64,000 bases of DNA. Source: Candidatus Dormiibacterota bacterium (GTDB lineage Bacteria; Chloroflexota; Dormibacteria; Aeolococcales; Aeolococcaceae). The translations under genes were made by a program, and so were the position numbers. This document shows, one piece after another, positions 1 to 64,000 of this stretch. The stretch lies in the NCBI GenBank assembly GCA_019245575.1, contig JAFARE010000009.1, positions 17,403 through 81,402 on the forward strand, in the 5' to 3' direction. Each line of letters begins with the position of its first letter. Positions within the stretch are counted from its first letter, which is position 1. The notes beneath the pieces are model-generated. The model saw nothing but the letters and a program-made list of their open reading frames with translations. It was not told where the DNA came from and did no database searches.

Positions 1-786
1 GAGGACCGGGTTGAGGAAGGCGCCGGTGCCGGTGATGAAGGCGTAGTACGGAGCGTCGTGGAACGTCACGTTCAGCAGCAGGTAGCCGCAGCCGGCCACG
101 GCCACGATCGCGGTAGCGACTGAAGTGCGCGTGACGGCGCCGGGCCGGTGGGGAGCTGTGGTCGCTGCGCGCTGCGCCAGGGTCCGCCCGATGGCGATTC
201 CCATGCCGAAGTATCCGATCCAGTAGGGAAACATGAGGAAGCCGAACTCCTCTGACGCGCGCAACACCGCGCCACCAGGCATCCAGCCCCACAGGCGCAC
301 GACATTCAGCGCCGTCTGCAGCGCCAGCGCCGCCAGCGCGACCGGCCACGTCCCGCGACGCGGCCAGAGGACGAACAGCACGTACAGCTGCGGCACGACG
401 AGCAGGTACCAGAGGTGGCCCGCACCGTGGTCGAGGAACGCGACGATGCTCGACCCGGTGAAGTGGAGCGACCCCTGGACAAGGGCGGTGAACACGACGT
501 AGACGGGCACCCACGCCAGCCAGGGCAGCACGCTGCGTGACAGCCGCCGCCGCGCGAAGCCCGCGTCCAGTGGACGGTCGATGTAGCGATAGCCGAGCAG
601 GAGGCCAGTGAGCACGGCGAAGACGGGTACCGAGAAGCGCGCGGCCAGGTTGAGCGCGCCGTACGGAGACGCGGGACCCCACGCGGACGAGTGGATGAGA
701 ATGACGCCGACGGTGGCTGCGGCGCGGAGCGCGTCCGTGCCGTCCAGCCGGGAACGCGCGCTGCGATTCCCGGTCTGCTCAGTCAC
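1..786 (-). CDS. acyltransferase family 3 (OafA/YrhL-like) membrane protein; 3' end lies beyond the window edge
   Basis: Hand translation of the minus strand from GTG at 786 gives VTEQTGNRSARSRLDGTDALRAAATVGVILIHSSAWGPASPYGALNLAARFSVPVFAVLTGLLLGYRYIDRPL... This fits the N-terminal R-x-LDG-x-R...A...V...H signature and hydrophobic helices of acyltransferase_3 proteins. I checked that the frame has no stop down to position 1; it is absent from the ORF track because it runs off the edge. GTGA start/stop overlap with the upstream gene. Confidence 0.55.
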   Translation of the reverse strand, partial: MTEQTGNRSARSRLDGTDALRAAATVGVILIHSSAWGPASPYGALNLAARFSVPVFAVLTGLLLGYRYIDRPLDAGFARRRLSRSVLPWLAWVPVYVVFTALVQGSLHFTGSSIVAFLDHGAGHLWYLLVVPQLYVLFVLWPRRGTWPVALAALALQTALNVVRLWGWMPGGAVLRASEEFGFLMFPYWIGYFGMGIAIGRTLAQRAATTAPHRPGAVTRTSVATAIVAVAGCGYLLLNVTFHDAPYYAFITGTGAFLNPVL

Positions 787-1931
787 GGTCGTCGCAGCCA
801 GGGCGGCACCCAATGCAGCGCGCGGGCGCGGGGTGGTGGCGGAGCTGCGGCGACGACTATCGGCTCGCGGCCCTGCGCGCGGTGCACGGCGGGCACACCG
901 ACTCGAAGGATGACAACCTGCAGCGCGGCGGCGATGGGCACCGCCAGCAGCGCGCCGATGACGCCGGCGAGCGCGCCACCGATGAGCAGCGCGAGCACGA
1001 CGGCGAGCGCGGGAAGCGCGACAACCCGGTTCATCACAAGCGGCACCACCGTGTTGGCGTCGATCAGCTGCACCACGAGCAGAACGACGGCCACCAGGAT
1101 TGGGTACTGCGGGCTGATCGTGAAGCCGAGCAGCACCGGCGGCACAACGCCGAGGAATGCGCCGACCACCGGCACCGCCGCCGCGAGCCCCGCGAAGATC
1201 CCGAGCAGGATCGGGCTGGGCAGGCGCAGGAGCGCGCACGCGACACCGGTCGCGATGCCCACCACCAGGCTGTTGATCGCCATCGCTCGCACGAATCCGC
1301 CCATGCGGAACCCGACCTCGCGGATGACGTCCTGCGCGAGCGCCTGCTGGTCGGGAGGCACGAGGTCGACGAGGAACCGCTTGAGGCGCTCGCTGCTGAG
1401 CAGCCACAGAAAGCCCAGCACCAGAACCAGGAAGAAGTTGACCACGATGCTGAACAGCGTGCCCCCGATGGTGAAGAGCACCTGCTGGGCCGCGCCGAGG
1501 ACCGTGCCCACCTGCTTGCTCACGTCGACGTTGAAATGGAACTGGCTCTCCAGGTTGTTGAAGAACTGCAGGAAGTCACTTCGATATGTGGGGAAGTTCG
1601 CAGCCAGCGTCTGTGCCTCACTGACGATCGGCTGCACCAACAGCGCGACCATCACACCGAGGAACAGGAGCAGTCCGAGGTACACGATCCCGACCGCGAG
1701 CACGGCGGGAACCCGGCGTCGCTGCAGCGCGTGCATCAGCGGGCGAATCCCCTCCGCGAAAACGATGGCGACGAGCACCACGAGCAGGATGCTGAGGATG
1801 CTGCTCAGCAGAAACGCGAGTGCCACCACCGCCAGCACGATCAGCGCGGCGGCCACCAGCGTGCGCACGCGGATGACGGCGCGCTCCCGCTGCGGGGCCT
1901 CACGGCTGGGAGCCGGTGCGCTCGTGGCCAT
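783..1931 (-). CDS. AI-2E family transporter (PerM-like permease)
   Basis: Polytopic membrane protein with an AI-2E-like C-terminal half (...GFRMGGFVRAMAINSLVVGIATGVACALLRLPSPILLGIFAGLAAAVPVVGAFLGVVPPVLLG...). I chose the ATG at 1931 (MATSAPAPS...) because the longest ORF (to 2156) would overlap the convergent-frame AKR gene. Confidence 0.85.
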   Translation of the reverse strand: MATSAPAPSREAPQRERAVIRVRTLVAAALIVLAVVALAFLLSSILSILLVVLVAIVFAEGIRPLMHALQRRRVPAVLAVGIVYLGLLLFLGVMVALLVQPIVSEAQTLAANFPTYRSDFLQFFNNLESQFHFNVDVSKQVGTVLGAAQQVLFTIGGTLFSIVVNFFLVLVLGFLWLLSSERLKRFLVDLVPPDQQALAQDVIREVGFRMGGFVRAMAINSLVVGIATGVACALLRLPSPILLGIFAGLAAAVPVVGAFLGVVPPVLLGFTISPQYPILVAVVLLVVQLIDANTVVPLVMNRVVALPALAVVLALLIGGALAGVIGALLAVPIAAALQVVILRVGVPAVHRAQGREPIVVAAAPPPPRARALHWVPPWLRRP

Positions 1932-1992
1932 CGAAGGGCAGCGTATCAGTGGCTGCCGCGACCCGCGCGCGTTTGCGTAGGCTTCTCGTCTC

Positions 1993-2940
1993 GTGGACGG
2001 CGTCGAGCTCCGCAGCGTGGGCAGGTCGGGGTTGCAGGTCAGCGCCCTCGGGCTCGGCTGCAACAACTTCGGGCGCAGGCTGGATGCGGCAGGATCGACG
2101 CAGGTCGTGCACGCGGCGCTCGACGCCGGCGTCACGCTCTTCGACACCGCCGACATCTACGCGGAGGGCGTCAGCGAGGCGATCCTTGGCGCGGCGCTGC
2201 AGGGACGGCGCGACGAGGTGATCATCGCCACCAAGTTCGGTGGCGCTCGCGGCGCGTCACCGTATCGCCGCGGCGGCTCACGTCGGTGGGTGCGCATCGC
2301 CGTCGAGGAGAGCCTGCGCAGGTTGCGCACGGAGTGGATCGACCTGTACCAGATGCACTTCCCCGATCCGGCGACGCCGATCGAGGAGACACTGCGCGCG
2401 CTCGACGACCTGGTGCGTGAGGGCAAGGTCCGGTACGTCGGATCGTCCAACTTCAGCGGCTGGCAGGTGGCCGACGCAGCGCACACGGCGGAGCGAGCCG
2501 GCGTCACGCCGTTCATCTCCGCGCAGAACGAGTACAGCCTGGTGGAGCGCGACGCCGAGGCGGAGCTGCTGCCTGCGTGTGTGAGGTTCGGCGTCAGCTT
2601 GATTCCGTACTATCCGCTCGCGGGAGGCTTTCTCAGCGGCAAGTACGCGCGCGGCCGGCCGGCGCCGCCGGGCACGCGTCTCGCGCTGGTTCCACACATG
2701 GGCGAGCGCATGCTCGTGGAGCGCAAGTTCGACATCGTGGAGCGCGCTGAGGCGTTCGCGCAGGAGCGCGGCCAGACAGTCCTCGACGTGGCGGTGGCGT
2801 GGCTCCTCGCACAGCCGCGGGTCGTATCGGTGATCGCAGGCGCGATGTCGCCCGAGCAGGTCGCGTCCAACGTCGCCGCGGCCTCCGGCCGCCTCTCAAC
2901 CGAGGACGTGGAACTACTCAATAGACTTGCCGCCGCATGA
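1993..2940 (+). CDS. aldo/keto reductase
   Basis: 315 aa, GTG start. Carries LGLGCNNFG, DTADIYAEG and IATKFG motifs typical of the AKR superfamily. ATGA overlap with sucC. Confidence 0.9.
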   Translation: MDGVELRSVGRSGLQVSALGLGCNNFGRRLDAAGSTQVVHAALDAGVTLFDTADIYAEGVSEAILGAALQGRRDEVIIATKFGGARGASPYRRGGSRRWVRIAVEESLRRLRTEWIDLYQMHFPDPATPIEETLRALDDLVREGKVRYVGSSNFSGWQVADAAHTAERAGVTPFISAQNEYSLVERDAEAELLPACVRFGVSLIPYYPLAGGFLSGKYARGRPAPPGTRLALVPHMGERMLVERKFDIVERAEAFAQERGQTVLDVAVAWLLAQPRVVSVIAGAMSPEQVASNVAAASGRLSTEDVELLNRLAAA

Positions 2941-4118
2941 AGCTGCTCGAGTACCAGGCCAAGGAGCGGTTCACGAGCGCCGGGCTCGCAGTGCCGGCGG
3001 GAAGGCTGGCCCGCACGCCGGATGAGGCTGCGGCCGCCGCCGCTGAGCTGGGCCGCATCGCGGTCAAGGCGCAGGTTCCCATCGGCGGCCGGGGCAAGGC
3101 CGGCGGCATCGCGGTGGTCGACACGCCCGACGACGCGCGGCGCGAAGCCCAGCGCATTCTCTCGATGCAGATCCGCGGCTACCCGGTGCGCAGGGTGTGG
3201 TGTGAGACGGCGCTCGCGATCGACAGCGAGCTGTACCTGGGTGTGACGCTGGACCGCGATCAGCGGCGCATGGTGATCATCTTCTCCGCCGCGGGCGGCA
3301 TGGAGATCGAGCAGGTCGCTGCGGAGACGCCGGATCGCATCGCCAAGCTCTGGCCGGACCCGTTCGCCGGACCGCAGCCGTTCGAGATCCGCCGTCTCGC
3401 CTTCGACGCGCTGAGCCACGCGCCCGAGCATCGCGAGCGCGCCGGAAAGCTGGCGTCGTCGCTGGTAAACGTGACAACGCGCCTGTACTCGCTCGCTTCC
3501 TCCCTTGACGCGCTGACCTGCGAGATCAACCCGCTGGCCCTGACCCCCGACGGGTTGCTGGTCGCAGCCGACGGCAAGCTCGAGATCGACGAGAACGCCG
3601 AGTACCGCCACCGCGATGTCGCCGAAGAGCTGGCGCGCGAGGACGCAGGAGCGGAGGTCACCGGTGAAGACCCCTTCGAGGTCGAGGCGCGCAAGCGGGG
3701 CCTCACCTATGTGCACCTCGACGGGTACGTGGGCTGCATCGGCAACGGCGCCGGGCTCACCATGAACACGCTCGACCTGGTGAAGCAGCACGGCGGCGAG
3801 CCGGCGGACTTCCTCGACATCGGTGGCGGGGCGAGCGCCGAGCGCGTGCGCAACGCACTGGAGATGGTGCTGCTCGACCCCAAGGTGCGCGGTGTCTTCA
3901 TCAACGTGTTCGGCGGGATCACCCGCGGCGACGAGGTCGCTCGAGGCGTCATCGCTGCGCGCGACGAGCTTAACATCACGAAGCCGCTGGTGGTGCGCAT
4001 GACAGGCACGCGCGAGGAGGAGGGCCGCCGCCTCCTGCACGAGGCGGGCATCGTACCGGCGACGAGCGCCACCGAGGCCGCGGACAAGATCGTGCAGCTG
4101 ACGCGGGACGCAGCATGA
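2937..4118 (+). CDS. sucC: succinate--CoA ligase (ADP-forming) beta subunit
   Basis: [12 protein letters not shown]... N-terminus and ATP-grasp region ([15 protein letters not shown]); 393 aa; ATGA-coupled to sucD. Confidence 0.95.
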
Positions 4119-4999
4119 GCATCCTCGTCGACCGCGGCAGCCGCGTGGTCATTCAGGGCATGACCGGCCGCGAGGGCAGCTTCCACACGGAGCAGATGCG
4201 CGCGTTCGGCACCAACGTCGTCGCCGGCGTGTCGCCGGGCAAGGGCGGCAACGACCAGAACGGCGTCCCCGTCTTCGACACTGTGGCGGACGCAGTCGAG
4301 GCCACAGATGCGAACGTCGCCGGTGTCTTCGTGCCGCCGGCGTTCGCCGCCGACGCGATCATGGAGTCCGCCGCAGCCGGAGTCGCTCTCACGGTGTGCA
4401 TCACCGAGGGAATCCCGGTGCACGACATGGTGCGCGCGCGCGCCTTCGTCGACCGCACGTCCGGCAAGCTGCTCGGCGCCAACTGTCCCGGCATCGTCAC
4501 GCCACGTCAGTGCAAGATCGGCATCATCCCCAACCACATCAACGAGCCCGGCCCGGTGGGCATCGTCGGTCGCAGCGGAACGCTCACGTACGAGGTGATC
4601 CAGGGCCTCAGCCAGGCGGGGATGGGCCAGACCACATCGGTCGGCATCGGCGGCGACCCCGTGCTCGGACTGGGTTTCACCGAGGTCCTGCAGATGTTCG
4701 CGGCCGACGGCGACACCCGCGCTGTCGTGATGATCGGCGAGATCGGCGGCTCCGACGAGGAGCGCGCCGCGCAGTGGATCGAGTCGAGCGGGTTCGACAA
4801 GCCGGTGATCGCCTTCATCTCCGGGCGCACCGCCCCGCCGGGCAAGCGCATGGGCCACGCCGGCGCGATCATCAGCGGCGGCACGGGCACCGCGCAGAGC
4901 AAGATCGACGCGCTCACCGCCGCCGGCGCGGCGATCGCCGACACCATCGAGGATGTCGTGCGCCTGACGGCGGCGCGGCTCGGCGCGCCCGCGGCGTAG
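4115..4999 (+). CDS. sucD: succinate--CoA ligase alpha subunit
   Basis: [18 protein letters not shown]...; catalytic His region [14 protein letters not shown]; 294 aa. Confidence 0.95.
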
Positions 5000-5007
5000 A
5001 GCGGAGC

Positions 5008-5643
5008 TCAGCCCACCCGCAGCGCGATCATCACGCCGTCGCGCAGCGGCACGATCGACGACACGAATCGATCGTCAGTCGCGACGAGCCGGTTGTGCTC
5101 GCGGATCGCCTCGGTGTTGGCGTCGCCACCGGGTTCCGCCACCCGTCCGCTCCAGAGCACGTTGTCGCAGAGGTACAGCCCGCCCACACGGATGCGCTCA
5201 CACGCCGCGCGCCAGCAGTCCGGATATCCGGTCTTGTCGACGTCGCAGTACACGATGTCGAACTCGCCGCTCTCGGCCGCGAATCCGGAGAGTGCATCGC
5301 CGACCCGATAGCGCACGCGATCCCACAGACCCGCGCGTTGCAGGTATCCCTCTGCGTCGCGTGCGTTGCCCGGGTCCATGTCGGTGCACACCACGCTGCC
5401 GCCGTCGCCGACCGCGCGCGAGAACCAGTAGGCGGAGTAGCCGTAGCCGGAGCCCAGCTCCATCACGCGGCGGGCTCCGATGCCGCGCGCCTGCGTCTCG
5501 AGCAGCCGCCCGACCGCCCTGCCCACGATGGGAAAGCCCTGTTCGCGGGCGCGCTGCTCCATGTCGTCGAGCACCGCATCCGGGTGCTGAGTCCTGGCCA
5601 GGTCGAGCAGGTACTCGTCCAGCTGGGGAGCGACCAGGTCCAT
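5008..5643 (-). CDS. class I SAM-dependent O-methyltransferase (caffeoyl-CoA OMT-like)
   Basis: SAM motif VMELGSGYGYSAYWF, then DMDPGNA and FDIVYCDVDK. The ATG at 5643 (MDLVAPQLDEY) is preferred over the longest ORF start at 5814. Confidence 0.85.
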   Translation of the reverse strand: MDLVAPQLDEYLLDLARTQHPDAVLDDMEQRAREQGFPIVGRAVGRLLETQARGIGARRVMELGSGYGYSAYWFSRAVGDGGSVVCTDMDPGNARDAEGYLQRAGLWDRVRYRVGDALSGFAAESGEFDIVYCDVDKTGYPDCWRAACERIRVGGLYLCDNVLWSGRVAEPGGDANTEAIREHNRLVATDDRFVSSIVPLRDGVMIALRVG

Positions 5644-5771
5644 GGGACTCGTAGTAAACCCCACGAGCGTCGCGGGCCGCCTCGTTTCGAACCGCCACCG
5701 GCCCCCCGCAGCGCCGGTGCGGGTTACGATGCGGACGTTCCCCTCGGCTTTCCCCACCAGCGAGGCACGAT

Positions 5772-7028
5772 TTGATGGCCAGCTTGGTCCAAACACCAAC
5801 CCAAGCCCGGACACACGGGCGCGGCGCCGTGCGGCGCGCGTTCGACCGCGACGTGGTCATCGTGGGTGGCTGCGGCCATGTCGGTCTGCCGCTGGGCATC
5901 GCGCTGGGCCAGAGGGGCTTGTCGGTCGCCATGTACGACGTCAACCAGGCGGCGGTTGATGCCGTGATGAGGAGCGAGCTGCCCTTCAGCGAGCCCGGCG
6001 CCGACGCTCCGTTGAAAGACCTGCGCCGCTCCAATCAGCTCGTCGCCACGACCGACCCAAATGTGATCCGCGGCGCCGAGTACGTGATCGTCGTGATCGG
6101 CACCCCCGTGGACGAACACCTCAACCCCAGCCCACAGGCGGTGGTGAAGGCGATCGCCGACCTGGCCGAGCATCTCACGCCGGATCAGGTGATCGTGCTG
6201 CGCAGCACCATCTATCCGGGCGTGACGGCACTCGTCGAGCGGTATCTCGAGGAGAACGGGCTGGGCAATGACGTCTGCTTCTGTCCGGAGCGGATCGCCC
6301 AGGGCAAGGCCATGGAAGAGCTGCACCAGATGCCGCAGATCATCGCCGCGCGCACAGCGCGGGGGATGCAGCGCGCGCGGGACCTCTTCTCGCGCCTCGC
6401 TCCCGACCTGATCGAGCTCTCTCCGGAGGAGGCCGAGCTCGCCAAGCTCTTCACCAACACGTGGCGGTACATCAAGTTCGCGGCCGCCAACCAGCTGTTC
6501 ATGATGGCCAACGACTTCGGCCTCGACTTCGAGCGCATTCGCCAGGCGATCATCACGAACTATCCGCGCGCGGCCGACATGCCCGGACCCGGATTCGCCG
6601 CCGGGCCGTGTCTGTTCAAGGACACGATGCAGCTGGCCGCATTCAACAACAACCAGTTCACGCTGGGCCACACCAGCATGATGATCAACGAAGGGCTTCC
6701 GCTCTACGTGGTGGCGCGCCTGGAGCAGCGCCTGGACCTCTCCTCGCTGAACATCGGCATCCTGGGCATGGCGTTCAAAGGAGAGTCCGACGACATTCGC
6801 TCCTCGCTGGCGTACAAGCTCAAGCGGATCCTGGCGGTGAAGGCGCGCCGTGTCCTCTGCGCCGATCCCTACGTGACGCTCGACCCGCACCTCGTGCCCG
6901 AGGAGGAGCTGCTGCGGGAGGCGGACCTGATCGTCATCGGCGCCCCTCACGCGCGGTATGCGACGCTCGAGATCGGGCAGCCGGTGATCGACGTGTTCAA
7001 CGTGCGCAGGCAGGGCGTACTCATTTGA
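5772..7028 (+). CDS. nucleotide-sugar dehydrogenase (UDP-glucose/GDP-mannose dehydrogenase family)
   Basis: Rossmann motif VVIVGGCGHVGLPLG; central FCPERIAQGKA (catalytic-Cys region GPCLFKD); C-terminal GMAFKGESDDIRSS. Confidence 0.85.
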   Translation: MMASLVQTPTQARTHGRGAVRRAFDRDVVIVGGCGHVGLPLGIALGQRGLSVAMYDVNQAAVDAVMRSELPFSEPGADAPLKDLRRSNQLVATTDPNVIRGAEYVIVVIGTPVDEHLNPSPQAVVKAIADLAEHLTPDQVIVLRSTIYPGVTALVERYLEENGLGNDVCFCPERIAQGKAMEELHQMPQIIAARTARGMQRARDLFSRLAPDLIELSPEEAELAKLFTNTWRYIKFAAANQLFMMANDFGLDFERIRQAIITNYPRAADMPGPGFAAGPCLFKDTMQLAAFNNNQFTLGHTSMMINEGLPLYVVARLEQRLDLSSLNIGILGMAFKGESDDIRSSLAYKLKRILAVKARRVLCADPYVTLDPHLVPEEELLREADLIVIGAPHARYATLEIGQPVIDVFNVRRQGVLI

Positions 7029-7780
7029 GGCCTCGCGTCTCGGTCGTCATCCCCGCGTACAACGAGGGACCCGAGATCGACGAGTGCGTGGGGCGGATCC
7101 TGGAATCGGTGTCTTTGCCCTGTGAGGTGCTCGTGGTCTACGACACGCCCGACGACACCACCGCGCCGTACGCGAGGGCGTACTCACAGCGCGACCCGAG
7201 GGTCGTGCCGCTGCTCAACACCGCGGGCCGGGGACCGGCCGCCGCGCTGCGGTTCGGGATCGACCATGCCCGGGCCGACGTGACGGTGGTGACGATGGCC
7301 GACGGCTCGGACGATCCCACCCAGATCGACCAGCTGGCGAGGCTCGTCGAACGCGGCGTGGTCGTCGCCGCGGCGTCGCGCTACATGCGCGGCGGCCAGC
7401 AGGTGGGTGGGCCCTGGCTCAAGGGATTGCTGTCGCGCATCGCGGGGCTGTCGCTCCATGCGGTGGCGCGCGTGGGCACCCACGACCCAACCAACTCGTT
7501 CAAGGCATACTCGACGCGCTTCCTTCGCGAGGTCGGCGTCGAGTCGGATGCCGGCTTCGAGCTGGGCATCGAGATGACGGCAAAGGCGCACCGGCGCGGA
7601 TTGCCCGTGGCGGAGATCCCCACCATCTGGCTGGATCGGAGCGCGGGTCAGTCCAACTTCAAGGTGAAGGAATGGATCCCGCGATACCTCCGCTGGTACT
7701 TCTTCGCCCTCGGACCTCGGCGGCACTCGAAGACCGGTTACCGCGTGACCATCGGCGACAACCAGCGCGAGGCTGTGTGA
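7025..7780 (+). CDS. glycosyltransferase family 2 (polyprenol-phosphate sugar transferase-like)
   Basis: VSVVIPAYNEGPEI...VVYDTPDD...TMADGSDDP (DxD). In-frame TTG at 7025 forms a TTGA overlap with the upstream stop. The longer track ORF (6461..) lies inside the dehydrogenase gene. Confidence 0.8.
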   Translation: MRPRVSVVIPAYNEGPEIDECVGRILESVSLPCEVLVVYDTPDDTTAPYARAYSQRDPRVVPLLNTAGRGPAAALRFGIDHARADVTVVTMADGSDDPTQIDQLARLVERGVVVAAASRYMRGGQQVGGPWLKGLLSRIAGLSLHAVARVGTHDPTNSFKAYSTRFLREVGVESDAGFELGIEMTAKAHRRGLPVAEIPTIWLDRSAGQSNFKVKEWIPRYLRWYFFALGPRRHSKTGYRVTIGDNQREAV

Positions 7781-8802
7781 GCACGGTCCTCATCACGGGG
7801 TCACAGGGCTTCATCGGCGGATACGTCGTCGAGGAGCTTCTCGGCCGAGGTCACGAGGTGATCGGCGTCGACAATCTGTCGAAGTACGGACGCGTCGCCA
7901 AGTCATACGACCGCCATCCGTCCTTCGAATTCGTCGAGGGCGACGCGAGCGATCCTGCATTGCTCACGAGCCTGCTGGCGCGCTGCGACCACTTCATCGC
8001 GGGCGCGGCGATGATCGGCGGCATATCGTATTTCCACGCCTACGCGTACGACCTGCTGGCGACCAACGAGCGCATCCTGGCGGCGTCGTGTGACGCGGCC
8101 ATCGCGGCTCACCGTTCCGGCCGCCTGAGGAAGGTCACCTACATGAGCAGCTCGATGGTGTTCGAGTCGGCGACGTTCTGGCCGTCCGCGGAAGGCGACG
8201 AGCGAAGGATCCCGCCGCCGCTGTCCTCGTATGGCTTCCAGAAGCTCGCGGTCGAATACTTCGCGCGCGCGGCCTGGGATCAGTACCAGCTTCCCTACAC
8301 GATCGTGCGGCCCTTCAACTGCGTCGGCATCGGCGAGGGCCGGGCTCTTGGTGACGTGGAGATTCTGAGCGGGAACATCCAGCTCGCGATGAGCCATGTT
8401 GTCCCGGACCTTGTTCAGAAGGTGCTGAAGGGACAGGACCCCCTGCACATCCTTGGCGACGGGACGCAGGTGCGCCACTACACATATGGCGGGGATCTCG
8501 CGAAGGGCATCGTCACCGCGATGGACCACCCGGCTGCGCTCAACGAGGACTTCAATCTCTCCACCGCCGAGAGCACGACCGTCCTCGAGCTCGCGGAGAT
8601 GATCTGGCGGCGGATCCGGGGAGCTGACGTGCCGTTTCGCTACGTCTCGGACCCTCCCTTCCAGCACGACGTGCAGCGCCGCGAGCCCGCCACGGAGAAG
8701 GCGCGGGACGTGCTCGGATTCGAGGCCACCACCACGCTTGACGAGATGCTCGACGAGGTCGTGCCCTGGATCGAGAACGCGATCATGCAGAAGGTCATCT
8801 GA
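7777..8802 (+). CDS. NAD-dependent epimerase/dehydratase (SDR-extended)
   Basis: VLITGSQGFIGGYVVEELL (GxxGxxG); YGFQK (YxxxK). GTG at 7777 gives a GTGA overlap with the GT2 stop. Confidence 0.85.
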   Translation: MSTVLITGSQGFIGGYVVEELLGRGHEVIGVDNLSKYGRVAKSYDRHPSFEFVEGDASDPALLTSLLARCDHFIAGAAMIGGISYFHAYAYDLLATNERILAASCDAAIAAHRSGRLRKVTYMSSSMVFESATFWPSAEGDERRIPPPLSSYGFQKLAVEYFARAAWDQYQLPYTIVRPFNCVGIGEGRALGDVEILSGNIQLAMSHVVPDLVQKVLKGQDPLHILGDGTQVRHYTYGGDLAKGIVTAMDHPAALNEDFNLSTAESTTVLELAEMIWRRIRGADVPFRYVSDPPFQHDVQRREPATEKARDVLGFEATTTLDEMLDEVVPWIENAIMQKVI

Positions 8803-8817
8803 GCGGAGTCGGCCGCG

Positions 8818-9984
8818 ATGGACTTCGAGCTCAACGACGAGCAGCGTCACATCCGCAGCACGGTCCGCGACTTCGCCCAGGCTGAGATCGCTCCGACGGC
8901 GGCCGCATACGACGAGAGCGGCGAGTTCCCCTACGAATGGGTGCGCGGCATGGCCCGGCTCGGTCTGTTCGCGCTGCCGTTTCCCGAGTCCGTGGGCGGC
9001 GCGGGCGGCGACTTCCTCTCCTATGTGCTGGCCATGGAGGAGATCTCGCGCGCGGACGCGAGCGCGGGCATCACGCTCGAGGCGGCGGTGTCGCTGGGCA
9101 TCTCGCCGCTGGTGCACTTCGGCAGCAAGGAGCAGCAGGAACGCTGGCTCCCCGCACTGCTGAGCGGAGAGCGGCTCTGGTCGTTCGGTCTCACCGAGCC
9201 CGAGGCGGGGTCCGACGCCGGCGGGACCCAGACGCGCGCCCGGCGCGACGGCGGCGAGTGGGTGATCAACGGACGCAAGGTGTTCATCACCAACGCGGGG
9301 ACCGACATCAGCGCCGGCGTGACCATCACCGCCGTCACCGGCTCCTCCAACGGCACCAGGGAGATCAGCGCCATCGCCGTCGAGCGGGGCACCCCCGGCT
9401 ACACGCAGGCGCCCAAATACCGCAAGCTGGGTTGGCACGCATCCGACACGCGGGAGTTGATCTTCGACGACGTGCGCGTGCCCGTCGGCAACCTGGTGGG
9501 TGAGCAGGGCGCCGGTTATCGCCAGTTCCTGCAAATACTCGAGGGCGGCCGCGTCGCCATCGCAGCGTTGTCCGTCGGGGTAGCGCAGGCGTGCCTCGAT
9601 GCCGCCCTCGCCTATTCCGCGCAGCGGCGTCAGTTCGGCAAGCCCATCGCCACCTTCCAGGCGATCCAGTTCAAGCTGTCCGACATGGCCACGCAGATCG
9701 AGTTGGCGCGGATGATGACGTGGCGGGCCGCCTGCGCCATCGACGCGGGCAGGGACGCCGCGCCATACGCATCGATGGCCAAGCTGCACGCCTCCGAGGT
9801 GGCGACGGCGTGCGCCAGCCAGGCGGTGCAGATCCACGGTGGCTACGGCTTCATGGAGGAGTCGCCGGTGGCACGCTACTACCGCGACGTGAAGGTGAAC
9901 GAGATCGGCGAGGGCACCAGCGAGGTGCAGCGCATCCTGATCGCGCGCCACATCCTGCGTCCCTACGAGGTACTCGAGGATTGA
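8818..9984 (+). CDS. acyl-CoA dehydrogenase
   Basis: 388 aa. GLTEPEAGSDAGG and the C-terminal catalytic region NEIGEGTSEVQRILIARHIL. Confidence 0.9.
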   Translation: MDFELNDEQRHIRSTVRDFAQAEIAPTAAAYDESGEFPYEWVRGMARLGLFALPFPESVGGAGGDFLSYVLAMEEISRADASAGITLEAAVSLGISPLVHFGSKEQQERWLPALLSGERLWSFGLTEPEAGSDAGGTQTRARRDGGEWVINGRKVFITNAGTDISAGVTITAVTGSSNGTREISAIAVERGTPGYTQAPKYRKLGWHASDTRELIFDDVRVPVGNLVGEQGAGYRQFLQILEGGRVAIAALSVGVAQACLDAALAYSAQRRQFGKPIATFQAIQFKLSDMATQIELARMMTWRAACAIDAGRDAAPYASMAKLHASEVATACASQAVQIHGGYGFMEESPVARYYRDVKVNEIGEGTSEVQRILIARHILRPYEVLED

Positions 9985-10013
9985 CCCTCGCAGGCGGCGG
10001 GTACGCTGCGGCC

Positions 10014-11189
10014 GTGGAGCGTGAGGCCGTCATCGTCGCCGCAGCGCGCACGCCGTTCGGCAAGCTGGGCGGCGCGCTGGCCGCGGTGCCCGCGGTCGAC
10101 CTCGGCGCCCGTGTGATCCGCGAGGTCGTGGAACGCGGCGGGGTCGCGTCGACCGACGTCGACCAGGTGATCATGGGGACGGTGCTCCCCGCCGGCCAGG
10201 GCCAGGTTCCGGCCCGCCAGGCCGCGCTGCGCGCCGGGCTGCCACCCACGGTTTCCGCCTTCACTGTCAACAAGGTCTGCGCCAGCGCCCTCAAGGCGGT
10301 GAACCTTGGCGCGTTGCTCATCCGCTCCGGCGAGGCCGACGTGGTCGTGGCCGGCGGCATGGAGTCGATGTCGCGCGCGCCGTACCTGCTCGAGGACCAG
10401 CGTTTCGGCAGCCGCTTCGGTGACCGGGTCGCGGTCGACAGCATGATGCGTGACGGCCTGTGCTGCCCCGTCGACGGCGTGCTCATGGGCGTGCACGGCA
10501 GCGAGGTCGCCGCGGAAATGGGCGTCTCGCGCGAGGAGCAGGATCAGTGGGCGTACCGCTCGCAAGCGCGCTACCAGGACGCGCTCGCTGCGGGGCGGTT
10601 CGCTGACGAGATCGTCGACGTGCCGGTCAACGGCCACGCCGTGGACCGCGACGAGCAGCCCCGCGCCGGGACGACGCTCGAGAAGCTGCGGGCGCTGCAG
10701 CCCGCGTTCGGCGAGAACAGCAGCATCACCGCGGGCAACGCGCCGGGGATGAATGACGGGGCCACAGCGATCCTGCTCATGAGCGAGCAGCGCGCGCGCG
10801 CTGAGGGGCTCACACCGCTCGGACGCTGGCTCACGTATGGCGAGTCGGCCGCGGAACATCCCTATCTCGCGACGGTTCCCGCGCTTGCCGTGGAGGCGGC
10901 GATGGCGAAGACGCGCGGCGAGGTCGACGCGGGCCGGCTGTCGCTGGTGGAGATCAACGAGGCATTCGCGGCCGTCGCCATCACCAGCACACGCATGCTG
11001 GAGGTGTCTGCCGACACCGTCAACGTGAACGGCGGCGCCATCGCCGTCGGCCATCCCATCGGCGCCAGCGGGGCGCGCATCCTCATGACCCTCCTCTACG
11101 AGCTGCGCCGGCGCGGCGGCGGCTATGGCGCCGCCGGCATCTGCAGCGGCATCGCGCAGGGCGAGGCAACCCTCGTCCGTGTCGACTGA
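10014..11189 (+). CDS. acetyl-CoA C-acetyltransferase (thiolase II)
   Basis: VIVAAARTPFGKLGG, active-site NKVCASALKA, C-terminal GGAIAVGHPIGASGARI...CSGIAQGEA. Start is GTG 10014; an alternative in-frame TTG at 9981 forms a TTGA overlap with the upstream stop. Confidence 0.9.
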   Translation: MEREAVIVAAARTPFGKLGGALAAVPAVDLGARVIREVVERGGVASTDVDQVIMGTVLPAGQGQVPARQAALRAGLPPTVSAFTVNKVCASALKAVNLGALLIRSGEADVVVAGGMESMSRAPYLLEDQRFGSRFGDRVAVDSMMRDGLCCPVDGVLMGVHGSEVAAEMGVSREEQDQWAYRSQARYQDALAAGRFADEIVDVPVNGHAVDRDEQPRAGTTLEKLRALQPAFGENSSITAGNAPGMNDGATAILLMSEQRARAEGLTPLGRWLTYGESAAEHPYLATVPALAVEAAMAKTRGEVDAGRLSLVEINEAFAAVAITSTRMLEVSADTVNVNGGAIAVGHPIGASGARILMTLLYELRRRGGGYGAAGICSGIAQGEATLVRVD

Positions 11190-12303
11190 GGTCGCGCTGC
11201 ACGATCCGCTGAGCGCGCGCATCGAGTCCTTCGTGCGCGACTTCGTGCGCCCCGTCTCGTCCGCGATGGCGCGCGGCGCAGGGCCGCGGCCCAAGGACGT
11301 CGTCGGCGCCGCAGGGGAGGCGGGGCTCGCCGGCATCCTGACGGCGCCGGACCTCGGCGGCGCGGGCGGCACGCACCGTGACTTCGTGTCCTTCATCGAG
11401 GCCGTGGCCCGGGAGGACGCGAGCACCGCCGTCATCCTGGACGTGCACCTCTCGGTCGGCACCGAGCCGATCATCGTTTTTGGCGATGATGACCAAAAGC
11501 GGCGATATCTTTCCCGGCTGGCGCGCGGCGAATGGCTCGCGGGCTTCGCTCTCACGGAGCCTGCGGGTGGCAGTGACGCGGCAGCGCTGCAGACGCGCGC
11601 GCTGCGCGACGGCGACGAGTACGTCGTCAGCGGCGCCAAGACGTTCATCACGGGCGCCGGCGACGCGGACGTGTACATCGTCATGGCGCGCACCGGCGAG
11701 GGCCGCGACGGCATCTCGGCGTTCATCGTCGAGTCGCGCTGGCCCGGTGTGAGCGCCGGACAGCCGTTCACCAAGCTCGGGCTGCACGGCTCGTGGACGG
11801 GAGAGGTGGTGTTCGACTCGGTGCGCGTACCCGCGGCGAACCGTCTCGGCGACGAGGGCAAGGGCTTCCGCGTGGCCATGGCGGCGCTGGACAGCGGCCG
11901 GGTGGGGATCTCGGCTCAGGCCGTGGGCATCGCGCAGGGCGCGCTCGACGTGACCGTCGCGCGTGCGCGAGAGCGCCGGGCAGCCGGACGCGAGGTCGAC
12001 GAGATGCACCTCGCCGACATGGAGGCATGGACCGCGGCCTCGCGCGCGCTGACATGGCACGCTGCGTCCATGGTGGATGCCGGACAGAACGTCACACGCG
12101 ACGCATCGGTCGCGAAGCTGTACGCCACGGATGCCTGCGTGTCCGTGGCGCACGCCGCTGTGGAGATGTGCGCTCCGGACTCGGCGCTGGACGATCATCC
12201 GGCCGCGGTGCGCTTGCGCGACGCCAAGGCATGCCAGATCTACGAGGGCACCAACCAGGTGCAGCGCATGGTGATCGCGCGGCGCCTGCTGCGGGTTGAG
12301 TAG
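11179..12303 (+). CDS. acyl-CoA dehydrogenase
   Basis: FALTEPAGGSDAAA...CQIYEGTNQVQRMVIARRLL. GTG 11179 is preferred (11-nt overlap with the thiolase). The ATG at 11125 would overlap it by 65 nt. Confidence 0.85.
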   Translation: MSTEVALHDPLSARIESFVRDFVRPVSSAMARGAGPRPKDVVGAAGEAGLAGILTAPDLGGAGGTHRDFVSFIEAVAREDASTAVILDVHLSVGTEPIIVFGDDDQKRRYLSRLARGEWLAGFALTEPAGGSDAAALQTRALRDGDEYVVSGAKTFITGAGDADVYIVMARTGEGRDGISAFIVESRWPGVSAGQPFTKLGLHGSWTGEVVFDSVRVPAANRLGDEGKGFRVAMAALDSGRVGISAQAVGIAQGALDVTVARARERRAAGREVDEMHLADMEAWTAASRALTWHAASMVDAGQNVTRDASVAKLYATDACVSVAHAAVEMCAPDSALDDHPAAVRLRDAKACQIYEGTNQVQRMVIARRLLRVE

Positions 12304-12315
12304 GATCAGGCGGCG

Positions 12316-13464
12316 ATGGACGTGCGTCTCAACGAAGAGCAGATGATGATCCGGCAGACGGTGCGAGACCTCGCGCGCTCGCGCATCGCGCCGCGCGCCG
12401 CCGAGATCGACCGCACCGGCGAGTTCCCCTGGGACGTCGTCGATCTCTTCCGGCAGCACGACCTCTTTGCGCTGCCGTTCCCGCCGGAGCACGGCGGACT
12501 GAGCGGGAGCGCGCTGACGCTCAACGTCGCCATCGAGGAGCTGGCCAAGGTGTGCGCCACCAGCGCGCTCATCCTCGCGGTGCAGGCGCTCGGCGCGTAC
12601 CCCGTGATGATCGCGGGCACCGACGAGCAGAAGCAGCGTCTGCTGCCCGACCTCGCCGCCGGCAAGAAGCTCGCGGCCTACGCGCTCAGCGAGCCCGGCG
12701 CAGGCAGCGACCCCGCCGGAATGGTGACTCGCGCCGAGCGGCATGGCGATGAGTACGTCATCACCGGCAGCAAGATCTGGATCACGGACGGCGGCGTGGC
12801 CGACACCATCACCGTGTTCGCCAAAACAGACCCGGCGGCGCGATCCAAGGGCGTGTCCGCGTTCGTGCTCGAAGACGCGCAGCAGCTCAAGGGTTTCCAG
12901 GCGAGCACGATCCACGGCAAGCTCGGCATCCGCGGCAGCAACACGGCCGAGCTGCAGCTCGACGAAGTTGTCGTGCCGGCGGCGAACCTGCTCGGCGAGG
13001 AGGGCGACGGATTCCGCATAGCGATGCGTGTGCTCGACCGGTCGCGACCCGGCGTGGCAGCGCAGGCGCTGGGCATCGCACAGGGCGCGCTCGACTACGC
13101 GGTGGGTTACGCGCGCGAGCGCAAGCAGTTCGGCAAGTCGATCGGGGAGTTCCAGGGCATCCAGTTCATGCTCGCCGACATGGAGGCGCAGACCGCGGCG
13201 GCGCGCGCGATGGTGTACTGGGCCTCGCAGCTGATCGACGACCACAGCCCCGAGGTCACGCACCATGCGGCCATCGCGAAGCTGCTGGCCGGCGACGCGG
13301 CGATGAAGGTCACCACCGACGCCGTGCAGATCCTCGGTGGGTACGGCTACGTGAACGAATACCCCGTCGAACGGATGATGCGCGACGCCAAGATCACGCA
13401 GATCTACGAGGGAACCAACCAGATCCAGCGCGTGGTGATCGCGCGCGACCTCCTGCGCGCCTGA
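12316..13464 (+). CDS. acyl-CoA dehydrogenase
   Basis: 382 aa. YALSEPGAGSDPAG...TQIYEGTNQIQRVVIARDLL. Confidence 0.9.
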   Translation: MDVRLNEEQMMIRQTVRDLARSRIAPRAAEIDRTGEFPWDVVDLFRQHDLFALPFPPEHGGLSGSALTLNVAIEELAKVCATSALILAVQALGAYPVMIAGTDEQKQRLLPDLAAGKKLAAYALSEPGAGSDPAGMVTRAERHGDEYVITGSKIWITDGGVADTITVFAKTDPAARSKGVSAFVLEDAQQLKGFQASTIHGKLGIRGSNTAELQLDEVVVPAANLLGEEGDGFRIAMRVLDRSRPGVAAQALGIAQGALDYAVGYARERKQFGKSIGEFQGIQFMLADMEAQTAAARAMVYWASQLIDDHSPEVTHHAAIAKLLAGDAAMKVTTDAVQILGGYGYVNEYPVERMMRDAKITQIYEGTNQIQRVVIARDLLRA

Positions 13465-13467
13465 CGT

Positions 13468-14436
13468 TCAGCGAGTCGTCAGCACCACCTTGCCGGTGGC
13501 TCGCCGCTCCTCGAGCATGCGGAGCGCGCCCGCGGCGTCCGTCAGCGGCAGCGCCGCGCCGACGACGGGTGCCACCACACCGCGCTCGATCATGGTGTCC
13601 AACTCACTCTGCGTGGACGCGAACAGCTCTGGTTCCACACCGAGAAAGGCGCCCCATGCGGCGCCCACCACCTCGACGTTGCGGAACAGCAGGCGGTTCA
13701 CCTGCACGGACGGGATGCGCCCCTCGGTGAAACCCACGACGATCAGCCTGCCCTCCGGCGCGAGGCAGCGGAGGCTGGCGTCGAAGCGGTCGCCGCCGAC
13801 GGGATCGAGGATCACGTCCACCCCGCGTCCGCCGTCGAGCTCGCGCAGCGCGCTCACCCAGTCGCCCGATGCGTCGACGACGTCGTCGGCGCCCGCGTTG
13901 CGGGCAATCTCCGCCTTCTCAGCGCTGGACGTCACCGCGATGACGCGTGCGCCGAGGCCGCGCGCCACCTGCACCGCCGCGGTGCCCACACCGCCGGCGG
14001 CGCCGTGCACCGCCACGCACTCGCCCTCGCGCACCCGGCCCCGGCGCGCCAGCGCGAAGTGCGCGGTGTGGTAGTTCATCAGGAAGCCGCCGGCGGCCTC
14101 GTCGCTCATGCCGCCGGGGACGCGCACGGTGAGCGCCGGATCGGCGGCGGCGACGTCGGCGAAACCTCCGAGCCCGGTGAAGGCCATCACGCGGTCGCCC
14201 GTTGCGAAGCCCGAGTCCGGCGGAGCGCTGCGCACCGTGCCGGCGACGTCCACACCGGGGACGAATGGAAGCGGCGGCTTCATCTGGTACAGCCCCCGGC
14301 TGAGGAGCAGGTCGGGGAAGCTGACGCCGGCCACGGACACGTCGATGAGCACCCGCCCGTCGCCGCTCGGCGCATCGATGTCCACGAGGCGGAGGCCGCC
14401 GGGACCGTCGAGCGATGTCACCTGCTGCGCGCGCAC
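13468..14436 (-). CDS. NADPH:quinone oxidoreductase / zinc-type alcohol dehydrogenase family
   Basis: MDR fold with VAVHGAAGGVGTAAVQVARGLGARVIA. GTG at 14436 (VRAQQVTSLDGPGGLRLVD) gives a typical N-terminus; the upstream part of the track ORF is Cys/Trp-rich junk. Confidence 0.85.
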   Translation of the reverse strand: MRAQQVTSLDGPGGLRLVDIDAPSGDGRVLIDVSVAGVSFPDLLLSRGLYQMKPPLPFVPGVDVAGTVRSAPPDSGFATGDRVMAFTGLGGFADVAAADPALTVRVPGGMSDEAAGGFLMNYHTAHFALARRGRVREGECVAVHGAAGGVGTAAVQVARGLGARVIAVTSSAEKAEIARNAGADDVVDASGDWVSALRELDGGRGVDVILDPVGGDRFDASLRCLAPEGRLIVVGFTEGRIPSVQVNRLLFRNVEVVGAAWGAFLGVEPELFASTQSELDTMIERGVVAPVVGAALPLTDAAGALRMLEERRATGKVVLTTR

Positions 14437-14647
14437 GCTGCCTCCGCTCCCATTGGTGATCGCGGCGATCCGGCCACACACCCAGCACGCCACGAGGTGG
14501 GTTACTCTAGCCTGCACCCCCCGGTAACCCGACGTCCCAATCCACGTTCCACCTAGGGAGACCACGCGGCACCACGTGTCGCAGGGATCTTCAACGCATC
14601 GGACGCACATGCGTTCGCGGTAAGGATCAGGCCCCCGGAAACTGACG

Positions 14648-16090
14648 ATGGCTTCGATTTCAGCTTCGCGCCGCCGGCGCTCGAGCTACAACCTGCTGCC
14701 GCACTGGCTCACCGTGAAGCGGCTCGTCATCACGCTGGTCGCGGTGGTGGGCATCGCGGTCGGCACGTACGGCGTCCGTCTGGCGTTCGGCCTCGCTCAC
14801 GCATTCCACACCAACCCGATCAGCGCCATCCTCGGCGCGCTCGGCGGCGGCAACGGCTCCAACGTGGCGCAGTCCCGCCAGCGGCTGCAGCGCATCAACA
14901 TCATGGTGTACGGCTATGGCGGCGGCGGGCACGACGGCGCGTACCTCAGCGACTCGATGATGCTGATCTCCATCAACCCGCAGCAGAGCGGGCCGCCACA
15001 GATCGCGGAGATCTCGATCCCGCGCGACTGGTACGTGCCCATCGAGCTCACGCAGGCGAAGCAGCGCTTCGGCCGGCTCAATGAGGCGTATTCCGACGGC
15101 ATGATGGGCTGGGGAACGGAGCCCGGAAACCAGGTCACGTCGGGCGCATCGGTGGGGGATCCCACCATCGAGCACCTGCTCGGGGTGCACGTCGACTACT
15201 TCGTCGGCATCGACTTCTCCGCATTCAAGCAAGCGGTCGACTCGGTGGGCGGCGTCGACGTCAACGTGCCCAACACGTTCACGGACTACCAGTACCCCCA
15301 CGGCGAGTGCGACCAGGGTGACTGCGGGTACATGACGGTGCACTTCAACGCCGGGCCGCAGCACATGAACGGCGCGACGGCGCTGATCTTCGCGCGCTCG
15401 CGCCATGGCGACAACGGCGAGGGCTCCGACTTCGCGCGCAGCCGGCGGCAGCAGCTGATCGTGGCCGCGCTCAAGTCGAAGGTCGTGAGCATCGGCGGCA
15501 TCGGCAACCTGCCCGACCTGCTCAACGCCCTCGGCGACAACGTGCTCACCAACCTGACGATCAGCGACGCGGAAGCGCTGTACGGGATGGTGAAGGACGT
15601 CAATCCGGTGACCATCGAGCACGTCAGCCTCGACGACACCAACTTCCTCTACGACTGCGGCTACCCGCGCAACTGCGGCGCGTACTACCTGTTCGCGCAT
15701 GACGACACCTTCCAGTCCGTGCAGCGGTACATCCAGAACATCTTCCCGGCGCCGGCGGTGGTGAGCCAGAAGGCGCCCCTCACGTTCTTCGACGCGAGCG
15801 GGCGCGGCCTCAATGCGTCGACGCGCTGGAGCCAGCTCGCGGCCATGCTCGGCCTCAAGACGTCCGACGGCGGCAGGGCGCCGCGGCAGGCGCTCACCGA
15901 GGTGATCGACGAGAGCGGCGGAAAGGACGCGCAGACCGCCAAGTGGCTGGCGTCATACTTCGGCGTCACCGTGACCACCCAGGCCGTGCAGCCGGCGGCG
16001 AGCGGCCCTGCTGCGGCGGGCGGCGTGGTGGTGGTGCTGGGGAGCGACGAGGAGCAAGCGTTCGCGGGCTCACCCGGCGTCGGGAGTTGA
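14648..16090 (+). CDS. LytR-CpsA-Psr (LCP) family cell-envelope phosphotransferase
   Basis: N-terminal TM anchor, then RINIMVYGYGG...LSDSMMLISI...SIPRDW...VDYFVGIDFSAFKQAVDSVGGVDVNVP...MNGATALIFARSRH...SDFARSRRQQ. Confidence 0.85.
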   Translation: MASISASRRRRSSYNLLPHWLTVKRLVITLVAVVGIAVGTYGVRLAFGLAHAFHTNPISAILGALGGGNGSNVAQSRQRLQRINIMVYGYGGGGHDGAYLSDSMMLISINPQQSGPPQIAEISIPRDWYVPIELTQAKQRFGRLNEAYSDGMMGWGTEPGNQVTSGASVGDPTIEHLLGVHVDYFVGIDFSAFKQAVDSVGGVDVNVPNTFTDYQYPHGECDQGDCGYMTVHFNAGPQHMNGATALIFARSRHGDNGEGSDFARSRRQQLIVAALKSKVVSIGGIGNLPDLLNALGDNVLTNLTISDAEALYGMVKDVNPVTIEHVSLDDTNFLYDCGYPRNCGAYYLFAHDDTFQSVQRYIQNIFPAPAVVSQKAPLTFFDASGRGLNASTRWSQLAAMLGLKTSDGGRAPRQALTEVIDESGGKDAQTAKWLASYFGVTVTTQAVQPAASGPAAAGGVVVVLGSDEEQAFAGSPGVGS

Positions 16091-16111
16091 CGAGCACAGC
16101 GAGGGATTGAC

Positions 16112-17146
16112 GTGAAGATCGGGCTTCTCACCGGCGGGGGAGACGCCCCCGGTCTCAACGCAGCCATTCGCGCCGTGGGCCGGCGCGCCCTGCTCGGCGG
16201 CGACTCGCTGGCCGGCATTCGCAACGGGTGGGCGGGGCTGCTCGGCGACGGCGACATCGAGCCGATGGACCGGCCCATGTTCTCCGGCATCCTGCAGCTG
16301 GGCGGGACCGTGCTGGGCAGCTCGCGTGTCAACCCGATCAAGCGCGAGGGCGGCCTCGAGGAGGTGCTGCGCAACATCGACCGGCAGGGACTCGAGGCCC
16401 TGGTGGCGATCGGCGGTGATGACACGCTCAGTGTCGCCGCGTGGCTCGCTGATCGCGGGGCGCACGTTGTGGGCGTGCCCAAGACGATGGACAACGACCT
16501 CATGGTCACGGAGTACTGCATCGGCTTCGACAGCGCTGTGAGCGTCGTCGCTGAGGCGCTCGACCGCCTGCACACCACGGCGATGTCGCATCACCGTGTG
16601 ATGGTGCTCGAGGTGATGGGACGCGACACGGGCTGGGTCGGCGTGATGGGCGGGCTCGCCGGCGGCGCCGACATGATCATCATTCCCGAGTTCCCGGTCA
16701 CGGTGGACGAGGTGATCGAGCACCTCGACAAGCGCAGTGCCGCGGGAAGCGACTTCAGCATCATCGTGGTGACGGAAGGCGTCGAGATGGAAGGTCTGCG
16801 GGGCAAGGACGACGCCGGCGAAAAGCGGGACGCGTTCGGCCACGTGCAGCTGGGCCGGCGTGGGGTGGGCGAGACGCTGGCGCGCATCATCGAGGAGCGC
16901 ACCGGCCACGAGACGCGCGCCACGGTGCTGGGACACCTTCAGCGCGGCGGCTCGCCCTCTGCGTACGACCGCATCTGGGCCACGCGCGTGGGCGCAGCCG
17001 CATACGACCTGGTGCGCGGAAATCGCTGGGGCATGATGCCCGTGGTGCAATGCGGCGCGGTGGAGATCGCCAGGATCGCCGACGTGGTCGCCGAGCCACG
17101 GCGCGTCCCGCGCGACCTCTACGAGCTGGCACAGGTCTTCTACTGA
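16112..17146 (+). CDS. pfkA: 6-phosphofructokinase (GGDDT/PKT signature suggests a PPi-dependent type)
   Basis: KIGLLTGGGDAPGLNAAIRAV, AIGGDDTLSVA, VGVPKTMDNDL, MGRDTGW; GTG start. Confidence 0.9.
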   Translation: MKIGLLTGGGDAPGLNAAIRAVGRRALLGGDSLAGIRNGWAGLLGDGDIEPMDRPMFSGILQLGGTVLGSSRVNPIKREGGLEEVLRNIDRQGLEALVAIGGDDTLSVAAWLADRGAHVVGVPKTMDNDLMVTEYCIGFDSAVSVVAEALDRLHTTAMSHHRVMVLEVMGRDTGWVGVMGGLAGGADMIIIPEFPVTVDEVIEHLDKRSAAGSDFSIIVVTEGVEMEGLRGKDDAGEKRDAFGHVQLGRRGVGETLARIIEERTGHETRATVLGHLQRGGSPSAYDRIWATRVGAAAYDLVRGNRWGMMPVVQCGAVEIARIADVVAEPRRVPRDLYELAQVFY

Positions 17147-18843
17147 CCAGATTCCGCAAGCTTCGCTCGGCCTCGCTGCTCGCGCTGGGCGGATACGCTG
17201 CGGCTGCGCTGGTGCTGACCGCGCCCGCGTGGCTCCATGCGACGACGTCGTGGCCGGGCAACGTCGGCGATCCGTACAAGTTCATGGACTGGCTCGCATG
17301 GATTCCGCACGCCGTCGCTCATTTTCAGAATCCATTCTTCAGCAGCGCCGTCGATGCGCCGCGTGGCGTGAACCTGGCGTGGGAGACGACCGTTCCCCTG
17401 GGCGCAATCCTCGTCTGGCCGGTCACCGCGACGCTCGGTCCGATAGCCGCGTACAACGTCTGGCTGCTGGTCGCCCTGACGCTCGACGGCTGGTGCACGT
17501 ACGTGTGGCTGCGCCGCCATGCTCGCGGCGCGGCGGCCTTCCTCGGCGGCCTCACATTCGCGCTCGGCCCGTATCTGGTGACGCACAGCTACAACCACCT
17601 CAACCTCGTGTCCGCGTTTCCGATTCCGCTCCTGTTCCTCGTCATTGACCGATTCGTCGCCGGTTCGCTCACGTGGTGGAGAGCCGGGATGGCGGCAGGC
17701 GTGCTCGCCGCCGCACAGCTCTATCTGGCCGAAGAGCTGCTCGCTCTGGCCGCGATCGGACTGGTGGCGGCGCTGTTGGTTGCACTTCCATCGCACCCGC
17801 CGACGCTTGTGCGTGTTGCCAGGGCTTCGGCCCTGGCGATCGTGACGTGCGCCGTGCTCGCCGGTCCGATGCTGGCCTTTCAGTTCTTCGGTCCACTGGC
17901 GGTGCACGGCGCGATCCAGCCAAGCGACGTCTACGTCACCGATCTGCAGAACCTTTTCGTTCCGACCAGGCTGACGTTGCTCCATCCCGGGACCGTGAGC
18001 ACAGAGCTGGCGAGTGCCTGGACCGGCAACCTCGGGGAACAGACGGGGTATGTGAGCATCCCGCTGCTGCTGCTGACCGCCTACGCGCTGTGGCGGTGGT
18101 GGAGGGAACCACTCGTGCGCGTCGTTGGTGGCGCGTCGTTGCTGCTGCTGGTGCTGAGCCTGGGCCCCCATGTTCATGTGGGCGGCTCGACGTCGATACC
18201 TCTTCCCGGTCTCATCCTGATGCGGCTGCCGGTGGTGGACCACATGCTGCCCGCGCGGCTCTCGCTGATTGCCGCGATGGGCCTGGCCCTGCTGCTGGCG
18301 CTGACGCTGGATCGGACCGTGCTCGCATCGCCGCGCCGAGCGGTGACGGGCAGCGTGCTGGGTGTGCTCAGCGTGATCGCGCTCATTCCCACGGCGCCCA
18401 TCCCGACGTCGACGACCGACGTGCCCGCCTACTTCACCGCAGACGACGGTGCTCGCGCGCTGCCCAGGGGGACCGTCGCGCTTGTGCTGCCGTACATCGA
18501 CGACGGCGGCGCAACAGCGGTGCCGATGCTCTGGCAGGCTGAGTCCGACTTCCATTACTCCATGGTCGACGGCCTGGCCATCACGGTCGCGCCGAACGGT
18601 CACTCAGCATTCCTCGTCGACAGCCCGCTCCGCTCTGCGTTGCACGACATCCAGGTGACGGGCAAGCCACCGCCTGAGACAGACGATCTGAAGCGGACCC
18701 TCGACGCCGTCCTCAATGGCGACCACGTGTCGTTGATCATCGTCGGCCCCATGCCGAATCGCGGCGCCGCCGAATCCTTCGTGAGCTGGCTGACCGGCTC
18801 GCCGCCGCAGCACTCGTCCGGGGTCAGCATCTGGCGGTGGTGA
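17050..18843 (+). CDS. large polytopic membrane protein, function unassigned (possibly a GT-C/YfhO-like envelope glycosyltransferase)
   Basis: About 12 or more hydrophobic helices followed by a C-terminal soluble domain. Start is uncertain. ATG 17050 overlaps pfk by 97 nt. The next canonical in-frame start, GTG 17212, would delete the RFRKLRSASLLALGGYAAAALVL signal-anchor. A CTG at 17143 forms a CTGA overlap. Confidence 0.6.
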   Translation: MRRGGDRQDRRRGRRATARPARPLRAGTGLLLTRFRKLRSASLLALGGYAAAALVLTAPAWLHATTSWPGNVGDPYKFMDWLAWIPHAVAHFQNPFFSSAVDAPRGVNLAWETTVPLGAILVWPVTATLGPIAAYNVWLLVALTLDGWCTYVWLRRHARGAAAFLGGLTFALGPYLVTHSYNHLNLVSAFPIPLLFLVIDRFVAGSLTWWRAGMAAGVLAAAQLYLAEELLALAAIGLVAALLVALPSHPPTLVRVARASALAIVTCAVLAGPMLAFQFFGPLAVHGAIQPSDVYVTDLQNLFVPTRLTLLHPGTVSTELASAWTGNLGEQTGYVSIPLLLLTAYALWRWWREPLVRVVGGASLLLLVLSLGPHVHVGGSTSIPLPGLILMRLPVVDHMLPARLSLIAAMGLALLLALTLDRTVLASPRRAVTGSVLGVLSVIALIPTAPIPTSTTDVPAYFTADDGARALPRGTVALVLPYIDDGGATAVPMLWQAESDFHYSMVDGLAITVAPNGHSAFLVDSPLRSALHDIQVTGKPPPETDDLKRTLDAVLNGDHVSLIIVGPMPNRGAAESFVSWLTGSPPQHSSGVSIWRW

Positions 18844-18856
18844 GCAGGGTCGTCGC

Positions 18857-19030
18857 GCTGCGGGGTCCTGCCGCCTCAGGGAACCCTCGCCGTCCTGCGC
18901 AGGATTCCACCCCAGGTCTTCGGATGCGCCCAAGGACTCTCGTGGTGATGCGGGCGCGCGTGACCGTCTGACCTGGGTCCCGGAATCCTGCTCCGGCCGG
19001 CGCTGCCCCCTAAGGCGTCACCCGCGCAGC
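18857..19030 (-). repeat. copy A of an unclassified structured intergenic element (candidate ncRNA / 3'UTR element or MITE-like repeat)
   Basis: The reverse complement aligns with 24151-24339 and 61374-61571 (core GCGCCGGCCGGAGCAGGATTCCGGGACCCAGGTCAGA...CACGAGAGTCC...AGACCTGGGGTGGAATCCTGCGCAGGACGGCGAGGG). It folds as a long rod closed by GCTGCGGGG/CCCGCGCAGC. Confidence 0.8.
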
Positions 19031-19050
19031 CGAGATGATGCTGATGGCCG

Positions 19051-20082
19051 CTACGCGGGCGACCAAGCCGGGGGTGACGTGGCGTCGAGGTCGAGGTTCT
19101 GCGTCACCTGCTTCGGCGGTTTCGGCGTCAGGCCTGCGGCACCGTCGATCCACCAGAGCTGGAAGTGTCCCGTCGCATCAGCGGGCGCGTAGTACACGAG
19201 GCTGCGCCCGTCCGGCGACCACTGCGGCGAGGAGCAGAGGCAGTTGTCGACCAGCGTCCGGGGTGTGCCCAGCGTGGTGCCCGTCAGCGGCGCCACCTCC
19301 AGCCGCGTGCTCTGCAATCCGGTGCCGCCGGTGCAGACCATCGCAAGCTGCGTGCCATCGGGAGACACGGCCGGCTGGCCGCAGTCGTCGGTGTCGTTCG
19401 TGAGGTACACCGGGTCCGCGCGCGCCCGGGTATCGATTGCGAGACGCGAGTACACGTTGCCGCCACTGATCTCGTACTTGGAGTAGAGCAGCGCGCCGCC
19501 GGGAAGCGGCACCGGGGCGACGTCACCACCGGTGTAGCTGAACGGGTCGGTCCACTGTTTCGACGCGATCTTGCCGGACAACGGACCCGCCCAGACCGCG
19601 AACTCGATCTCGTAGCTCTGGATCGACTTGGGCGAGTCGTAGCTGACGTACAGCGTCTGCCCGTCGGCGCTGAGGCGGGGCCAGAACATCCAGTGGTTGA
19701 GCTGGATGGTCGAGCTCGTCGTGGCGTTGTGGCTCAGCTGGTTGATCACGGTCCCGGCCACACCGTCGATTTGGAACACCTCCGAGTACGCGGCCGTGCG
19801 CATCACCGCCACGATGTCGTTGGTGCCGGGCACGATTGCGGGCTGCATCCACGTTCCGTTCTTGGGCAGGCGCAGCGCAGTGAAGGTGCCCCTGTTCAGC
19901 TTGTACATCACGCCCTGCTGGGCCACGTAGATCGTCCCGGGCAGCACGAACGCCGGCTTGCTCACGGTCGGCGTCGACGCTTCCGCGACGTGCGCCTTGC
20001 GCAGCGCGAAGAACCGGTTCACGCCGAAGGCGAACGCGCCCATCAGCGCCAGGAGAACGACGATCGTGAGTGCCCGCCTCAC
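19051..20082 (-). CDS. TolB-like beta-propeller (PD40/WD40-like repeat) protein with N-terminal membrane anchor
   Basis: N-terminal TM helix (ALTIVVLLALMGAFAF). Repeated ...SPDG..L.. / SADGQTLYV / SPDGTQLAMV / SPDGRSLVYY blades. GTG start, 10 nt downstream of the LCP gene. Confidence 0.7.
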   Translation of the reverse strand: MRRALTIVVLLALMGAFAFGVNRFFALRKAHVAEASTPTVSKPAFVLPGTIYVAQQGVMYKLNRGTFTALRLPKNGTWMQPAIVPGTNDIVAVMRTAAYSEVFQIDGVAGTVINQLSHNATTSSTIQLNHWMFWPRLSADGQTLYVSYDSPKSIQSYEIEFAVWAGPLSGKIASKQWTDPFSYTGGDVAPVPLPGGALLYSKYEISGGNVYSRLAIDTRARADPVYLTNDTDDCGQPAVSPDGTQLAMVCTGGTGLQSTRLEVAPLTGTTLGTPRTLVDNCLCSSPQWSPDGRSLVYYAPADATGHFQLWWIDGAAGLTPKPPKQVTQNLDLDATSPPAWSPA

Positions 20083-20092
20083 CGCGGAGGGC

Positions 20093-21106
20093 TCACGCAG
20101 CGGGAAAGTATTTGTGCGTCTCCGTGAGGATCAGCGGCCAGTGCGGGATCAGCACGTCCTGGCCGCCGATGAACGCATCGGATGTGAAGGGCGGCAGCAG
20201 CAGCACCTGCTGCACGTTCTGCAGCGTTACCTGGCTGGCCAGGGGCAGCAGCGACGCCACCTGGGGGATCGACATGTCGGTGCTGAAGTCAGCCGACATG
20301 GCGCTGGCCACGTCGGGGAGGTCACTCAGCCCCAGCAGCTTCGCCTTGGCTCGGATGGCCAGCAGCACCTGCTGCTGCCGCTGCGAGCGTCCGAAGTCGC
20401 TGCGCAGGTCGCCGTGCCGGGAGCGCACGTACTCCAGCGCCTGGATGCCGTTCATGTGCTGGGGGCCGGGCAGCACCGCCACGCGCTCGTACGCGTACGG
20501 GTTGTTGCCCGAGAGGTCGGCTGGGTAGAAGTCGTCGAGCACCGGGTTGGTGGCGACGACGTCCACACCGCCGAGCTTGTCGATCAGGCTGACCAGACCC
20601 ACGAGCCCGATCCAGGCGTAGTGGTCCACGTGCACGTGGAAGTCCTGCTCCACCGTCTGCACCGCGGCGTTGGCGCCACCGTAGAGGTATGCCTTGTCGA
20701 TCTTGTCGGTGCCACCGGTGGACAGCGGCGCGTACGTGTCACGCGGGATCGACAGCATCACCACGTGCTTGGTGGCGGGGTCGATGCGCGTGAGGATCAT
20801 CGACTGCGTCAGCACCTTGTTGCCCGAGTACTTGGCGTCGTTGTCCGAGCCCAGCAGCAGCACGGTGAAGGGCTGGCCGGGCGGCGCGTCGGTGGGGGCC
20901 GGCGTCTGGCTGGCGGAGCTGGGCGCCGTGCTGTGCACGATCGAGTGACCGGTGTCCTGGATCGCCGTGGTGATCGCAGGAAAGAAATAGGCGACCGCAC
21001 CCGCCGCGCCGGAGATGGCGAATCCCACCGCGATGAGCAGGCCCAGCAGTGTTCGCCGTCTCCAGCCGCGCCGCCGGCGCAGAGAGGCACGTTGCCGCCT
21101 CACCAC
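20093..21106 (-). CDS. LytR-CpsA-Psr (LCP) family protein
   Basis: TM anchor, then FTVLLLGSDND...TQSMILTRI...SIPRDTY...VDHYAWIGLVGLVSLIDKLGGVDV...MNGIQALEYVRSRH...SDFGRSQRQQ. Confidence 0.85.
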   Translation of the reverse strand: MVRRQRASLRRRRGWRRRTLLGLLIAVGFAISGAAGAVAYFFPAITTAIQDTGHSIVHSTAPSSASQTPAPTDAPPGQPFTVLLLGSDNDAKYSGNKVLTQSMILTRIDPATKHVVMLSIPRDTYAPLSTGGTDKIDKAYLYGGANAAVQTVEQDFHVHVDHYAWIGLVGLVSLIDKLGGVDVVATNPVLDDFYPADLSGNNPYAYERVAVLPGPQHMNGIQALEYVRSRHGDLRSDFGRSQRQQQVLLAIRAKAKLLGLSDLPDVASAMSADFSTDMSIPQVASLLPLASQVTLQNVQQVLLLPPFTSDAFIGGQDVLIPHWPLILTETHKYFPAA

Positions 21107-21172
21107 CGGCCATTAAACGTAAACCGCCTTGCGGGGCCGTTACGGCGCGGCCGGTACACTCGAACGCGAGGT

Positions 21173-22125
21173 ATGGAAGGCACCGATCTCGCCACACGCC
21201 TGCTGCGCGGGGAGGTGCGCGCCCTGGCCCGCGCGATCCGCATGGTGGAGGACCGCGACCCCGACGTCGCGGAGCTGCTGAACGGGGTCCGGGGCCGGCT
21301 CGGCCACGCCCACCTCGTGGGCGTGACGGGGCCACCGGGAAGCGGCAAGAGCTCGCTGTGCGACCAGGTGATCGACCGGTGGCGGGCGCAGGGACGCTCC
21401 GTCGGTGTGATCGCGGTGGACCCCTCGAGCCCGTTCACCGGGGGCGCCATCCTCGGCGACCGGGTCCGCATGCAGCGCCACGCCACCGACAGCGGGGTCT
21501 TCATCCGCTCGATGGCGGCCCGCGGCCACCTCGGCGGCCTCGCGGCGGCGGCGCGTGAGGCGGTGCGGCTGATCGACGCGGCGGGGCGCGACCGCTGCCT
21601 GCTCGAGACCGTGGGCGTGGGCCAGTCCGAGCTCGAGGTGATGCGCGTGGCCGACACCACGGTCGTGGTCACCACTCCCGTCGCCGGGGATGCCGTGCAG
21701 GTGATCAAGGCGGGCATCCTCGAGATCGCCGACATCTTCGTCGTCAACAAGGCGGATCTGCCCGACGCGCCCAAGGTCTACCGCGACCTGCGCGACCTCG
21801 TCCGCCAGACCAAGGCGCACGACCCCTGGCCGCCGCCCGTGATCATGACCTCCGCCCGGAGCGGCCAGGGGGTCGACGAGCTGGTCGACACGATCGAGCG
21901 GCACCGCGAGGCGATCGAGTCCAGCGGGGAGCTGGAGCGGCGCAGGGTGGCCCGGGTGAGAGCCGAGGTGGAGGCGATCGTGGTCGAGCGAGCCGCCGAG
22001 CGCGCCCGAACTGCCCTGGATCAAGGGACAATGGGCGCAGAGTTGGAGGGGGATCTCAGCGAGGTCGACCCGTACGCTCTCGCCGAGCGGATCCTCAACG
22101 GGCACACGCAAGGACCAGGAGCCTG

Positions 22126-22126
<1 letters not shown>
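21173..22126 (+). CDS. meaB: methylmalonyl-CoA-mutase-associated G-protein chaperone (MeaB/ArgK)
   Basis: P-loop GVTGPPGSGKSS, AVDPSSPFTGGAILGDRVRM, ETVGVGQSE, VVNKAD. ATG 21173 is preceded by GAGG. The upstream 400 codons of the track ORF are antisense to the LCP gene. Confidence 0.9.
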
Positions 22127-23799
<1,673 letters not shown>

Positions 23800-23821
23800 T
23801 CCGCGTCACGCCCAGCGTCTG

Positions 23822-24139
23822 ATGCCGAACACGTTCACCCGTGTGCCGGTGCGCCCGGTGCCGCCGCTCGGGCCCGCGGCCCGCCTGTGCGTGCCGGTGG
23901 CGGACGCGTTCATGGTGCTCATGCTCTCGCGCCCGTCGACCAGGTCGCTGCGCACGACGTGGGTCACGCCCGCAACGCTCGGGCTCGCGGTCGCACTGAC
24001 ACTGATCCTCGCCGCCGCGGCCGTGGAGCTCATCGTCAGCGGGACGATCCTGCGCGTGATCATCGGCGCGATCCTGCTCGTCGCAGCGATGGGTCCGCTC
24101 GCAGTGTCGGTCGTCGGGACCGAGCAGCGTTTGCGCTGA
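23822..24139 (+). CDS. hypothetical small membrane protein
   Basis: High GC3 ORF with two predicted TM helices (LGLAVALTLILAAAAVELIV; VIIGAILLVAAMGPLAVSVV). No recognisable family and an uncertain start. Confidence 0.4.
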   Translation: MPNTFTRVPVRPVPPLGPAARLCVPVADAFMVLMLSRPSTRSLRTTWVTPATLGLAVALTLILAAAAVELIVSGTILRVIIGAILLVAAMGPLAVSVVGTEQRLR

Positions 24140-24150
24140 GTTGGCGCACC

Positions 24151-24339
24151 AAGGCGCTTTCGCTCGGGTGGTGCCGTGGGGGGAGGCGCCGGCCGGAGCA
24201 GGATTCCGGGACCCAGGTCAGAGGGACACGCGTCTTCGCATGAGCACGAGAGTCCTCGGGCGCATCCGGAGACCTGGGGAGAATCCTGCGCAGGACGGCG
24301 AGGGGTCCCCACGGCGACAGGACCCGAGCGAAGCGCCTT
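24151..24339 (+). repeat. copy B of an unclassified structured intergenic element (candidate ncRNA / 3'UTR element or MITE-like repeat)
   Basis: Helices P1 24151-24168/24323-24339, P2 24172-24181/24307-24316, P3 24198-24206/24281-24289 and P4 24212-24219/24271-24278. The apical domain carries the invariant CACGAGAGTCC. Confidence 0.8.
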
Positions 24340-24344
24340 AGCCT

Positions 24345-24563
24345 TCAGCCTCTTAGGCGTAGCACCAGGTTGATCACGACCGTCAGCACGATGCTGACGA
24401 CGATGCACGTGACGATCGGGAAGGCGACCGAGACGTTGCCGCGTGACACCGCGATGTCGCCGGGGAGGCGGCCGAGCCCGAGGCGCGCGCCGACGATGAG
24501 CACCGCGCCGGCCAGCGCGAGCGCGAGCCCCGTGATCAGGAGCAGCTTGCCGATGTCGCTCAT
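24345..24563 (-). CDS. DUF2905 family small membrane protein
   Basis: 72 aa: MSDIGKLLLITGLALALAG...LGRLPGDIAVSRGNVSVAFPIVTCIVVSIVLTVVINL. The GRLPGDI motif between two TM helices is typical of DUF2905. Confidence 0.7.
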   Translation of the reverse strand: MSDIGKLLLITGLALALAGAVLIVGARLGLGRLPGDIAVSRGNVSVAFPIVTCIVVSIVLTVVINLVLRLRG

Positions 24564-24619
24564 GCCTCGTGGCCGAGTCTAGGACGGTCTCTGCTACAGT
24601 CCGGTCGACGAATCCGCTT

Positions 24620-24648
24620 CAAGCAGGTCCAGAGAGGCCGGCAAGGGA
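24620..24648 (+). promoter_or_regulatory. PyrR-binding RNA hairpin in the pyrB leader
   Basis: CAGGUCCAGAGAGGCCGGCAAGGGA matches the PyrR binding-loop consensus (R-UCCAGAGAGG-Y...AAGG). Downstream, GCCCTC (24673-24678) can pair with GAGGGC (24698-24703), which contains the pyrB Shine-Dalgarno. Confidence 0.75.
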
Positions 24649-24711
24649 TCGCGGCGCCGCACTGCGCGGCGCGCCCTCGTCCGCGCCGAGTGGGCTGGAG
24701 GGCTTTTCCGG

Positions 24712-25641
24712 ATGACGGTGACGGCGGTCGGCCGCAGGGTCCTCGAGCACGTCATCAGCAGCGAGCAGTTCGGCCGTGAGCTGCTCGACTCCCTCTTCGC
24801 GCGAGCCGCCGACCTGCAGGACGTCCGCGACGAGCGCCTGAAGGGCAGGATCATGGCCACGCTGTTCTACGAGCCGAGCACGCGCACGCGGCTCAGCTTC
24901 GAGTCGGCGATGCTGCGCCTGGGCGGGTCGGTGCTCGGCACCGAGGCGGCGCGCACGTTCTCCAGCGCCATCAAGGGCGAGACGCTGGAGGACACGATCC
25001 GCATGGTCTCGACGTACGCAGACGTCATCGTGCTGCGTCATGACGAGATGGGCGCGGCGGCGCGCGCGGCGCGCGTCGCGTCCGTGCCCGTGATCAACGC
25101 GGGCGACGGTCCCGGCGAGCACCCCACCCAGGCGCTGCTCGATCTGTTCACCATCGAACGGGAGCTGGGCCGCGTCGACGGCGTGCGCGTCGCGCTGTGC
25201 GGCGACCTGCGCTTCGGACGCACCGCCCGCTCCCTGGCGCTGCTGCTGTCGCTGTACCCGGACGTGCGGCTGGTGTTCGTCGCTCCCGACGTGGTGCAGG
25301 TGGGCGGCGACATCCTCGCGCGACTGGATGAGCGGGGCATCCGGTACACGCTCGCGTCGCAGCTGGACGACGTGGTCAGCCAGGTGGACGTCGTCTATCA
25401 GACGCGCGTGCAGAAGGAGCGCTTCACCGACCCGCATGAGTTCGAGCAGGCGCGCAGCGCCATCCGCATCGACGCGACCGTCATGCGCCGCCTCGATCCA
25501 CGTGCGATCGTGATGCATCCGCTGCCGCGCGTGGACGAGCTCGCCACCGAGGTCGACTCCGACCCGCGCGCCGCGTACTTCCGCCAGGCGGCGAACGGCG
25601 TCGCCATCCGCATGGCGTTGCTGGAGCTGCTGCTGGCATGA
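24712..25641 (+). CDS. pyrB: aspartate carbamoyltransferase catalytic subunit
   Basis: FYEPSTRTRLSFE, HPTQALLD, and the HPLPR region (MHPLPRVDEL). Confidence 0.95.
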   Translation: MTVTAVGRRVLEHVISSEQFGRELLDSLFARAADLQDVRDERLKGRIMATLFYEPSTRTRLSFESAMLRLGGSVLGTEAARTFSSAIKGETLEDTIRMVSTYADVIVLRHDEMGAAARAARVASVPVINAGDGPGEHPTQALLDLFTIERELGRVDGVRVALCGDLRFGRTARSLALLLSLYPDVRLVFVAPDVVQVGGDILARLDERGIRYTLASQLDDVVSQVDVVYQTRVQKERFTDPHEFEQARSAIRIDATVMRRLDPRAIVMHPLPRVDELATEVDSDPRAAYFRQAANGVAIRMALLELLLA

Positions 25642-26213
25642 GCCAGGCGTTCGCGCCGCTCGAGTCGACGCCGCAGCTGATGGACGCGGCCACGCTGCGG
25701 CGCACCACGCTGCGCCTGGCGCACGAGATCGCCGAGCGGCACAGCGACCTCGGCGATGTCGTTCTCGTCGGTGTGCGCACGCGCGGCGCTCCGCTTGCCG
25801 AGCGGCTCGCGGTGGAGCTGGCCGCGATGGGCCGCGGCGCCCCCCAGGTGGCCGGCCTCGACATTCGCGGCTTCCGCGACGACCGTCCCCGCTCCGCGGC
25901 GCTCGGTGCGCCGGCGCTCGTGTCGATCGATGGCGAGACACCGCACGTCGAGGGACGCACGGTGATCCTGGTGGACGACGTGATCTTCACCGGGCGCACG
26001 CTCCGCGCCGCCATCGACGCGCTGATGCATCACGGGCGCGCCGCGGCCATCGAGGTCCTCGTGCTGGTGGACCGCGGACATCGCGAGCTTCCGCTGCGCG
26101 CGACGTATGTGGGCAAGAACGTCCCCACCTCGTCGGGTGACCGCGTGACGGTGCAGCTGCGCGAGGTCGACGGCGTGGACGGCGCGTGGCTGGTGCCCGG
26201 GGCGCGCCGGTGA
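25638..26213 (+). CDS. pyrR: bifunctional pyrimidine operon regulator / uracil phosphoribosyltransferase PyrR
   Basis: 191 aa. VLVGVRTRGAPLA, PRPP motif VILVDDVIFTGRTLRAA, LVDRGHRELP. ATGA overlap with pyrB. Confidence 0.9.
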   Translation: MSQAFAPLESTPQLMDAATLRRTTLRLAHEIAERHSDLGDVVLVGVRTRGAPLAERLAVELAAMGRGAPQVAGLDIRGFRDDRPRSAALGAPALVSIDGETPHVEGRTVILVDDVIFTGRTLRAAIDALMHHGRAAAIEVLVLVDRGHRELPLRATYVGKNVPTSSGDRVTVQLREVDGVDGAWLVPGARR

Positions 26214-27544
26214 ACGTGATCCTCCGCGGCGTGCGCGTGATCGACCCGCTCGCGGGTGTCGACCGCGCGCCTCAGGACGTGTGGATCGAGGCCGGTCGCA
26301 TTCGCGCGCTTGACGACCGCATCGAGGCCGGCGGCGTTCCGGTGATCGACTTCACGCGCGCCGGCGGCGAGCCCGTGGTGCTCTGCCCCGGCTTCATCGA
26401 TCTGCACGTGCATCTGCGCGACCCCGGCGACTCCGGCGCGGAGACGACGGCGACCGGCGCGCGCGCTGCCGCGGCCGGCGGTTTCACGCACATCGTCGCG
26501 ATGGCCAACACCGATCCCCCACACGACTCGCCCGAGCTGCTGCGCGACGCGATCGAGCGCTCGCAGAACGCCGCCGTGCGCGTGATGCACGTGGCGGCGA
26601 TGACGCACGGCCTCGACGGTGCGGCGCTTGTCGATGTCGAAGCATGCATCGGCGCGGGCGCGGTCGCGCTCAGCGACGACGGGCGCAACGCGGCCCCGGG
26701 CGCGCTGCTGTCGGAGGCGCTGGCGCGCGCCGGTGAGCTCGGCAGGCCGGTGCTGGTGCACCCCGAGGACGAGGCGGCGATCTCGCGGTTCAACCCCTTC
26801 GGTGGGGTGACGCGCTGTTCGGACCGGCCGCCGGAGACGGAGGTGGCCGCCGTGAAAGCAGCGGTCAAGGCGCTCGCCTCCACGGCCGGCGGCAGGCTGC
26901 ACCTGCAGCATCTCTCGGCCGCGGGTTCGCTGGAACCGCTGCGCCTGGCGCGCCAGCGCGGGCTAACCATCACGGCGGAGGTGACGCCCCACCATCTCGC
27001 GCGCTGGGCCGCGATGTCGCCTCCGGAGCCGGCTTCCCTGCGCAAGGTGAATCCGCCGTTGCGCAGCGCGAACGATCGCGCGGCGATGCTGCAGGCGCTG
27101 CTCGACGGCACCATCGATGCCATCGCCACCGACCATGCGCCGCACCGCTCCGACGAGAAGACGAACAACTACGACTCGTCGGCGCCGGGGATGATCGGGC
27201 TCGAGACAGCCCTCGCGGCGTGCATCACGCTCGGCGACCTCGCCGGCCGCCGCCTGCCCGTGTTGGTGGAGCGCCTGACGGCGGGACCGCATCGAGTGCT
27301 CGGCGAGGCGAGCGGTGTGAAGGAGCCGCGCGTGCGTGTCGGCGAGGTCGCGGACATCGTGGTGTTCGATCCCGACGCCGGCTGGACGGTGAGCGACGAC
27401 ACGCTCTTCTCGCGCTCGCGCAACACACCCTGGCTGGGCACGGAGCTGCGCGGCCGCGTGCTGCTCACCGTCGCACACGGACGCGTGGTGCACAGCCTGG
27501 ACGCGCGCATCCCGGTGGCGGACAGGGAGCCGGCCGGTGTCTGA
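26210..27544 (+). CDS. pyrC: dihydroorotase
   Basis: FIDLHVHLRDPG metal-binding motif and DHAPH motif (ATDHAPHRSDEK). GTG 26210 forms a GTGA overlap with the pyrR stop. Confidence 0.9.
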   Translation: MNVILRGVRVIDPLAGVDRAPQDVWIEAGRIRALDDRIEAGGVPVIDFTRAGGEPVVLCPGFIDLHVHLRDPGDSGAETTATGARAAAAGGFTHIVAMANTDPPHDSPELLRDAIERSQNAAVRVMHVAAMTHGLDGAALVDVEACIGAGAVALSDDGRNAAPGALLSEALARAGELGRPVLVHPEDEAAISRFNPFGGVTRCSDRPPETEVAAVKAAVKALASTAGGRLHLQHLSAAGSLEPLRLARQRGLTITAEVTPHHLARWAAMSPPEPASLRKVNPPLRSANDRAAMLQALLDGTIDAIATDHAPHRSDEKTNNYDSSAPGMIGLETALAACITLGDLAGRRLPVLVERLTAGPHRVLGEASGVKEPRVRVGEVADIVVFDPDAGWTVSDDTLFSRSRNTPWLGTELRGRVLLTVAHGRVVHSLDARIPVADREPAGV

Positions 27545-30500
27545 GCGGCGGGGCGTGCTCGCGCTCGAGTCGGGTGCGACGTTCGAGGGCGTGCTCTTCG
27601 CCGCACCGCCGGACGGCGCCGTCCACGGCGAGGTGGTCTTCAACACCTGCATGACGGGCTACCAGGAGGTGCTCACCGACCCGTCGTACGCCGGCCAGAT
27701 GGTGGTCATGACCTACCCGCTTATCGGGAACTACGGATGTCGCGACGACACCGCTGAGTCGTACCGAGTGCACAGCCGCGCGCTGCTGGTGCGCGAGCTG
27801 TCACCGGACATCGGTCACGGCCGCGCCGAGCGGTCGCTGGAGGAGGAGCTGGCGCGCGCCGGTGTCGCGGGCATGCGTGGTGTGGACACTCGCGCGTTGA
27901 CACGCCACCTGCGCGACCGAGGGACGCTGCGCGGCGTCATCGCCGCTGCGGACGCGGCATCGCACGCGGAGCTCGTTGCGGCTGCCCAGTCGGCGCCGCA
28001 CGTGAGCGACGAGGACCTGGTCGGCGAGGTGTCGCTGCGCGAGCCCTGGGTGCGCTTCGCGGAGCGCCTCGACCCCACGCTCCATCGCGGTGTCGAGCTG
28101 GCAGGGACGGCTGACGCGTTCCGCGGCACGCGAGTCGTGGTGGTGGACTACGGCGTGAAGCGCAACCAGCTTCGCGCGCTGTGCAGCCGCGGTGTCGACG
28201 TGATCCTTGTGCGGCAGGACGCGCGCCTCGACGACGTGATGCGCCACGAGCCCCACGGCGTCATCCTGTCCAACGGCCCTGGTGATCCGTCGCGCCTGCC
28301 TCACGCAGTGCAGCTCTGCCGCGAGCTGCTCGACCGGCGAGTGCCGATGCTCGGCATCTGCCTGGGACACCAGATCCTCGGGCAGGCAGCGGGGGCGTCG
28401 ACGTCGCGGCTGAAGTTCGGCCACCACGGCGGCAACCACCCGGTGCGCGACGACGCCGGCGGCGCCGTCTATGTCACGTCGCAGAACCACGAGTTCCAGG
28501 TGGATGCGGCATCGTTGCCTCACAACTCCGGCTGGTACGTCAGCGAGCGCAACCTGAACGACGGCTCCGTCGAAGGGCTCCGCCACCGCGAGCTGCCCGC
28601 CTTCAGCGTCCAGTACCATCCGGAAGGAGCACCAGGCCCCCAAGATCGCGCCGGCGTCTTCGACGAATTCCTGGAGATGTGCGTCGATGCGCGGGGGTGG
28701 GCCATGCGTCGGCGGCGAGTTCCGGGTGCGAGCGAGGACCGCGCCAGCATTGCCGGAGGCGATGGCGCGGGACGAGCCGCAGCCCGGGTGTCTGAGCAAG
28801 ACGATGCATGGCCCACCCCCGCGGAGACCACATCGTCCGATTCGGCGAAAACGCCGGTCGATAAGCCGCAGTGCGTACTCGTCATCGGTAGTGGGCCCGT
28901 CGTCATCGGTCAGGCCGCGGAGTTCGACTACGCGGGCACGCAGGCGTGCAAGGCCTTGCGCGAGGAGGGCGTGCGGGTCGTGCTCGTGAACAGCAACCCG
29001 GCGACGATCATGACCGACGACTCCTCAGCGGACGCGGTGTACGTCGAGCCGCTGACCCTCGACGTGCTGGAGCGTGTCATCGAGCAGGAGCGCCCCGACG
29101 GGCTGCTGGCGACGCTCGGCGGCCAGACCGGGCTGAACCTCGCGGTGGCGCTCGACGACGCGGGGATCCTGAGGAAGCACGGCGTGCGTGTGCTGGGCAC
29201 ACCGCTGAGCGCGATCCGCTCGGCGGAGGACCGCGAGCTGTTCAAGGAGCTGTTGCGATCGATCGGCGAGCCGGTGCCGACGTCGCGGACGGTTTCCACG
29301 CTGGCGGAGGCGCGCGCATTCCGTGAACGCGAGGGTTTGCCGCTGGTGGTGCGGCCGGCGTTCACGCTGGGCGGCACGGGCGGCGGACTCTGCGAGACGG
29401 ACGAGCGGTTTCTCGAGATCGTTGCCGCCGGTCTCGCCGCGTCGCCGATCAACCAGGTGCTGGTGGAGCGGTCGCTCGCCGGCTGGCGTGAGATCGAGTA
29501 CGAGGTGATGCGCGACGCAGCCGGCACGTGCATCACCGTCTGCAACATGGAGAACCTCGACCCGATGGGCGTGCACACGGGCGACTCGATGGTGGTCGCT
29601 CCATCGCAGACGCTCACCGACCGCGAGCACCAGCAGCTGCGCAGCGCAGCCCTGCGCATCATCAGCGCGCTGGAGATCGCGGGCGGTTGCAACGTGCAGT
29701 TCGCGCTGGCGCCGGACTCGCACGAGTACCACGTCATCGAGGTCAACCCTCGCGTGTCGCGGTCCTCCGCGCTGGCCTCGAAGGCCACGGGACATCCCAT
29801 CGCTCGCGTTGCGGCGAAGATCGCCGCCGGGCGGCGCCTCGATGAGATTCCCAACGCGGTCACGGGCAAGACGTGCGCCGCATTCGAGCCCGCCCTCGAC
29901 TACTGCGTGGTGAAGATCCCGCGCTGGCCGTTCGACAAGTTCCCCGACGCGGATCGGCGGCTGGGCACGCAGATGAAATCGACCGGTGAGGTGATGGCCA
30001 TCGAGCGGTCGTTCGAGGCGGCGTTCAGCAAGGCACTCCGGTCGCTCGAGCAGACGCCGCCGGACCCGTCGCTCCTGCACGAGCCGGTGCTGGTGGACGT
30101 CGCCAACGACCGGCGCGCATTCGCGATCCTGGAGGCGCTGCGCGGCGGCGAGGACCCGGTGGCGGTCGCCGGGCGCAGCGGCATCGGCGCGTGGTTCCTG
30201 CGCCGGCTCGCCGCCATCGTCGAGTGCGAGGAGCGCCTCCGGTGGAACGGCCTCGACGACGACGCGCTGCGCATGGCCAAGCGGTATGCGCTGAACGACG
30301 CGCGCATCGCATCGCTCACGGGAACCACGGACGCGGCCGTGCGGGCGCGACGGGGCGAGCTGCGGCTCCAACCGGTGTACAAGTGCGTCGACACCTGCGC
30401 TGCGGAGTTCGAGGCGGCGACACCGTACTTCTACTCGACGTTCGAGGTGGAGAACGAGAGCCGTCCTGCAGCGGGCGGCCGTGAATCCGTCGTCGTCGTG

Positions 30501-32123
30501 GGCAGCGGTCCCATCCGCATCGGCCAGGGGATCGAGTTCGACTACTGCAGCGTGCAGGCAGCCGCATCGCTGCGCGCGCACGACGTCGACTCCGTGATGG
30601 TGAACAGCAATCCCGAGACGGTGAGCACCGATTTCGACTGCAGCTCGCGCCTCTATTTCGAACCCCTCGACGAGGAGGCGGTGGCCGCGGTCATCGAGGA
30701 GGAGCGCGCCGGTGGCGCCGTGGTGCAGTTCGGCGGCCAGACCGCCGTGAACCTCGCCGCACCGCTGCACCGCCGCGGGGTGCGCGTGCTCGGCACGCCC
30801 GTCGACGCCATCGACACCGCCGAGGATCGCCGCGCGTTCGAGGCGCTGATGCGTGAGCTGGAGATCCCGCAGCCGCACGGCGCCGCCACCCTGGACCTGG
30901 CGGAGGCGATGGCAATCGGCGAGCGCATCGGCTACCCGGTGCTGGTGCGGCCGTCGTTCGTCCTCGGCGGACGCGCCATGGAGATCGTGCACGGGCCCGA
31001 GTCGCTGCGGCGTTACATGGACGCGGCCATGGCGGCGCTGCCGACGGAGGGTGGCGAGCGGCGCGGCGCGGTGCTCATCGACCGCTATCTCTTCGGGACC
31101 GAGCTGGACGTGGACGCCGTCGCCGACGGCGAGACCGTCGTGATTCCCGGCCTCATGGAGCACGTGGAACGCGCCGGCGTGCACAGCGGCGACTCGATGG
31201 CCGCCTATCCCGCGCGCATGCTGAGCGACGAGGTGCGCAACCGCATCGTGGAGCACACGGTGAGCATCGCCCGCGCGCTGGGTGTGCGCGGGCTCTGCAA
31301 CATCCAGTTCGTCGTCTACCGCGGTGTGCCGCACGTGCTCGAGGTCAATCCGCGCGCCTCGCGCACGGTCCCGTTCCTCAGCAAGGTGACCGGCGTTCCC
31401 ATGGTGGAGCTGGCCACCCGCGTTATGCGCGGCGAGACGCTGCTCGACCTGGGCTGGACCACGGGACTCGTGCCCGCCCGCCCGCTCGTCGCCGTAAAGG
31501 CGCCCGTCTTCTCCACGGTCAAGCTCACCGAGGTGGACACCGCGCTGGGTCCGGAGATGAAGTCCACCGGCGAGGTGATGGGCATCGATGTCGACCTCGG
31601 CGCCGCGCTGGAGAAGGCATTTCTCGCCGCGCTCGGCGGCGTCCCCCTGGGTGGCGGCGCGCTGTGCAGCGTGGCCGACGTCGACAAGGCGGACGCCCTG
31701 CCGATCCTGGCCCAGCTCAGCGCGCTGGGCTTCACGCTCTACGCCACCGCGGGCACCGCTCGCGCCCTGGCCGACGCCGGCGTGAGCGCGGTGCCGGTGG
31801 GGAAGATCGGGCACGGCCGGCCCAACGTCATCGATGTGATCGAGGAGGGGCGCGTGTCGCTGGTGGTGAACACGGTGTCGCACCTGGGCACGGACGAGAT
31901 GGAGTACGGCGGCGACGGCCGCGCGGCGATGGCTGCGGGCCGCACGGTGAAGGACGGTTACCGCATCCGCCTCGCGGCGGAGCAGCGGCGTGTTCCCTGC
32001 TGCACGTCGCTGGACACCGCGGCGGCGCTGGTCGATGCGATCAGCCGTCACCTCGGCGGGGCCAGTGTGCGCGTCGCGCAGGTGCGCTCCTACCGCGAGG
32101 GCCTGGTGAGCGCGACCTCATGA
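27537..32123 (+). CDS. carAB: carbamoyl-phosphate synthase with small (CarA) and large (CarB) subunits fused in one 1528-aa ORF
   Basis: aa 1-~386 are CarA (GICLGHQ Cys, VQYHPEGAPGP His/Glu). aa ~387-445 form a low-complexity linker. aa 446-1528 are CarB (VLVIGSGPVVIGQAAEFDYAGTQ..., two ATP-grasp halves, MGS-like tail). There is no in-frame stop between the domains. Confidence 0.85.
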   Translation: MSERRGVLALESGATFEGVLFAAPPDGAVHGEVVFNTCMTGYQEVLTDPSYAGQMVVMTYPLIGNYGCRDDTAESYRVHSRALLVRELSPDIGHGRAERSLEEELARAGVAGMRGVDTRALTRHLRDRGTLRGVIAAADAASHAELVAAAQSAPHVSDEDLVGEVSLREPWVRFAERLDPTLHRGVELAGTADAFRGTRVVVVDYGVKRNQLRALCSRGVDVILVRQDARLDDVMRHEPHGVILSNGPGDPSRLPHAVQLCRELLDRRVPMLGICLGHQILGQAAGASTSRLKFGHHGGNHPVRDDAGGAVYVTSQNHEFQVDAASLPHNSGWYVSERNLNDGSVEGLRHRELPAFSVQYHPEGAPGPQDRAGVFDEFLEMCVDARGWAMRRRRVPGASEDRASIAGGDGAGRAAARVSEQDDAWPTPAETTSSDSAKTPVDKPQCVLVIGSGPVVIGQAAEFDYAGTQACKALREEGVRVVLVNSNPATIMTDDSSADAVYVEPLTLDVLERVIEQERPDGLLATLGGQTGLNLAVALDDAGILRKHGVRVLGTPLSAIRSAEDRELFKELLRSIGEPVPTSRTVSTLAEARAFREREGLPLVVRPAFTLGGTGGGLCETDERFLEIVAAGLAASPINQVLVERSLAGWREIEYEVMRDAAGTCITVCNMENLDPMGVHTGDSMVVAPSQTLTDREHQQLRSAALRIISALEIAGGCNVQFALAPDSHEYHVIEVNPRVSRSSALASKATGHPIARVAAKIAAGRRLDEIPNAVTGKTCAAFEPALDYCVVKIPRWPFDKFPDADRRLGTQMKSTGEVMAIERSFEAAFSKALRSLEQTPPDPSLLHEPVLVDVANDRRAFAILEALRGGEDPVAVAGRSGIGAWFLRRLAAIVECEERLRWNGLDDDALRMAKRYALNDARIASLTGTTDAAVRARRGELRLQPVYKCVDTCAAEFEAATPYFYSTFEVENESRPAAGGRESVVVVGSGPIRIGQGIEFDYCSVQAAASLRAHDVDSVMVNSNPETVSTDFDCSSRLYFEPLDEEAVAAVIEEERAGGAVVQFGGQTAVNLAAPLHRRGVRVLGTPVDAIDTAEDRRAFEALMRELEIPQPHGAATLDLAEAMAIGERIGYPVLVRPSFVLGGRAMEIVHGPESLRRYMDAAMAALPTEGGERRGAVLIDRYLFGTELDVDAVADGETVVIPGLMEHVERAGVHSGDSMAAYPARMLSDEVRNRIVEHTVSIARALGVRGLCNIQFVVYRGVPHVLEVNPRASRTVPFLSKVTGVPMVELATRVMRGETLLDLGWTTGLVPARPLVAVKAPVFSTVKLTEVDTALGPEMKSTGEVMGIDVDLGAALEKAFLAALGGVPLGGGALCSVADVDKADALPILAQLSALGFTLYATAGTARALADAGVSAVPVGKIGHGRPNVIDVIEEGRVSLVVNTVSHLGTDEMEYGGDGRAAMAAGRTVKDGYRIRLAAEQRRVPCCTSLDTAAALVDAISRHLGGASVRVAQVRSYREGLVSATS

Positions 32124-32962
32124 GCGCGACGCTCGACGCGCGGGTGGAGCACGGGCCCATCGTGAGTGTCGAGCGCTTCGGCCATCTCGTGGAGCTGACG
32201 GCGCGGCTGCCGGCGCTGGCGAGCGCGGTGCGACCCGGCCAGTTCGCGCAGCTGCGCTGCAGCGCCACAACCGTGCCGCTGCTGCGCCGACCATTCAGCG
32301 TCGCCTGGACCGACGGTGACCTCTGCACGTTCGTCCTCGACGAGGTGGGCGTCGGCACGCGCCTGCTGGCCGCGATGCAGCCGGATGCCGAGCTGGACGC
32401 GCTCGGGCCGCTGGGCGCCGGGTTCACGGTCGTCCACGAGGCGGGGCATGCCGTCTGCGTCTCCGGAGGCGTCGGATGCGCCCCGTTCCCGCTCCTGGTG
32501 CGCGAGCTGCGCCGCGCCGGTGTTGCAGACATCACTGTCTTGAACGGCGCTGCGTCTGCCGCAAAGCTGTACCCGCCTGAACGCTTCCAGCGTGGCGACA
32601 CCGCGGTGCACGTGGCCGAGGCCACCGACGACGGCAGCCGCGGGCGGCATGGCCGCGTGACCGACCTGCTCGACCTGGCCCCGGCTCCCGCTGCGGTCTA
32701 TGCGTGCGGCCCCAATGCGATGCTCGCGTCGCTGGCCGCGGCGCTCGACAGCATCGGCCTGACCAGAGACACGGTTGCCGAGGCGTCGCTTGAGGCGCCC
32801 ATGGGCTGCGGCTTCGGCACGTGCCTCGGCTGCGCCCTTCCGGTGCGCCGCGCCGACGACGAGGCTGCATGGGCGCTGTGCTGCACCGACGGCCCGGTGA
32901 TGCGCATGCGCGATGTCGACTGGCACGAGCTGTCCCTGCTCCCTGGAGCGGATGTCGCTTGA
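32120..32962 (+). CDS. pyrK: dihydroorotate dehydrogenase electron-transfer subunit (PyrK)
   Basis: RRPFSV FAD motif and a C-terminal 2Fe-2S cluster motif MGCGFGTCLGCA...CTDGP. ATGA overlap with the carAB stop. Confidence 0.85.
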   Translation: MSATLDARVEHGPIVSVERFGHLVELTARLPALASAVRPGQFAQLRCSATTVPLLRRPFSVAWTDGDLCTFVLDEVGVGTRLLAAMQPDAELDALGPLGAGFTVVHEAGHAVCVSGGVGCAPFPLLVRELRRAGVADITVLNGAASAAKLYPPERFQRGDTAVHVAEATDDGSRGRHGRVTDLLDLAPAPAAVYACGPNAMLASLAAALDSIGLTRDTVAEASLEAPMGCGFGTCLGCALPVRRADDEAAWALCCTDGPVMRMRDVDWHELSLLPGADVA

Positions 32963-32973
32963 CGCCGCTCGAC

Positions 32974-33849
32974 ATGCGCGTCGATCTCGGGCGCGGCCTG
33001 GCGCTGCCCAACCCCGTGGGCCTTGCCAGCGGAACCGCTGGATACGGGTTCGAGCTGCGCAACCTGATCGACCTCGATCGCCTCGGCGCCCTGTTCACCA
33101 AGGGCACGACGCGGCTCTCGCGAAGCGGCAACGCTCCGCCGCGTGTTGCGGAGACGTCCGGCGGCGGCCTGCTCAACAGCATCGGCCTGCAGAACCCGGG
33201 CGTCGAGTGGGTCGCGACCCAGTACGCGCCACGCTTCGCCGAGTGGCGCGTGCCGGTCGTGGTCAACGTCGCCGGTGAGAACGAGGCGGACTACGTGCAC
33301 TGCGTGCGCCGCCTCGAAGGGGTGGCCGGCGTGGCCGGCATCGAGCTGAACATCTCCTGCCCCAACATCGCGCACGGCATGGACTTCGGCAGGGACGCGG
33401 GCGCGGCCGCGCGACTGGTTGAGGCGGTGCGCGCCGTCACGGTGCGCCACGTCATGGTGAAGCTCAGCCCCAACGTCACGGACATCGCTGCAGTGGCGCG
33501 CGCGGTGCAGGACAGCGGCGCTGACTCGGTGTCTGCGGTGAACACGTATGTGGGCATGAAGATCCATCGCCGAAGTGGGCGCCCGGTGCTGCCCGACGGC
33601 ACCGGTGGCCTGAGCGGTCCGGCGATCCAGCCGCTGGCACTCGCCGCCGTCGCCGCGGTGCGAGCGGCGGTGACCATCCCCGTCGTCGGCGTGGGCGGGA
33701 TCGTCGACGCCGCGTCCGCCAACGACTTCCTCCTCGTGGGCGCGCAGGCGGTGCAGGTCGGAACGGCGACGTTCGTCGATCCCAACACGGCCCTGCACGT
33801 GCTGCAGGGCATCACAGCGCTGCGCGGCGCGCACACCGTCTCCGGCTGA
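32974..33849 (+). CDS. pyrD: dihydroorotate dehydrogenase catalytic subunit (class 1B)
   Basis: LALPNPVGLASGTAGYG, NSIGLQNPG, ELNISCPN, GGLSGPAI, VGVGGI. ATG 32974 chosen; an in-frame TTG at 32959 (TTGA overlap) is an alternative. Confidence 0.9.
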   Translation: MRVDLGRGLALPNPVGLASGTAGYGFELRNLIDLDRLGALFTKGTTRLSRSGNAPPRVAETSGGGLLNSIGLQNPGVEWVATQYAPRFAEWRVPVVVNVAGENEADYVHCVRRLEGVAGVAGIELNISCPNIAHGMDFGRDAGAAARLVEAVRAVTVRHVMVKLSPNVTDIAAVARAVQDSGADSVSAVNTYVGMKIHRRSGRPVLPDGTGGLSGPAIQPLALAAVAAVRAAVTIPVVGVGGIVDAASANDFLLVGAQAVQVGTATFVDPNTALHVLQGITALRGAHTVSG

Positions 33850-34142
33850 TGCTGCTCGGCGCGATCGTCCTCTGCTTCCTCGTGCTCCTCGTGCTGATCA
33901 CCGACCGCGCGGGATCACGTCTCTTTCACGGCGACTCCCACAGCGTCTTCTATCGCTGCGAGGCGTGCGGGCTGCGCTATCCCCGCCGCGAGATCGCGGA
34001 CCCAGGGCTCCGCATCTGCCCCGCCGGGCATCCGATCGCACTCGAGGAATCGCACACGGCCGCCGGTGTGGTGGGAATCTTCGCGTGCATCGGGTTTCTC
34101 GGCGTGGCGCTCGTGCTCTTCATCATCGGTGTCGGGCACTGA
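33849..34142 (+). CDS. hypothetical small membrane protein with a Cys/His zinc-ribbon-like loop
   Basis: 97 aa: TM helix (LLGAIVLCFLVLLVLI), then YRCEACGLRYPRREIADPGLRICPAGH, then a second TM helix (VVGIFACIGFLGVALVLFII). TGATG overlap with pyrD. Confidence 0.55.
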   Translation: MLLGAIVLCFLVLLVLITDRAGSRLFHGDSHSVFYRCEACGLRYPRREIADPGLRICPAGHPIALEESHTAAGVVGIFACIGFLGVALVLFIIGVGH

Positions 34143-34154
34143 GCAGGAGCTGGC

Positions 34155-34760
34155 TCACAGCCAGCCGTTGGACTGTGCTTGGCGCACCGCCTCGATTCGG
34201 TTGCGCGCGCCGGTCTTCTGTATCGCCGACGAGAGGTAGTTGCGCACCGTCCCCTCGGAGAGGAACAGCCGCGCGGCGATCGTCGCGATGGTCGAACCGT
34301 CCACGGCAGCGCCGAGCACGTCGCGCTCCCGCTCCGTGAGCGGATTGGGTCCCGCAGTGAGCGCTGCCACAGCGAGCACCGGGTCGATGACGCGCTCGCC
34401 CGCCACCGCGCGGCGGATCGCGGCGGCGAGCTCCTCCGCTGGGCCGTCCTTGACGATGAAGCCGGAGGCACCGGCGTCCATCGCGCGGCGCAGATAACCG
34501 GGACGGCCGAACGCCGTGAGCATGAGGATCGTGCACTGCGGCAATGCGTCGTGCAGCGCCGCTGCGGCGGCGATGCCGTCCAGCCCGGGCATCTCGATGT
34601 CGAGCAGCGCGACGTCCGGCTGCGCGCGCCGCGCGGCGCTCATCACCTCGTCCCCGCGGCCCACCTGGGCCACCACGTCGATGTCGTCCTCGAGCGCGAG
34701 CAGCGTGGACAGTGCGCCGCGCACCATGCCCTGGTCCTCGGCGATGAGGACGCGGATCAC
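34155..34760 (-). CDS. NarL/LuxR-family response regulator
   Basis: REC domain (VLIAEDQGMVR...DVALLDIEMPGLDG) plus a LuxR HTH (LTERERDVL...IAARLFLSEGTVRNYLS). Confidence 0.9.
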   Translation of the reverse strand: MIRVLIAEDQGMVRGALSTLLALEDDIDVVAQVGRGDEVMSAARRAQPDVALLDIEMPGLDGIAAAAALHDALPQCTILMLTAFGRPGYLRRAMDAGASGFIVKDGPAEELAAAIRRAVAGERVIDPVLAVAALTAGPNPLTERERDVLGAAVDGSTIATIAARLFLSEGTVRNYLSSAIQKTGARNRIEAVRQAQSNGWL

Positions 34761-35899
34761 CGCGCGGCGGGAACCGTTGCGCTGAGGCGGAAGCCGCCCT
34801 CACGGTCCGCCTCCGCGTCGAGCGTGCCGCCGACCTGGGCCATGCGCTCGCGAAGTCCGCGGATGCCGTTGCCGTTGCGCGTATCGACCGCGCCGTTGGC
34901 GCCCGCGCCGTCGTCGCGCAGCTCGAAACGCACGCCGCCGCCGGCGGGAACGATGGTGATCCAGCAGCGCTGCGCATGGCTGTGGCGGAGGACGTTGCTC
35001 ACGCCCTCGCGCACCGCCCAGGCGAGCGCGCCGTCGACGTCGCGAGGCAGTGAGCCCGCTTCCTGACGCACGTCGAGTGCGATGCCGGCGGCCCCGAGCA
35101 CCTCGGCGGCGCCGCGCAGCTCACCGCTGAGCGACTGTTCGCGATACCCGGCCACCATCTCGCGGACCTCGCGCAGCGATGCGTGAGTCACCTCCTCGAC
35201 GTCGGCAAGCGAGGCACGCGCCTCTCCGGGGTCGTTGTCCATGGTGCGGCGCGCCACCTGCGCCTTGAGTGCGATCACGCTGAGGCTGTGGCCGAGCACG
35301 TCGTGCAGGTCGCGCGCGATCCGCAGCCGCTCATCCGAGACGGCGAGGCGCGCGACCTCCTCGCGGGCCTCACGCAGGTCCGCGAACAGGCCCAGCATGC
35401 GCCGCCAGAACACCATCATCACGCCGAGTCCGACGGTCAGCAGATACAGGTCCCAGTTCGCCGCCACGTCGAGCCGGTCCACCCACACAACAGCGACCTG
35501 GAGCCCGGCAAGCCCGAGGATCGCCGCATAGGCAAGCAGGTCGGGCAGGACTGCGCCCGTGGCAACGGCGAGATAGATGATGCCGCCGACCCAGTTGCCG
35601 CCAAAGATGACTGTAATGGGGATGGTCATCGCGTACAGCACCGCCAGCCCTACGGCGGATCGGAGCTGAGGCCGGCGCGGATCGCGGTTGAGCGCGGTCC
35701 ACATGGTCCGCAGGTACACGAACACGAACGCCGCCAGCCAGATCGCCGCCAGCGCCGCCCGCCAGGCGGCGTAGTGGTTGTTCACGATGTCGGTGACCGG
35801 GTAGATCAGGAACAGCAGCCACACGGCGAACCACACCAAGCGCAGGCGCCGGCTGGCGAACGCACGCTCCCTCGAGGAAGGCGCGGCGGCGGGCCTCAC
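34757..35899 (-). CDS. sensor histidine kinase (HisKA_3 / DesK-like)
   Basis: Multi-TM N-terminus, H-box RIARDLHDVLGHSLS, and an HATPase_c tail (GNGIRGLRERM). GTGA overlap with the response regulator. Confidence 0.85.
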   Translation of the reverse strand: MRPAAAPSSRERAFASRRLRLVWFAVWLLFLIYPVTDIVNNHYAAWRAALAAIWLAAFVFVYLRTMWTALNRDPRRPQLRSAVGLAVLYAMTIPITVIFGGNWVGGIIYLAVATGAVLPDLLAYAAILGLAGLQVAVVWVDRLDVAANWDLYLLTVGLGVMMVFWRRMLGLFADLREAREEVARLAVSDERLRIARDLHDVLGHSLSVIALKAQVARRTMDNDPGEARASLADVEEVTHASLREVREMVAGYREQSLSGELRGAAEVLGAAGIALDVRQEAGSLPRDVDGALAWAVREGVSNVLRHSHAQRCWITIVPAGGGVRFELRDDGAGANGAVDTRNGNGIRGLRERMAQVGGTLDAEADREGGFRLSATVPAAR

Positions 35900-35937
35900 G
35901 ATGTGATCCTACCGATGCCGCCGCAGCATGGCGGTGC

Positions 35938-36675
35938 TCAGGCGCGCTGCCGGAGCCGCCGCGCCGCAAAGGCGGCGATGACGGCGGCGCCGATGAACCA
36001 CGCCAGGAGCACGGCCATGTCGGCGGCCTGCGGCGCCTCGCCGCGCGCGACCGCCCAGGCGAGCTGCGCCAGGTGGTTCGAGGGGAGGATGTGGGCCACC
36101 GTCTGCAGCGGAGCGGGCATGATGCTCGCCGGCATCCAGAGGCCTCCCAGCGCGGCGAGCACGAGGTACAGGATGCTGCTCACGGTCTGCGCGCTGTCGC
36201 CGTCCGCGAGGCAGCCGACGATCAGGCCCATCGCGGCGAAGGGGATGCATCCCAGCACCAGCACGCCGACCATCGCGCTCCACTCCCAGGGCGCCAGTCC
36301 GACGTTTCGGACAAGTGCTGCCACAACGAATGTGATCAGGATGGCGGGCAGGCTGAGGGCCATGGCCGCGAGCACGCGCACGGCGAGCACCCGGCGGCCG
36401 GACAGCGGCGTGAGGCTGAGCTGGCGCAGCCACCCGGTCTGGCGGTCGTACGCAAGGCGTGCTCCGCTGCCCATGAGCACGCCGCCCATGGCGCCGAATG
36501 ACGCCATGGCCACCATGATCGCGACCTTCGAGGGCAGGCCCTCAGCGGCATCCGCCGCAGAGGCGAACACCGTCGAGAAGAGCAGATATGCGGCGACCGG
36601 CCAGCCGACCACCAGCGCCAGGTAGCGCTTGTCACGGACCGTGCGGCGCAGCTCGAGCGTCAAGTACTGGCTCAT
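35938..36675 (-). CDS. ABC-2 type transporter permease
   Basis: 245 aa, six hydrophobic helices, ABC-2 family-like; ATGA-coupled to the ATPase gene. Confidence 0.8.
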   Translation of the reverse strand: MSQYLTLELRRTVRDKRYLALVVGWPVAAYLLFSTVFASAADAAEGLPSKVAIMVAMASFGAMGGVLMGSGARLAYDRQTGWLRQLSLTPLSGRRVLAVRVLAAMALSLPAILITFVVAALVRNVGLAPWEWSAMVGVLVLGCIPFAAMGLIVGCLADGDSAQTVSSILYLVLAALGGLWMPASIMPAPLQTVAHILPSNHLAQLAWAVARGEAPQAADMAVLLAWFIGAAVIAAFAARRLRQRA

Positions 36676-37631
36676 CGGTCAACTCCCACCTGGTTCGATC
36701 CTGTGACGGTCAGCGCGAGGAACGCGTCCTCGAGTCCCACGCCCGTGACCTCGATGTCGTGCGCGTCCGGGCACATCCGGAGCACGGCGCGCAGCACGCT
36801 GTCGGAGTCGGCCGCGCGGATCTCGACGCGCTCACCACGCACGGTGAGGACGTCTCCTCCCACGACCCGCTCGAGAGCGGCCGCGCTCGCGAAGGCGGAG
36901 GTGAAGCGAAGCACGCGCGTCGCGACCGACGCCTTGATCGACTGCGGCGTGCCGTCGGCGACGACCCGGCCCTTGCTGAGCACCACGACGCGGTCGCAGT
37001 TCTCATCCGCCTCGTCCAGATAGTGCGTGGAGTAGAGAATCGTGCGCCCCGCGCCGGCCAGCTGGCGCATCTCACGCCAGAAGCGGCGCCGCGCCTCCAC
37101 GTCCATCGCCGCAGTCGGCTCGTCCAGCACCAGCAGATCGGGGTTGGCGATGAGCGCCACCGCCAGCCGCAGCCGCTGCGTCTGGCCGCCGGACAGGCGG
37201 TCCACGCGCCGCCCTTCGACACCCTCGAGCTGCGCGATCTGCACGGCGCGGCGCATATCCATCTGGTTGGGATACAACGAGCGCAGCATGCTCAGCAGCT
37301 CACTGACGCTGACGCCCTGCATCATGCCGCCGTCCTGCAGCATTGCGCCGACGCGTCCGGCCGCGATCGCCTGCGCCGGCCGGCGGCCGAACACGCTGAC
37401 GGTGCCGCGGTCCGGGTCGAGCAGACCGAGGATCATGCCGATTGTGGTCGTCTTGCCCGCACCGTTGGGGCCGAGGAGAGCAACCGTTTCGCCCCGCCGG
37501 ATGGTGAACGTCAGATCGACGACAGCGGGGATCGATCCATAGGATTTGCACGCTCCCGCGATGTCGAGCGCACGCTGCGGAGTGGCCGCGACCGCCTCCG
37601 TCCCCGTGTCCGCACATGTGGTGATGGTCAT
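36672..37631 (-). CDS. ABC transporter ATP-binding protein
   Basis: Walker A GPNGAGKTT, signature LSGGQTQRL, Walker B LLVLDEPTAAMD. Confidence 0.9.
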   Translation of the reverse strand: MTITTCADTGTEAVAATPQRALDIAGACKSYGSIPAVVDLTFTIRRGETVALLGPNGAGKTTTIGMILGLLDPDRGTVSVFGRRPAQAIAAGRVGAMLQDGGMMQGVSVSELLSMLRSLYPNQMDMRRAVQIAQLEGVEGRRVDRLSGGQTQRLRLAVALIANPDLLVLDEPTAAMDVEARRRFWREMRQLAGAGRTILYSTHYLDEADENCDRVVVLSKGRVVADGTPQSIKASVATRVLRFTSAFASAAALERVVGGDVLTVRGERVEIRAADSDSVLRAVLRMCPDAHDIEVTGVGLEDAFLALTVTGSNQVGVDR

Positions 37632-37696
37632 GTGCCCAGCCTAGGAGTGGCCGGTCGCCACCGCCACTGAGCCACATCCCGAAGTTGACGTGACGT

Positions 37697-39277
37697 TTGT
37701 CATGTCCGCGAACCGTCCGTGGCCCAGGCCGATCATTGAGCGTGTCGTACGAGACCGGCTGGCTTGTCTTCGCGCTGCTCGCCGCGGCCTTCGTCATCGC
37801 CCGACGTCAGCTGTCAGACGCCGTGACGGGCTGGCTCACGCGGCTGCTTCGCCACGCGGCGCGCGTTCCCCATCCGCCGCCGCGCGCCACACACTGGGCG
37901 CGCGCCGGCGCGCCGCTTGCGCTGCGCGGCGCCAGGCGCTCGCGACACACGTTCACGCTGGGTTCGCGCGGCCGGACGCGTGTGCGCCTGCGCGCGGAGA
38001 GCAGCGTGCTCGTCATCGGCCCCACACGGTCGGGAAAGACCAGCGCGCTGGTGGTGCCCAATCTCCTCACGTGGCGGGGACCGGCAATCGCCACCAGCAC
38101 CAAGGCCGAGCTGGTCGACGTCACGGCGGGGTACCGGCAGACACGCGGGCCCGTGTACGTGTACGACCCGACCGCGGAGATGTCGGCGCGCTGCGAGTCG
38201 CTGCGCTGGTCGCCGATCGCGGGATGCGAGAGCGTTGACCACGCGTGGCGGGTCGCAGCATGGCTCAGCGGCGCGCTGCAGCAGCAGGGGCGCGCCGACA
38301 ACGACTGGGCGCACTGGGCGGAATCGGCCAAGCTGCTGGTGGCGCCACTGTTTCACGCCGCGGCGCTGACGGGACGCAGCATCAACGACGTCTGCGCCTG
38401 GATCCACGCGTTCGACCTGGGCGCGGCGGCGTCGCTGCTCGAGGACATTGCGGAGGGTGATGACCCGGCGCGCGCGCAGGACGCCGCACGCGCGCTGTCG
38501 ATGCTGACAGCGGTGGACCAGCGACCGGAGAAGGAGCGCGGCACGGTGTTCTCCACCGTGATGCGCCTCTTCAGCGCATTCAACGAGCGCGCGGTCGCGG
38601 AATCCGCGTCGTGGAGCCGATTCAACGCCCAGGACTTCCTGCGGCGCTCGGGCACGCTGTACCTCTGCACGCCGCGGCAGTCCCCGGAGCGCATCGCGGC
38701 GCTCTTCGCCGGGCTGCTCATGACCGTCGTCACCGCCGCGTATGCGATGGCCGATGCAACGCGCGCCGGCGCCCTTGAGCCGCCGCTCGGCCTCTTTCTC
38801 GACGAGCTCGCCAACGTGGTGCCGGTCGAGGACCTCCCGTCACTCGCATCGCAGGGCGCGGGACGCGGCGTGGTCCTGATGTCGATCGTGCAGGACCTCA
38901 GCCAGCTGCGGTCGCGCTACGGCAACGAGCGAGCCAACTCCATCCTCAACAACCACGTCTGCAAGGTCGTGCTGCCGGGGATCACGGACCCGGACACCGC
39001 GGATGTGCTGTCTCGGCTGCTGGGCCACCGCGAGCACACCGAGGTGCAGGTGACGCGCGGCGGTGACGGACGCACGACGCACTCGTACGTGCGCCGCCGC
39101 GAGCCGCTCGCGACAGCCGACGCGCTGCGCCAGCTGGCCCCGGGCAGCGCCGCCGTGCTGGACGGCGGGGCGCCGCCCATGCTGGTGCATCTCGGGCCAT
39201 GGTTTCGCAGCGCCGCGATGCGCGAGCTCGCCGCGGCGCCATACCTGCGATATGCGGAGGAGGTGCCGGCGGCGTGA
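37697..39277 (+). CDS. type IV secretion coupling protein-like ATPase (TraG/TraD/VirD4 family)
   Basis: N-terminal TM helix (WLVFALLAAAFVIA), Walker A VIGPTRSGKTS, Walker B LGLFLDELANV, and the family-typical SIVQDLSQLRSRYG...ILNN segment. Start is uncertain: TTG 37697, TTG 37736 or GTG 37742. Confidence 0.75.
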   Translation: MSCPRTVRGPGRSLSVSYETGWLVFALLAAAFVIARRQLSDAVTGWLTRLLRHAARVPHPPPRATHWARAGAPLALRGARRSRHTFTLGSRGRTRVRLRAESSVLVIGPTRSGKTSALVVPNLLTWRGPAIATSTKAELVDVTAGYRQTRGPVYVYDPTAEMSARCESLRWSPIAGCESVDHAWRVAAWLSGALQQQGRADNDWAHWAESAKLLVAPLFHAAALTGRSINDVCAWIHAFDLGAAASLLEDIAEGDDPARAQDAARALSMLTAVDQRPEKERGTVFSTVMRLFSAFNERAVAESASWSRFNAQDFLRRSGTLYLCTPRQSPERIAALFAGLLMTVVTAAYAMADATRAGALEPPLGLFLDELANVVPVEDLPSLASQGAGRGVVLMSIVQDLSQLRSRYGNERANSILNNHVCKVVLPGITDPDTADVLSRLLGHREHTEVQVTRGGDGRTTHSYVRRREPLATADALRQLAPGSAAVLDGGAPPMLVHLGPWFRSAAMRELAAAPYLRYAEEVPAA

Positions 39278-39288
39278 GCCGCGATATT

Positions 39289-40344
39289 TCAGCGGCGCCG
39301 CAGCGCCAGCATCTCGTCGGCGAGGTCGTCCAGCGTCGACTGCATCACGCCGCGTATCGGCGTGGCGCGCACCTCGGCCACGACCGCATCGAGTGATGCG
39401 TTGTTCGCAGCCGCGTCCTCGAGCAGGATCTCGAGACGCAGCGACGAGTGGTGCAACCGCTCCTGCACCAGGCGCTTCAACTCAGGAAGCAGCTCGGCCA
39501 CCGTTTCCGACGCCGGCGGTCCGACCGGCACGAGCTCCGGCCGGGGCGGCGGAGGCTGCTGGGGCACGCCGAAGATGTTCGTGACCCCGCCGTCCTCCTC
39601 CGGTGCGGCGACCGGCGGCTCGATGCGGTGGCCCGAAGCGGCGGGCGGCGCGTCCGTCGCCTGTGTGCGCACGGCGTCCTGCAGCACGCGGATGGTGCCC
39701 GTGCCGGACGCCACGAGCTCGTCCACCAGCGAGGGGTCGCCCAGCTCGCGGTGGCGGTCCGTGTAGGTCGCAACCTGCACGCCGTCGCGGATGCTGCTGA
39801 CACCGCGGCCCGCCGCGGTGTTGAGCTCGACGATGTACGTGCCGGTGCGGGCGCGGATGTCCGCGAGCAGCCGGCTCCAGATGATCCAGTCGAGGCGCAG
39901 GTCGGCGTACAGCGGGTCGCCCCGCACCAGGGGCGGGAGCGCCTCCACCACGTTCGCCTGCAGGCGCCACGCCGAGACGATCGCGTCCTCCCAGCTGCGG
40001 ATGCGGGCCACCGCCTCCTCTCCCGCGGCGCGGTGCTCCGGCTCCACGGCGTAGTGCTCGCTGATGCGGCCCCCGCGGATGAGGATCACGCCGACGCCGG
40101 GCGAGCGCCGGATGACGATGAGCCCGTCGCCGATCACGGGGGCGAGCGCCTCGAGGACCAGCGCCCGCGCGGGCAGATCCTCGAACACGGTGTCCCCGCG
40201 CGGCAGCAGCGGGATGATGTCTGGGGCCGGGACCGTTGGGGGCTTGTAGAAGGGGGCTGTGCTGAGGTCTCCGCTCACGGCCCGGTATCGTAGCTTTCGC
40301 AACGCCGCAGCGTGGAGCGCAGTTGTGCGGCGCCTCGTGAACAC
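39289..40344 (-). CDS. hypothetical protein (no family assigned with confidence)
   Basis: High GC3 ORF. Two ~90-aa segments loosely resemble DUF4388/roadblock-type modules (...GLIVIRRSPGVGVILIRGGRISEHYAV...; ...GTYIVELNTAAGRGVSSIRDGVQVATYTD...). These are followed by a Pro-rich linker and a helical C-terminus. GC3 rises only after an alternative GTG start at 40278. Confidence 0.6.
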   Translation of the reverse strand: MFTRRRTTALHAAALRKLRYRAVSGDLSTAPFYKPPTVPAPDIIPLLPRGDTVFEDLPARALVLEALAPVIGDGLIVIRRSPGVGVILIRGGRISEHYAVEPEHRAAGEEAVARIRSWEDAIVSAWRLQANVVEALPPLVRGDPLYADLRLDWIIWSRLLADIRARTGTYIVELNTAAGRGVSSIRDGVQVATYTDRHRELGDPSLVDELVASGTGTIRVLQDAVRTQATDAPPAASGHRIEPPVAAPEEDGGVTNIFGVPQQPPPPRPELVPVGPPASETVAELLPELKRLVQERLHHSSLRLEILLEDAAANNASLDAVVAEVRATPIRGVMQSTLDDLADEMLALRRR

Positions 40345-40355
40345 GGAGGTGATCT

Positions 40356-40928
40356 GTGGCGCGGCGCATGGTCACGTGGATGCGTTGGGAGTTCTCCCGC
40401 GAGATCGAGCTCACCGCCGGTGTGCGCTTGATCATCCTCGACCGCCTTGTCAAGGTCGTGACGCTCGCCGTCGGAGGCATCGTCCTGCTCGTCGCCGAGC
40501 GCACCGGGTGGCTCTCCGGTTTTGTGGCGGACGCGCAGCAGGACCTCAATCTCAACCCGGGAAGCAGCCTGTGGGAGCGCGCGGTCAACAGCGTGGTGCA
40601 CCAGTTCGGCTCGCTGTCCACGTCCGTGCAGACGATCTTTGCGATCGCTGCGATTTTGTACGGCCTGCTCGAAGCGGTGGAGGCGTTCGGTCTGGTCCGG
40701 CGCAGGCGCTGGGCGGAATACCTCGTCTTCCTCGCCACGATCGCGTTCATCCCGGTGGAGATCGAGGAGCTCGCGCGACACCCCTCGGCACTGAAGGGTC
40801 TTGCGTTCGCAATCAACGTGGTCATCGCCGTGTATCTCGTGTGGCGCAAGAAGTTGTTCCAGCCGCGTCCGCCCTCGGAGGGTCTGCGCGCGCCGAGCGC
40901 CGAGCCCGCTGCCGCGGTGGGCGGCTGA
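40356..40928 (+). CDS. DUF2127 family membrane protein
   Basis: 190 aa, four helices, with RRRWAEYLVFLATIAFIPVEIEEL...LAFAINVVIAVYL typical of DUF2127. GTG start with GGAGG 7 nt upstream. Confidence 0.65.
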   Translation: MARRMVTWMRWEFSREIELTAGVRLIILDRLVKVVTLAVGGIVLLVAERTGWLSGFVADAQQDLNLNPGSSLWERAVNSVVHQFGSLSTSVQTIFAIAAILYGLLEAVEAFGLVRRRRWAEYLVFLATIAFIPVEIEELARHPSALKGLAFAINVVIAVYLVWRKKLFQPRPPSEGLRAPSAEPAAAVGG

Positions 40929-40930
40929 CG

Positions 40931-41707
40931 ATGGACCTGGGGCTGCGCGGCCGCGCCGCGTTCGTCGCGGCGTCGAGCAAGGGCATGGGGCGCGCCGTCG
41001 CCGAGATCTTCGCCGCCGAGGGCGCCGATGTGGGCATGTGCGCGCGCCATGAGGACACGCTGCGCGCCGCGGCGAACAGCGTCCGCGCGAGCGGCGTGCG
41101 CGTAGTGGAGACGGTTGCGGACGTCAGCGTCGCCGGCCAGGGGGAGCACGCGGTGCGGCGCGCCATCGACGAGCTCGGCCGGCTCGACGCCCTGGTCGTC
41201 AACGCAGCCGGCCCGCCGCACGCGACATTCGACCAGCTCTCCGACGAGCAGTGGGATGCGGCGTATCAGCTGACCCTGTTGAGCGCCATTCGCCTGATCC
41301 GCGCCGCGCTGCCGGCGCTGCGGCGATCCGACGCCGCGGCCATCCTGTTCATCTCCTCGTGGTCCGCCAGACAGCCGATACCCGGGCTGACCCTGAGCAA
41401 CACGCTGCGCGGCGCGACGGCCGGTCTGGCCAAGACGCTGTCGAACGAGCTCGCGCCTTCAGTGCGGGTCAACACCATCCTTCCCGGCACGATCCGCACC
41501 GACCGCCAGATCGAGGTCGCGAGGGCGAGCGGCGCGGTGGACCTGGAGGAGCACTTCCACCGGATGGCCAGTTCGGTGCCGCTGGGCCGGATCGGCGAGC
41601 CGGACGAGGTCGCCCGAGCTGTCGTGTTCCTCTGCTCGCCGGCGGCCGCGTTCATCACGGGGCAGATGCTCGCCGTGGACGGAGGCGTCATCAGGGCGGT
41701 GTCGTGA
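40931..41707 (+). CDS. SDR family oxidoreductase (3-oxoacyl-ACP reductase-like)
   Basis: AFVAASSKGMGRAVA (TGxxxGxG variant), NAAG, and the C-terminal ITGQMLAVDGG. Confidence 0.9.
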   Translation: MDLGLRGRAAFVAASSKGMGRAVAEIFAAEGADVGMCARHEDTLRAAANSVRASGVRVVETVADVSVAGQGEHAVRRAIDELGRLDALVVNAAGPPHATFDQLSDEQWDAAYQLTLLSAIRLIRAALPALRRSDAAAILFISSWSARQPIPGLTLSNTLRGATAGLAKTLSNELAPSVRVNTILPGTIRTDRQIEVARASGAVDLEEHFHRMASSVPLGRIGEPDEVARAVVFLCSPAAAFITGQMLAVDGGVIRAVS

Positions 41708-42231
41708 CGCAGGTCGACGGCCCGCTGTCCTTCACGCCACTCCGCGAAGACGACCTGCCGCTTGTGGCCGTGTGGCGCGGCCGCCCCCATGTCGCGCGCT
41801 GGTTCCACGGACCGCTCGACGCCGCGCAGACGAGAGAGAAGTTCCTGCCCCGCATCAGCGGTGCTGAGCCCGTGCGCGTGAGCATCGTGCGCTGCGCCGG
41901 CGAGCCGGCCGGCTACATCCAGGAGTTCCGGGTGGGGGACATGCCGCGCGTGATGGCGGCGCTGCAGGTCGACCCCGAGGCGCGCGGCCTCGACATGCTG
42001 ATCGGCGATGCGGCCGACACCGGCCGCGGGCTGGGCACGCGGGTGGTGCGGGAGTTCAGCGACGGGCTGCTGGCGGACGCGCGCGTGCCCCTGGTGGTGA
42101 TCGCTCCGGACGTCGACAACGGGGCGGCCATCCGCTGCTACGAGAAGGCGGGGTTCGCGGCGGTGCGCCAGGTGCCCAGCACGTTCGACGACCGCACCAA
42201 CCTGCTCATGGAGCGCAGCCGCCCAGCCTGA
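41704..42231 (+). CDS. GNAT family N-acetyltransferase
   Basis: 175 aa. Acetyl-CoA motif TGRGLGTRVV and NGAAIRCYEKAGF. GTGA overlap with the SDR stop. Confidence 0.8.
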   Translation: MTQVDGPLSFTPLREDDLPLVAVWRGRPHVARWFHGPLDAAQTREKFLPRISGAEPVRVSIVRCAGEPAGYIQEFRVGDMPRVMAALQVDPEARGLDMLIGDAADTGRGLGTRVVREFSDGLLADARVPLVVIAPDVDNGAAIRCYEKAGFAAVRQVPSTFDDRTNLLMERSRPA

Positions 42232-42290
42232 GCATCGCACTGTCAGGTAATCTGATAGCGAAGCGCACAACCGGCTGCAGGAGGCACGAC

Positions 42291-42851
42291 ATGAATGCGA
42301 TCGCGCTGCTGAGGGACGACCACCGGCGGGTGAAGCAGCTGTTCCGCGAGTACGAGCGGCTCGGCCCGCGCGCGAAGCGCGCAAAGCAGCGGATCGTGCA
42401 GGAGTTCAGCCGCGAGCTGGCGGTGCACTCCAACATCGAGGAGGTCGTCTTCTACCCACAGGTGCGCGAGCACGTGCAGCGCGCGGAGGATGAGGTGCTC
42501 GAGGGACTCGAGGAGCACCACATCGTCAAGTGGACGCTCAGCGAGCTGGAGAAGATGCGTCCTGAGGACGAACGCTACGACGCGAAGGTGCGCGTGCTGA
42601 TGGAGAGCGTGCGCCACCACATCGACGAGGAGGAGCGCGAGCTCTTCCCCCGGGTGCGCGCCGCGGTCTCACGCGCCGAGCTCAACGAGATGGGCGAAAA
42701 GCTGCAGCAGGCGAAAGCGGCGGCGCCGACCCGCCCCCATCCGCGCGCCCCCGACGAGCCGCCGGCGAACGTCGTCGCCGCTGCGATCTCGGCGCCGATG
42801 GACGTGGTCATGGACGGGGCCAAGCACGCGGTGTCGCGCGTCAGAGGCTGA
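42291..42851 (+). CDS. hemerythrin (HHE cation-binding) domain protein
   Basis: LLRDDHRRVKQLF...HSNIEEVVFYP...EEHH...VRHHIDEEERELFP. Confidence 0.85.
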   Translation: MNAIALLRDDHRRVKQLFREYERLGPRAKRAKQRIVQEFSRELAVHSNIEEVVFYPQVREHVQRAEDEVLEGLEEHHIVKWTLSELEKMRPEDERYDAKVRVLMESVRHHIDEEERELFPRVRAAVSRAELNEMGEKLQQAKAAAPTRPHPRAPDEPPANVVAAAISAPMDVVMDGAKHAVSRVRG

Positions 42852-42858
42852 TCCCCGG

Positions 42859-43821
42859 CTAGCAGGAGGCCGCGTACAGGATCGCGATGATCCCGGGAAG
42901 GTTGAACAGCGCGTGCACGAGCGCGCCGGGCACCAGGCTCTTGCTGAAGTGAAAGACGACGGCCAGCACGCAACCGACCGCGAAGAGCGGGATGAAGAGC
43001 AGGAGCACGCCGTGCAACGCAGCGAAGATCGCCGCGCTGACCGGAACGGCGACCCCGGCGGGCGACCAGCGGTGCAGCCAGCCGAAGACGAAGCCGCGGA
43101 ATATCGTCTCCTCCGACAGCGGCGCGATGACGCACACCACGATCACGGCGAGCGCGAGGAAATGGCCGTACTCGTGCTGCACCGCGACGCACTGCGTGTT
43201 CTGAGCTGAGGGAAACAGCCGCTGGCTGAAGACCTGCAGGTACTCGGCGCCGACCACGGTGACCCACGCGGTGGCGATCGCGATCGGCGCCCACCACCAG
43301 CTGAAGCGGCGCCACCCCAGGTCGAACAGATTGCCGCCGCGGCGCAGAAACGCAAGCACGTAGATGTTGAAGAGCGCGCCCGCGTAGAAGGCGGCCTGGG
43401 CGATGAACGACTCGACCGCGTTTCGCACCGTTGAGTCCACGTCCTTGGTGAACTGGTCGCCGAGGGGCACGAACAGCGAGACCAGCATCGTCGACGCGGT
43501 GAACGCGCCTGGCCAGAAGAGCAGGAAGTCCGTCCAGTCCCAGGGGACGCGCCGGAACCCGTCGGCGCCGACGGGCTGGACCGGCGCCACCGCAGGGTCA
43601 CGGCCCATGCGGACCGTTCCGTACGCCAGAAAGCCGGCCCCCACGACGCAGAGCACAGGGATGACGACGCTCGTGTGCCCCGCGTAGAACGCCGCGATGA
43701 GGAACAACATGCATGCCTCGACGCCGATGACGATGCGGGCGGCGCCGACGCGCAGCGGTCGAGAGGGAGCCGCCGGCGGCGCCTCGATGAGCGCCGGAGG
43801 CGCGGACTGGGTCTCGGTCAC
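42859..43821 (-). CDS. CPBP family intramembrane glutamic endopeptidase (CAAX protease-like)
   Basis: Multi-TM protein with SEETIFRGFVF, FAALH and HALFN motifs. Confidence 0.8.
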   Translation of the reverse strand: MTETQSAPPALIEAPPAAPSRPLRVGAARIVIGVEACMLFLIAAFYAGHTSVVIPVLCVVGAGFLAYGTVRMGRDPAVAPVQPVGADGFRRVPWDWTDFLLFWPGAFTASTMLVSLFVPLGDQFTKDVDSTVRNAVESFIAQAAFYAGALFNIYVLAFLRRGGNLFDLGWRRFSWWWAPIAIATAWVTVVGAEYLQVFSQRLFPSAQNTQCVAVQHEYGHFLALAVIVVCVIAPLSEETIFRGFVFGWLHRWSPAGVAVPVSAAIFAALHGVLLLFIPLFAVGCVLAVVFHFSKSLVPGALVHALFNLPGIIAILYAASC

Positions 43822-43850
43822 CGTCCGGCCATTCTGATCAGAATCGCGTC

Positions 43851-44972
43851 ATGGCAGCGACGGAGCAGCTGATCGGCCACGAGGCGGTGCTGCGCCGGCT
43901 GGAGCGCGCCGCCGGCGCCGGTGCGCTGGGGCACGCCATCCTCTTCACCGGTCCCGAGGGCGTGGGCAAGACCACGACGGCGCTGGCGCTCGCGGCGCAC
44001 CTCCTCGACGCCGCTGCGTGGCCCGGCGGCCCGTCCGCGCATCCCGACCTGTGGATCGAGGATTCGGAGGCGGAGAACCTGAGCATCGAGCGGGTCCGCG
44101 CCGGCGGCCGGGACGGGCCCACGCTGCAGGACTTCCTGGCCCTGCGCCCGTACGTGGGGCGGCGTCGCGTGGCCGTGCTGGGCCGGGCGGAGCGCCTCAC
44201 CGAGCAGGCGGCCAACTCGCTGCTGAAGACCGTCGAGGAGCCGCCCCCGGGCACCCATCTGCTGCTCTCCGCCGCCCACTTCGAGCGCCTGCCCAGCACC
44301 GTGCTGTCACGCTGCGAAGTCGTCGTCCTGGGCCCCGTCAGCGCCGCCGCCATCGCCGACTGGCTGACCGCCGCGAACGGTGTGGCGCCGGAGCTGGCGT
44401 CGCTGGCGGCGCCGCTCTCGGCAGGCCGGCCCGGACGGGCGCTGCGCCTGGCCACGGAGGAGGGCGCGCTCAATGCCGAGCTGGCGGCACTCGACGCCTT
44501 CCTTGCCGCAGGGGGAGGCGGCGTGGGAGCGGCGCTGACCACCGCTGCGGCGGTGGCGCCGGGCGCAGGCGCCGAGGGGCGCGAGCGGGGCCTGCTGACG
44601 CTGGCCGCATGGGCGGCGTTCGCGCGCGACGCCGCCTGCTACTCGGCGGGCTGCCCGGAGCTTGCCGTCTGGAGCGCCTACCGGCCGGCGTTGGAGCGCT
44701 GGGCGGAGGACCTCGCTCCGTCCCGGATCGTGGACATCCTCGATCGCATCGTGCTGGCCTCGGAGGCGGTCGCCACCTACGCCCAGCCGCGGCTCGCGTT
44801 CGAGGCGCTGCTGGTCGACGTGTTCGCCGGGGCTGACAGCCCGCCGGCGGTGCCGGCCCGGAGCGGTGGCCTCCTGGGGCCGGGTGGTCCCGTCAGCGGC
44901 GGCGGCGCACCAGCAGGTAGGCCATCGCGACCCCGAGGAGCGCGGCGGGCACCAGCCAGGGCCGGCGGTTGA
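43851..44972 (+). CDS. holB: DNA polymerase III subunit delta'
   Basis: GHAILFTGPEGVGKTTTALALA, SIERVR, LTEQAANSLLKTVEEPP, STVLSRC. The last ~25 codons have poor GC3 and overlap a convergent small ORF. Confidence 0.8.
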   Translation: MAATEQLIGHEAVLRRLERAAGAGALGHAILFTGPEGVGKTTTALALAAHLLDAAAWPGGPSAHPDLWIEDSEAENLSIERVRAGGRDGPTLQDFLALRPYVGRRRVAVLGRAERLTEQAANSLLKTVEEPPPGTHLLLSAAHFERLPSTVLSRCEVVVLGPVSAAAIADWLTAANGVAPELASLAAPLSAGRPGRALRLATEEGALNAELAALDAFLAAGGGGVGAALTTAAAVAPGAGAEGRERGLLTLAAWAAFARDAACYSAGCPELAVWSAYRPALERWAEDLAPSRIVDILDRIVLASEAVATYAQPRLAFEALLVDVFAGADSPPAVPARSGGLLGPGGPVSGGGAPAGRPSRPRGARRAPARAGG

Positions 44973-45129
44973 CGATGCGACTGAACTCCTGGCCGAAGCC
45001 GCCGATGGCGCCGTCGCGCGGCACCTCGAGCGGTTCGTCGGTCATGAGCCGGACCGTGCCCGGGACGGGGGGCGCCGGGAGCGCCTCCTCGCCGGAAACG
45101 CCGGCGTAGCCGCCGGCCTCGTCGGTCAT
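44893..45129 (-). CDS. hypothetical small tail-anchored membrane protein
   Basis: 78 aa from ATG 45129, very high GC3, with a C-terminal TM helix (PWLVPAALLGVAMAYLLV) followed by RRRR. Overlaps the holB 3' end by 80 nt, convergently. Confidence 0.45.
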   Translation of the reverse strand: MTDEAGGYAGVSGEEALPAPPVPGTVRLMTDEPLEVPRDGAIGGFGQEFSRIVNRRPWLVPAALLGVAMAYLLVRRRR

Positions 45130-45188
45130 CCGCGCAATTCTGCGCGATCGGAGGCGGCCTGTCAGCACGCGCCTGCTACAACGTCAGC

Positions 45189-45680
45189 ATGGCCCTGATG
45201 TCCCCGGCGCGGCTTCGCGAGCTGTACCGCCAGGAATTCGCCAACCCGCGCCGCGAGCGCCTCTTTCTTTCCTCGGTTGCGTTCTTCACCGCGTTCGCGG
45301 TGACGCGTGGCATCACGCACGCGATCCGGCGCGGCGTGGGGCCGTTCCGCAACATCGACCCGGGCGGCCATCACATTCATCACCTCGTGTTCGGCATCAC
45401 GGGGCTACTCACCAGTGGCTATGCGTGGCTGGTGCAGGTGGGGACCGGCCGGCGGGGCGACGACGACGCTGCCTCGCGCATCACCGCAGTCGTCTACGGC
45501 GCGTCGTCGGCCATCACGCTCGACGAGTTCGCGCTGTGGCTCAACCTCGAGGACGTGTACTGGGCGCGCCAGGGACGCGAGTCGGTCGACGCGGTGGTGC
45601 TCTTCGGCGCCGCGCTCTCCATCGGACTCTGGGGACGCTACTTCTTCCGCGCCGTGGGGCGAGAGCTGCGGCGGGTGTGA
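45189..45680 (+). CDS. hypothetical integral membrane protein
   Basis: 163 aa, four helices, conserved-looking GGHHIHHLVFG motif. No family assigned. Confidence 0.6.
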   Translation: MALMSPARLRELYRQEFANPRRERLFLSSVAFFTAFAVTRGITHAIRRGVGPFRNIDPGGHHIHHLVFGITGLLTSGYAWLVQVGTGRRGDDDAASRITAVVYGASSAITLDEFALWLNLEDVYWARQGRESVDAVVLFGAALSIGLWGRYFFRAVGRELRRV

Positions 45681-45931
45681 GCGCGGTGCTCGACCTCAGC
45701 GAGTCCGAGGAGCTGTGCACCGAGCCTCTGCCGATCGAACGCGTGCGGCGAGCGTACGACGGGCTCAGCCCTGGGCAGGTGCTCGAGGTGCGCTCGCGCG
45801 TCGCCGAGCACGCATTCATGGTGCGCACCTGGAGCCGCAAGCAGGGGGCCACGCTGCGCGTCGATGATCGCGTCGACGGCGTGCACCGGCTGGTCATCGA
45901 GCGTGGTGCAGCAGCGCCCACTGCCGGCTGA
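45677..45931 (+). CDS. small TusA/SirA-like protein (tentative)
   Basis: 84 aa. LDLSESEELCTEPLPIERVRRAYDGLSPGQVLEVRS... resembles the LD.RG..CP.P...K......G..L.V pattern of TusA. GTGA overlap with the upstream stop. Confidence 0.5.
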   Translation: MSAVLDLSESEELCTEPLPIERVRRAYDGLSPGQVLEVRSRVAEHAFMVRTWSRKQGATLRVDDRVDGVHRLVIERGAAAPTAG

Positions 45932-47213
45932 CTTCCTCATCGGCTGCGCCACGGCCGCGCACCAGGTCGAGGGCGGCATCGACAACGACTGGATGCGCTG
46001 GGCGCGCGACGACCCCGCACGCATCGCGGACGGCAGCGACGCGTCGGTCGCCTGCGATCACTTCCGCCGCCACCGCGAGGACCTGCGACAGCTCGGGGCC
46101 ATGCACCACAACGCGCACCGCTTCTCGCTCGAATGGGCGCGCATCGAGCCACGTGCTGGGTGTTTTGACGGAGCCGCGCTGGCGCATTACGCGGAAGTGC
46201 TGCGCACCTGCCACGAGAGCGGCATGGAACCGGTCGTGACCCTGCACCACTTCACGCTGCCGCGCTGGCTGGCCGACAACGGCGGCGTGCTGCACCCGGA
46301 GGCCCCGCGATTCTTCGCACGCTACGCCGCGGCGTGCGCCGAGCGGCTCGGCGGTGACGTGCGCTGGTGGATCACGATCAACGAGCCCACGGTGCTCGCG
46401 TTCATGGGGTACCTCATCGGACGCTGGCCGCCGGGCGAGCAGTCGCTGCCGCACATGCTCGCGGTGCTGCGCGCACTGGTCCGCATGCACGCAGCGGCCG
46501 TCACCGCGCTGCGTCGGGTGGCCGTCCGTCACGGTTGGACAGCGATGGTCTCCATCGCGCACCAGGAGCGGCCGCAGCGCGCCGCCTCACGCGCGTCGCC
46601 GCTGGACCATGCAGCCGCGCTGCTGCCCAACTGGGTGTTCAACCGCTGGTTCCTGCACTGCTGCAGGCGCGGCCGGCTGCTGCCTCCGGTGGGCGCCGGC
46701 CAGCGCGTGGCCGGGCTTCGCGGCTCGCTGGACTACATCGGCGTCAACTACTACACGTACGACGTGACGCATTTCGACCTGCGCTCACCGCGCACGTTGT
46801 TCGCGCGGCAGGCGTCGAACCCGCTGCTGCCGCGCAGCACGTTCGACTGGACGATCGACCCGCCCGCCATGCGCGACGCGCTGCTGGCCCTCTGGCGCGA
46901 GTTCTCGCTGCCGCTGCTGGTGACCGAGAACGGCGTGGCCGACACTGACGACGAGCTTCGTCCTGCGTTCATCACGGACCATCTCAACGCCGTGCTCGAC
47001 GCGGTCGATGACGGCGCCGATGTGCGTGGCTACCTGCACTGGACGGCGTGGGACAACTGGGAGTGGGCCGAGGGGTTCACGCAGCGCTTCGGGCTCATCG
47101 CGGTGAATCGCGAGACACAGGAGCGCCTCCCCAAACCCAGCGCCGCGCTGTATGCGGAGATCTGCCGCGCCCACGCGGTGCCTTCAGCGGCGGCTGCTCA
47201 GGGCGCGGCCTGA
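45903..47213 (+). CDS. glycoside hydrolase family 1 (beta-glucosidase-like)
   Basis: FLIGCATAAHQVEGG, RFSLEWARIEP, acid/base ITINEP, nucleophile LLVTENG, WDNWEW. GTG 45903/45906 start overlaps the preceding ORF. Confidence 0.85.
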   Translation: MVQQRPLPADFLIGCATAAHQVEGGIDNDWMRWARDDPARIADGSDASVACDHFRRHREDLRQLGAMHHNAHRFSLEWARIEPRAGCFDGAALAHYAEVLRTCHESGMEPVVTLHHFTLPRWLADNGGVLHPEAPRFFARYAAACAERLGGDVRWWITINEPTVLAFMGYLIGRWPPGEQSLPHMLAVLRALVRMHAAAVTALRRVAVRHGWTAMVSIAHQERPQRAASRASPLDHAAALLPNWVFNRWFLHCCRRGRLLPPVGAGQRVAGLRGSLDYIGVNYYTYDVTHFDLRSPRTLFARQASNPLLPRSTFDWTIDPPAMRDALLALWREFSLPLLVTENGVADTDDELRPAFITDHLNAVLDAVDDGADVRGYLHWTAWDNWEWAEGFTQRFGLIAVNRETQERLPKPSAALYAEICRAHAVPSAAAAQGAA

Positions 47214-47794
47214 ACGATCCAGCGGTCGGTGTTGATGTCGGCGCCCACGCACGTCTGCATCGTGAGGAGCGGCGTGGACGAGCGCTCGCGCAGCCAGGAC
47301 ACGTCGTTCCAGCGGATGCGGCCGACGACGTTCGAGATGTGGAACGCCTCCACCTGTTTGGTCGTGTAGTCGTGCAGCAGCACGAGCTCGCCCTTCTTCG
47401 CGAAGAGCAGCGTGCCGAACATGCCGCGGAGGCCGTGCGCGTAGAGATAGCTGTTGCCTGCGATTCCAGGCTCCGCCGTTCCCGGGTAGTGCAGCGCGAC
47501 CCAGTCGGGAATGTTGTTGGAGCCGTCGCCCTCGCGCACCGGCAGCGCGATCTTCAGCGCCGGTATCTCGATCCACAGGCCGGTGCGCGGGCCGACCGGT
47601 TGCGGGCCGGCGCTGTGCGTGGCCGCGTACTCCGAGATCGGCGGCTCCAGTGCGATGGCCGGCGTCTGCATGCACTGGATGGCGAGCACGATGCCGAGCA
47701 CCACCGCAGCCAGGCCGGCCAGGATCGACAGCCGCCGCGACCAGCGGCGCAGCCGAGACTCGTCGGGGTCAGCGACGGAGGGATCCGGCTCCAT
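47198..47794 (-). CDS. sortase family transpeptidase
   Basis: N-terminal TM anchor, His region YLYAHG, catalytic-Cys motif LLTMQTC (TLxTC-like). Lies directly downstream of a protein with a sorting signal. Confidence 0.75.
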   Translation of the reverse strand: MEPDPSVADPDESRLRRWSRRLSILAGLAAVVLGIVLAIQCMQTPAIALEPPISEYAATHSAGPQPVGPRTGLWIEIPALKIALPVREGDGSNNIPDWVALHYPGTAEPGIAGNSYLYAHGLRGMFGTLLFAKKGELVLLHDYTTKQVEAFHISNVVGRIRWNDVSWLRERSSTPLLTMQTCVGADINTDRWIVQAAP

Positions 47795-47800
47795 GCGGGA

Positions 47801-48574
47801 TCAGGGGACCTCGAGACGGGCGCGCGGCGAGCGGCGCCGGCGCCGCAGCGCGGGGCCGGCGAGCGAGGCGAGGGCCACGGAGAAGCCGGCTGAGGCCAGC
47901 GCGATGGCTGCCACCGGGGCCGGATGCGGCGGTCCGCCGGTGAAGGGGTTGCTCGTCGCCGCGGCGGCGACAGCGCCGGTCGTCTGGCCGGAGCCGCCTC
48001 CGCCGCCGTTGCCGTTGCCCCCGCCATTGCCGTTACCGCCGGTGGAACCGGGCGACCCGGATGTCGTCGTCGTCGGGCAGCCGAGCGGCGGTGGCAGCGG
48101 CAGCGGCAGACAGGTTGGAGGGCTGCCGCTGGGCAGGCAGAAGGTGTTAAGCGGCGCCGGCAGGCACGTGGGCGGCGTGGTCGTGGCGCAGAAGGTGTTG
48201 AGCGGCGAGGGCAGACAGGTGGGAGGGCTGCTGGGAAGGCAGAACGTGTCCAGCGGCGAGGGGAGGCAGGTCGGCGGCGACGATGGCGGGCTCGGGGAGG
48301 GGATGCAGAAGGATTGGAGCGGGGTCGGCGCGCACGTCGGTGGGTCGCCGTTGGGCGACGGGAGGGTGGGCAGCGAGCCCGAGGGAAGCGTGGGCAGCGA
48401 GCTCGACGACAGCGTCGGCAGCGCGGGCAACGTGGGAGCCGGCAGCGGCGTGGGCAGAATTCCCGCGGACGCGTGGGAGGGTGCCAGCGCCGTGGTTGCG
48501 GCAAACGCGGCGGAGCCGGCCATGACCAGCCCGGCGACGCACCGTCGTGCAGTGAACAGCTTCCTGATGGCCAC
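47801..48574 (-). CDS. secreted Pro/Cys-repeat surface protein with a C-terminal sorting signal (NPFTG)
   Basis: GTG 48574 gives the signal peptide VAIRKLFTARRCVAGLVMAGSAAFAATTALAPSHASA. This is followed by LPTLP repeats, five PPTC-x8/9-FC repeats, a GGNGNGGGNGNGGGGG tract, then NPFTG plus a hydrophobic helix and RRRRR. Confidence 0.7.
   Translation of the reverse strand: MAIRKLFTARRCVAGLVMAGSAAFAATTALAPSHASAGILPTPLPAPTLPALPTLSSSSLPTLPSGSLPTLPSPNGDPPTCAPTPLQSFCIPSPSPPSSPPTCLPSPLDTFCLPSSPPTCLPSPLNTFCATTTPPTCLPAPLNTFCLPSGSPPTCLPLPLPPPLGCPTTTTSGSPGSTGGNGNGGGNGNGGGGGSGQTTGAVAAAATSNPFTGGPPHPAPVAAIALASAGFSVALASLAGPALRRRRRSPRARLEVP
48077..48343 (-). repeat. in-frame tandem coding repeat (5 units of ~17 codons)
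   Basis: PPTCAPTPLQSFCIPSPSPPSS / PPTCLPSPLDTFCLPSS / PPTCLPSPLNTFCATTT / PPTCLPAPLNTFCLPSGS / PPTCLPLPLPPPLGC. Confidence 0.85.
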
Positions 48575-48714
48575 GTCCCGCCACGCCTCCGTCCACGCTC
48601 CACCCCCGTGACGCAGCCGGCTGCGCGCCGCCCCGCCGCGGGTTTCTACGTATCGATCAACGCTGTGCCTGTGGGAAACCTGCGGGCCTCTCTCCGCCGC
48701 GTACGCCGCGCTAC

Positions 48715-48815
48715 CATCGAGCTGCGGGAGCTCGGGCCGACCGGGCTGAGAGGGCGAGTGCAGCCTCGCCGACCGCGGAACCTGATCCGGGTAATGCCGG
48801 CGCAGGGAGCGCCTC
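48715..48815 (+). promoter_or_regulatory. TPP (THI-box) riboswitch
   Basis: GGGCUGAGAGGG...ACCGCGGAACCUGAUCCGGGUAAUGCCGGCGCAGGGAG matches the THI element core (CUGAGA ... ACCUGAUCYGGRUAAURCCRGCG.AGGGA). It lies directly upstream of thiC. GCCUCC (48811-48816) can pair with the thiC SD GGAGG (48855-48859). Confidence 0.85.
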
Positions 48816-48855
48816 CGCCCCGAGGCGGGACGGCACCTGACGCCACAGCGCGTAG

Positions 48856-50586
<1,731 letters not shown>

Positions 50587-50732
50587 CCGGCGCGCCGGTC
50601 CTGACCGCCGGGCTGAGGCGGGCCGCACAAACGCATTCTCGCCGCGACGGGGTTCGCTCGACTGTCTCGGGTACCATGGGGGCTGAGGCGGCTGCCGCCT
50701 TGTGCAGAATGTCCATGCTGAGGAGCAGGTAG

Positions 50733-52073
50733 GTGCCGAGCCGGAGCAAGCCCGAGGCCGCGGCCGACGTGGTCGCCCGGGCGGAGGCGGCCCACGTTCG
50801 CCACGTGGACCTGCAGTTCACCGACGTCATGGGCGCGGTCAAGACCGTCACGATCCCGGCGGCGCAGCTCGGCGACGCGGTGGAGCACGGCACGTGGTTC
50901 GACGGGTCGTCGGTGGAGTCGTTCGCTCGCACCGCCGAGTCGGACATGTACCTGGTGCCCGACCCGGCCACGTTCCAGCTGCTGCCCTGGGCGGCCGAGC
51001 CCACCGCGCGGCTCATCTGCTGGGCCACCACACCCGATGGTCAGCCGTACCCGGGTGACCCTCGCGGGGCCCTGCAGCGCGCGCTGCAGCGCGCGCAGCG
51101 CCTCGGCTTCGAGTACCGCGTGGGGCCCGAGATCGAGTTCTTCCTGCTGGAGCGGGACGCGTCCGGCCGGCTGGTCCGCCCGCCGCATGACCGCAGCTCG
51201 TACTTCGATTTCTCCACCGACCGCACGGTCGCGCTGCGTCAGGCGATGGTGAGCGCGCTGCAGCACCTCGGCATCGACGTCAACACGGCGCATCACGAAA
51301 TCGCCGGCGGGCAGCACGAGATCGACATCGGCGCGTCGCCGGCGCTGAAGGCGGCCGACGACGTGGTCACATTCCGCTACGCATTGAAGGCGGTGGCGCA
51401 GCCGGCGGGTGTGATCGCCAGCTTCATGCCCAAGCCGTTCGACGGCGTGCCAGGCAGCGGCATGCACGTGCATCAGAGCCTCGTGCGCGTCAGCGACAAC
51501 GGCAACGCGTTCAGCGGCAACGACGACTACGGCTTGAGCGACGACGCCAAGCACTTCATCGCCGGGCAGCTGCATCACGCAGCCGGGATCTGCGCCGTGC
51601 TCGCCCCGCTGGTGAATTCCTACAAGCGCCTGGTGCGCGGGTTCGAAGCGCCGATTTTCATCTCGTGGGCGCGCACCAACCGCGGGGCGCTGATCCGCGT
51701 GCCCCATGTGGGGCGGGCCGAGGCAACGCGCGTGGAGCTGCGCAGCCCCGATCCCTCGTGCAATCCGTATCTCGCGTTCGCGGTCATGCTGCGCTGCGGT
51801 CTCGACGGCATCGAGCGCCGTCTGCCGCTGCCGCCTCCGGTGGAGGAATCGCTCTACGGCTTCGACGACGTGGAGCTGGAGCGGCGCAACGTCGGCGTGC
51901 TGCCCGACAACCTCAGCGACGCGCTGGTGGCGCTCGAGAACGACGACGTGGTCGTCGACGCGCTCGGAGATCACCTGGCGGAGCGCTTCGTCGAGGCCAA
52001 GCGACTCGAGTGGCGCGAGTACCGCGGCCAGGTGACGCAGTGGGAGCTCGAGCAGTACCTGGAGCGGTTCTGA
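50733..52073 (+). CDS. glutamine synthetase, type I, 446-aa GlnA2-like (GSI-alpha type)
   Basis: VDLQFTDVMG, GPEIEFFL, HHEIAGGQHEI, FMPKPFDGVPGSGMHVHQS, NSYKRL, ELRSPDPSCNPYLA. GTG start. Confidence 0.9.
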   Translation: MPSRSKPEAAADVVARAEAAHVRHVDLQFTDVMGAVKTVTIPAAQLGDAVEHGTWFDGSSVESFARTAESDMYLVPDPATFQLLPWAAEPTARLICWATTPDGQPYPGDPRGALQRALQRAQRLGFEYRVGPEIEFFLLERDASGRLVRPPHDRSSYFDFSTDRTVALRQAMVSALQHLGIDVNTAHHEIAGGQHEIDIGASPALKAADDVVTFRYALKAVAQPAGVIASFMPKPFDGVPGSGMHVHQSLVRVSDNGNAFSGNDDYGLSDDAKHFIAGQLHHAAGICAVLAPLVNSYKRLVRGFEAPIFISWARTNRGALIRVPHVGRAEATRVELRSPDPSCNPYLAFAVMLRCGLDGIERRLPLPPPVEESLYGFDDVELERRNVGVLPDNLSDALVALENDDVVVDALGDHLAERFVEAKRLEWREYRGQVTQWELEQYLERF

Positions 52074-52080
52074 GCGCGAC

Positions 52081-53742
52081 ATGAGCGCTGCCGCGATCAC
52101 GGTGAAGGACGTGTGGCGGAGCGTGCTTCCGCCCGGCACGGAGCTGCTCGCCGGCGGCTCCGGCCTCGAGCGGCGCGTCGAGTGGGCCTGCGCGCTGCGC
52201 ACGCGGCCGCCCGCATTCGATGCCGTGAAGGGCGGCGAGATGGCGTTCGTCCCGGTGCGCAGCATCCGCCTGCTCGACGACCGCCTCGACCTCGCCCAGG
52301 TGATGACCAGCTTCGCCGAGAAGGGCGGCGTGTCGATGGCGATCGTCGGCGACGCGTCGGCGTCGAGCATCGCCGTGTCGGACCGGCTCATGATGCCGCT
52401 GCTGCGGCTCCCCGAGGGAGTGCACATCAACGACGTGCACCAGGCGTGCGTGCGCTTCATCCTCGACCAGCGCACGCTGCTGCACGAACGCGCGCAGGAG
52501 CTGCAGATGACGCTGATGCAGCTGGCGCTCAGCGGCGCCGGACCGGTGGCGATCGTCGACCGCGTTGCGGAGATCACCGCGCTCCCCGCGGCGCTGGTCG
52601 ATGCCGCCGGCGCAGTGACGCATGTGGCGGGCGATGCGCCCGAAGGGCTGGACGACGCGGTGCACGCAGCCGTGCCGGCCCTGCGGCGCTGGGGCGACAC
52701 GGTGGCCCTGATCGCCGCGGACCCGCCCGTCCGCGAGCACGTCTTCGCGGGCACGCGGCTGCACGGCGTGGTGAGCCCCATACCTTCACGCGACGGCGTG
52801 AGCGGCTTCCTCGTGGTCGCCGGCCCGGAGGGACGGCTCGACCAGATGGCCCGTCTCGCCGTGGCGCGAGCCGCATCCGCGTGCGCAATCGAGGTGGACC
52901 GCGAACGCGCCGTGACCGAGACGCGCGAGCGCGTAGAGGGCGAGTTCGTCGAGTCGCTGCTGAACGGGACGTACAGCTCCGACGACGCCGTGCTCGAGCG
53001 CGGACGCCGGCTCGGCGTTGACCTGAGCAGCACGCTCGTGGTGGTGGTGCTGCGTGGCGGCCGTGGCAGCCGCGATTGGGAAGAGACGGCGCTGCGAGCC
53101 GCGAGAAACACGGTGTCGCGCCGTGACGCTTCCGCGCTGGTCGCCGCTCACCAGGGCGGCGTGTGCGCGGTGTTGCTCGACGCGCACGCGGGCGCGGAGT
53201 CGGCGACGGCGCGCCTCGCCGAGGCGGTGCGCGCCGAGTGCGCTCGCGCAACCGGTGATGCCACGACGTGCGCCGGCATCGGACGCGCGGGCGCCGGCGC
53301 GGCATCGGTTCGCGCCTCGTATCGCGAGGCGGAGCAGGCACTGGCGATGGGTCGCAAGGTCCTCGGCGCCGGCATCACGTCGAGCTTCAGCCACCTCGGG
53401 CTGCACCGGCTGCTTTTCGCGTTGGCGCAGCATCCGGAGCTGAGCGACTTCTACGCGGACACGGTCGGGCCGCTCCTCGCCTATGACGCGCGGACCGGTG
53501 GCGACCTCATGGCGACACTCAACGCCTTCTTCGCCTGCCATGGCTCACCGACCGAGACCGCGCAGCGCCTGCACCTCCATCGCAACACCGTGCTGTACCG
53601 GCTGCGGCGGATCGAGGAGGTGGGCAACCTCAGCCTGGACGACGCGGGCACCCGGCTCAACCTGCATCTCTGCCTGCGCATCCGCGACGTTGTGCAGCTG
53701 AGCGAGGCCACACACGCCGCCTCGCGCCGCGTCGCCTCCTGA
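52081..53742 (+). CDS. PucR/CdaR family transcriptional regulator
   Basis: C-terminal PucR HTH: LNAFFACHGSPTETAQRLHLHRNTVLYRLRRIEEV. Confidence 0.85.
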   Translation: MSAAAITVKDVWRSVLPPGTELLAGGSGLERRVEWACALRTRPPAFDAVKGGEMAFVPVRSIRLLDDRLDLAQVMTSFAEKGGVSMAIVGDASASSIAVSDRLMMPLLRLPEGVHINDVHQACVRFILDQRTLLHERAQELQMTLMQLALSGAGPVAIVDRVAEITALPAALVDAAGAVTHVAGDAPEGLDDAVHAAVPALRRWGDTVALIAADPPVREHVFAGTRLHGVVSPIPSRDGVSGFLVVAGPEGRLDQMARLAVARAASACAIEVDRERAVTETRERVEGEFVESLLNGTYSSDDAVLERGRRLGVDLSSTLVVVVLRGGRGSRDWEETALRAARNTVSRRDASALVAAHQGGVCAVLLDAHAGAESATARLAEAVRAECARATGDATTCAGIGRAGAGAASVRASYREAEQALAMGRKVLGAGITSSFSHLGLHRLLFALAQHPELSDFYADTVGPLLAYDARTGGDLMATLNAFFACHGSPTETAQRLHLHRNTVLYRLRRIEEVGNLSLDDAGTRLNLHLCLRIRDVVQLSEATHAASRRVAS

Positions 53743-54012
53743 CCCGTCTCGTAACCCGATCCCGTATCGCGTGTTGTCGGGGATGGATCGAGAGCACTGC
53801 GGTCGCCTCCCCGAGGTGGCGCCCAGTACAACAACCGGTCCGCCCCCGGCCAAGGCTGGGCGCCTCTTCGGGGTGGCGCTTGGGCTCCGCGCACAAGACT
53901 GAGCCTCCCGACTTCGTGCGCGAATCACCTCGAATCTGAGCCGCCGGCGGGATAGCCTCGCTCGAAAGCAAGGAGGGCTTCGAGCCCGAAACGCCCGACA
54001 GGAGGACTTCGC

Positions 54013-55488
54013 TTGCGACGTCGCACCTACTTCCGCCTGGCGCTCTCGCTCGCCGTGCCCGCAGCACTGCTCCCGGTCGGCGCCGGCGCCGCCGACAACA
54101 CAGCCACGCAGGCCGCCGGAGTCGCCGCCGACACCGTCTGGGTGGTCGTGGCCGCCTGCCTCGTGCTCTTCATGCAGGCCGGGTTCGCGATGCTCGAGGT
54201 GGGCTTCGCGCGCATGAAGAACGTCGGCACGGTTGTTGCCAAGGTGGTGGTCAACCTCAGCGTCGCCTCCATCATGTACTGGCTGGTCGGGTTCGCCCTT
54301 GCATTCGGGGCAGCAAACGGATGGCTGTTCAACCTCATCGGCGCCACCGGGTTCGCACCGACGTTCCATCCCGGGTCGGTGATCGACCTTCCCGCGATCG
54401 CGACATCCACCGCTCCCGCTGCGGCGAAGTTCTTCTTCGAGTTCGTCTTCTGCGCGGTGTCGCTGGCCATCGTGTGGGGCACGATGCTCGAGCGGACCAA
54501 GTTCATCGTTTACATCCTGTTCGCAATTCCCTTCTGTGCACTCATCTATCCGCTGATCAGCCACTGGTTGTTCGGCGGCGGCTGGCTGATGAGCATGTTC
54601 GGCTCGCAGGACTTCGCCGGGTCGACGGTCGTTCACCTCACCGGCGCGACCGCGGGGTTCGCCGGCCTGCTGCTCCTTGGCCCGCGCATCGGCAAGTACG
54701 GCCGCGACCGCAAACCGAATGCGATACCCGGCCACAACATGCCGATTGCGCAGCTGGGCGTGCTCATCCTCTGGTTCGGGTGGTTCGGGTTCAACCCGGG
54801 CTCAACGCTGAACGCCACGAACCTGCACTTCGCTGATGTAGTCGTCACCACCAACCTCGCCGCCGCAGCCGGCGCGCTGGGCGCAATGCTCACCATCTAC
54901 CGCGTCCAGAAGTCGCTGGACGTCGGCATGATCGGCAACGGCGCCATCGCGGCGCTGGTCGCCATCACCGCGCCCTCCGGCTACGTTCAGCCATGGGCGG
55001 CGGTGATCATCGGCGCGGTCGCCGGGGTCATCGTGGTCTACGGCGTCATCGCAATCGACAAGTGGCTGGACGACCCGGTCGGCGCACTCAGCGCACATGG
55101 TCTGGCCGGCATCTGGGGCACACTGTCCTGCGGGCTCTTCACGGATCCGGCGCTCGCCAAGTTCAACGGCGTGGGCCAGGGCGGCCTGTTCTACACGGGC
55201 AGCTTCGGTCAGCTCGGAGCGCAGGCCCTTGCGGTGACGGTCGCGTTCGTCACCGTGTTCTCGCTGTCGTTCGGCACCTTCTGGGTGATCAAGAAGACGG
55301 TCGGCCTACGCGTGAGCGCGCGTCACGAGCTGGACGGTCTGGACATCAGCGAGCACGGCATGTGGGGCTACCCGGAAAGCTTCATGCCCGTGCCCGGCGG
55401 GTCGTACATTCATCCCGACGCGCTCGCCGAGCCAGAACGGCGGCGCGCGGCAGCGGCTGCGCTGGCGATGGCCGAGCAGCCTCATTGA
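54013..55488 (+). CDS. amtB: ammonium transporter
   Basis: Signal peptide, then FMQAGFAMLEVG, DFAGSTVVHLTGA and LHGLAGIWG-type motifs (SAHGLAGIWGT). TTG start with GGAGGA 7 nt upstream. Confidence 0.9.
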   Translation: MRRRTYFRLALSLAVPAALLPVGAGAADNTATQAAGVAADTVWVVVAACLVLFMQAGFAMLEVGFARMKNVGTVVAKVVVNLSVASIMYWLVGFALAFGAANGWLFNLIGATGFAPTFHPGSVIDLPAIATSTAPAAAKFFFEFVFCAVSLAIVWGTMLERTKFIVYILFAIPFCALIYPLISHWLFGGGWLMSMFGSQDFAGSTVVHLTGATAGFAGLLLLGPRIGKYGRDRKPNAIPGHNMPIAQLGVLILWFGWFGFNPGSTLNATNLHFADVVVTTNLAAAAGALGAMLTIYRVQKSLDVGMIGNGAIAALVAITAPSGYVQPWAAVIIGAVAGVIVVYGVIAIDKWLDDPVGALSAHGLAGIWGTLSCGLFTDPALAKFNGVGQGGLFYTGSFGQLGAQALAVTVAFVTVFSLSFGTFWVIKKTVGLRVSARHELDGLDISEHGMWGYPESFMPVPGGSYIHPDALAEPERRRAAAAALAMAEQPH

Positions 55489-55495
55489 GGCGCGT

Positions 55496-55867
55496 GTGGT
55501 GAAGAAAGTGGAGGCCGTGATCCGACCCGACAGACTGCAGGCAGTCCAGGACGCTCTCGACGCGCTGGGCACATCGGGCCTCACCGTCATCGAGGTGCTG
55601 GGGTGTGGGCGCCAGCGCGGCTACACCGAGACGTACCGCGGCGCGCGGGCCAACATCTCGCTGCAGCGCAAGGTGAAAGTCGAGGCGGTGGTGGCGGACT
55701 CGTCCGCCGCCGCTGTCGTCGACGCCATCGCCGGCGCGGCCAAGACCGGCGAGGTCGGCGACGGCAAGATCTTCGTGCTGCCCGTCGAGGAGGCGATCCG
55801 CATCCGCTCGGGAGAGCACGGCGAGGACGTCGTACGTCATCTCCAGCCCGAACACTGGGGGCACTGA
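55496..55867 (+). CDS. glnK: P-II nitrogen regulatory protein
   Basis: KKVEAVIRPDRL..., T-loop GRQRGYTETYRGA, TGEVGDGKIFV. Adjacent to amt. GTG at 55496 or 55499. Confidence 0.9.
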   Translation: MVKKVEAVIRPDRLQAVQDALDALGTSGLTVIEVLGCGRQRGYTETYRGARANISLQRKVKVEAVVADSSAAAVVDAIAGAAKTGEVGDGKIFVLPVEEAIRIRSGEHGEDVVRHLQPEHWGH

Positions 55868-56066
55868 TTCACTGACCGCAGCTACTGGGGCGTGGCTCGG
55901 GCGGTGGAATGCACTCTGCGCAGGGCGTAAGGAGGCCGCGGCGGTCCCCGCGGCCGACGGTAGCGGCAGCGGACGGCGGTCAGGCCGTCCGCGCAGCGGC
56001 AACCGGAGCAGAGTGCTCCCACCGCCATGAACCACGACGATCGTCAGCGGGCGGTCAGTGAATCAG
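55864..56066. repeat. ~200-bp multi-hairpin element closed by a perfect 16-bp inverted repeat (candidate ncRNA, terminator/insulator or MITE)
   Basis: CTGATTCACTGACCGC (55864-55879) is the exact reverse complement of 56051-56066. Inner helices: 55902-55907/56019-56024 and 55911-55919/56008-56016. Two apical hairpins: 55934-55955 and 55969-55992. Confidence 0.7.
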
Positions 56067-56093
56067 CAGGGCCTTGGTAAACTCGGGCAGGAG

Positions 56094-56384
56094 ATGACGT
56101 ACGTCGTTACCGAGACCTGCATCGACCTCAAGGACAAATCCTGCATCGAGGTGTGTCCGGTCGATTGCATCCACGAGGCCGACGAGGACCGCATGGTCTA
56201 CATCGACCCGGATGAGTGCATCGACTGCGGCGCCTGCGTGGACCCGTGCCCGGTCGACGCCATCTACGCCGAGGAGGACGTGCCGCAGCCGCAGCTGCCC
56301 TTTGTCGAGATCAACAAGGTCTACTTCAAGGACAAGGGCACGGCCCGCGGCAAGGTCGACGCGGTCAAGGCGCCGGCGGGCTGA
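56094..56384 (+). CDS. fdxA: 7Fe ferredoxin (3Fe-4S + 4Fe-4S)
   Basis: [27 protein letters not shown]...[19 protein letters not shown] 56094 is preceded by GGCAGGAG. Confidence 0.9.
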
Positions 56385-56391
56385 TCCCGGC

Positions 56392-56412
56392 GCTTGTGCG
56401 CCACGCACAAGC
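56392..56412 (+). terminator. perfect 9-bp stem / 3-nt loop hairpin after fdxA (no U-tract)
   Basis: GCTTGTGCG-CCA-CGCACAAGC, 8 nt after the fdxA stop. Whether it terminates transcription is not established. Confidence 0.3.
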
Positions 56413-56543
56413 CGGCGACCCGGTTCCTGGGGTGTGGAGCCCATAGAACGGGCGAGGCCCGACGCCTACCCTCGATGGCAGGCTGGTCGCGTCCGGGCAC
56501 CGGGCGGGACCGGAGTGTCCAAACGTCCTGGAAGGAGGACCGA

Positions 56544-58034
<1,491 letters not shown>

Positions 58035-58062
58035 AGGGGCCTGATTCGCCCTTCCTGGACAG

Positions 58063-58100
58063 GGGCCGGTGTCGCTGATGTGGCGCGCCGGCCCTCTTTT
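58063..58100 (+). terminator. candidate intrinsic terminator downstream of glnA
   Basis: GGGCCGG (58063-58069) pairs with CCGGCCC (58088-58094) and is followed by TCTTTTA. Lies between the convergent glnA and GNAT genes. Confidence 0.45.
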
Positions 58101-58105
58101 ACGTG

Positions 58106-58555
58106 CTACGGATGCAGCTCGTCGAGCCGCGCCAGCACCACGTGGTGGCCGAGGTGCATGACGCCGTCGACGAACCCGTCGCCGATCACGCGGAAACCGA
58201 TGCGCGTGTAGAAGTCGAGCGCGGTGTCACGCCCGTTGGCCCACAGCACCTCGGCGCCGCGGCTGCGGGCCAGCTCCACCGCGGCGCGCATCAGCACCCG
58301 GCCGACGCCGCGGCCCTGCCACGCGGGGTCGACGGCCATGCCGCGGAAGCGCTCCGCGTGGACGCCCGGGGCGAGGTCGGTGTCGTCGGGAAACTGCGTG
58401 ACTACACCGACCACCGTGTCGTCCTCGTACGCGGCGTAATGCACCGTGCCTGGCAATCCGTCCTGCTTGGAGCGCGCCACGTCGATTGGCTGCCCGGCGC
58501 GGAGCACCTGATGCCGCAGCGGCAGCACCGTGTCCAACGTGACCTCGCGCACCAC
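58106..58555 (-). CDS. GNAT family N-acetyltransferase
   Basis: RGMAVDPAWQGRGVGRVLM acetyl-CoA motif and ALDFYTRIGF. GTG 58555 is preferred. A TTG at 58600 would overlap the dxs 3' end by 11 nt. Confidence 0.75.
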   Translation of the reverse strand: MVREVTLDTVLPLRHQVLRAGQPIDVARSKQDGLPGTVHYAAYEDDTVVGVVTQFPDDTDLAPGVHAERFRGMAVDPAWQGRGVGRVLMRAAVELARSRGAEVLWANGRDTALDFYTRIGFRVIGDGFVDGVMHLGHHVVLARLDELHP

Positions 58556-58589
58556 GACGGCTGCTCCGGTCCGCCCCTCGAGCGTCTCC

Positions 58590-60464
58590 TCAGCCGGCAA
58601 GCGCGCTCCGTGCGGGACAGAGTTCGAGCGCTGCCGCTGCCACCGAGTCGGCGTCCAGCCCGAACTGCTGCAGCAGCGTCGCCTGCGCGCCGTGCTCGAT
58701 GAAACGGTCGGGCAATCCGAGGCGCCGCACCGGAATCGAGATGCCCTCGGCCGTGAGCAGCTCCGCGACCGCGGTGCCGAAGCCGCCGGTGGCGTTGCCG
58801 TCCTCGACGGTGACCACCGCACGGTGGCGCTGCGCAAGCTCGGCGATGTCAGGGTCGAGTGGCTTCACGAAGCGCGCATCCACGACGGTTGCGCTGACAC
58901 CGCGCGCGGCAAGGCGCTCGGCGGCCTGTGCCGCCACGCTGACCATCTTGCCGACGGCGAGGAGCGCGACGTCGTCGCCATTGCGCAGCACGTGCATCCG
59001 GCCGATCTCGAGCGGCTCGAGCGGGGCGGTGCCCTCACTGGGCGCGGCGCCGCGCGGGTAGCGAATCGAGAACGGACCCTCGTAGGCGAGGCCGGTGGCG
59101 AGCAGGCGGCGCAGCTCGTCAGGGCTGCTCGGCGCTGACACCGTCATGCCCGGGATACAGCGCAGGTACGCGAGGTCGAGCATCCCGTGGTGCGACGGCC
59201 CGTCGTCGCCGGTGATGCCGGAGCGGTCGAGCACGAACAGCACGGGAAGGCGGTGCAGCGCGACGTCGCAGGTGACCTGGTCGAACGCGCGCTGCAGGAA
59301 CGTCGAGTAGATGCAGACCACGGGGCGCAGGCCCTGCATCGCGAGCCCGGCCGCGAAGGTCACCGCGTGCTGCTCCGCGATGCCGACGTCGAAGAAGCGG
59401 TCGGGGAATCGCTGCGCGAAGTCGAGAAGCCCGGTGGACGACGCCATCGCCGCTGTGATGGCGACGATGCGCGGATCCGCCTCGGCGGCCTCGCACAGCG
59501 CCACGCCGAACACGTCCGTCCATGCCGGGGCCTTCTTGGCGAACGTGCCGCTGTCGGGGTCGAACGTCGAGACCCCGTGGAATTTGTCAACCTTGTCAGC
59601 AACAGCGGGGCCGTAGCCATGGCCCTTGTCGGTGACGAGGTGCACCACGACAGGGCCCTTGTACACGGCGGCGTCGCGCAGCGCCCGCTCCACCGCCGCG
59701 ATGTCGTGCCCGTCGATGGGGCCGCCGTACTTCAGTCCGAGCGTCTCGAAGATCGAGGCGGGAGCCACCAGCTGCTTGAGCGAGTTCTTCATGCGCCGCG
59801 CCGTCTCATACGCGGAGTGGCCCACTGCGGGAAGCGAGCGCAGTGCATGGCCGGCGACGCCCTTGGCCGCCTCGTACTTCGGCGAGAGCCGCAGCTGACC
59901 CAGGTTCTCGGCGATGCCACCCACCGTCGGGGCGTAGCTGCGTCCGTTGTCGTTGAGCACGATGATCACCTCGGCCTTGAGGTGGCCGATGTTGTTCAGC
60001 GCCTCGTACGCCATGCCACCGGTCAGCGCGCCGTCGCCGATGACGCAGATGACCTTTCCCGGCTCGCCGGCGAGCTTACGCGCCGTGGCAAGCCCGAGCG
60101 CGTAGCTGAGCCCGGTCGACGCGTGCGAGTTCTCAATGAGGTCGTGCTCCGATTCGGACCTCGAGGGGTACCCGCTGAGGCCGCCCTTCTGACGCAGCGT
60201 GTCGAAGCGGTTGAGCCGGCCGGTGACCATCTTGTGCACGTAGGCCTGGTGCCCGGTGTCGAACACGATCGCGTCGCGCGGGCTGTCGAAGACGCGGTGC
60301 AGCGCCAGCGTCAGCTCGACCACGCCGAGGTTGGGGCCGAGATGGCCGCCCGTGCGCGACACCGCGGTGACGAGGAACTCGCGGATCTCCGTGGCCAGGC
60401 GCTCGAGGTCGTTGGGACCCAGGCCGCGCAGGTCCTCGGGTCCGGAGATCTCCTCCAGGATCAT
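58590..60464 (-). CDS. dxs: 1-deoxy-D-xylulose-5-phosphate synthase
   Basis: 624 aa. GGHLGPNLGVVELT, DTGHQAYVHK, TPP motif GDGALTGGMAYEALN. Confidence 0.95.
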   Translation of the reverse strand: MILEEISGPEDLRGLGPNDLERLATEIREFLVTAVSRTGGHLGPNLGVVELTLALHRVFDSPRDAIVFDTGHQAYVHKMVTGRLNRFDTLRQKGGLSGYPSRSESEHDLIENSHASTGLSYALGLATARKLAGEPGKVICVIGDGALTGGMAYEALNNIGHLKAEVIIVLNDNGRSYAPTVGGIAENLGQLRLSPKYEAAKGVAGHALRSLPAVGHSAYETARRMKNSLKQLVAPASIFETLGLKYGGPIDGHDIAAVERALRDAAVYKGPVVVHLVTDKGHGYGPAVADKVDKFHGVSTFDPDSGTFAKKAPAWTDVFGVALCEAAEADPRIVAITAAMASSTGLLDFAQRFPDRFFDVGIAEQHAVTFAAGLAMQGLRPVVCIYSTFLQRAFDQVTCDVALHRLPVLFVLDRSGITGDDGPSHHGMLDLAYLRCIPGMTVSAPSSPDELRRLLATGLAYEGPFSIRYPRGAAPSEGTAPLEPLEIGRMHVLRNGDDVALLAVGKMVSVAAQAAERLAARGVSATVVDARFVKPLDPDIAELAQRHRAVVTVEDGNATGGFGTAVAELLTAEGISIPVRRLGLPDRFIEHGAQATLLQQFGLDADSVAAAALELCPARSALAG

Positions 60465-60557
60465 GAGGCCAGTCTAGTGGACGCTGGCGAATGCTCCCCG
60501 CGCCGGCAGCCGGTCATGCCTACACAACGGTGAAGTAGCGCGGCATGATACGGCGCC

Positions 60558-61364
60558 ATGCAGGTGCGCGATGCGCGCCAGGCGATGCTCGACGTGGCCG
60601 CGGCCGACGGCGACATCGCCACGGGTGCGCTCTGGCTCGCGGCGGAGGACTGCCCTGGCGTCGAGCCCGACCCGTGGCTCGAGCGCATCGACGAGCTCTC
60701 GCTGGAGCTCCGTGATCGCTGCGGGATCGACGGATGCCGGCCCAGCGACGCTCCGCTGGTGGCGCCCCTCCTGCGCGACAAGCTGCGTCTGCACTGCGCC
60801 GGCGGCGGCGACCCACAGTCGCACTACCTGCACAGCGTGCTCGAACGCGGCGCCGGCATCCCGATCGCCTGCGCTGCGATCTGGATCGCTGTGGGGACGC
60901 GCGCCGCCATCCCCGTCGAGGGGGTGAACACTCCCGGCCACTTCCTCGTGCGGGTCGGTGACCTGCTCTTCGACACGGTCGCCGGTGGCGAGCCGCTCGG
61001 CGAGGAGGACACGCGAAGCCTCATCGGCGACGCCATCGGTCACAAGCCCGACCGCTTGCAGCAGTCGTGGCTGCGACGGGCGACCACACGCGAAATGCTT
61101 GCTCGCATGTCGCGCAACCTGCGCGGCTGCTACACCTGCCTCGAGCAGTGGGACCTGGCGCTGCGCGCCGCCGACCGCTGCGTCGACCTCATGCCGGACG
61201 CGCCGGCCGAGCGGCGTGACCGCGGGTATCTCCTCTGGCGCATGGGCAGGCCCAGCGCGGCGCTCGAGGACCTCCGCCATTACCTCGACGCCGCGCCCGC
61301 GAGCGCGCCGGATCGCGACGCGGTCGACGAGGTGGCGTCGCGGCTGCGCGCGTTCCTGAATTAG
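60558..61364 (+). CDS. SirB1/YchA-like protein (transglutaminase-like N-domain + TPR-like C-domain)
   Basis: GAGIPIACAAIWIAVGTRAAIPVEGVNTPGHFLVRV resembles the UPF0162/SirB1 core. C-terminal helical repeats. Confidence 0.7.
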   Translation: MQVRDARQAMLDVAAADGDIATGALWLAAEDCPGVEPDPWLERIDELSLELRDRCGIDGCRPSDAPLVAPLLRDKLRLHCAGGGDPQSHYLHSVLERGAGIPIACAAIWIAVGTRAAIPVEGVNTPGHFLVRVGDLLFDTVAGGEPLGEEDTRSLIGDAIGHKPDRLQQSWLRRATTREMLARMSRNLRGCYTCLEQWDLALRAADRCVDLMPDAPAERRDRGYLLWRMGRPSAALEDLRHYLDAAPASAPDRDAVDEVASRLRAFLN

Positions 61365-61373
61365 TCGCGCAAG

Positions 61374-61571
61374 CTGAGCAAGGGTTGTGTGCGGGTGACG
61401 CGGTGGGGGGCCGCGCCGGCCGGAGCCGGATTCCGGGACCCAGGTTAGAAGTCTTCGCGCTATCGCGCGAACACGAGAGTCCACGATCGCCACCCAGACC
61501 TGCGGTGGAATCCGGCGGAGGACGGCGAGGGGTCCCCGAAGCGGCAGGACCCGCGGACAACCCTTGCTCAG
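61374..61571 (+). repeat. copy C of an unclassified structured intergenic element (candidate ncRNA / 3'UTR element or MITE-like repeat)
   Basis: A 15-bp outer helix CTGAGCAAGGGTTGT (61374-61388) / ACAACCCTTGCTCAG (61557-61571). P3 is GCCGGATTCC (61425-61434) / GGAATCCGGC (61507-61516). It shares the core blocks of copies A and B. Confidence 0.8.
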
Positions 61572-61903
61572 CGCGCCCCGATCACGAACGCGAGCAGCCA
61601 CACGAGGCCGACCACGACCAGCACCGCGAACGGCATCGCCGCGAAGACAACGAAGGAGAAGACGATGCGCTCGTCGCTCACACGCGCGGGGTCCGCCCGG
61701 CGCACGCGGGCGTCGCGCACGTACCAGGCGAGACCACCGACGATGAAGCCGAGCAGCAGGAAGAAGATGCCGGCGAATGCGCTGCTGATGCCGACGCGGC
61801 TGGGCGCCAGCGTGACGCGCCACAGCGCTCCGAGGCTGATCGCGAGGACGCCGCACGAGATGAAGCGGCCGAGCACCGGTATCAGTCGGGGACCGGCCTG
61901 CAC
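61568..61903 (-). CDS. hypothetical membrane protein
   Basis: 111 aa, three to four hydrophobic helices, high GC3, no family assigned. Its stop codon lies inside the outer helix of repeat copy C. Confidence 0.5.
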   Translation of the reverse strand: MQAGPRLIPVLGRFISCGVLAISLGALWRVTLAPSRVGISSAFAGIFFLLLGFIVGGLAWYVRDARVRRADPARVSDERIVFSFVVFAAMPFAVLVVVGLVWLLAFVIGAR

Positions 61904-61940
61904 GCGGGCGAGTATAGGTAGGCCGTCGCGGCCGTCTGGC

Positions 61941-61946
61941 TAGACT
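61941..61946 (+). promoter_or_regulatory. candidate -10 box (TAGACT) placed for a leaderless bcp transcript
   Basis: A TANNNT hexamer ends 6 nt before the GTG start of bcp, and no Shine-Dalgarno is visible. Confidence 0.3.
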
Positions 61947-61952
61947 CTGCCC

Positions 61953-62408
61953 GTGGGCACCCCCCTCCCCGACTTCGATCTCTCCACGGGCGGCGGCGGC
62001 CGGCTGACCAGCGGCGACCTCAAGGGCCGCAGCACGGTGCTGTACTTCTATCCGAAGGACGACACGCCCGGCTGCACGATCGAGGGCCAGGAGTTCACGC
62101 GCCTCTACGGCGACTTCCAGGCCAAGGGCGTCGACGTCTTCGGCGTCTCGCCGGACTCGCCGTCGAGCCACGACCGCTTCGCGTCCAAGTGCTCGCTCGG
62201 GATTCCCCTCGTCAGCGACCCGGATCATGTGCTCATCGACGCGCTCAACCTGTGGGTCGACAAGCACTACATGGGGCGCACGTACAAGGGCGTCGAGCGC
62301 AGCACCTTCCTCGTCGGACCGGACGGGACCGTCCAGCGGGAGTGGCGAGCGGTGAAGGCACCCGGTCACGCCACCGAGGTGCTCGAGGCTGTCTCCTCCA
62401 GCGCCTAG
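61953..62408 (+). CDS. bcp: thioredoxin-dependent peroxiredoxin (Bcp)
   Basis: VLYFYPKDDTPGCTIEGQEF peroxidatic-Cys motif; 151 aa. Confidence 0.9.
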   Translation: MGTPLPDFDLSTGGGGRLTSGDLKGRSTVLYFYPKDDTPGCTIEGQEFTRLYGDFQAKGVDVFGVSPDSPSSHDRFASKCSLGIPLVSDPDHVLIDALNLWVDKHYMGRTYKGVERSTFLVGPDGTVQREWRAVKAPGHATEVLEAVSSSA

Positions 62409-62457
62409 ACGCGCGGCGTCGGGGGCGCAGCTCGTCAGCGCGCTTCTCGAACGCCGC

Positions 62458-63390
62458 GTGGTTTTCGTCACGGGGAAGGGAGGCACGGGAAAGACGACCG
62501 TGGCCGCAGCGCTGGCGCTGCTCGCGGCGCGTGCGGGCAAGCGAGTCCTCGCGGTCGATGTCGAGGCGAAGGGCGACCTGGCGGCGGCGCTGGGAGGCGG
62601 CGCCGTGCGATTCACACCGCAGGCGCTGCAGCGGGGGATCTACGCCATCGCGCTGCAGGCGGAGGAGTCGTTCCAGGAATACCTCGGCCTGTACTTCAAG
62701 GTCCCGCGGCTGGCGCGCATGACGCCGCTGGCGCGCGTCTTCGACTTCATCGCGACGGGTGTCCCGGGACCGCGCGACATGCTCGTGGTGGGCAAGATCG
62801 CGTACGAGGAACGGCGACGGGACAAGAGCGGCAGACCCGCGTGGGACATCATCATCGTCGACGCTGCGTCGAGCGGACATGTGGTCTCACACCTCGCCGC
62901 GGCGCGCGCAATGCTGACCCTGGTTCGTGGGGGCGTCATTCACTCGCAGGTGGAGTGGATCGACGAGCTGGTGCGTGACGACTCGCGGAGCACGGTGCTG
63001 CTCACCGCGCTTCCCGAGGAGATGCCGGTGGTGGAGGCGATCGAGCTCGGCGCAAGGCTTCGCTCAGAGGCGGGCATCAGCGTGAGCGGGTGCGTGCTCA
63101 ACCGGATGGTGCTGGTGAGCGTGTCGCCCTCACAGCGGCGCCTCGCGGCCGCGCTCAACCGCGACTCCGATGCCGAGGAAGTGCGACATCGCCTCGGCGG
63201 TGACCCGGCGCCCTTTGTCGAGTCGGTGCAGCTTGCGTCGCAGCTGCACGACCGCTCCGCGGAGTACGCACGGCAATTGCGCGCGGGGCTTCCCGCACCG
63301 GTCGTCCCGGTCCCGCTCGAGACCGCCAGCCGTTCGGGGCTGGCGATGGCGCGCGCGGTGGCAGACGCGCTCGCCAAGGACGGCACATGA
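62458..63390 (+). CDS. ArsA/Get3-like P-loop ATPase
   Basis: Deviant Walker A VFVTGKGGTGKTTVAAALA and IIVDAASSGH. First of a tandem pair. Confidence 0.8.
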   Translation: MVFVTGKGGTGKTTVAAALALLAARAGKRVLAVDVEAKGDLAAALGGGAVRFTPQALQRGIYAIALQAEESFQEYLGLYFKVPRLARMTPLARVFDFIATGVPGPRDMLVVGKIAYEERRRDKSGRPAWDIIIVDAASSGHVVSHLAAARAMLTLVRGGVIHSQVEWIDELVRDDSRSTVLLTALPEEMPVVEAIELGARLRSEAGISVSGCVLNRMVLVSVSPSQRRLAAALNRDSDAEEVRHRLGGDPAPFVESVQLASQLHDRSAEYARQLRAGLPAPVVPVPLETASRSGLAMARAVADALAKDGT

Positions 63391-64000
63391 CGGTGGCAAC
63401 CGAGCGCCGGCGCGGGGAGCGGCGGCGGCCGGCGCATCGTGAGTGGCCCGGATTCGAGATGGGCGAGCGACTCGGGGCGCTTCGTGTCGTGGTGTGCACC
63501 GGCAGCGGCGGCGTGGGCAAGACCACGATCAGCGCCGCGCTCGCGATGTCCATCGCGGCCACGCAGGACGCGCGCGTCCTGGTTCTCACCGTCGACCCGG
63601 CCAAGCGCCTCGCCAGCGCGCTGGGCATCAAGGGCATCGGCGCGGACCCTGTCACCATCTCGCGCGCACGCCTGCGGCGCGCCGGCCTGCCCGCACGCGG
63701 CGAAGTTGTGGCCGCGATGCTCGACATGAAGTCCGCGTGGGACAACATGGTCGAGCGCTACTCGCCGGATCGGCGCAGCGCCGAGCGCATTCTCAAAAAC
63801 CGCTTCTACCAGCGCATCAGCGACGCGTTCGTGGGCTCGCACGAGTACGCGGCGATGGAGGCGCTGTACGAGCTGCACGAGGCCGGCGAGTACGACTGCG
63901 TGGTCGTCGACACGCCGCCCTCACGCAACGCGCTCGACTTTCTCGAAGCGCCAGCGCGTCTCACCGACTACGTGGGTGCTCGGCTGCTGTCGTGGCTTGC
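63387..64000 (+). CDS. ArsA/Get3-like P-loop ATPase (3' end beyond window edge)
   Basis: Hand translation: MTVATERRRGERRRPAHREWPGFEMGERLGALRVVVCTGSGGVGKTTISAALA...VLTVDPAKRLA...VVVDTPPSRNALDFL. ATGA overlap with the upstream gene. An internal ATG at 63459 is an alternative start. Confidence 0.8.
   Translation, partial: MTVATERRRGERRRPAHREWPGFEMGERLGALRVVVCTGSGGVGKTTISAALAMSIAATQDARVLVLTVDPAKRLASALGIKGIGADPVTISRARLRRAGLPARGEVVAAMLDMKSAWDNMVERYSPDRRSAERILKNRFYQRISDAFVGSHEYAAMEALYELHEAGEYDCVVVDTPPSRNALDFLEAPARLTDYVGARLLSWL

Follow-up and report, generated by a model that had tools for sequence, protein, structure and literature searches.

Copy A, a hairpin element located between two convergent genes, is probably a piece of non-autonomous mobile DNA, a MITE/REPIN-like interspersed palindromic repeat of 163 bp that multiplied in one Candidatus Dormibacteraeota lineage. 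We infer its mobility from the distribution of the element; a transposase, a RAYT or a parent insertion sequence with matching ends was not found in the DNA examined. Small palindromic repeats have been investigated thoroughly in Proteobacteria and in a few Firmicutes, and we know of no description of them in Candidatus Dormibacteraeota, an uncultured soil lineage known from metagenomes only. In the following, the window is the whole stretch of 64,000 nt of DNA that was analyzed.

Copy A and its repeat family

The features of copy A, its neighboring genes and the two other copies in the window are:

17212–18843, plus strand: convergent gene, 543 aa as called in the MAG; stop 18 nt from copy A
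18857–18862: private outer-stem arm, GCTGCG on the plus strand; pairs with 19025–19030 and occurs in no other copy
18862–19024, minus strand: copy A, 163-nt hairpin element; covariance model R1 182.6 bits over model positions 1–163, nhmmer E = 3e-48, aligned with 11 other copies
18872–18881, minus strand: 3' strand of the P2 helix of copy A; plus strand CGCCTCAGGG, minus strand CCCTGAGGCG
18928–18945 (approximate), minus strand: apical region with the block CCACGAGAGTCC, from alignments A2/A3
19008–19017, minus strand: 5' strand of the P2 helix of copy A; plus strand CCCTAAGGCG, minus strand CGCCTTAGGG
19025–19030: private outer-stem arm, CGCAGC on the plus strand; partner of 18857–18862
19051–20082, minus strand: PD40/TolB-like gene (Pfam PD40); stop 26 nt from copy A
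24165–24326, plus strand: copy B, flanked by two stops, that of a small ORF (24139) and that of a DUF2905 gene (24345)
61392–61553, plus strand: copy C, flanked by two stops, that of a transglutaminase-TPR gene (61364) and that of a 111-aa gene (61568)

As predicted from the letters of the window, the element occupies most of the 207-nt gap between the stops at 18843 and 19051. The minus-strand ends of copy A read 5'-CGGGTGACGCC...GGCAGGACCC(C)-3', and the minus-strand RNA folds with an MFE of -110.7 kcal/mol (z = -5.5), a value that was as good in 0 of 200 shuffles. The fold of the plus strand is weaker (-100.7 kcal/mol, z = -4.2). The G+C content is 72% in the element and 70% in the window. 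The PD40/TolB-like protein is identical to one called in the MAG GCA_019242035.1 (Candidatus Dormibacteraeota), and a Pfam search with the convergent gene at 17212–18843 remained without a match. The co-orientation of copy A with the TolB-like gene, to which the original prediction had pointed, is real and at the same time uninformative, because between convergent genes either orientation matches one neighbor.

Among the helices of the family P2 varies most, and it carries compensatory changes (pairs 20–30 with 156–166 in alignment A2). In the alignment columns of the copy A helix, copy B has TGCCGTGGGG/CCCCACGGCG, and a comparison of A and B revealed two pairs that are changed on both sides (U-A to G-C and A-U to G-C) and a third differing pair, which is U·G in A and U-A in B. 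Two compensatory swaps and one G-U/U-A pair had been predicted for this helix, and the prediction was exact down to the coordinates. The closing helix had been regarded as unrelated in sequence among the copies, which holds for its outer six pairs: these are private to copy A. The helix is composite, however: its inner CGGGT/ACCC(G) pairs are part of the element and show conservation in every copy. The apical block CCACGAGAGTCC is nearly invariant, with a single-base difference in one copy and a differing first base in B and C. The invariance of the exact 18-mer by which every copy was retrieved is an ascertainment effect.

BLAST against the window aligned copy A to copy B with 85.5% identity over 165 nt (E = 6e-50, B match 24162–24325), in agreement with the predicted identity of about 85%, and to copy C with 78.8% identity over 189 nt (E = 2e-38, C match 61388–61570). 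The family comprises at least 12 distinct copies, three in the window and nine (D–L) on soil metagenome contigs of the same population, and the pairwise identity of the 11 complete cores ranges from 78 to 96% with a mean of 87%. The search of the JGI metagenomes was performed with the 18-mer GGATTCCGGGACCCAGGT, which is common to A, B and C, and retrieved 27 contigs. The full element is present in 14 of them, all from Ga0213880/Ga0213874, which represent the nine new loci D–L and, found again, A, B and C. Retrieval by one exact 18-mer means that copy number and family diversity are lower bounds.

An 18-mer scan of the GTDB representative genomes gave 13 matches, all of them seed-only chance matches. 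Plasmids searched by BLAST in distant mode yielded no match, and two scans of viral contigs yielded 0 matches and 23 chance matches, respectively. With Rfam, the whole window gave no matches at gathering thresholds, and a search around copy A at E <= 10 produced only sub-threshold chance matches. The covariance model R1, built from the complete cores, was searched against 328 kb and detected nothing beyond the known copies; this includes ~100 kb from the relatives' loci, where nhmmer and R1 found no element, diverged copies included. Likewise, the 11 kb downstream of copy F contain no further copy.

That the family is an artefact, i.e., a chance palindrome or an assembly error, is hardly conceivable. 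Repeats in short-read metagenomes can be chimeric, but the twelve loci have unique flanking genes, the same loci were recovered independently in the NCBI MAG and in the JGI, ENA and Logan assemblies, and the BLAST E-values within the window range from 1e-38 to 1e-50. The artefact reading is refuted by these independent assemblies. At a finer scale, locus F (L075 981–1142 vs. L022 4235–4396) differs in a three-base patch, GTTGCCTC vs. GTCCCCTG, with three substitutions within six bases, while the MAG and two metagenome assemblies are otherwise identical over ~250 nt. The patch is located in the apical variable segment, its MAG version corresponds to copy I, and it results either from gene conversion among the copies or from chimeric assembly. 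As metagenome assemblies can mix reads of different copies, some of the apparent variation may be chimeric, and fine-scale variation among such repeats calls for caution. It is also likely that short-read assemblies of this phylum break at repeats of this kind.

The window contains other repeated sequences. A 51-nt tandem repeat at 48096–48271 (3.4 copies, 69% matches) lies inside the minus-strand ORF 47801–48919, which has reiterated PPTCLPSPL(N/D)TFC units together with a Gly/Asn-rich tract and may encode a repetitive secreted or cell-surface protein. Moreover, 68–78% nucleotide identity was found between 9631–9959 and 13126–13457 and between 9883–9959 and 12217–12293; these stretches match acyl-CoA dehydrogenase genes in the relatives' loci and thus represent a local paralogue cluster.

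Empty sites and private outer stems

At the A site, the same two convergent genes are separated by 15 nt (CAGACCGCAGCCGGC) in an 86% relative (L042) compared to 207 nt in the window, and in more distant relatives only 6–9 nt lie between the TolB-like gene and the next gene. At the C site, the same two stops are separated by 10 nt in an 88% relative, 18 nt in an 85% relative, 33–34 nt in a 79% relative and 16 nt in a 73% relative, whereas the gap in the window is 203 nt; the 79% relative carries a short GC hairpin and a T run at this position. The relatives have 73–88% protein identity (83–88% for the closest ones), and their intergenic DNA is unalignable. The element is absent from their A- and C-site loci and from the flanks up to 10 kb. 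Set against the 207 and 203 nt of the window, these short gaps show that the element is an insertion when the closest relatives available are taken as the reference. In addition, the A and C gaps contain ~30 nt more non-element DNA than in the closest relative. In an 83% relative (L079) the contig ends exactly at the stop of the TolB-like gene (1753), and from this assembly break it could be that some repeat follows the TolB-like gene there also.

Directly outside the core, each of the 11 complete copies has its own inverted repeat of 4–16 bp, which prolongs the terminal helix of the element. Copy C has the longest stem with 16 private bp (GCTGAGCAAGGGTTGT / ACAACCCTTGCTCAGC), and its right arm overlaps the stop codon of the neighboring gene: it enters the last bases and the stop (TCAGC, conserved in relatives), and the left arm presents the mirror image GCTGA in non-coding DNA. 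The stems of copies L and B are CCGGTACCTCTCG/CGAGAGGCTACCGG and GGCGCTTTCGCT/AGCGAAGCGCC. The duplex of a copy's own flanks has a mean of -22.4 kcal/mol (-18.3 kcal/mol for copy A) compared to -12.4 kcal/mol for flanks combined across copies, and 0 of 5000 permutations were as good. Pairing starts right at the junction and leaves no loop bases: the first flank pair is complementary in 10 of 11 copies without gaps and in all 11 if the one-base shift of A is allowed, and offsets 2–8 are complementary in 6–8 of 11 copies vs. 0.2–0.5 in the cross-copy controls. The flanks are inverted, and no direct repeat indicative of a target-site duplication was found at a consistent boundary offset. A search for a conserved target motif in the flanks revealed no more than a weak bias, with G preceding and C following the element, and a guide-like relation between the variable segments and their own flanks was not detectable (mean longest shared k-mer 7.0 on the diagonal and 7.0 off it).

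Since the cores are 78–96% identical and the stems have no sequence in common, the stems do not represent an element-borne helix that diverged by compensation. They are either derived from the target or were made at or after the insertion. Two routes to the outer stem could be envisaged. The element could integrate at the dyad center of a short palindrome, or, which we slightly favor, fold-back or template-switch synthesis starting from the hairpin base could copy one flank in inverted form at or after integration, so that stems would be created or extended after integration. A folded single strand would be joined to the target, and its paired 3' end would then serve as the primer for synthesis that runs back into the flank. 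That integration itself makes the private stem, with an inverted target copy in place of the usual direct duplication, we regard as unlikely; to our knowledge, such an inverted-copy outcome of transposition has not been described for bacterial elements. If the element does make palindromes, this would point to an undescribed integration chemistry. The private, junction-tight inverted flanks in place of direct duplications thus pose a testable question, namely whether palindromes are sought or made.

A second structured element, which is unrelated to copy A, is located on the plus strand at 55905–56025 of the window, with glnB on one side and a ferredoxin/glnA operon on the other. Its core of 84 nt (AGGGCGTAAGGAGGCCGCGGCGGTCCCCGCGGCC...) shows 84.5% identity to a sequence in a 72% relative (L043 6115–6248). 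The site there is non-orthologous, namely the DUF2905/mutase gap in which the window has copy B. Each copy has its own near-perfect outer stem of 19–25 bp, the MFE amounts to -86.6 kcal/mol (z -4.8) for the window copy and to -106.8 kcal/mol (z -6.8) for the L043 copy, and no match to an Rfam family was obtained. This anatomy, a core in private perfect stems, is the same as in the family of copy A, and hence stem-making could be general in Dormibacteraeota.

The original prediction had also offered a mobile element that inserts into pre-existing terminator palindromes. Mobile insertion with a private stem is strongly supported by our analysis, whereas the pre-existing palindrome is not shown. 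The idea that the element enters palindromes located after stop codons, so that the private arms are the halves of a broken target, is a sub-variant of the mobile DNA reading and differs just in the origin of the outer stem; we consider it doubtful, albeit quite conceivable. It is in line with the complementary flanks of every complete copy and with the fact that the elements lie where terminators sit, as the distance from the stop codon to the element is 7–32 nt in A–F, H and L, i.e., in every resolvable case. Natural short hairpins at gene ends also exist: the 79% relative has one at the C site, and in the window GCTGGCT-CAC-AGCCAGC (34141–34165, near 34150) overlaps the stop of a convergent gene at 34155, and there is a precedent in REP halves beside insertion sequences that are target fragments (PMC1525189). 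However, empty sites that reconstitute a palindrome were not encountered in the orthologous gaps of the diverged relatives (73–88% identity): the private palindromes of A and C are missing at the empty sites examined, with gaps of 10–34 nt (for A, the one relative whose intergenic DNA is readable; for C, five lineages), and these relatives are too diverged to reveal the pre-insertion state. Given the junction-tight pairing, the target would furthermore have to be a perfect palindrome without a loop and with a length of up to 16 bp. The window contains 36 perfect hairpins of >= 8 bp vs. 21–35 in shuffled sequences. The ~30 nt of extra non-element DNA in the A and C gaps and the mirror image GCTGA in the left arm of C also speak against such a target. 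According to a rough gene map, the other convergent gene pairs usually abut within 3–11 nt or overlap and are free of hairpins, and genes that abut in this way leave no space for terminator hairpins. The element-free convergent junctions on this map are:

5000–5007: element-free convergent junction
13465–13467: element-free convergent junction
39278–39288: element-free convergent junction
47197–47214: element-free convergent junction

The long gaps at 33850–34154 and 45681–45863 show no unusual structure and probably hold missed small genes.

Constraint on the hairpin and the better-folding strand

With added copies the compensatory signal persisted. In the alignment of 12 sequences, 97% of the cells in the hairpin are paired, eight pairs, of which six lie within the core, have changes on either side, and the observed covariation was reached in 0 of 500 shuffles. 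The structure is thus under constraint. The strand starting with CGGGTG folds better in 11 of 11 copies, with an advantage of 0.7–13 kcal/mol (mean 8.4) using RNA parameters and a mean of 7.8 kcal/mol using DNA parameters. In addition, G·T cells outnumber A·C cells by 40 to 4, with G·T at ~10 variable pair positions and A·C at three. This asymmetry points to the folding of one particular strand, be it RNA or single-stranded DNA. Compensatory changes are common in the DNA hairpins of REPINs (PMC3116915), and for this reason covariation does not single out an RNA over a DNA hairpin.

The gene context of the copies was compared with the orientation of this strand. Copies A, B and C are located between convergent genes, and D (DsbD -> aconitase), E (OtsA -> MerR), F (unknown -> ThiS/MnmA) and H (FtsK -> UDG) are in tandem contexts, in which the upstream stop is much nearer to the element than the downstream start. 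The better-folding strand is antisense to both neighbors in all four of these tandem copies checked with Pfam; J is probably antisense and I probably sense. The orientation bias is suggestive only, as the copies are too few for significance.

A structured non-coding RNA family, acting in cis in 3' UTRs or as a small RNA, with functional loops and a functional apical 12-mer and with P1 free to vary, is an improbable explanation. The part of the original prediction that assumed structural selection on an RNA stands as far as the covariation above shuffles is concerned, and the conserved asymmetric internal loops, the nearly invariant block CCACGAGAGTCC, the excess of G·U far above A·C and the asymmetry of the strands would fit a functional RNA too. 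A, B and C could also receive read-through from an upstream gene of the same orientation. However, the private P1 sequences cannot arise by compensatory mutation while the cores are 78–96% identical, and the element is absent at the orthologous sites and in all DNA sampled from relatives. We therefore disfavor an RNA gene, also because Rfam provided no match, because the orthologous sites are empty and because in D, E, F and H the better-folding strand runs antisense to both neighbors. No sigma-70-like promoter was found in a consensus scan of the element, and there is neither a T-tract terminator within it nor a T run after the stems, so that the GC-rich stem-loop followed by a T run of an intrinsic terminator is not present. 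Selection on a transposition intermediate that can fold, and not an RNA function, best accounts for the compensatory changes. As a general caution for motif-discovery pipelines, compensatory changes in a repeated hairpin alone do not mean an RNA gene.

As mobile DNA, the element would move as a folded single strand, and selection on mobility would keep the hairpin, not the sequence, of some of its helices. Such folded-strand mobility would explain both the compensation in P2 and the excess of G·T over A·C on one strand. After insertion, a hairpin this stable (about -100 kcal/mol) at the 3' end of an mRNA could block transcription or a 3'-exonuclease in either orientation. A role as a 3'-end barrier is plausible, and we regard it as a by-product and not as the element's reason to exist.

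Comparison with known small repeats and insertion sequences

REPINs are REP doublets that form hairpins and are mobilized by RAYT transposases (PMC3116915). The element resembles them in being non-coding, ~100–160 nt long and intergenic, with two inverted arms that form a long imperfect hairpin in single-stranded DNA or RNA, and in having no direct target duplication, conserved blocks in the arms, a more variable middle and compensatory changes; two inverted units with a spacer in a compensated hairpin are present as in a REPIN. REP sequences carry a conserved GTAG or CGTC tetranucleotide at one end (PMC3733652), whereas no such tag is common to all copies of the element: GACG near the 5' end is restricted to A, C, J and K, and CGTC near the 3' end to D–G and I. 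A RAYT gene was not seen among the few window ORFs scanned with Pfam. REPINs occur in hundreds of copies, in contrast to the 12 recovered here (a lower bound), and the host is an uncultured lineage related to Chloroflexota and not a Proteobacterium. Private flanking stems are, as far as we know, not a described feature of REPINs.

The likeness to MITEs such as Correia/Nemis, ERIC, RPE, Chunjie and QMITE concerns the size, the non-coding nature, the inverted arms, the intergenic location, the stable stem-loop transcript and the lineage-restricted bursts. Within the ~50–500 bp of MITEs, the element is non-coding and multi-copy, and its termini (CGGGT...ACCCG) and whole arms are imperfect inverted repeats. 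MITEs have terminal inverted repeats together with direct duplications, but the element lacks a direct duplication. They also usually have a recognizable parent insertion sequence, and none was found for the element; a covariance-model search of ~330 kb for partial matches revealed no element ends next to ORFs. Furthermore, MITEs are typically AT-rich (review PMC10969869) in contrast to the 72% G+C of the element. The element works like a REPIN or a MITE and at the same time fails strict membership of both, because it has no direct duplication (MITE) and no common GTAG/CGTC tag (REP).

Palindromes are targeted by insertion sequences of the IS110 family (IS621, ISPa11, ISPpu9/10) and the IS3 family (IS1397, ISKpn1; PMC1525189). 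With these the element shares complementary flanks outside the element proper, which in the insertion sequences are half-sites of the target, the location between convergent genes and, for the IS110 type, the lack of direct repeats. They differ in having a transposase gene and one conserved REP consensus as target, whereas the element has 163 nt, no ORF and arms that differ at every site. Finally, in a known small repeat that sets strong hairpins at the 3' ends of genes, sequence and host are unrelated to those of the element, which matches neither a T tract nor a terminator consensus, but the placement of both at gene 3' ends is the same.

Follow-up and report, generated by a model that had tools for sequence, protein, structure and literature searches.

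At three places in the stretch of Candidatus Dormibacterota DNA analysed here (64,000 nt, referred to below as the window), the gap at the end of a gene is filled by a segment that can fold into one long, irregular rod. A preliminary description of the window, which could match these segments to nothing known, argued that they are selected as RNA. The question raised by the locus is thus whether the rod is an RNA, conserved for what its transcript does, or DNA that has been inserted and has spread. Our answer, which we think probable, is that it is a new non-autonomous, quasi-palindromic dispersed DNA repeat of a REPIN-like or MITE-like kind, found in one Candidatus Dormibacterota population and probably acting as a 3'-end hairpin only incidentally.

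The repeat family and its bounds

The three segments belong, as had been proposed, to a real family. Copies A, B and C (Table 1) are 79–85% identical, align over ∼165 nt with a mean column identity of 82%, and share an 18-mer, GGATTCCGGGACCCAGGT, of which the window holds three exact occurrences against 0.02 expected. Searching for exact matches to this 18-mer in a metagenome scan, we found nine copies beyond the window's three, all from the same two samples. There are therefore at least 12 distinct copies of the repeat core, with a mean column identity of 91%. It is important to note that alignment columns 38–55 are invariant because the extra copies were collected by the exact 18-mer, and that this invariance is an artefact. 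An alignment of 11 copies, from which we set the limits of the core, shows a sharply bounded unit of 162–164 nt that runs CGGGTG...CAGGACCCG. The segments of the preliminary description exist, but its bounds took in a helix, P1, that is mostly site-specific flank and not part of the conserved repeat.

The host is known from a metagenome-assembled genome (MAG) of an uncultured soil bacterium, a Candidatus Dormibacterota, and the known range of the repeat is a single species-level population, represented by two JGI samples, one NCBI MAG and ENA assemblies. A scan for the 18-mer in 185,579 species-representative genomes returned 13 loci, all of them ∼20-nt chance matches. Searches of plasmids and phages (blastn of the element) and of viral contigs (18-mer scan) gave no hit, and nhmmer searches of all collected loci with 3-copy and 11-copy profiles detected no diverged copies in relatives. 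Literature searches found no account of repeat families in Dormibacterota, a phylum of uncultured soil bacteria, and the family is previously undescribed.

Membership of a known RNA family was assessed with Rfam 15, which gave no match anywhere in the window at the gathering threshold. At E ≤ 10, copy B with 50 nt on either side gave only a spurious lncRNA fragment (13.4 bits vs 70), in agreement with the view that the family is unrecognised. The Rfam library finds a divergent TPP riboswitch in this window (50.7 bits), showing that the search works on this genome.

Every known copy occupies a short non-coding gap directly 3' of a gene. Three sites lie between convergent genes and five between Pfam-verified tandem genes, each adjoining a stop codon, so that the rule originally suggested, of a position between convergent genes, is valid for the three window copies only. 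The convergent ORFs are indeed present, but copy B stops 5 nt short of the TCA stop codon at 24345–24347, with no overlap. In relatives, the syntenic region lacks the 123-aa ORF that lies upstream of copy B. We considered whether this ORF arose from the DUF2905 gene by inverted duplication, and whether the two genes flanking copy C are inverted duplicates of each other; both ideas were rejected for want of any protein similarity.

Table 1. Coordinates of the window copies, their flank arms and the neighbouring genes
Feature	Position	Strand	Description
Gene convergent on copy A	17050..18843	+	597-aa membrane-protein-like ORF, no Pfam match
Copy A, conserved core	18862..19024	-	163 nt
Gene at 5' end of core A	19051..20082	-	343 aa, PD40 repeat; stop 26 nt from core
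Upstream ORF of copy B	23768..24139	+	123 aa, no Pfam match, GC3 0.86
Copy B, outer helix, 5' arm	24151..24164	+	AAGGCGCTTTCGCT; site-specific; pairs with 24327-24339, 13/14
Copy B, conserved core	24165..24326	+	162 nt, CGGGTG...CAGGACCCG; limits from 11-copy alignment
Copy B, apical-loop motif	24245..24255	+	CACGAGAGTCC; last 10 bases invariant, 11/11 copies
Copy B, outer helix, 3' arm	24327..24339	+	AGCGAAGCGCCTT; ends 5 nt before stop of DUF2905 gene
Convergent gene of copy B	24345..24563	-	DUF2905, 72 aa; PF11146, E = 8e-22; synteny
Upstream gene of copy C	60558..61364	+	Transglutaminase-like + TPR, 268 aa
Copy C, palindrome, 5' arm	61365..61391	+	Site-specific; starts just past TAG stop of transglutaminase/TPR gene
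Copy C, conserved core	61392..61553	+	162 nt
Copy C, palindrome, 3' arm	61554..61580	+	Site-specific; takes in stop codon 61568-61570 and last codons of convergent 111-aa gene
Convergent gene of copy C	61568..61903	-	111 aa

Flank palindromes, empty sites and related rods

The outermost helix lies outside the repeat. It is made of site-specific DNA, with each side an inverted copy of the opposite one, and the earlier observation that this helix differs in sequence from copy to copy while remaining self-complementary holds up well. When 25-nt flanks are paired, a copy's own flanks reach a mean of −33.3 kcal/mol, compared with −19.0 ± 4.5 kcal/mol for flanks taken from different copies, and in 8 of 11 copies the own flanks out-pair all 110 mismatched flank pairs. 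The 5' arm of copy B, for example, is found in no other copy. In copy A the outer helix is only ∼5 bp (CTGCG/GCAG), with flank complementarity no higher than chance. For four copies (C, which lies in the window, and L028, L029 and L023), the local-alignment score of the flanks exceeds that of all 110 cross pairs, over 21–89 aligned nt and with a 74–90% match. The copy C alignment contains 38/47 identities, a score reached by 0/110 cross pairs, and an inverted-repeat search places its arms at 61373–61396 and 61549–61572 (24 nt, 92% complementary). In places these flank arms overlap stop codons and coding ends. Since in these four copies the outer helix is part of such an inverted repeat, running locally into coding sequence, we regard it as a feature of the DNA.

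Permissive alignments of the more distal flank (beyond ∼50 nt) contain 94 transversions vs 31 transitions, and distal complementarity is thus not always real; because transversions dominate there, we retained only blocks scoring above the cross-pair control. Palindromy is not seen at ordinary gene junctions in the window, and the idea that it is generic at this genome's gene junctions was rejected on these grounds. Also rejected was the possibility that the C-terminus of CcdA in L028 was made by flank duplication: orthologues with as little as 63% identity still share it, and this part of the long-range complementarity is therefore older than the core. Similarly, at the copy C and ccdA–acn sites part of the distal complementarity is also present in relatives without the core, and that part therefore predates insertion. 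For the flank arms we infer an origin by template switching.

Comparison with relatives reveals sites at which the core is absent. The spacer orthologous to the copy C site lacks it in L055, L056/L058 and L059. In relatives whose flanking protein is 88%, 79% and 73% identical, this spacer measures 10, 33–34 and 16 nt, respectively. Both coding ends are conserved in these relatives, the upstream protein retaining its C-terminus ...ASRLRAFLN and the convergent protein its ...LVWLLAFxIGAR. Given such short spacers between such similar proteins, the core is an insertion. The ccdA–acn spacer is more varied still, holding a different palindromic insert in each of three lineages and, in a fourth, a plain hairpin: L028 carries the core, L052 a 9-bp mini-hairpin built of the core's terminal 9-mer, L051 a rod of a different family, and L054 no core but a plain 12-bp hairpin. 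The empty sites of L054, L050 and L059 bear small GC hairpins without a U-tract. A core that is present or absent between relatives, and whose range is one population, is what we would expect of inserted repetitive DNA and not of a conserved RNA gene.

Related rods also occur outside this population. In L046, from a relative genus, we spotted by eye, and then aligned, elements of a sister family at two orthologous sites, so that these sites carry rods in both genera. The sister elements have the same termini (CGGGTGACGSCG...GGCGAGGGKTCCC...CAGGACCCG) and the same basal stems as the repeat, with a different interior. Between the genera, then, conservation covers the basal 45 nt on the 5' side and 35 nt on the 3' side but not the interior; copies within this genome have the interior in common as well.

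A second and unrelated rod lies in the window at 55827–56107. Its left arm is an inverted copy of the 5'UTR and start codon of a ferredoxin gene, which gives the flank duplication a polarity, and because of this rod the PII protein has a C-terminal tail that continues past the end of the Pfam P-II domain. We also looked for long rods in general by the complementarity of their ends, a search that is too noisy at 70% GC for any but its top cases to be usable.

Fold, strand and rival explanations

Could the family nevertheless be a multi-copy structured non-coding RNA? The strand annotated as sense would then be transcribed, by itself as a small RNA or within a 3' UTR, selection on the folded RNA would maintain the rod, and the loop CACGAGAGUCC would be a functional site for binding a protein or pairing with another RNA. 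Copy B does fold as one long irregular rod, as described (−117.1 kcal/mol, z = −7.4), but its opposite strand folds equally well (−116.4 kcal/mol, z = −9.0). Standard pairs fill 96.2% of pair cells, and changes on both sides, the compensatory double substitutions reported before, are present in 6 of 51 pairs. The covariation score of 0.103 exceeds the 0.068 of shuffled alignments (0/500 reach it) and the slide control as well; these copies are closely related, however, and related sequences that lack structure are known to score above the shuffle control. Two of the compensatory events are moreover multi-base arm conversions: the 5' arm of L026 changed from GGA to TGC, and the 3' arm of L035 became GGCTCC, each attaining perfect complementarity in one multi-base step. 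These changes are signatures of DNA template switching, a process that creates and maintains hairpins and whose traces mimic covariation (PMC8794818). The evidence on strand is similarly divided. All 11 cores fold better on the supposed sense strand, by 0.7–13 kcal/mol (mean −7.8 kcal/mol), and in that orientation G-U occupies 40 cells at 12 pairs, against 4 cells at 3 pairs for A-C. The G-U predominance in the preliminary description is thus correct, but as independent events the paired-column substitutions show no significant strand bias (C>T 9 vs G>A 5), and in the flank arms G-T and A-C mismatches are about equal (14 vs 17). A 10-nt run in the apical loop (columns 82–91) is invariant within a stem region where 29 of 48 columns vary and, together with the greater stability of every core on the sense strand, it points to a one-strand constraint that a purely selfish palindrome would not need. 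Against an RNA stand the presence or absence of the core between close relatives, its restriction to one population, and its orientation, the sense strand being antisense to both neighbours in four of five Pfam-verified tandem contexts, so that the neighbours' mRNAs carry the other strand. Nor did a scan around copy B, which covers sigma-70-type promoters only and may not suit this phylum, find a promoter-like site. Considering the insertion behaviour, flank palindromes, arm conversions and antisense contexts, we do not share the conclusion that the features of the family argue specifically for RNA-level selection with the annotated strand as sense, and consider an RNA an unlikely, if serious, alternative. 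Strand-specific tolerance of G-T and an invariant loop would fit single-stranded DNA just as well, and the rod and its loop might then act at the DNA level on one strand, as a single-stranded or cruciform recognition site for a host or element protein, such as a Y1/HUH transposase (RAYT, or of the IS200/IS605 kind), a structure-specific nuclease or recombinase, or a nucleoid protein. The conservation of basal stems across genera around different interiors agrees with such a site, and the mini-hairpin of L052 could be its solo unit or an excision remnant. On the other hand, no candidate enzyme was seen among the 46 window ORFs, the GTAG/CGTC end tag is not consistently present, and the four-in-five orientation bias is not significant, so that no orientation rule can be drawn from it; we would give this possibility rather little weight.

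The position of all copies directly 3' of genes, the GC hairpins at relatives' empty sites and the occurrence of rods at two sites in both genera might instead suggest that the rods are simply the lineage's gene-end terminator hairpins, alike through convergence or gene conversion and never mobile. We find this very improbable: a 162-nt sequence with 85–91% identity and sharp bounds cannot have converged at 12 unrelated sites, most convergent gene pairs in the window are separated by spacers of 3–12 nt with no hairpin, the closest relative has a 10-nt spacer at the copy C site, and the presence/absence pattern at that site weighs heavily against it. The GC-rich hairpin also lacks the U-tract of an intrinsic (Rho-independent) terminator: none follows the hairpin, the flanks of the copies contain no T runs, and a scan of 23700–24800, which may not suit this phylum, found no terminator-like site with a U-tract on either strand. 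Classical intrinsic termination is therefore not demonstrated. Some amplification methods are known to generate inverted duplications artefactually, and fold-back chimeras could in principle produce such rods during amplification or assembly. Copy B refutes this explanation: five independent assemblies of the species, made with three pipelines and from several samples, agree on its core and flanks at 100% identity. The arms, furthermore, are diverged and not perfect.

Relation to known repeats and a proposed origin

If the rod is a dispersed DNA repeat, as we favour, the closest comparison is with REPINs, the RAYT-associated REP doublets of Pseudomonas fluorescens SBW25, which are likewise non-coding and dispersed, measure about 90–200 bp, and consist of two conserved inverted units around a middle that forms a hairpin, so that the whole folds as a single long imperfect hairpin (PMC3337134; bioRxiv 10.1101/2021.07.10.451892). 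REPINs persist vertically, which would fit the finding that two sites carry rods in both genera. The differences are that our repeat has no GTAG tag and that no RAYT gene was identified in the window; that its basal units (about 35–45 nt) are not obvious 20–40 bp REP palindromes; that its interior is conserved among the copies of this genome, whereas REPIN spacers differ between all copies; and that its self-complementary, site-specific sequence lies outside the unit, where that of REPINs lies inside.

Enterobacterial REP/BIME sequences and the GTAG/CGTC REP super-families resemble the repeat in their location immediately 3' of ORFs, where the neighbouring genes converge or run in the same direction, and as GC-rich hairpins transcribed as 3' UTR, where REPs are terminator and stabiliser elements (PMC3733652; bioRxiv 10.64898/2026.03.23.713779). 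The repeat shares this extragenic location; by analogy, partial termination and mRNA stabilisation are a likely consequence of it too. Its unit is, however, four to eight times longer (162 nt vs 20–40 bp) and forms one continuous rod with conserved internal loops and no end tag. GTAG, the tag used to recognise these super-families (PMC3733652), stands at neither end of the core, and CGTC occurs in some copies only (GGCGTCAGG), at a variable column.

With bacterial MITEs (Correia/NEMIS, ERIC, RUP, SMAG, RU-1/2/3) the family has in common its size class, dispersed copies, intergenic bias, the potential of its RNA to fold back, and presence or absence between relatives (PMC3184786, PMC2229807), the last seen both at the copy C site and at the ccdA–acn site of L054. 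The preliminary description had named a plain MITE with target-site duplications as an outcome that would count against its own reading; the presence/absence pattern is there, but no target-site duplication was found at the junctions of 11 copies beyond a possible palindromic CG dinucleotide, the repeats being inverted and not direct, so the plain-MITE outcome did not materialise. The ends CGGGT/ACCCG are invariant and form an exact terminal inverted repeat of 5 bp only; the basal ∼20 bp pair imperfectly, and no clear terminal inverted repeat continues past these ends. A distinct one cannot be delimited, since the whole unit is a palindrome. Unlike MITEs, moreover, the repeat has no known parent IS, and a Pfam scan of the 46 window ORFs turned up neither a transposase nor a RAYT nor any other gene for mobilisation.

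Class C group II introns target terminators. Other hairpin-targeting elements, such as the IS that insert into REPs (PMC1525189), offer a parallel to a core situated at the apex of a site-specific hairpin, and to a spacer, ccdA–acn, that holds different inserts in different lineages. Those elements are far larger and encode their own enzyme, whereas the repeat shows neither an enzyme nor any feature of an intron. Template-switch (quasi-palindrome) mutagenesis, finally, accounts for the exact-complement arm changes of L026 and L035 (PMC8794818; PMC13100816; PMC7202029), and for inverted adjacent copies that lengthen hairpins outward, the PII/ferredoxin rod being an example. It describes how sequences mutate and does not define a family of elements; by itself it leaves the spread of the 162-nt core unexplained.

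We therefore picture the repeat as follows. A core of 162–164 bp has spread to at least 12 gene-end sites, lying in each at the apex of a site-specific hairpin. The outer helix could be a gene-end hairpin older than the insertion, an inverted copy of the flank, or both, and an inverted copy might arise when the core, a strong hairpin former, nucleates DNA synthesis that folds back or switches template. Quasi-palindrome correction would keep the rod paired, and in doing so yield apparent compensatory substitutions. Because the basal ∼35–45 bp on each side are conserved even in the sister family of another genus, these stems are the likeliest target of recognition when the element is copied; mobilisation would presumably occur in trans. 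Wherever a neighbouring gene is transcribed, the element would become a very stable 3'-UTR hairpin which, judging from REPs, probably limits read-through and protects the 3' end. Such an effect may be a side effect, or secondarily useful, and would not be the reason for the sequence's existence.

A more adventurous interpretation, which we think has only a slim chance of being right, makes the family either a new kind of palindrome parasite that spreads without any transposase dedicated to it, by template switching between loci, or a new multi-copy RNA or single-stranded DNA effector formed by the sense strand, with CACGAGAGUCC as its active-site loop; either way, several rod families of Dormibacterota would be turning over at the same gene-end sites. 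As a parasite, hairpin modules would move between gene-end hairpins at stalled forks with the basal stems as microhomology, and the cores would drive palindromisation of the flanks outward, occasionally rewriting the C-termini and 5' ends of neighbours.

Taken as a dispersed DNA repeat, the family, its sister family and the second, unrelated rod family indicate that Dormibacterota genomes carry REPIN-like palindromic repeats. They are unusual in the length of the unit (162–164 nt), in its position at the apex of site-specific hairpins, and in a palindromy that extends into the flanks and in places into coding ends. For annotation, such rods resemble structured-RNA genes and yield false covariation, and they can alter gene termini, as with the tail on the PII protein. 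They also provide a natural case in which to study the spread of palindromic repeats and the upkeep of their pairing. Should the elements act as 3'-end hairpins, they would form part of the way in which transcripts end in a genome with almost no space between convergent genes.

Identity and distribution of the repeat

The preliminary description had reported three related segments in the window, each between convergent ORFs and matching no RNA family familiar to its author. All three are where it had placed them, lie between convergent ORFs, and can be aligned over ~165 nt with a mean column identity of 82%; the window contains three occurrences of their 18-mer GGATTCCGGGACCCAGGT, where chance would give 0.02. 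Rfam 15 gives 0 matches in the window at the gathering threshold, and the surroundings of copy B gave nothing credible at E <= 10. The search was validated on this genome by its detection of a divergent TPP riboswitch upstream of thiC, which the gathering-threshold scan had missed because its score falls just below the Rfam gathering score of 54.3 bits.

A protein flanking the repeat is found, identical, in the NCBI MAG GCA_019242035.1, two ENA assemblies and two JGI metagenomes. In these five independent assemblies DNA identity to the window is 99.9%, and copy B matches perfectly (100%), which rules out an assembly artefact. The methylmalonyl-CoA mutase adjoining copy B has a 100% match in 'Candidatus Dormibacteraeota bacterium', the name borne by all its close relatives. 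Scanning 185,579 species-representative genomes with the 18-mer returned chance matches of ~20 nt only, and scanning the JGI metagenomes returned nine more distinct copies, all in two samples holding the host organism. Thus the family is known from one species-level population, at no fewer than 12 sites. No copy was found in plasmid, phage or viral collections, and a literature search on Dormibacterota repeats and on palindromic repeat families at convergent genes found nothing describing this family.

Across 11 full copies the conserved unit, or core, is 162-164 nt long, running from CGGGTG to CAGGACCCG with a mean column identity of 91%; invariance at columns 38-55 is by construction, given that the extra copies were found with that 18-mer.

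Locations of the repeat and of associated features (window coordinates unless a locus is named; L023, L028 and L029 are metagenomic loci with further copies, and L046, L051, L052 and L054 are loci of relatives)
Feature	Location	Strand	Details
Copy A core	18862-19024	-	
Copy B core	24165-24326	+	
Copy C core	61392-61553	+	
Copy C flank palindrome	-50 to -4		38/47 identical
L023 flank palindrome	across 60 nt		50/62 identical
L029 flank palindrome			19/21 identical
L028 flank palindrome	reaches 120 nt out		66/89 identical
ccdA-acn spacer	L028 1303-1567		full core
ccdA-acn spacer	L054 4733-4782		plain 12-bp GC hairpin, 4 nt past stop, no T tract
ccdA-acn spacer	L052 4739-4867		9-bp mini-hairpin CGGGTCCTG-loop-CAGGGCCCG; 9-mer same as core terminus
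ccdA-acn spacer	L051 4739-4938		rod of a different family (family 2)
Sister-family rod, copy B site	L046 11675-11882		
Sister-family rod, copy A site	L046 6706-6911		
glnB (PII), by second rod	55496-55867		
Ferredoxin gene, by second rod	56094		true start (MTYVV...)
Abutting/overlapping convergent junctions	4999-5008, 13464-13468, 34142-34155, 39277-39289, 42851-42859, 47198-47213		
TPP riboswitch	48723-48809	+	upstream of thiC (48865-50586); 50.7 bits, E = 1e-8
TraG/VirD4-like type IV secretion coupling protein gene	37697-39277	+	T4SS-DNA_transf, E = 5e-47

Insertion of the core and origin of the outer helix

At the site of copy C, relatives whose transglutaminase/TPR protein is 88%, 79% and 73% identical retain the orthologous convergent gene pair with spacers of 10, 33-34 and 16 nt, none with a core, and in these core-less relatives both C-termini (...ASRLRAFLN and ...LVWLLAFxIGAR) are conserved. 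Short spacers between conserved coding ends mean that the window gained ~193 nt here, the core having been inserted. Searching with a profile built from the 11 cores found no copy in the loci of any of the relatives, and the ccdA-acn spacer is differently occupied in each of the four loci tabulated. Beside copies B and A respectively, ORFs 23768-24139 (123 aa) and 17050-18843 (597 aa) have no Pfam hit, a GC3 of 0.81-0.86, and are missing in three relatives (L046, L047 and L050) whose regions are otherwise syntenic, placing rods A and B at the edge of lineage-specific insertions carrying these ORFs. Elsewhere in the window, the TraG/VirD4-like gene sits among housekeeping genes, possibly left over from an integrated conjugative element; the 351-aa ORF next to it (39289-40344) gave no Pfam hit.

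Beyond the core, no sequence is shared between copies, yet within each copy one flank is complementary to the other, as had been claimed for the outermost helix. With the core ends clamped and 25-nt flanks, folding of a copy's own flanks averaged -33.3 kcal/mol, compared with -19.0 +/- 4.5 kcal/mol for flanks from different copies (110 cross combinations), and 8 of the 11 copies beat every cross combination. The pairing is therefore real, but the helix had also been counted as part of the repeat, and in this respect the description needs correcting, as it consists of site-specific flank DNA. Local alignment of the 5' flank with the reverse complement of the 3' flank exceeded every cross pair in four copies (C, L023, L029 and L028), the arms running over stop codons and coding ends. 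More distal, permissive flank alignments were discarded as unreliable, containing 94 transversions and 31 transitions.

Palindromy as a generic trait of gene junctions in the window was rejected, because ordinary junctions are not palindromic: in five convergent pairs with 3-12-nt spacers complementarity stays within the cross-pair background, and among the junctions compared only rod sites exceed the 99th percentile. As a rule the stops of convergent pairs lie 3-12 nt apart, or the two genes overlap by 16 nt, and no hairpin is present; convergent spacers reach ~200 nt in the window only at the three sites with the repeat. Junctions 17146-17200 and 61903-61953 also lie above the 99th percentile (14.0 and 13.5, background 8.3 +/- 2.2) and may be small palindromes. 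Within the fused carA-carB ORF (27537-32123), ~385 codons in, is a 134-nt palindrome (28690-28823; 22-nt arms, 95% complementary), close to where the small chain presumably joins the large one; L046 also has a flagged palindrome at an identical offset of 1153 nt from the start (16603-16736). The feature resembles a palindromic linker that is translated.

Part of the outer pairing predates insertion, since at the copy C and ccdA-acn sites some of the long-range complementarity is shared by core-less relatives, and the C-terminus of CcdA is conserved in all orthologues. In three of four lineages partial complementarity links the final ~28 codons of ccdA with the ribosome-binding site and initial ~16 codons of the aconitase gene (blocks ACCGTCGCC/GGCGACGGT and CGTCACCT/AGGTGACG). 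A second rod, unrelated to the repeat and situated between glnB and the ferredoxin gene (55827-56107; z = -9.2 as DNA), gives the polarity of one flank duplication. Its outer arms pair over 25 nt (92% complementary) and 16 nt (100%); the right arm holds the ferredoxin 5'UTR and start (ATGACGTACGTCGT, MTYVV...), and the left arm is an inverted copy, read as a C-terminal tail of PII beyond residue 107, the end of the Pfam P-II domain. A pre-existing terminator hairpin cannot explain an inverted ferredoxin 5'UTR and start, whereas an inverted flank copy can. The apical motif of this rod, GCCGCGGCGGTCCCCGCGGC, recurs in rods L051 4739-4938 and, as its reverse complement, L047 11675-11860, from two other Dormibacterota genomes. 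We conclude that site-specific DNA of two kinds makes up the outer helix, some of it an older hairpin and some an inverted duplication.

Pairing within the core and the question of strand

The fold of copy B is, as first described, one long rod (-117.1 kcal/mol, z = -7.4); its reverse complement folds equally well (-116.4 kcal/mol, z = -9.0). The 11 copies share a consensus rod with six helices and 51 pairs, in which 96.2% of pair cells are standard. The compensatory changes seen earlier are borne out, 6 of the 51 pairs being altered on both sides; the covariation score is 0.103, compared with 0.068 +/- 0.008 in shuffles and at most 0.053 when the partner is slid by 1-3 columns. Variable sites cluster in the apical stem and the outer portion of helix 2. 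Within the apical loop, 10 nt (ACGAGAGTCC, columns 82-91) do not vary at all, while 29 of the 48 surrounding columns do by our own count from the variable-column list, which shows some constraint on this motif.

Two metagenomic copies carry multi-base changes. In the 5' arm of L026, three adjacent bases have changed from GGA to TGC, so that what was a conserved internal loop now complements the 3' arm perfectly, and the 3' arm of L035 now reads GGCTCC, the exact complement of its own 5' arm. Such one-step, multi-base, arm-templated change is the hallmark of quasi-palindrome template switching, a process that makes and repairs hairpins and mimics compensatory evolution (PMC8794818; see also PMC13100816, PMC7202029).

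RNA-level selection had been argued from G-U pairs confined to the annotated sense strand. The excess is there (12 pair positions and 40 cells for G-U, 3 and 4 for A-C), but counted as independent events it is weak. All 11 cores are more stable on the sense strand, by 0.7-13.2 kcal/mol, a large share of the asymmetry being due to a single apical helix and two ancestral G-U pairs. Substitution events in paired columns number 9 C>T to 5 G>A, and in unpaired columns 3 to 6; the flank arms have no strand bias (14 G-T to 17 A-C mismatches). The strand argument is suggestive at best, and single-stranded DNA accounts for it equally well. Five extra copies lie between Pfam-checked tandem genes (MnmA, FtsK/UDG, CcdA/aconitase, OtsA/MerR, RNase Y), and at four of these five sites the sense strand is antisense to both neighbours, a proportion that is not significant; the neighbours' transcripts would thus usually carry the other strand. 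Around copy B, no sigma-70-like promoter or U-tract terminator was found. We regard a structured RNA gene, to which the strand asymmetry would lend some weight, as unlikely, and a recognition site acting as single-stranded DNA, which fits that asymmetry just as well, as slightly less probable still.

A sister family and the class of the repeat

In GCA_963777285.1 (L046), whose mutase is 88% identical, ~150-nt rods occupy both spacers orthologous to the copy A and B sites. They match the repeat at the base (CGGGTGACGGCGCGGGGGGAAGCG..CCGGC.GGA on the 5' side, GGCGAGGGKTCCCC......CAGGACCCG on the 3' side) around an unrelated interior of ~80 nt. Downstream of the 343-aa gene, the distance from stop to core (26-27 nt) is similar in the two genera, as is the junction (TCTCGGCTGCG followed by CGGGTGACG in one, TCGCGGCTCCGG followed by CGGGTGACG in the other). 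Either this site was occupied before the genera split, with later replacement of the interior, or an ancestral hairpin was hit twice. After the mutase gene, L047 has a different palindrome and L050 a 6-nt spacer.

The best-supported reading is of a new family of non-autonomous, quasi-palindromic dispersed repeats, nearest in kind to REPINs/REP doublets and to MITEs. On this reading the core has inserted at the tips of site-specific gene-end hairpins, and template switching would keep the rod paired. The basal stems conserved across genera are the likeliest candidate for a recognition or propagation module, and the interior of the rod is family-specific. Judged by its position, the element would form a 3'-UTR hairpin of its neighbouring genes. 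REPs occupy similar positions (PMC3733652), partly terminating transcription and stabilising mRNA (bioRxiv 10.64898/2026.03.23.713779); by analogy, the repeat probably does likewise.

No target-site duplication was found at the copies, in which the repeat differs from MITEs, and no transposase was found among the 46 window ORFs scanned with Pfam; from REPs it differs in having no consistent GTAG/CGTC tag. It resembles both in position and in its presence or absence at a site, and it is not in any Rfam family. We file it among the bacterial palindromic intergenic repeats, set apart by its unusually long, uniform unit, its nesting at hairpin apices and flank palindromes that reach into genes. 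The analysis adds a clean new repeat family from an uncultured phylum, together with a caution that palindromic repeats can yield apparent covariation.

Follow-up and report, generated by a model that had tools for sequence, protein, structure and literature searches.

A lineage-restricted hairpin repeat inserted downstream of genes in Dormibacterota, with arms that are inverted copies of neighbouring DNA

Intergenic hairpin repeats and the Dormibacterota element

The closest described systems include the MITE-like hairpin repeats of bacteria, among them Correia in Neisseria, ERIC/IRU in enterobacteria, bcr1, RUP and Nezha (reviewed in PMC3184786), which carry terminal inverted repeats of their own and are bordered by short direct duplications of the target (TA, for example). 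The REP, BIME and REPIN palindromes form another group, together with the RAYT transposases (PMC3337134), and REPs have been described as 3'-UTR regulators (bioRxiv 10.64898/2026.03.23.713779). REPs are extragenic palindromes of 20–40 nt with a conserved GTAG head that follow stop codons, often between convergent genes, evolve in concert and are thought to act on mRNA 3' ends; in REPINs the arms are conserved and the loop is variable. Palindromes can be extended or perfected by template switching within quasi-palindromes, a well-established source of mutation in which the nascent strand folds onto itself at an imperfect inverted repeat and uses the other arm as template (PMC7202029, PMC3820800, PMC8604942). 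The switching leaves clustered 'compensatory' changes without selection, and the documented events change few nucleotides. Snap-back priming and rolling-hairpin replication follow the same fold-back extension logic. In parvoviruses the rolling hairpin is a mode of viral genome replication that uses a Rep nickase, and the terminal hairpin primes its own strand to give the arrangement X - hairpin - reverse complement of X.

The element described here was found in a stretch of 64,000 nt (hereafter the window, the whole of the DNA analysed) and has so far been seen only in one lineage of Candidatus Dormibacteraeota (Dormibacterota, an uncultivated phylum). It behaves much as the MITE-like and REP-like intergenic hairpin repeats of bacteria do, and its unusual feature is an inverted duplication of gene tails. 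In common with MITE-like repeats it is small (100–250 nt), non-coding, dispersed in many copies and lineage-restricted, lies between genes near their ends, is present or absent at orthologous sites (copies A, B, C and L008) and would form an imperfect rod in read-through transcripts. It differs from them in that its own ends pair over about 5 bp, while its long outer helix stems from inverted duplication of the target, coding sequence included; no direct target-site duplication was seen at the copies, where the longer flanks are inverted duplicates. The Rfam, plasmid and phage searches revealed no sequence similarity to MITE-like families. With REPs the element shares its position after stop codons, often between convergent genes, and evolution in concert, but unlike REPs and REPINs it has a conserved 160-nt centre and variable arms, which sets it outside that class, and no RAYT turned up in the DNA examined. 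It also departs from documented template-switch events, which change few nucleotides, by carrying 15–60 nt of new inverted sequence at every copy, and from parvovirus rolling hairpins, as no such Rep protein or free linear form is known for it. Nor does it resemble a retron non-coding RNA, since it adjoins housekeeping genes rather than a reverse transcriptase gene, or a canonical intrinsic Rho-independent terminator, since it has no U tract.

Copy C, on which this analysis centres, occupies 61374–61571 between two genes that converge on it, a SirB1-like ORF on the plus strand (60558–61364) and the ORF of a 111-aa membrane protein on the minus strand (61568–61903). A preliminary description had presented it as the most divergent copy of a structured element, and all of the coordinates, helices and base changes given there are present when the sequence is read directly. 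The outer helix is, as proposed, a perfect 15-bp pairing between CTGAGCAAGGGTTGT (61374–61388) and ACAACCCTTGCTCAG (61557–61571), its 5' arm lying 9 nt past the SirB1-like stop and its 3' arm enclosing the membrane-gene stop codon (61568–61570), as the ORF coordinates bear out. An independent repeat finder returned arms of 24 nt with 92% complementarity (61373–61396 / 61549–61572). The features of the three window copies are as follows.

61367–61392, plus strand: 5' arm of copy C (perfect part 61374–61388), inverted duplicate of the opposite side
61393–61552, plus strand: conserved core of copy C, GGGTGACG ... CACGAGAGTCC ... CAGGACCC, from the 10-copy alignment, covariance model and fold (61392–61553 if the closing C-G pair is counted)
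61425–61435, plus strand: 5' strand of helix P3, pairing with 61506–61516; A>C compensated by T>G
61439–61446, plus strand: 5' strand of helix P4, pairing with 61497–61504; U.G at alignment pair 64/116 and C.C mismatch at 58/122
61455–61482, plus strand: apical domain, hairpin TCGCGC-TATC-GCGCGA (61455–61470) followed by CACGAGAGTCC (61472–61482)
61553–61575, plus strand: 3' arm of copy C (perfect part 61557–61571), native intergenic DNA and the membrane-gene end
24166–24325, plus strand: core of copy B, with arms 24151–24165 and 24326–24339; convergent DUF2905 stop at 24345–24347
18863–19023, minus strand: core of copy A, with arms 19024–19050 and 18844–18862, between the stop of a PD40 gene (19051–19053) and that of a 597-aa membrane protein gene (18841–18843)

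As RNA, the plus strand of the copy C region folds at -122.4 kcal/mol against -88.0 ± 4.9 for shuffled sequences (z = -7.0), a value matched by 0 of 200 shuffles, and the minus strand at -111.7 kcal/mol (z = -6.6). A covariance model built from 10 copies, a check that had been advised at the outset, matched copy C at 160 bits (E = 2.5e-30); this is the lowest score of any copy, against 169–193 bits, and 19.6% of core positions differ from the consensus, so that the copy is indeed the most divergent. P3 of copy C reads GCCGGATTCC (61425–61434) / GGAATCCGGC (61507–61516) where copies A and B have GCAGGATTCC / GGAATCCTGC, and the reported A>C change matched by T>G is real; the pair concerned (45/133) is AU in seven copies and CG in two, copy C and L012. 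The C>T change in P4 likewise keeps its pair. The broader claim that all helices are kept goes somewhat too far, as copy C breaks 6 of 53 consensus pairs, the C.C mismatch in P4 included. Similarly, the apical hairpin that had been called private lies where it was placed but is not entirely private, the GCG change that creates it being common to L007, and the block called invariant, CACGAGAGTCC, is present in copy C, but outside the window its invariance and that of CCGGGACCCAGG hold by construction because the search pattern required both exactly.

The family comprises 11 distinct loci with a core of ~160 nt, three in the window, which its flanking proteins assign to a Candidatus Dormibacteraeota MAG, and eight on metagenome contigs. 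All non-window copies were retrieved with a strict pattern of exact CCGGGACCCAGG plus exact CACGAGAGTCC, which matched 12 contigs in two JGI metagenome samples, eight of them with new copies and four representing the DNA of the window itself, and none of 185,579 GTDB species at one genome per species; as the pattern demands two exact core blocks, diverged relatives would be missed. A relaxed, independent GTDB pattern yielded 17 loci in unrelated taxa, all of which the covariance model rejected. Over the window the model finds no copy beyond A, B and C. Rfam 15 gave no match at gathering score for the whole window, nor at E ≤ 10 for 61300–61650, and neither a plasmid collection (blastn) nor viral contigs matched the element. 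A tRNA/tmRNA scan found nothing, so a tRNA-derived, SINE-like origin was rejected, and 1-nt indels between aligned core copies rule out a conserved reading frame, so the element is non-coding. Our literature search returned no description of such an element, nor of inverted target duplications in bacteria.

Each copy lies 7–32 nt after a stop codon, which is that of the copied gene wherever this gene is known, and the neighbours are housekeeping genes (dxs, SirB1-like, DUF2905, PD40, ftsK, queF, spoVS and otsA). The window ORFs scanned include no transposase, reverse transcriptase or HUH protein, and no mobilising enzyme is apparent among the ORFs adjoining the other copies, a few of which were checked against Pfam. 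The only mobility gene among the window ORFs scanned (37697–39277) encodes a type IV secretion coupling protein (T4SS-DNA_transf, TraG-D_C, TrwB_AAD_bind); it stands amid housekeeping genes next to a gene for a 351-aa protein with no Pfam match (39289–40344), and the region may be the remnant of an integrated conjugative element.

Insertion at gene ends and the source of the arms

Related Dormibacteraeota keep the same gene pairs without the element at the sites of copies A, B and C and of the ftsK copy, in relatives that stand at 72–93% protein identity and are not the direct ancestor. At site C the order dxs, SirB1-like gene and convergent gene for a 111–120-aa membrane protein is kept in L013–L017, and the interval between the last two genes, 203 nt in the window, is a spacer of 10 nt in L013 (88% protein identity), 33–34 nt in L014–16 (79%) and 16 nt in L017 (73%). 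Site A is an empty spacer of 15 nt in L035 (86%) and of 6 nt in L036/37 (72%), site B, between the methylmalonyl-CoA mutase and DUF2905 genes, is empty in L036/37, and the copy downstream of ftsK (L008) is absent from L041 and L042, in both of which ftsK ends ...LGEE* and the DNA continues without the element. The covariance model finds no element in any of the empty orthologous loci. Copy C is an insertion, present or absent at orthologous sites, and more precisely a recent insertion of a lineage-restricted hairpin repeat rather than a vertically inherited structured RNA gene. The opposition drawn in the preliminary description between a functional RNA and recent repeat copies is therefore a false one, as copies A, B and C are all insertions absent at the relatives' sites.

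The cores are 79–96% identical between copies, whereas the flanks are unrelated between copies and yet pair, 5' with 3', within every one. Over the first 30 nt cognate flanks pair at a mean of -34.6 kcal/mol, compared with -19.4 ± 4.9 for non-cognate flanks, and the signal extends to 30–60 nt in some copies. The origin of the pairing is visible in six copies (C, L002, L003, L006, L007 and L008), where one arm holds the native stop codon of the neighbouring gene, in most cases together with its native last codons, and the other arm is the inverted duplicate. The 3' arm of copy C extends into TCAGCGCGC; this sequence, the stop plus the final two codons (..AR*) of the 111-aa membrane gene, is native, since it can be aligned to the end of the orthologous gene in L014 and L013. 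The 5' arm, GCGCaaGCTGAGCAAGGGTTGT, is the inverted copy; it begins 2 nt past the SirB1-like stop, includes the complement (GCTGA, GCGC) of the membrane gene's native end and is absent from the empty sites of L013–L017. In L008 the arm adjoining ftsK consists of the native last 7–8 codons, the stop and a 10-nt spacer, ...LGEE* being native in relatives, and a diverged inverted copy of the FtsK tail lies beyond the core in non-coding DNA. In L003 the SpoVS tail (a Pfam match to the profile end) occupies one arm and recurs in inverted form in the opposite arm, and L006 (DsbD-like), L007 (OtsA) and L002 (QueF) behave in the same way; the SpoVS and OtsA tails are native, with end-to-end Pfam matches.

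The rule governing the arms is thus gene-centred: whichever gene ends beside the core has its tail duplicated in inverted form across the core. When the far flank is scored for an inverted 'stop + 27 nt coding tail', C, L006, L007 and L008 reach 14–17 against 7.1 ± 1.6 (maximum 12) for non-cognate flanks, the score of copy C deriving in part from an unrelated native repeat of two coding tails. As in template switching, the new arm complements the native arm exactly or almost exactly in C, L003, L008, L007 and L006, and the bases that immediately flank the core are inverted rather than direct (TC..GA in B; CC..GG in L003 and L008). Because the arms are unrelated between copies and include native stops and codons, they must have been made at each site by inverted duplication. 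The outer helix is locally copied and is not kept by slow compensatory change, so the earlier statement that the helices are maintained by covariation stands, as a modest but real signal, for the core and fails for the outer helix.

Several observations bear on when the arms were made. Five of six empty sites fold no better than shuffles (z = +1.1 to -2.6 overall, with L013 the exception), the empty-site spacers of 6–34 nt are too short for both arms, and a window-wide census found no hairpin at a gene end comparable to the arms: three perfect stems in the 64 kb reach 11 bp with loops of up to 40 nt, and none is longer and unoccupied. Together these indicate that the arms arise with or after insertion. 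Arm identity ranges from 67 to 100%, with most copies at 67–85%, and does not track core divergence; copy C has the most diverged core yet the most perfect arm, while L006 has an almost consensus core and arms at ~78%. A single history of duplication at insertion followed by joint decay would consequently require gene conversion or repeated arm renewal, and copy C argues that an arm can form, or be renewed, whatever the age of the core.

Other inverted repeats occur at or near the copies. The last codons of the two genes that converge on copy C, SirB1-like (RLRAFLN*) and membrane (LLAF[LV]IGAR*), themselves form an imperfect inverted repeat of ~18 nt (61341–61361 and 61578–61597), which is also found in the empty L013 (3029–3095). 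A relic of an older element was considered and rejected for this repeat, as SirB1 proteins with as little as 58% identity retain the C-terminus GRLRAFLN; it looks coincidental, or may be a native hairpin. Upstream of copy B a 123-aa ORF (23768–24139) has no Pfam match and no counterpart in L036, and its TGA, the inverted counterpart of the DUF2905 stop codon, falls in an outer, weakly paired extension of the 5' arm; unless this ORF is spurious, it owes its stop to the duplication. In L002 the QueF gene (893–1528) runs ~23 residues past the QueF domain match into the arm, with an internal repeat (ATCGCGCGAT...), and the insertion may have remodelled the QueF C-terminus.

Elsewhere in the window, an unrelated rod of 144 nt (28685–28828; 22-nt arms, 95% complementary and 90 nt apart) folds at -103.1 kcal/mol (z = -9.15) and is not matched by the covariance model of the repeat. 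It lies ~383 codons into a 1528-aa ORF (27537–32123), roughly at the expected small-chain/large-chain junction of a putative fused carbamoyl-phosphate synthase, the ORF being assigned by synteny with L036, and may represent either a palindromic insertion that stayed in frame or a remnant of the joining of two genes. Arms of 25 nt, 92% complementary and 231 nt apart (55827–55851 / 56083–56107), overlap the end of a P-II gene and the start of a ferredoxin gene, and a 23-nt, 87% hairpin with a 29-nt loop (53804–53826 / 53856–53878) follows directly on a PucR-like regulator gene.

Covariation, strand bias and mosaicism of the core

The core rod of the 10 aligned copies contains 53 pairs in seven helices, and 96.0% of its cells are standard pairs. 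Changes on both sides affect six pairs (nine cells), compared with 1.9 ± 1.2 pairs (2.0 ± 1.3 cells) in shuffles and at most three pairs and four cells in slid registers. Most of this covariation falls in helix 2 (columns 17–29 / 150–162) and in the P3 pair; helices 3 and 5 hardly vary and so carry little information. The core rod is real and conserved, with modest covariation. It also changes more slowly than its own flanks, which are DNA at least as old: in the stem part, 0–6 of 112 positions differ from the consensus in eight copies, 11 in B and 15 in C. Only C-GGGT / ACCC-G is conserved at the ends of the core, pairing over ~5 bp, and the core as a whole is a quasi-palindrome with conserved bulges.

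Single changes within helices, read on the plus-strand sense of copy C, produce G.U 14 times and A.C three times, although several of the G.U changes are shared by descent and the 14:3 count therefore overstates their independence. The same sense folds better in 10 of 10 copies. The bias suggests that one strand matters when single-stranded, as RNA or as ssDNA. Relative to the copied gene, the better-folding strand is antisense in five of six informative copies, so that read-through from the gene would transcribe the weaker-folding strand, and a simple 3'-UTR function of the copied gene does not explain the G.U bias.

The cores are also mosaic. In a four-gamete test 59 of 78 informative column pairs show all four combinations, and the minority variants of copy C are common, at different columns, to A and L002, to A and B, to B, to L012, to L007, and to L005 and L008. 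This suggests gene conversion or exchange between copies, and conservation of the core could then be explained by concerted evolution or gene conversion without a host function. Template switching in a DNA quasi-palindrome yields 'compensatory' double changes in a single step (PMC7202029, PMC8604942), and compensatory-looking changes in a DNA palindrome can therefore arise without selection on RNA. The element has neither a promoter consensus nor that of a U-tract terminator, no T run follows the hairpin on either strand, and a terminator scan found nothing there; it is possible that the element acts as a terminator lacking a U tract.

A fold-back model for the arms and its alternatives

The interpretation in the preliminary description is thus supported in part, and the question becomes what kind of element would combine a conserved core with locally derived arms. 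The reading that we favour, and regard as probable, is that copy C is an insertion of a small non-autonomous mobile hairpin repeat whose arms arose by hairpin-primed synthesis of local DNA. The element proper would be the ~160-nt core, an imperfect rod located from a few up to ~30 nt beyond a stop codon. The 15–60-nt arms would not belong to it, one being local DNA (spacer, stop and often the last codons) and the other its inverted copy. An arrangement of X - hairpin - reverse complement of X would result if a strand ending in the hairpin folded back and extended on itself, by intrastrand template switching or snap-back priming, either during insertion or afterwards through extension of the quasi-palindrome. 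Gene conversion between copies, selection on the single-stranded, G.U-bearing strand, or both, may keep the cores alike. The outcome would be a hairpin with a stem of ~100 bp that starts at or inside the gene end and is present in any read-through transcript. Between convergent genes such a hairpin probably serves as a barrier at the 3' end or as an insulator, and the analogy with REP, ERIC and Correia elements makes a terminator, insulator or mRNA-stabilising effect plausible. We infer this mechanism and function, that is the copying process, its single-stranded intermediate and the effects on transcripts, from 11 copies.

Possible, though on balance doubtful, is a more specific mode of spread, undescribed in bacterial mobile DNA, in which a hairpin single strand (an RNA-derived cDNA or ssDNA) is joined just downstream of a gene and its fold-back 3' end is extended along the target, leaving an inverted target-site duplication. 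Each transposition would then build a hairpin of ~100 bp onto a gene end, as in rolling-hairpin replication. Target-primed reverse transcription would have gained support had the native tail invariably lain 3' on the G.U-bearing strand. Copies C, L002, L006, L007 and L008 follow this polarity, but L003, with the SpoVS tail in its 5' arm, weakens the strict rule, and a split of 5 to 1 is not significant. Orientation set by the direction of replication was also considered and rejected, as copy A is opposite to B and C despite a steady skew (GC skew positive in 12 of 16 4-kb bins, with a cumulative sum that rises without sustained reversal).

Weighed against hairpin-primed copying, it appears unlikely that the copies are host non-coding RNA genes or cis-acting 3'-UTR RNAs in which all helices are selected through compensatory mutation. 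Such genes would account for the pairing and covariation of the core, the preponderance of G.U over A.C changes, the better folding of the same strand in every copy, a core stem much better conserved than the adjacent arms and the location of all copies at gene 3' ends. They would not be expected to be absent at the relatives' orthologous sites, to escape detection in the GTDB species genomes by two independent patterns, or to lack any Rfam match even at E ≤ 10 and any promoter or terminator consensus. The outer arms, moreover, are copies of local coding sequence and not diverged homologues, the better-folding strand is mostly antisense to the copied gene, and the mosaic cores indicate gene conversion.

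It is improbable that the core instead targets the loops of long hairpins, such as terminators, already standing downstream of genes, in which case the arms would be older host hairpins. Arms that are often more diverged than the cores would fit such a history, insertion sequences that target REP palindromes are known (PMC1525189), and site C does have its native imperfect inverted repeat, shared with the empty L013. That repeat, however, looks coincidental in that it involves the ancient SirB1 GRLRAFLN, and the empty sites, with their 6–34-nt spacers, form no significant fold except in L013. One arm of L008 and of L003 is conserved coding sequence copied into non-coding DNA, the relatives' DNA downstream of ftsK has no such copy, and the 64 kb offers no unoccupied hairpin with a perfect stem of more than 11 bp. 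A chimeric or fold-back sequence produced by metagenome assembly is very improbable. The window does come from a metagenome-assembled genome, and library or assembly errors can create palindromes, but 11 distinct loci share the same core with site-specific flanks, and at least four records that were assembled independently (an NCBI MAG, JGI 3300021953, ENA ERZ27313774 and the window) carry an identical copy C. It is base-for-base the same in a strain whose surrounding 9.9 kb is at 98.1% identity, as it is in three other assemblies. A protein look-up intended to extend the window's contig returned only the 10.9-kb contig of the sister strain. Between that strain (GCA_019242035.1) and the window 1.9% of positions differ over 9.9 kb, and copy C with its flanks (window 61300–61650, L038 7281–7631) shows 0 differences in 351 positions where ~6–7 would be expected.

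The repeat adds a family to the Dormibacterota, a phylum known only from metagenomes. Standard transposition models do not generate inverted duplicates of gene tails together with their stop codons, and this signature appears to be undescribed for ordinary bacterial repeats. A duplication formed at insertion would point to a new mode of movement for small hairpin DNA; one formed later would make the copies an unusually clear natural record of palindrome growth by template switching. For RNA discovery the family carries a warning, as a variable but always paired outer helix mimics textbook covariation and here comes from local copying. For the host, burying a stop codon and last codons within so long a stem could have consequences for termination, ribosome release or mRNA decay, and the essential genes affected in this way could include ftsK and otsA.
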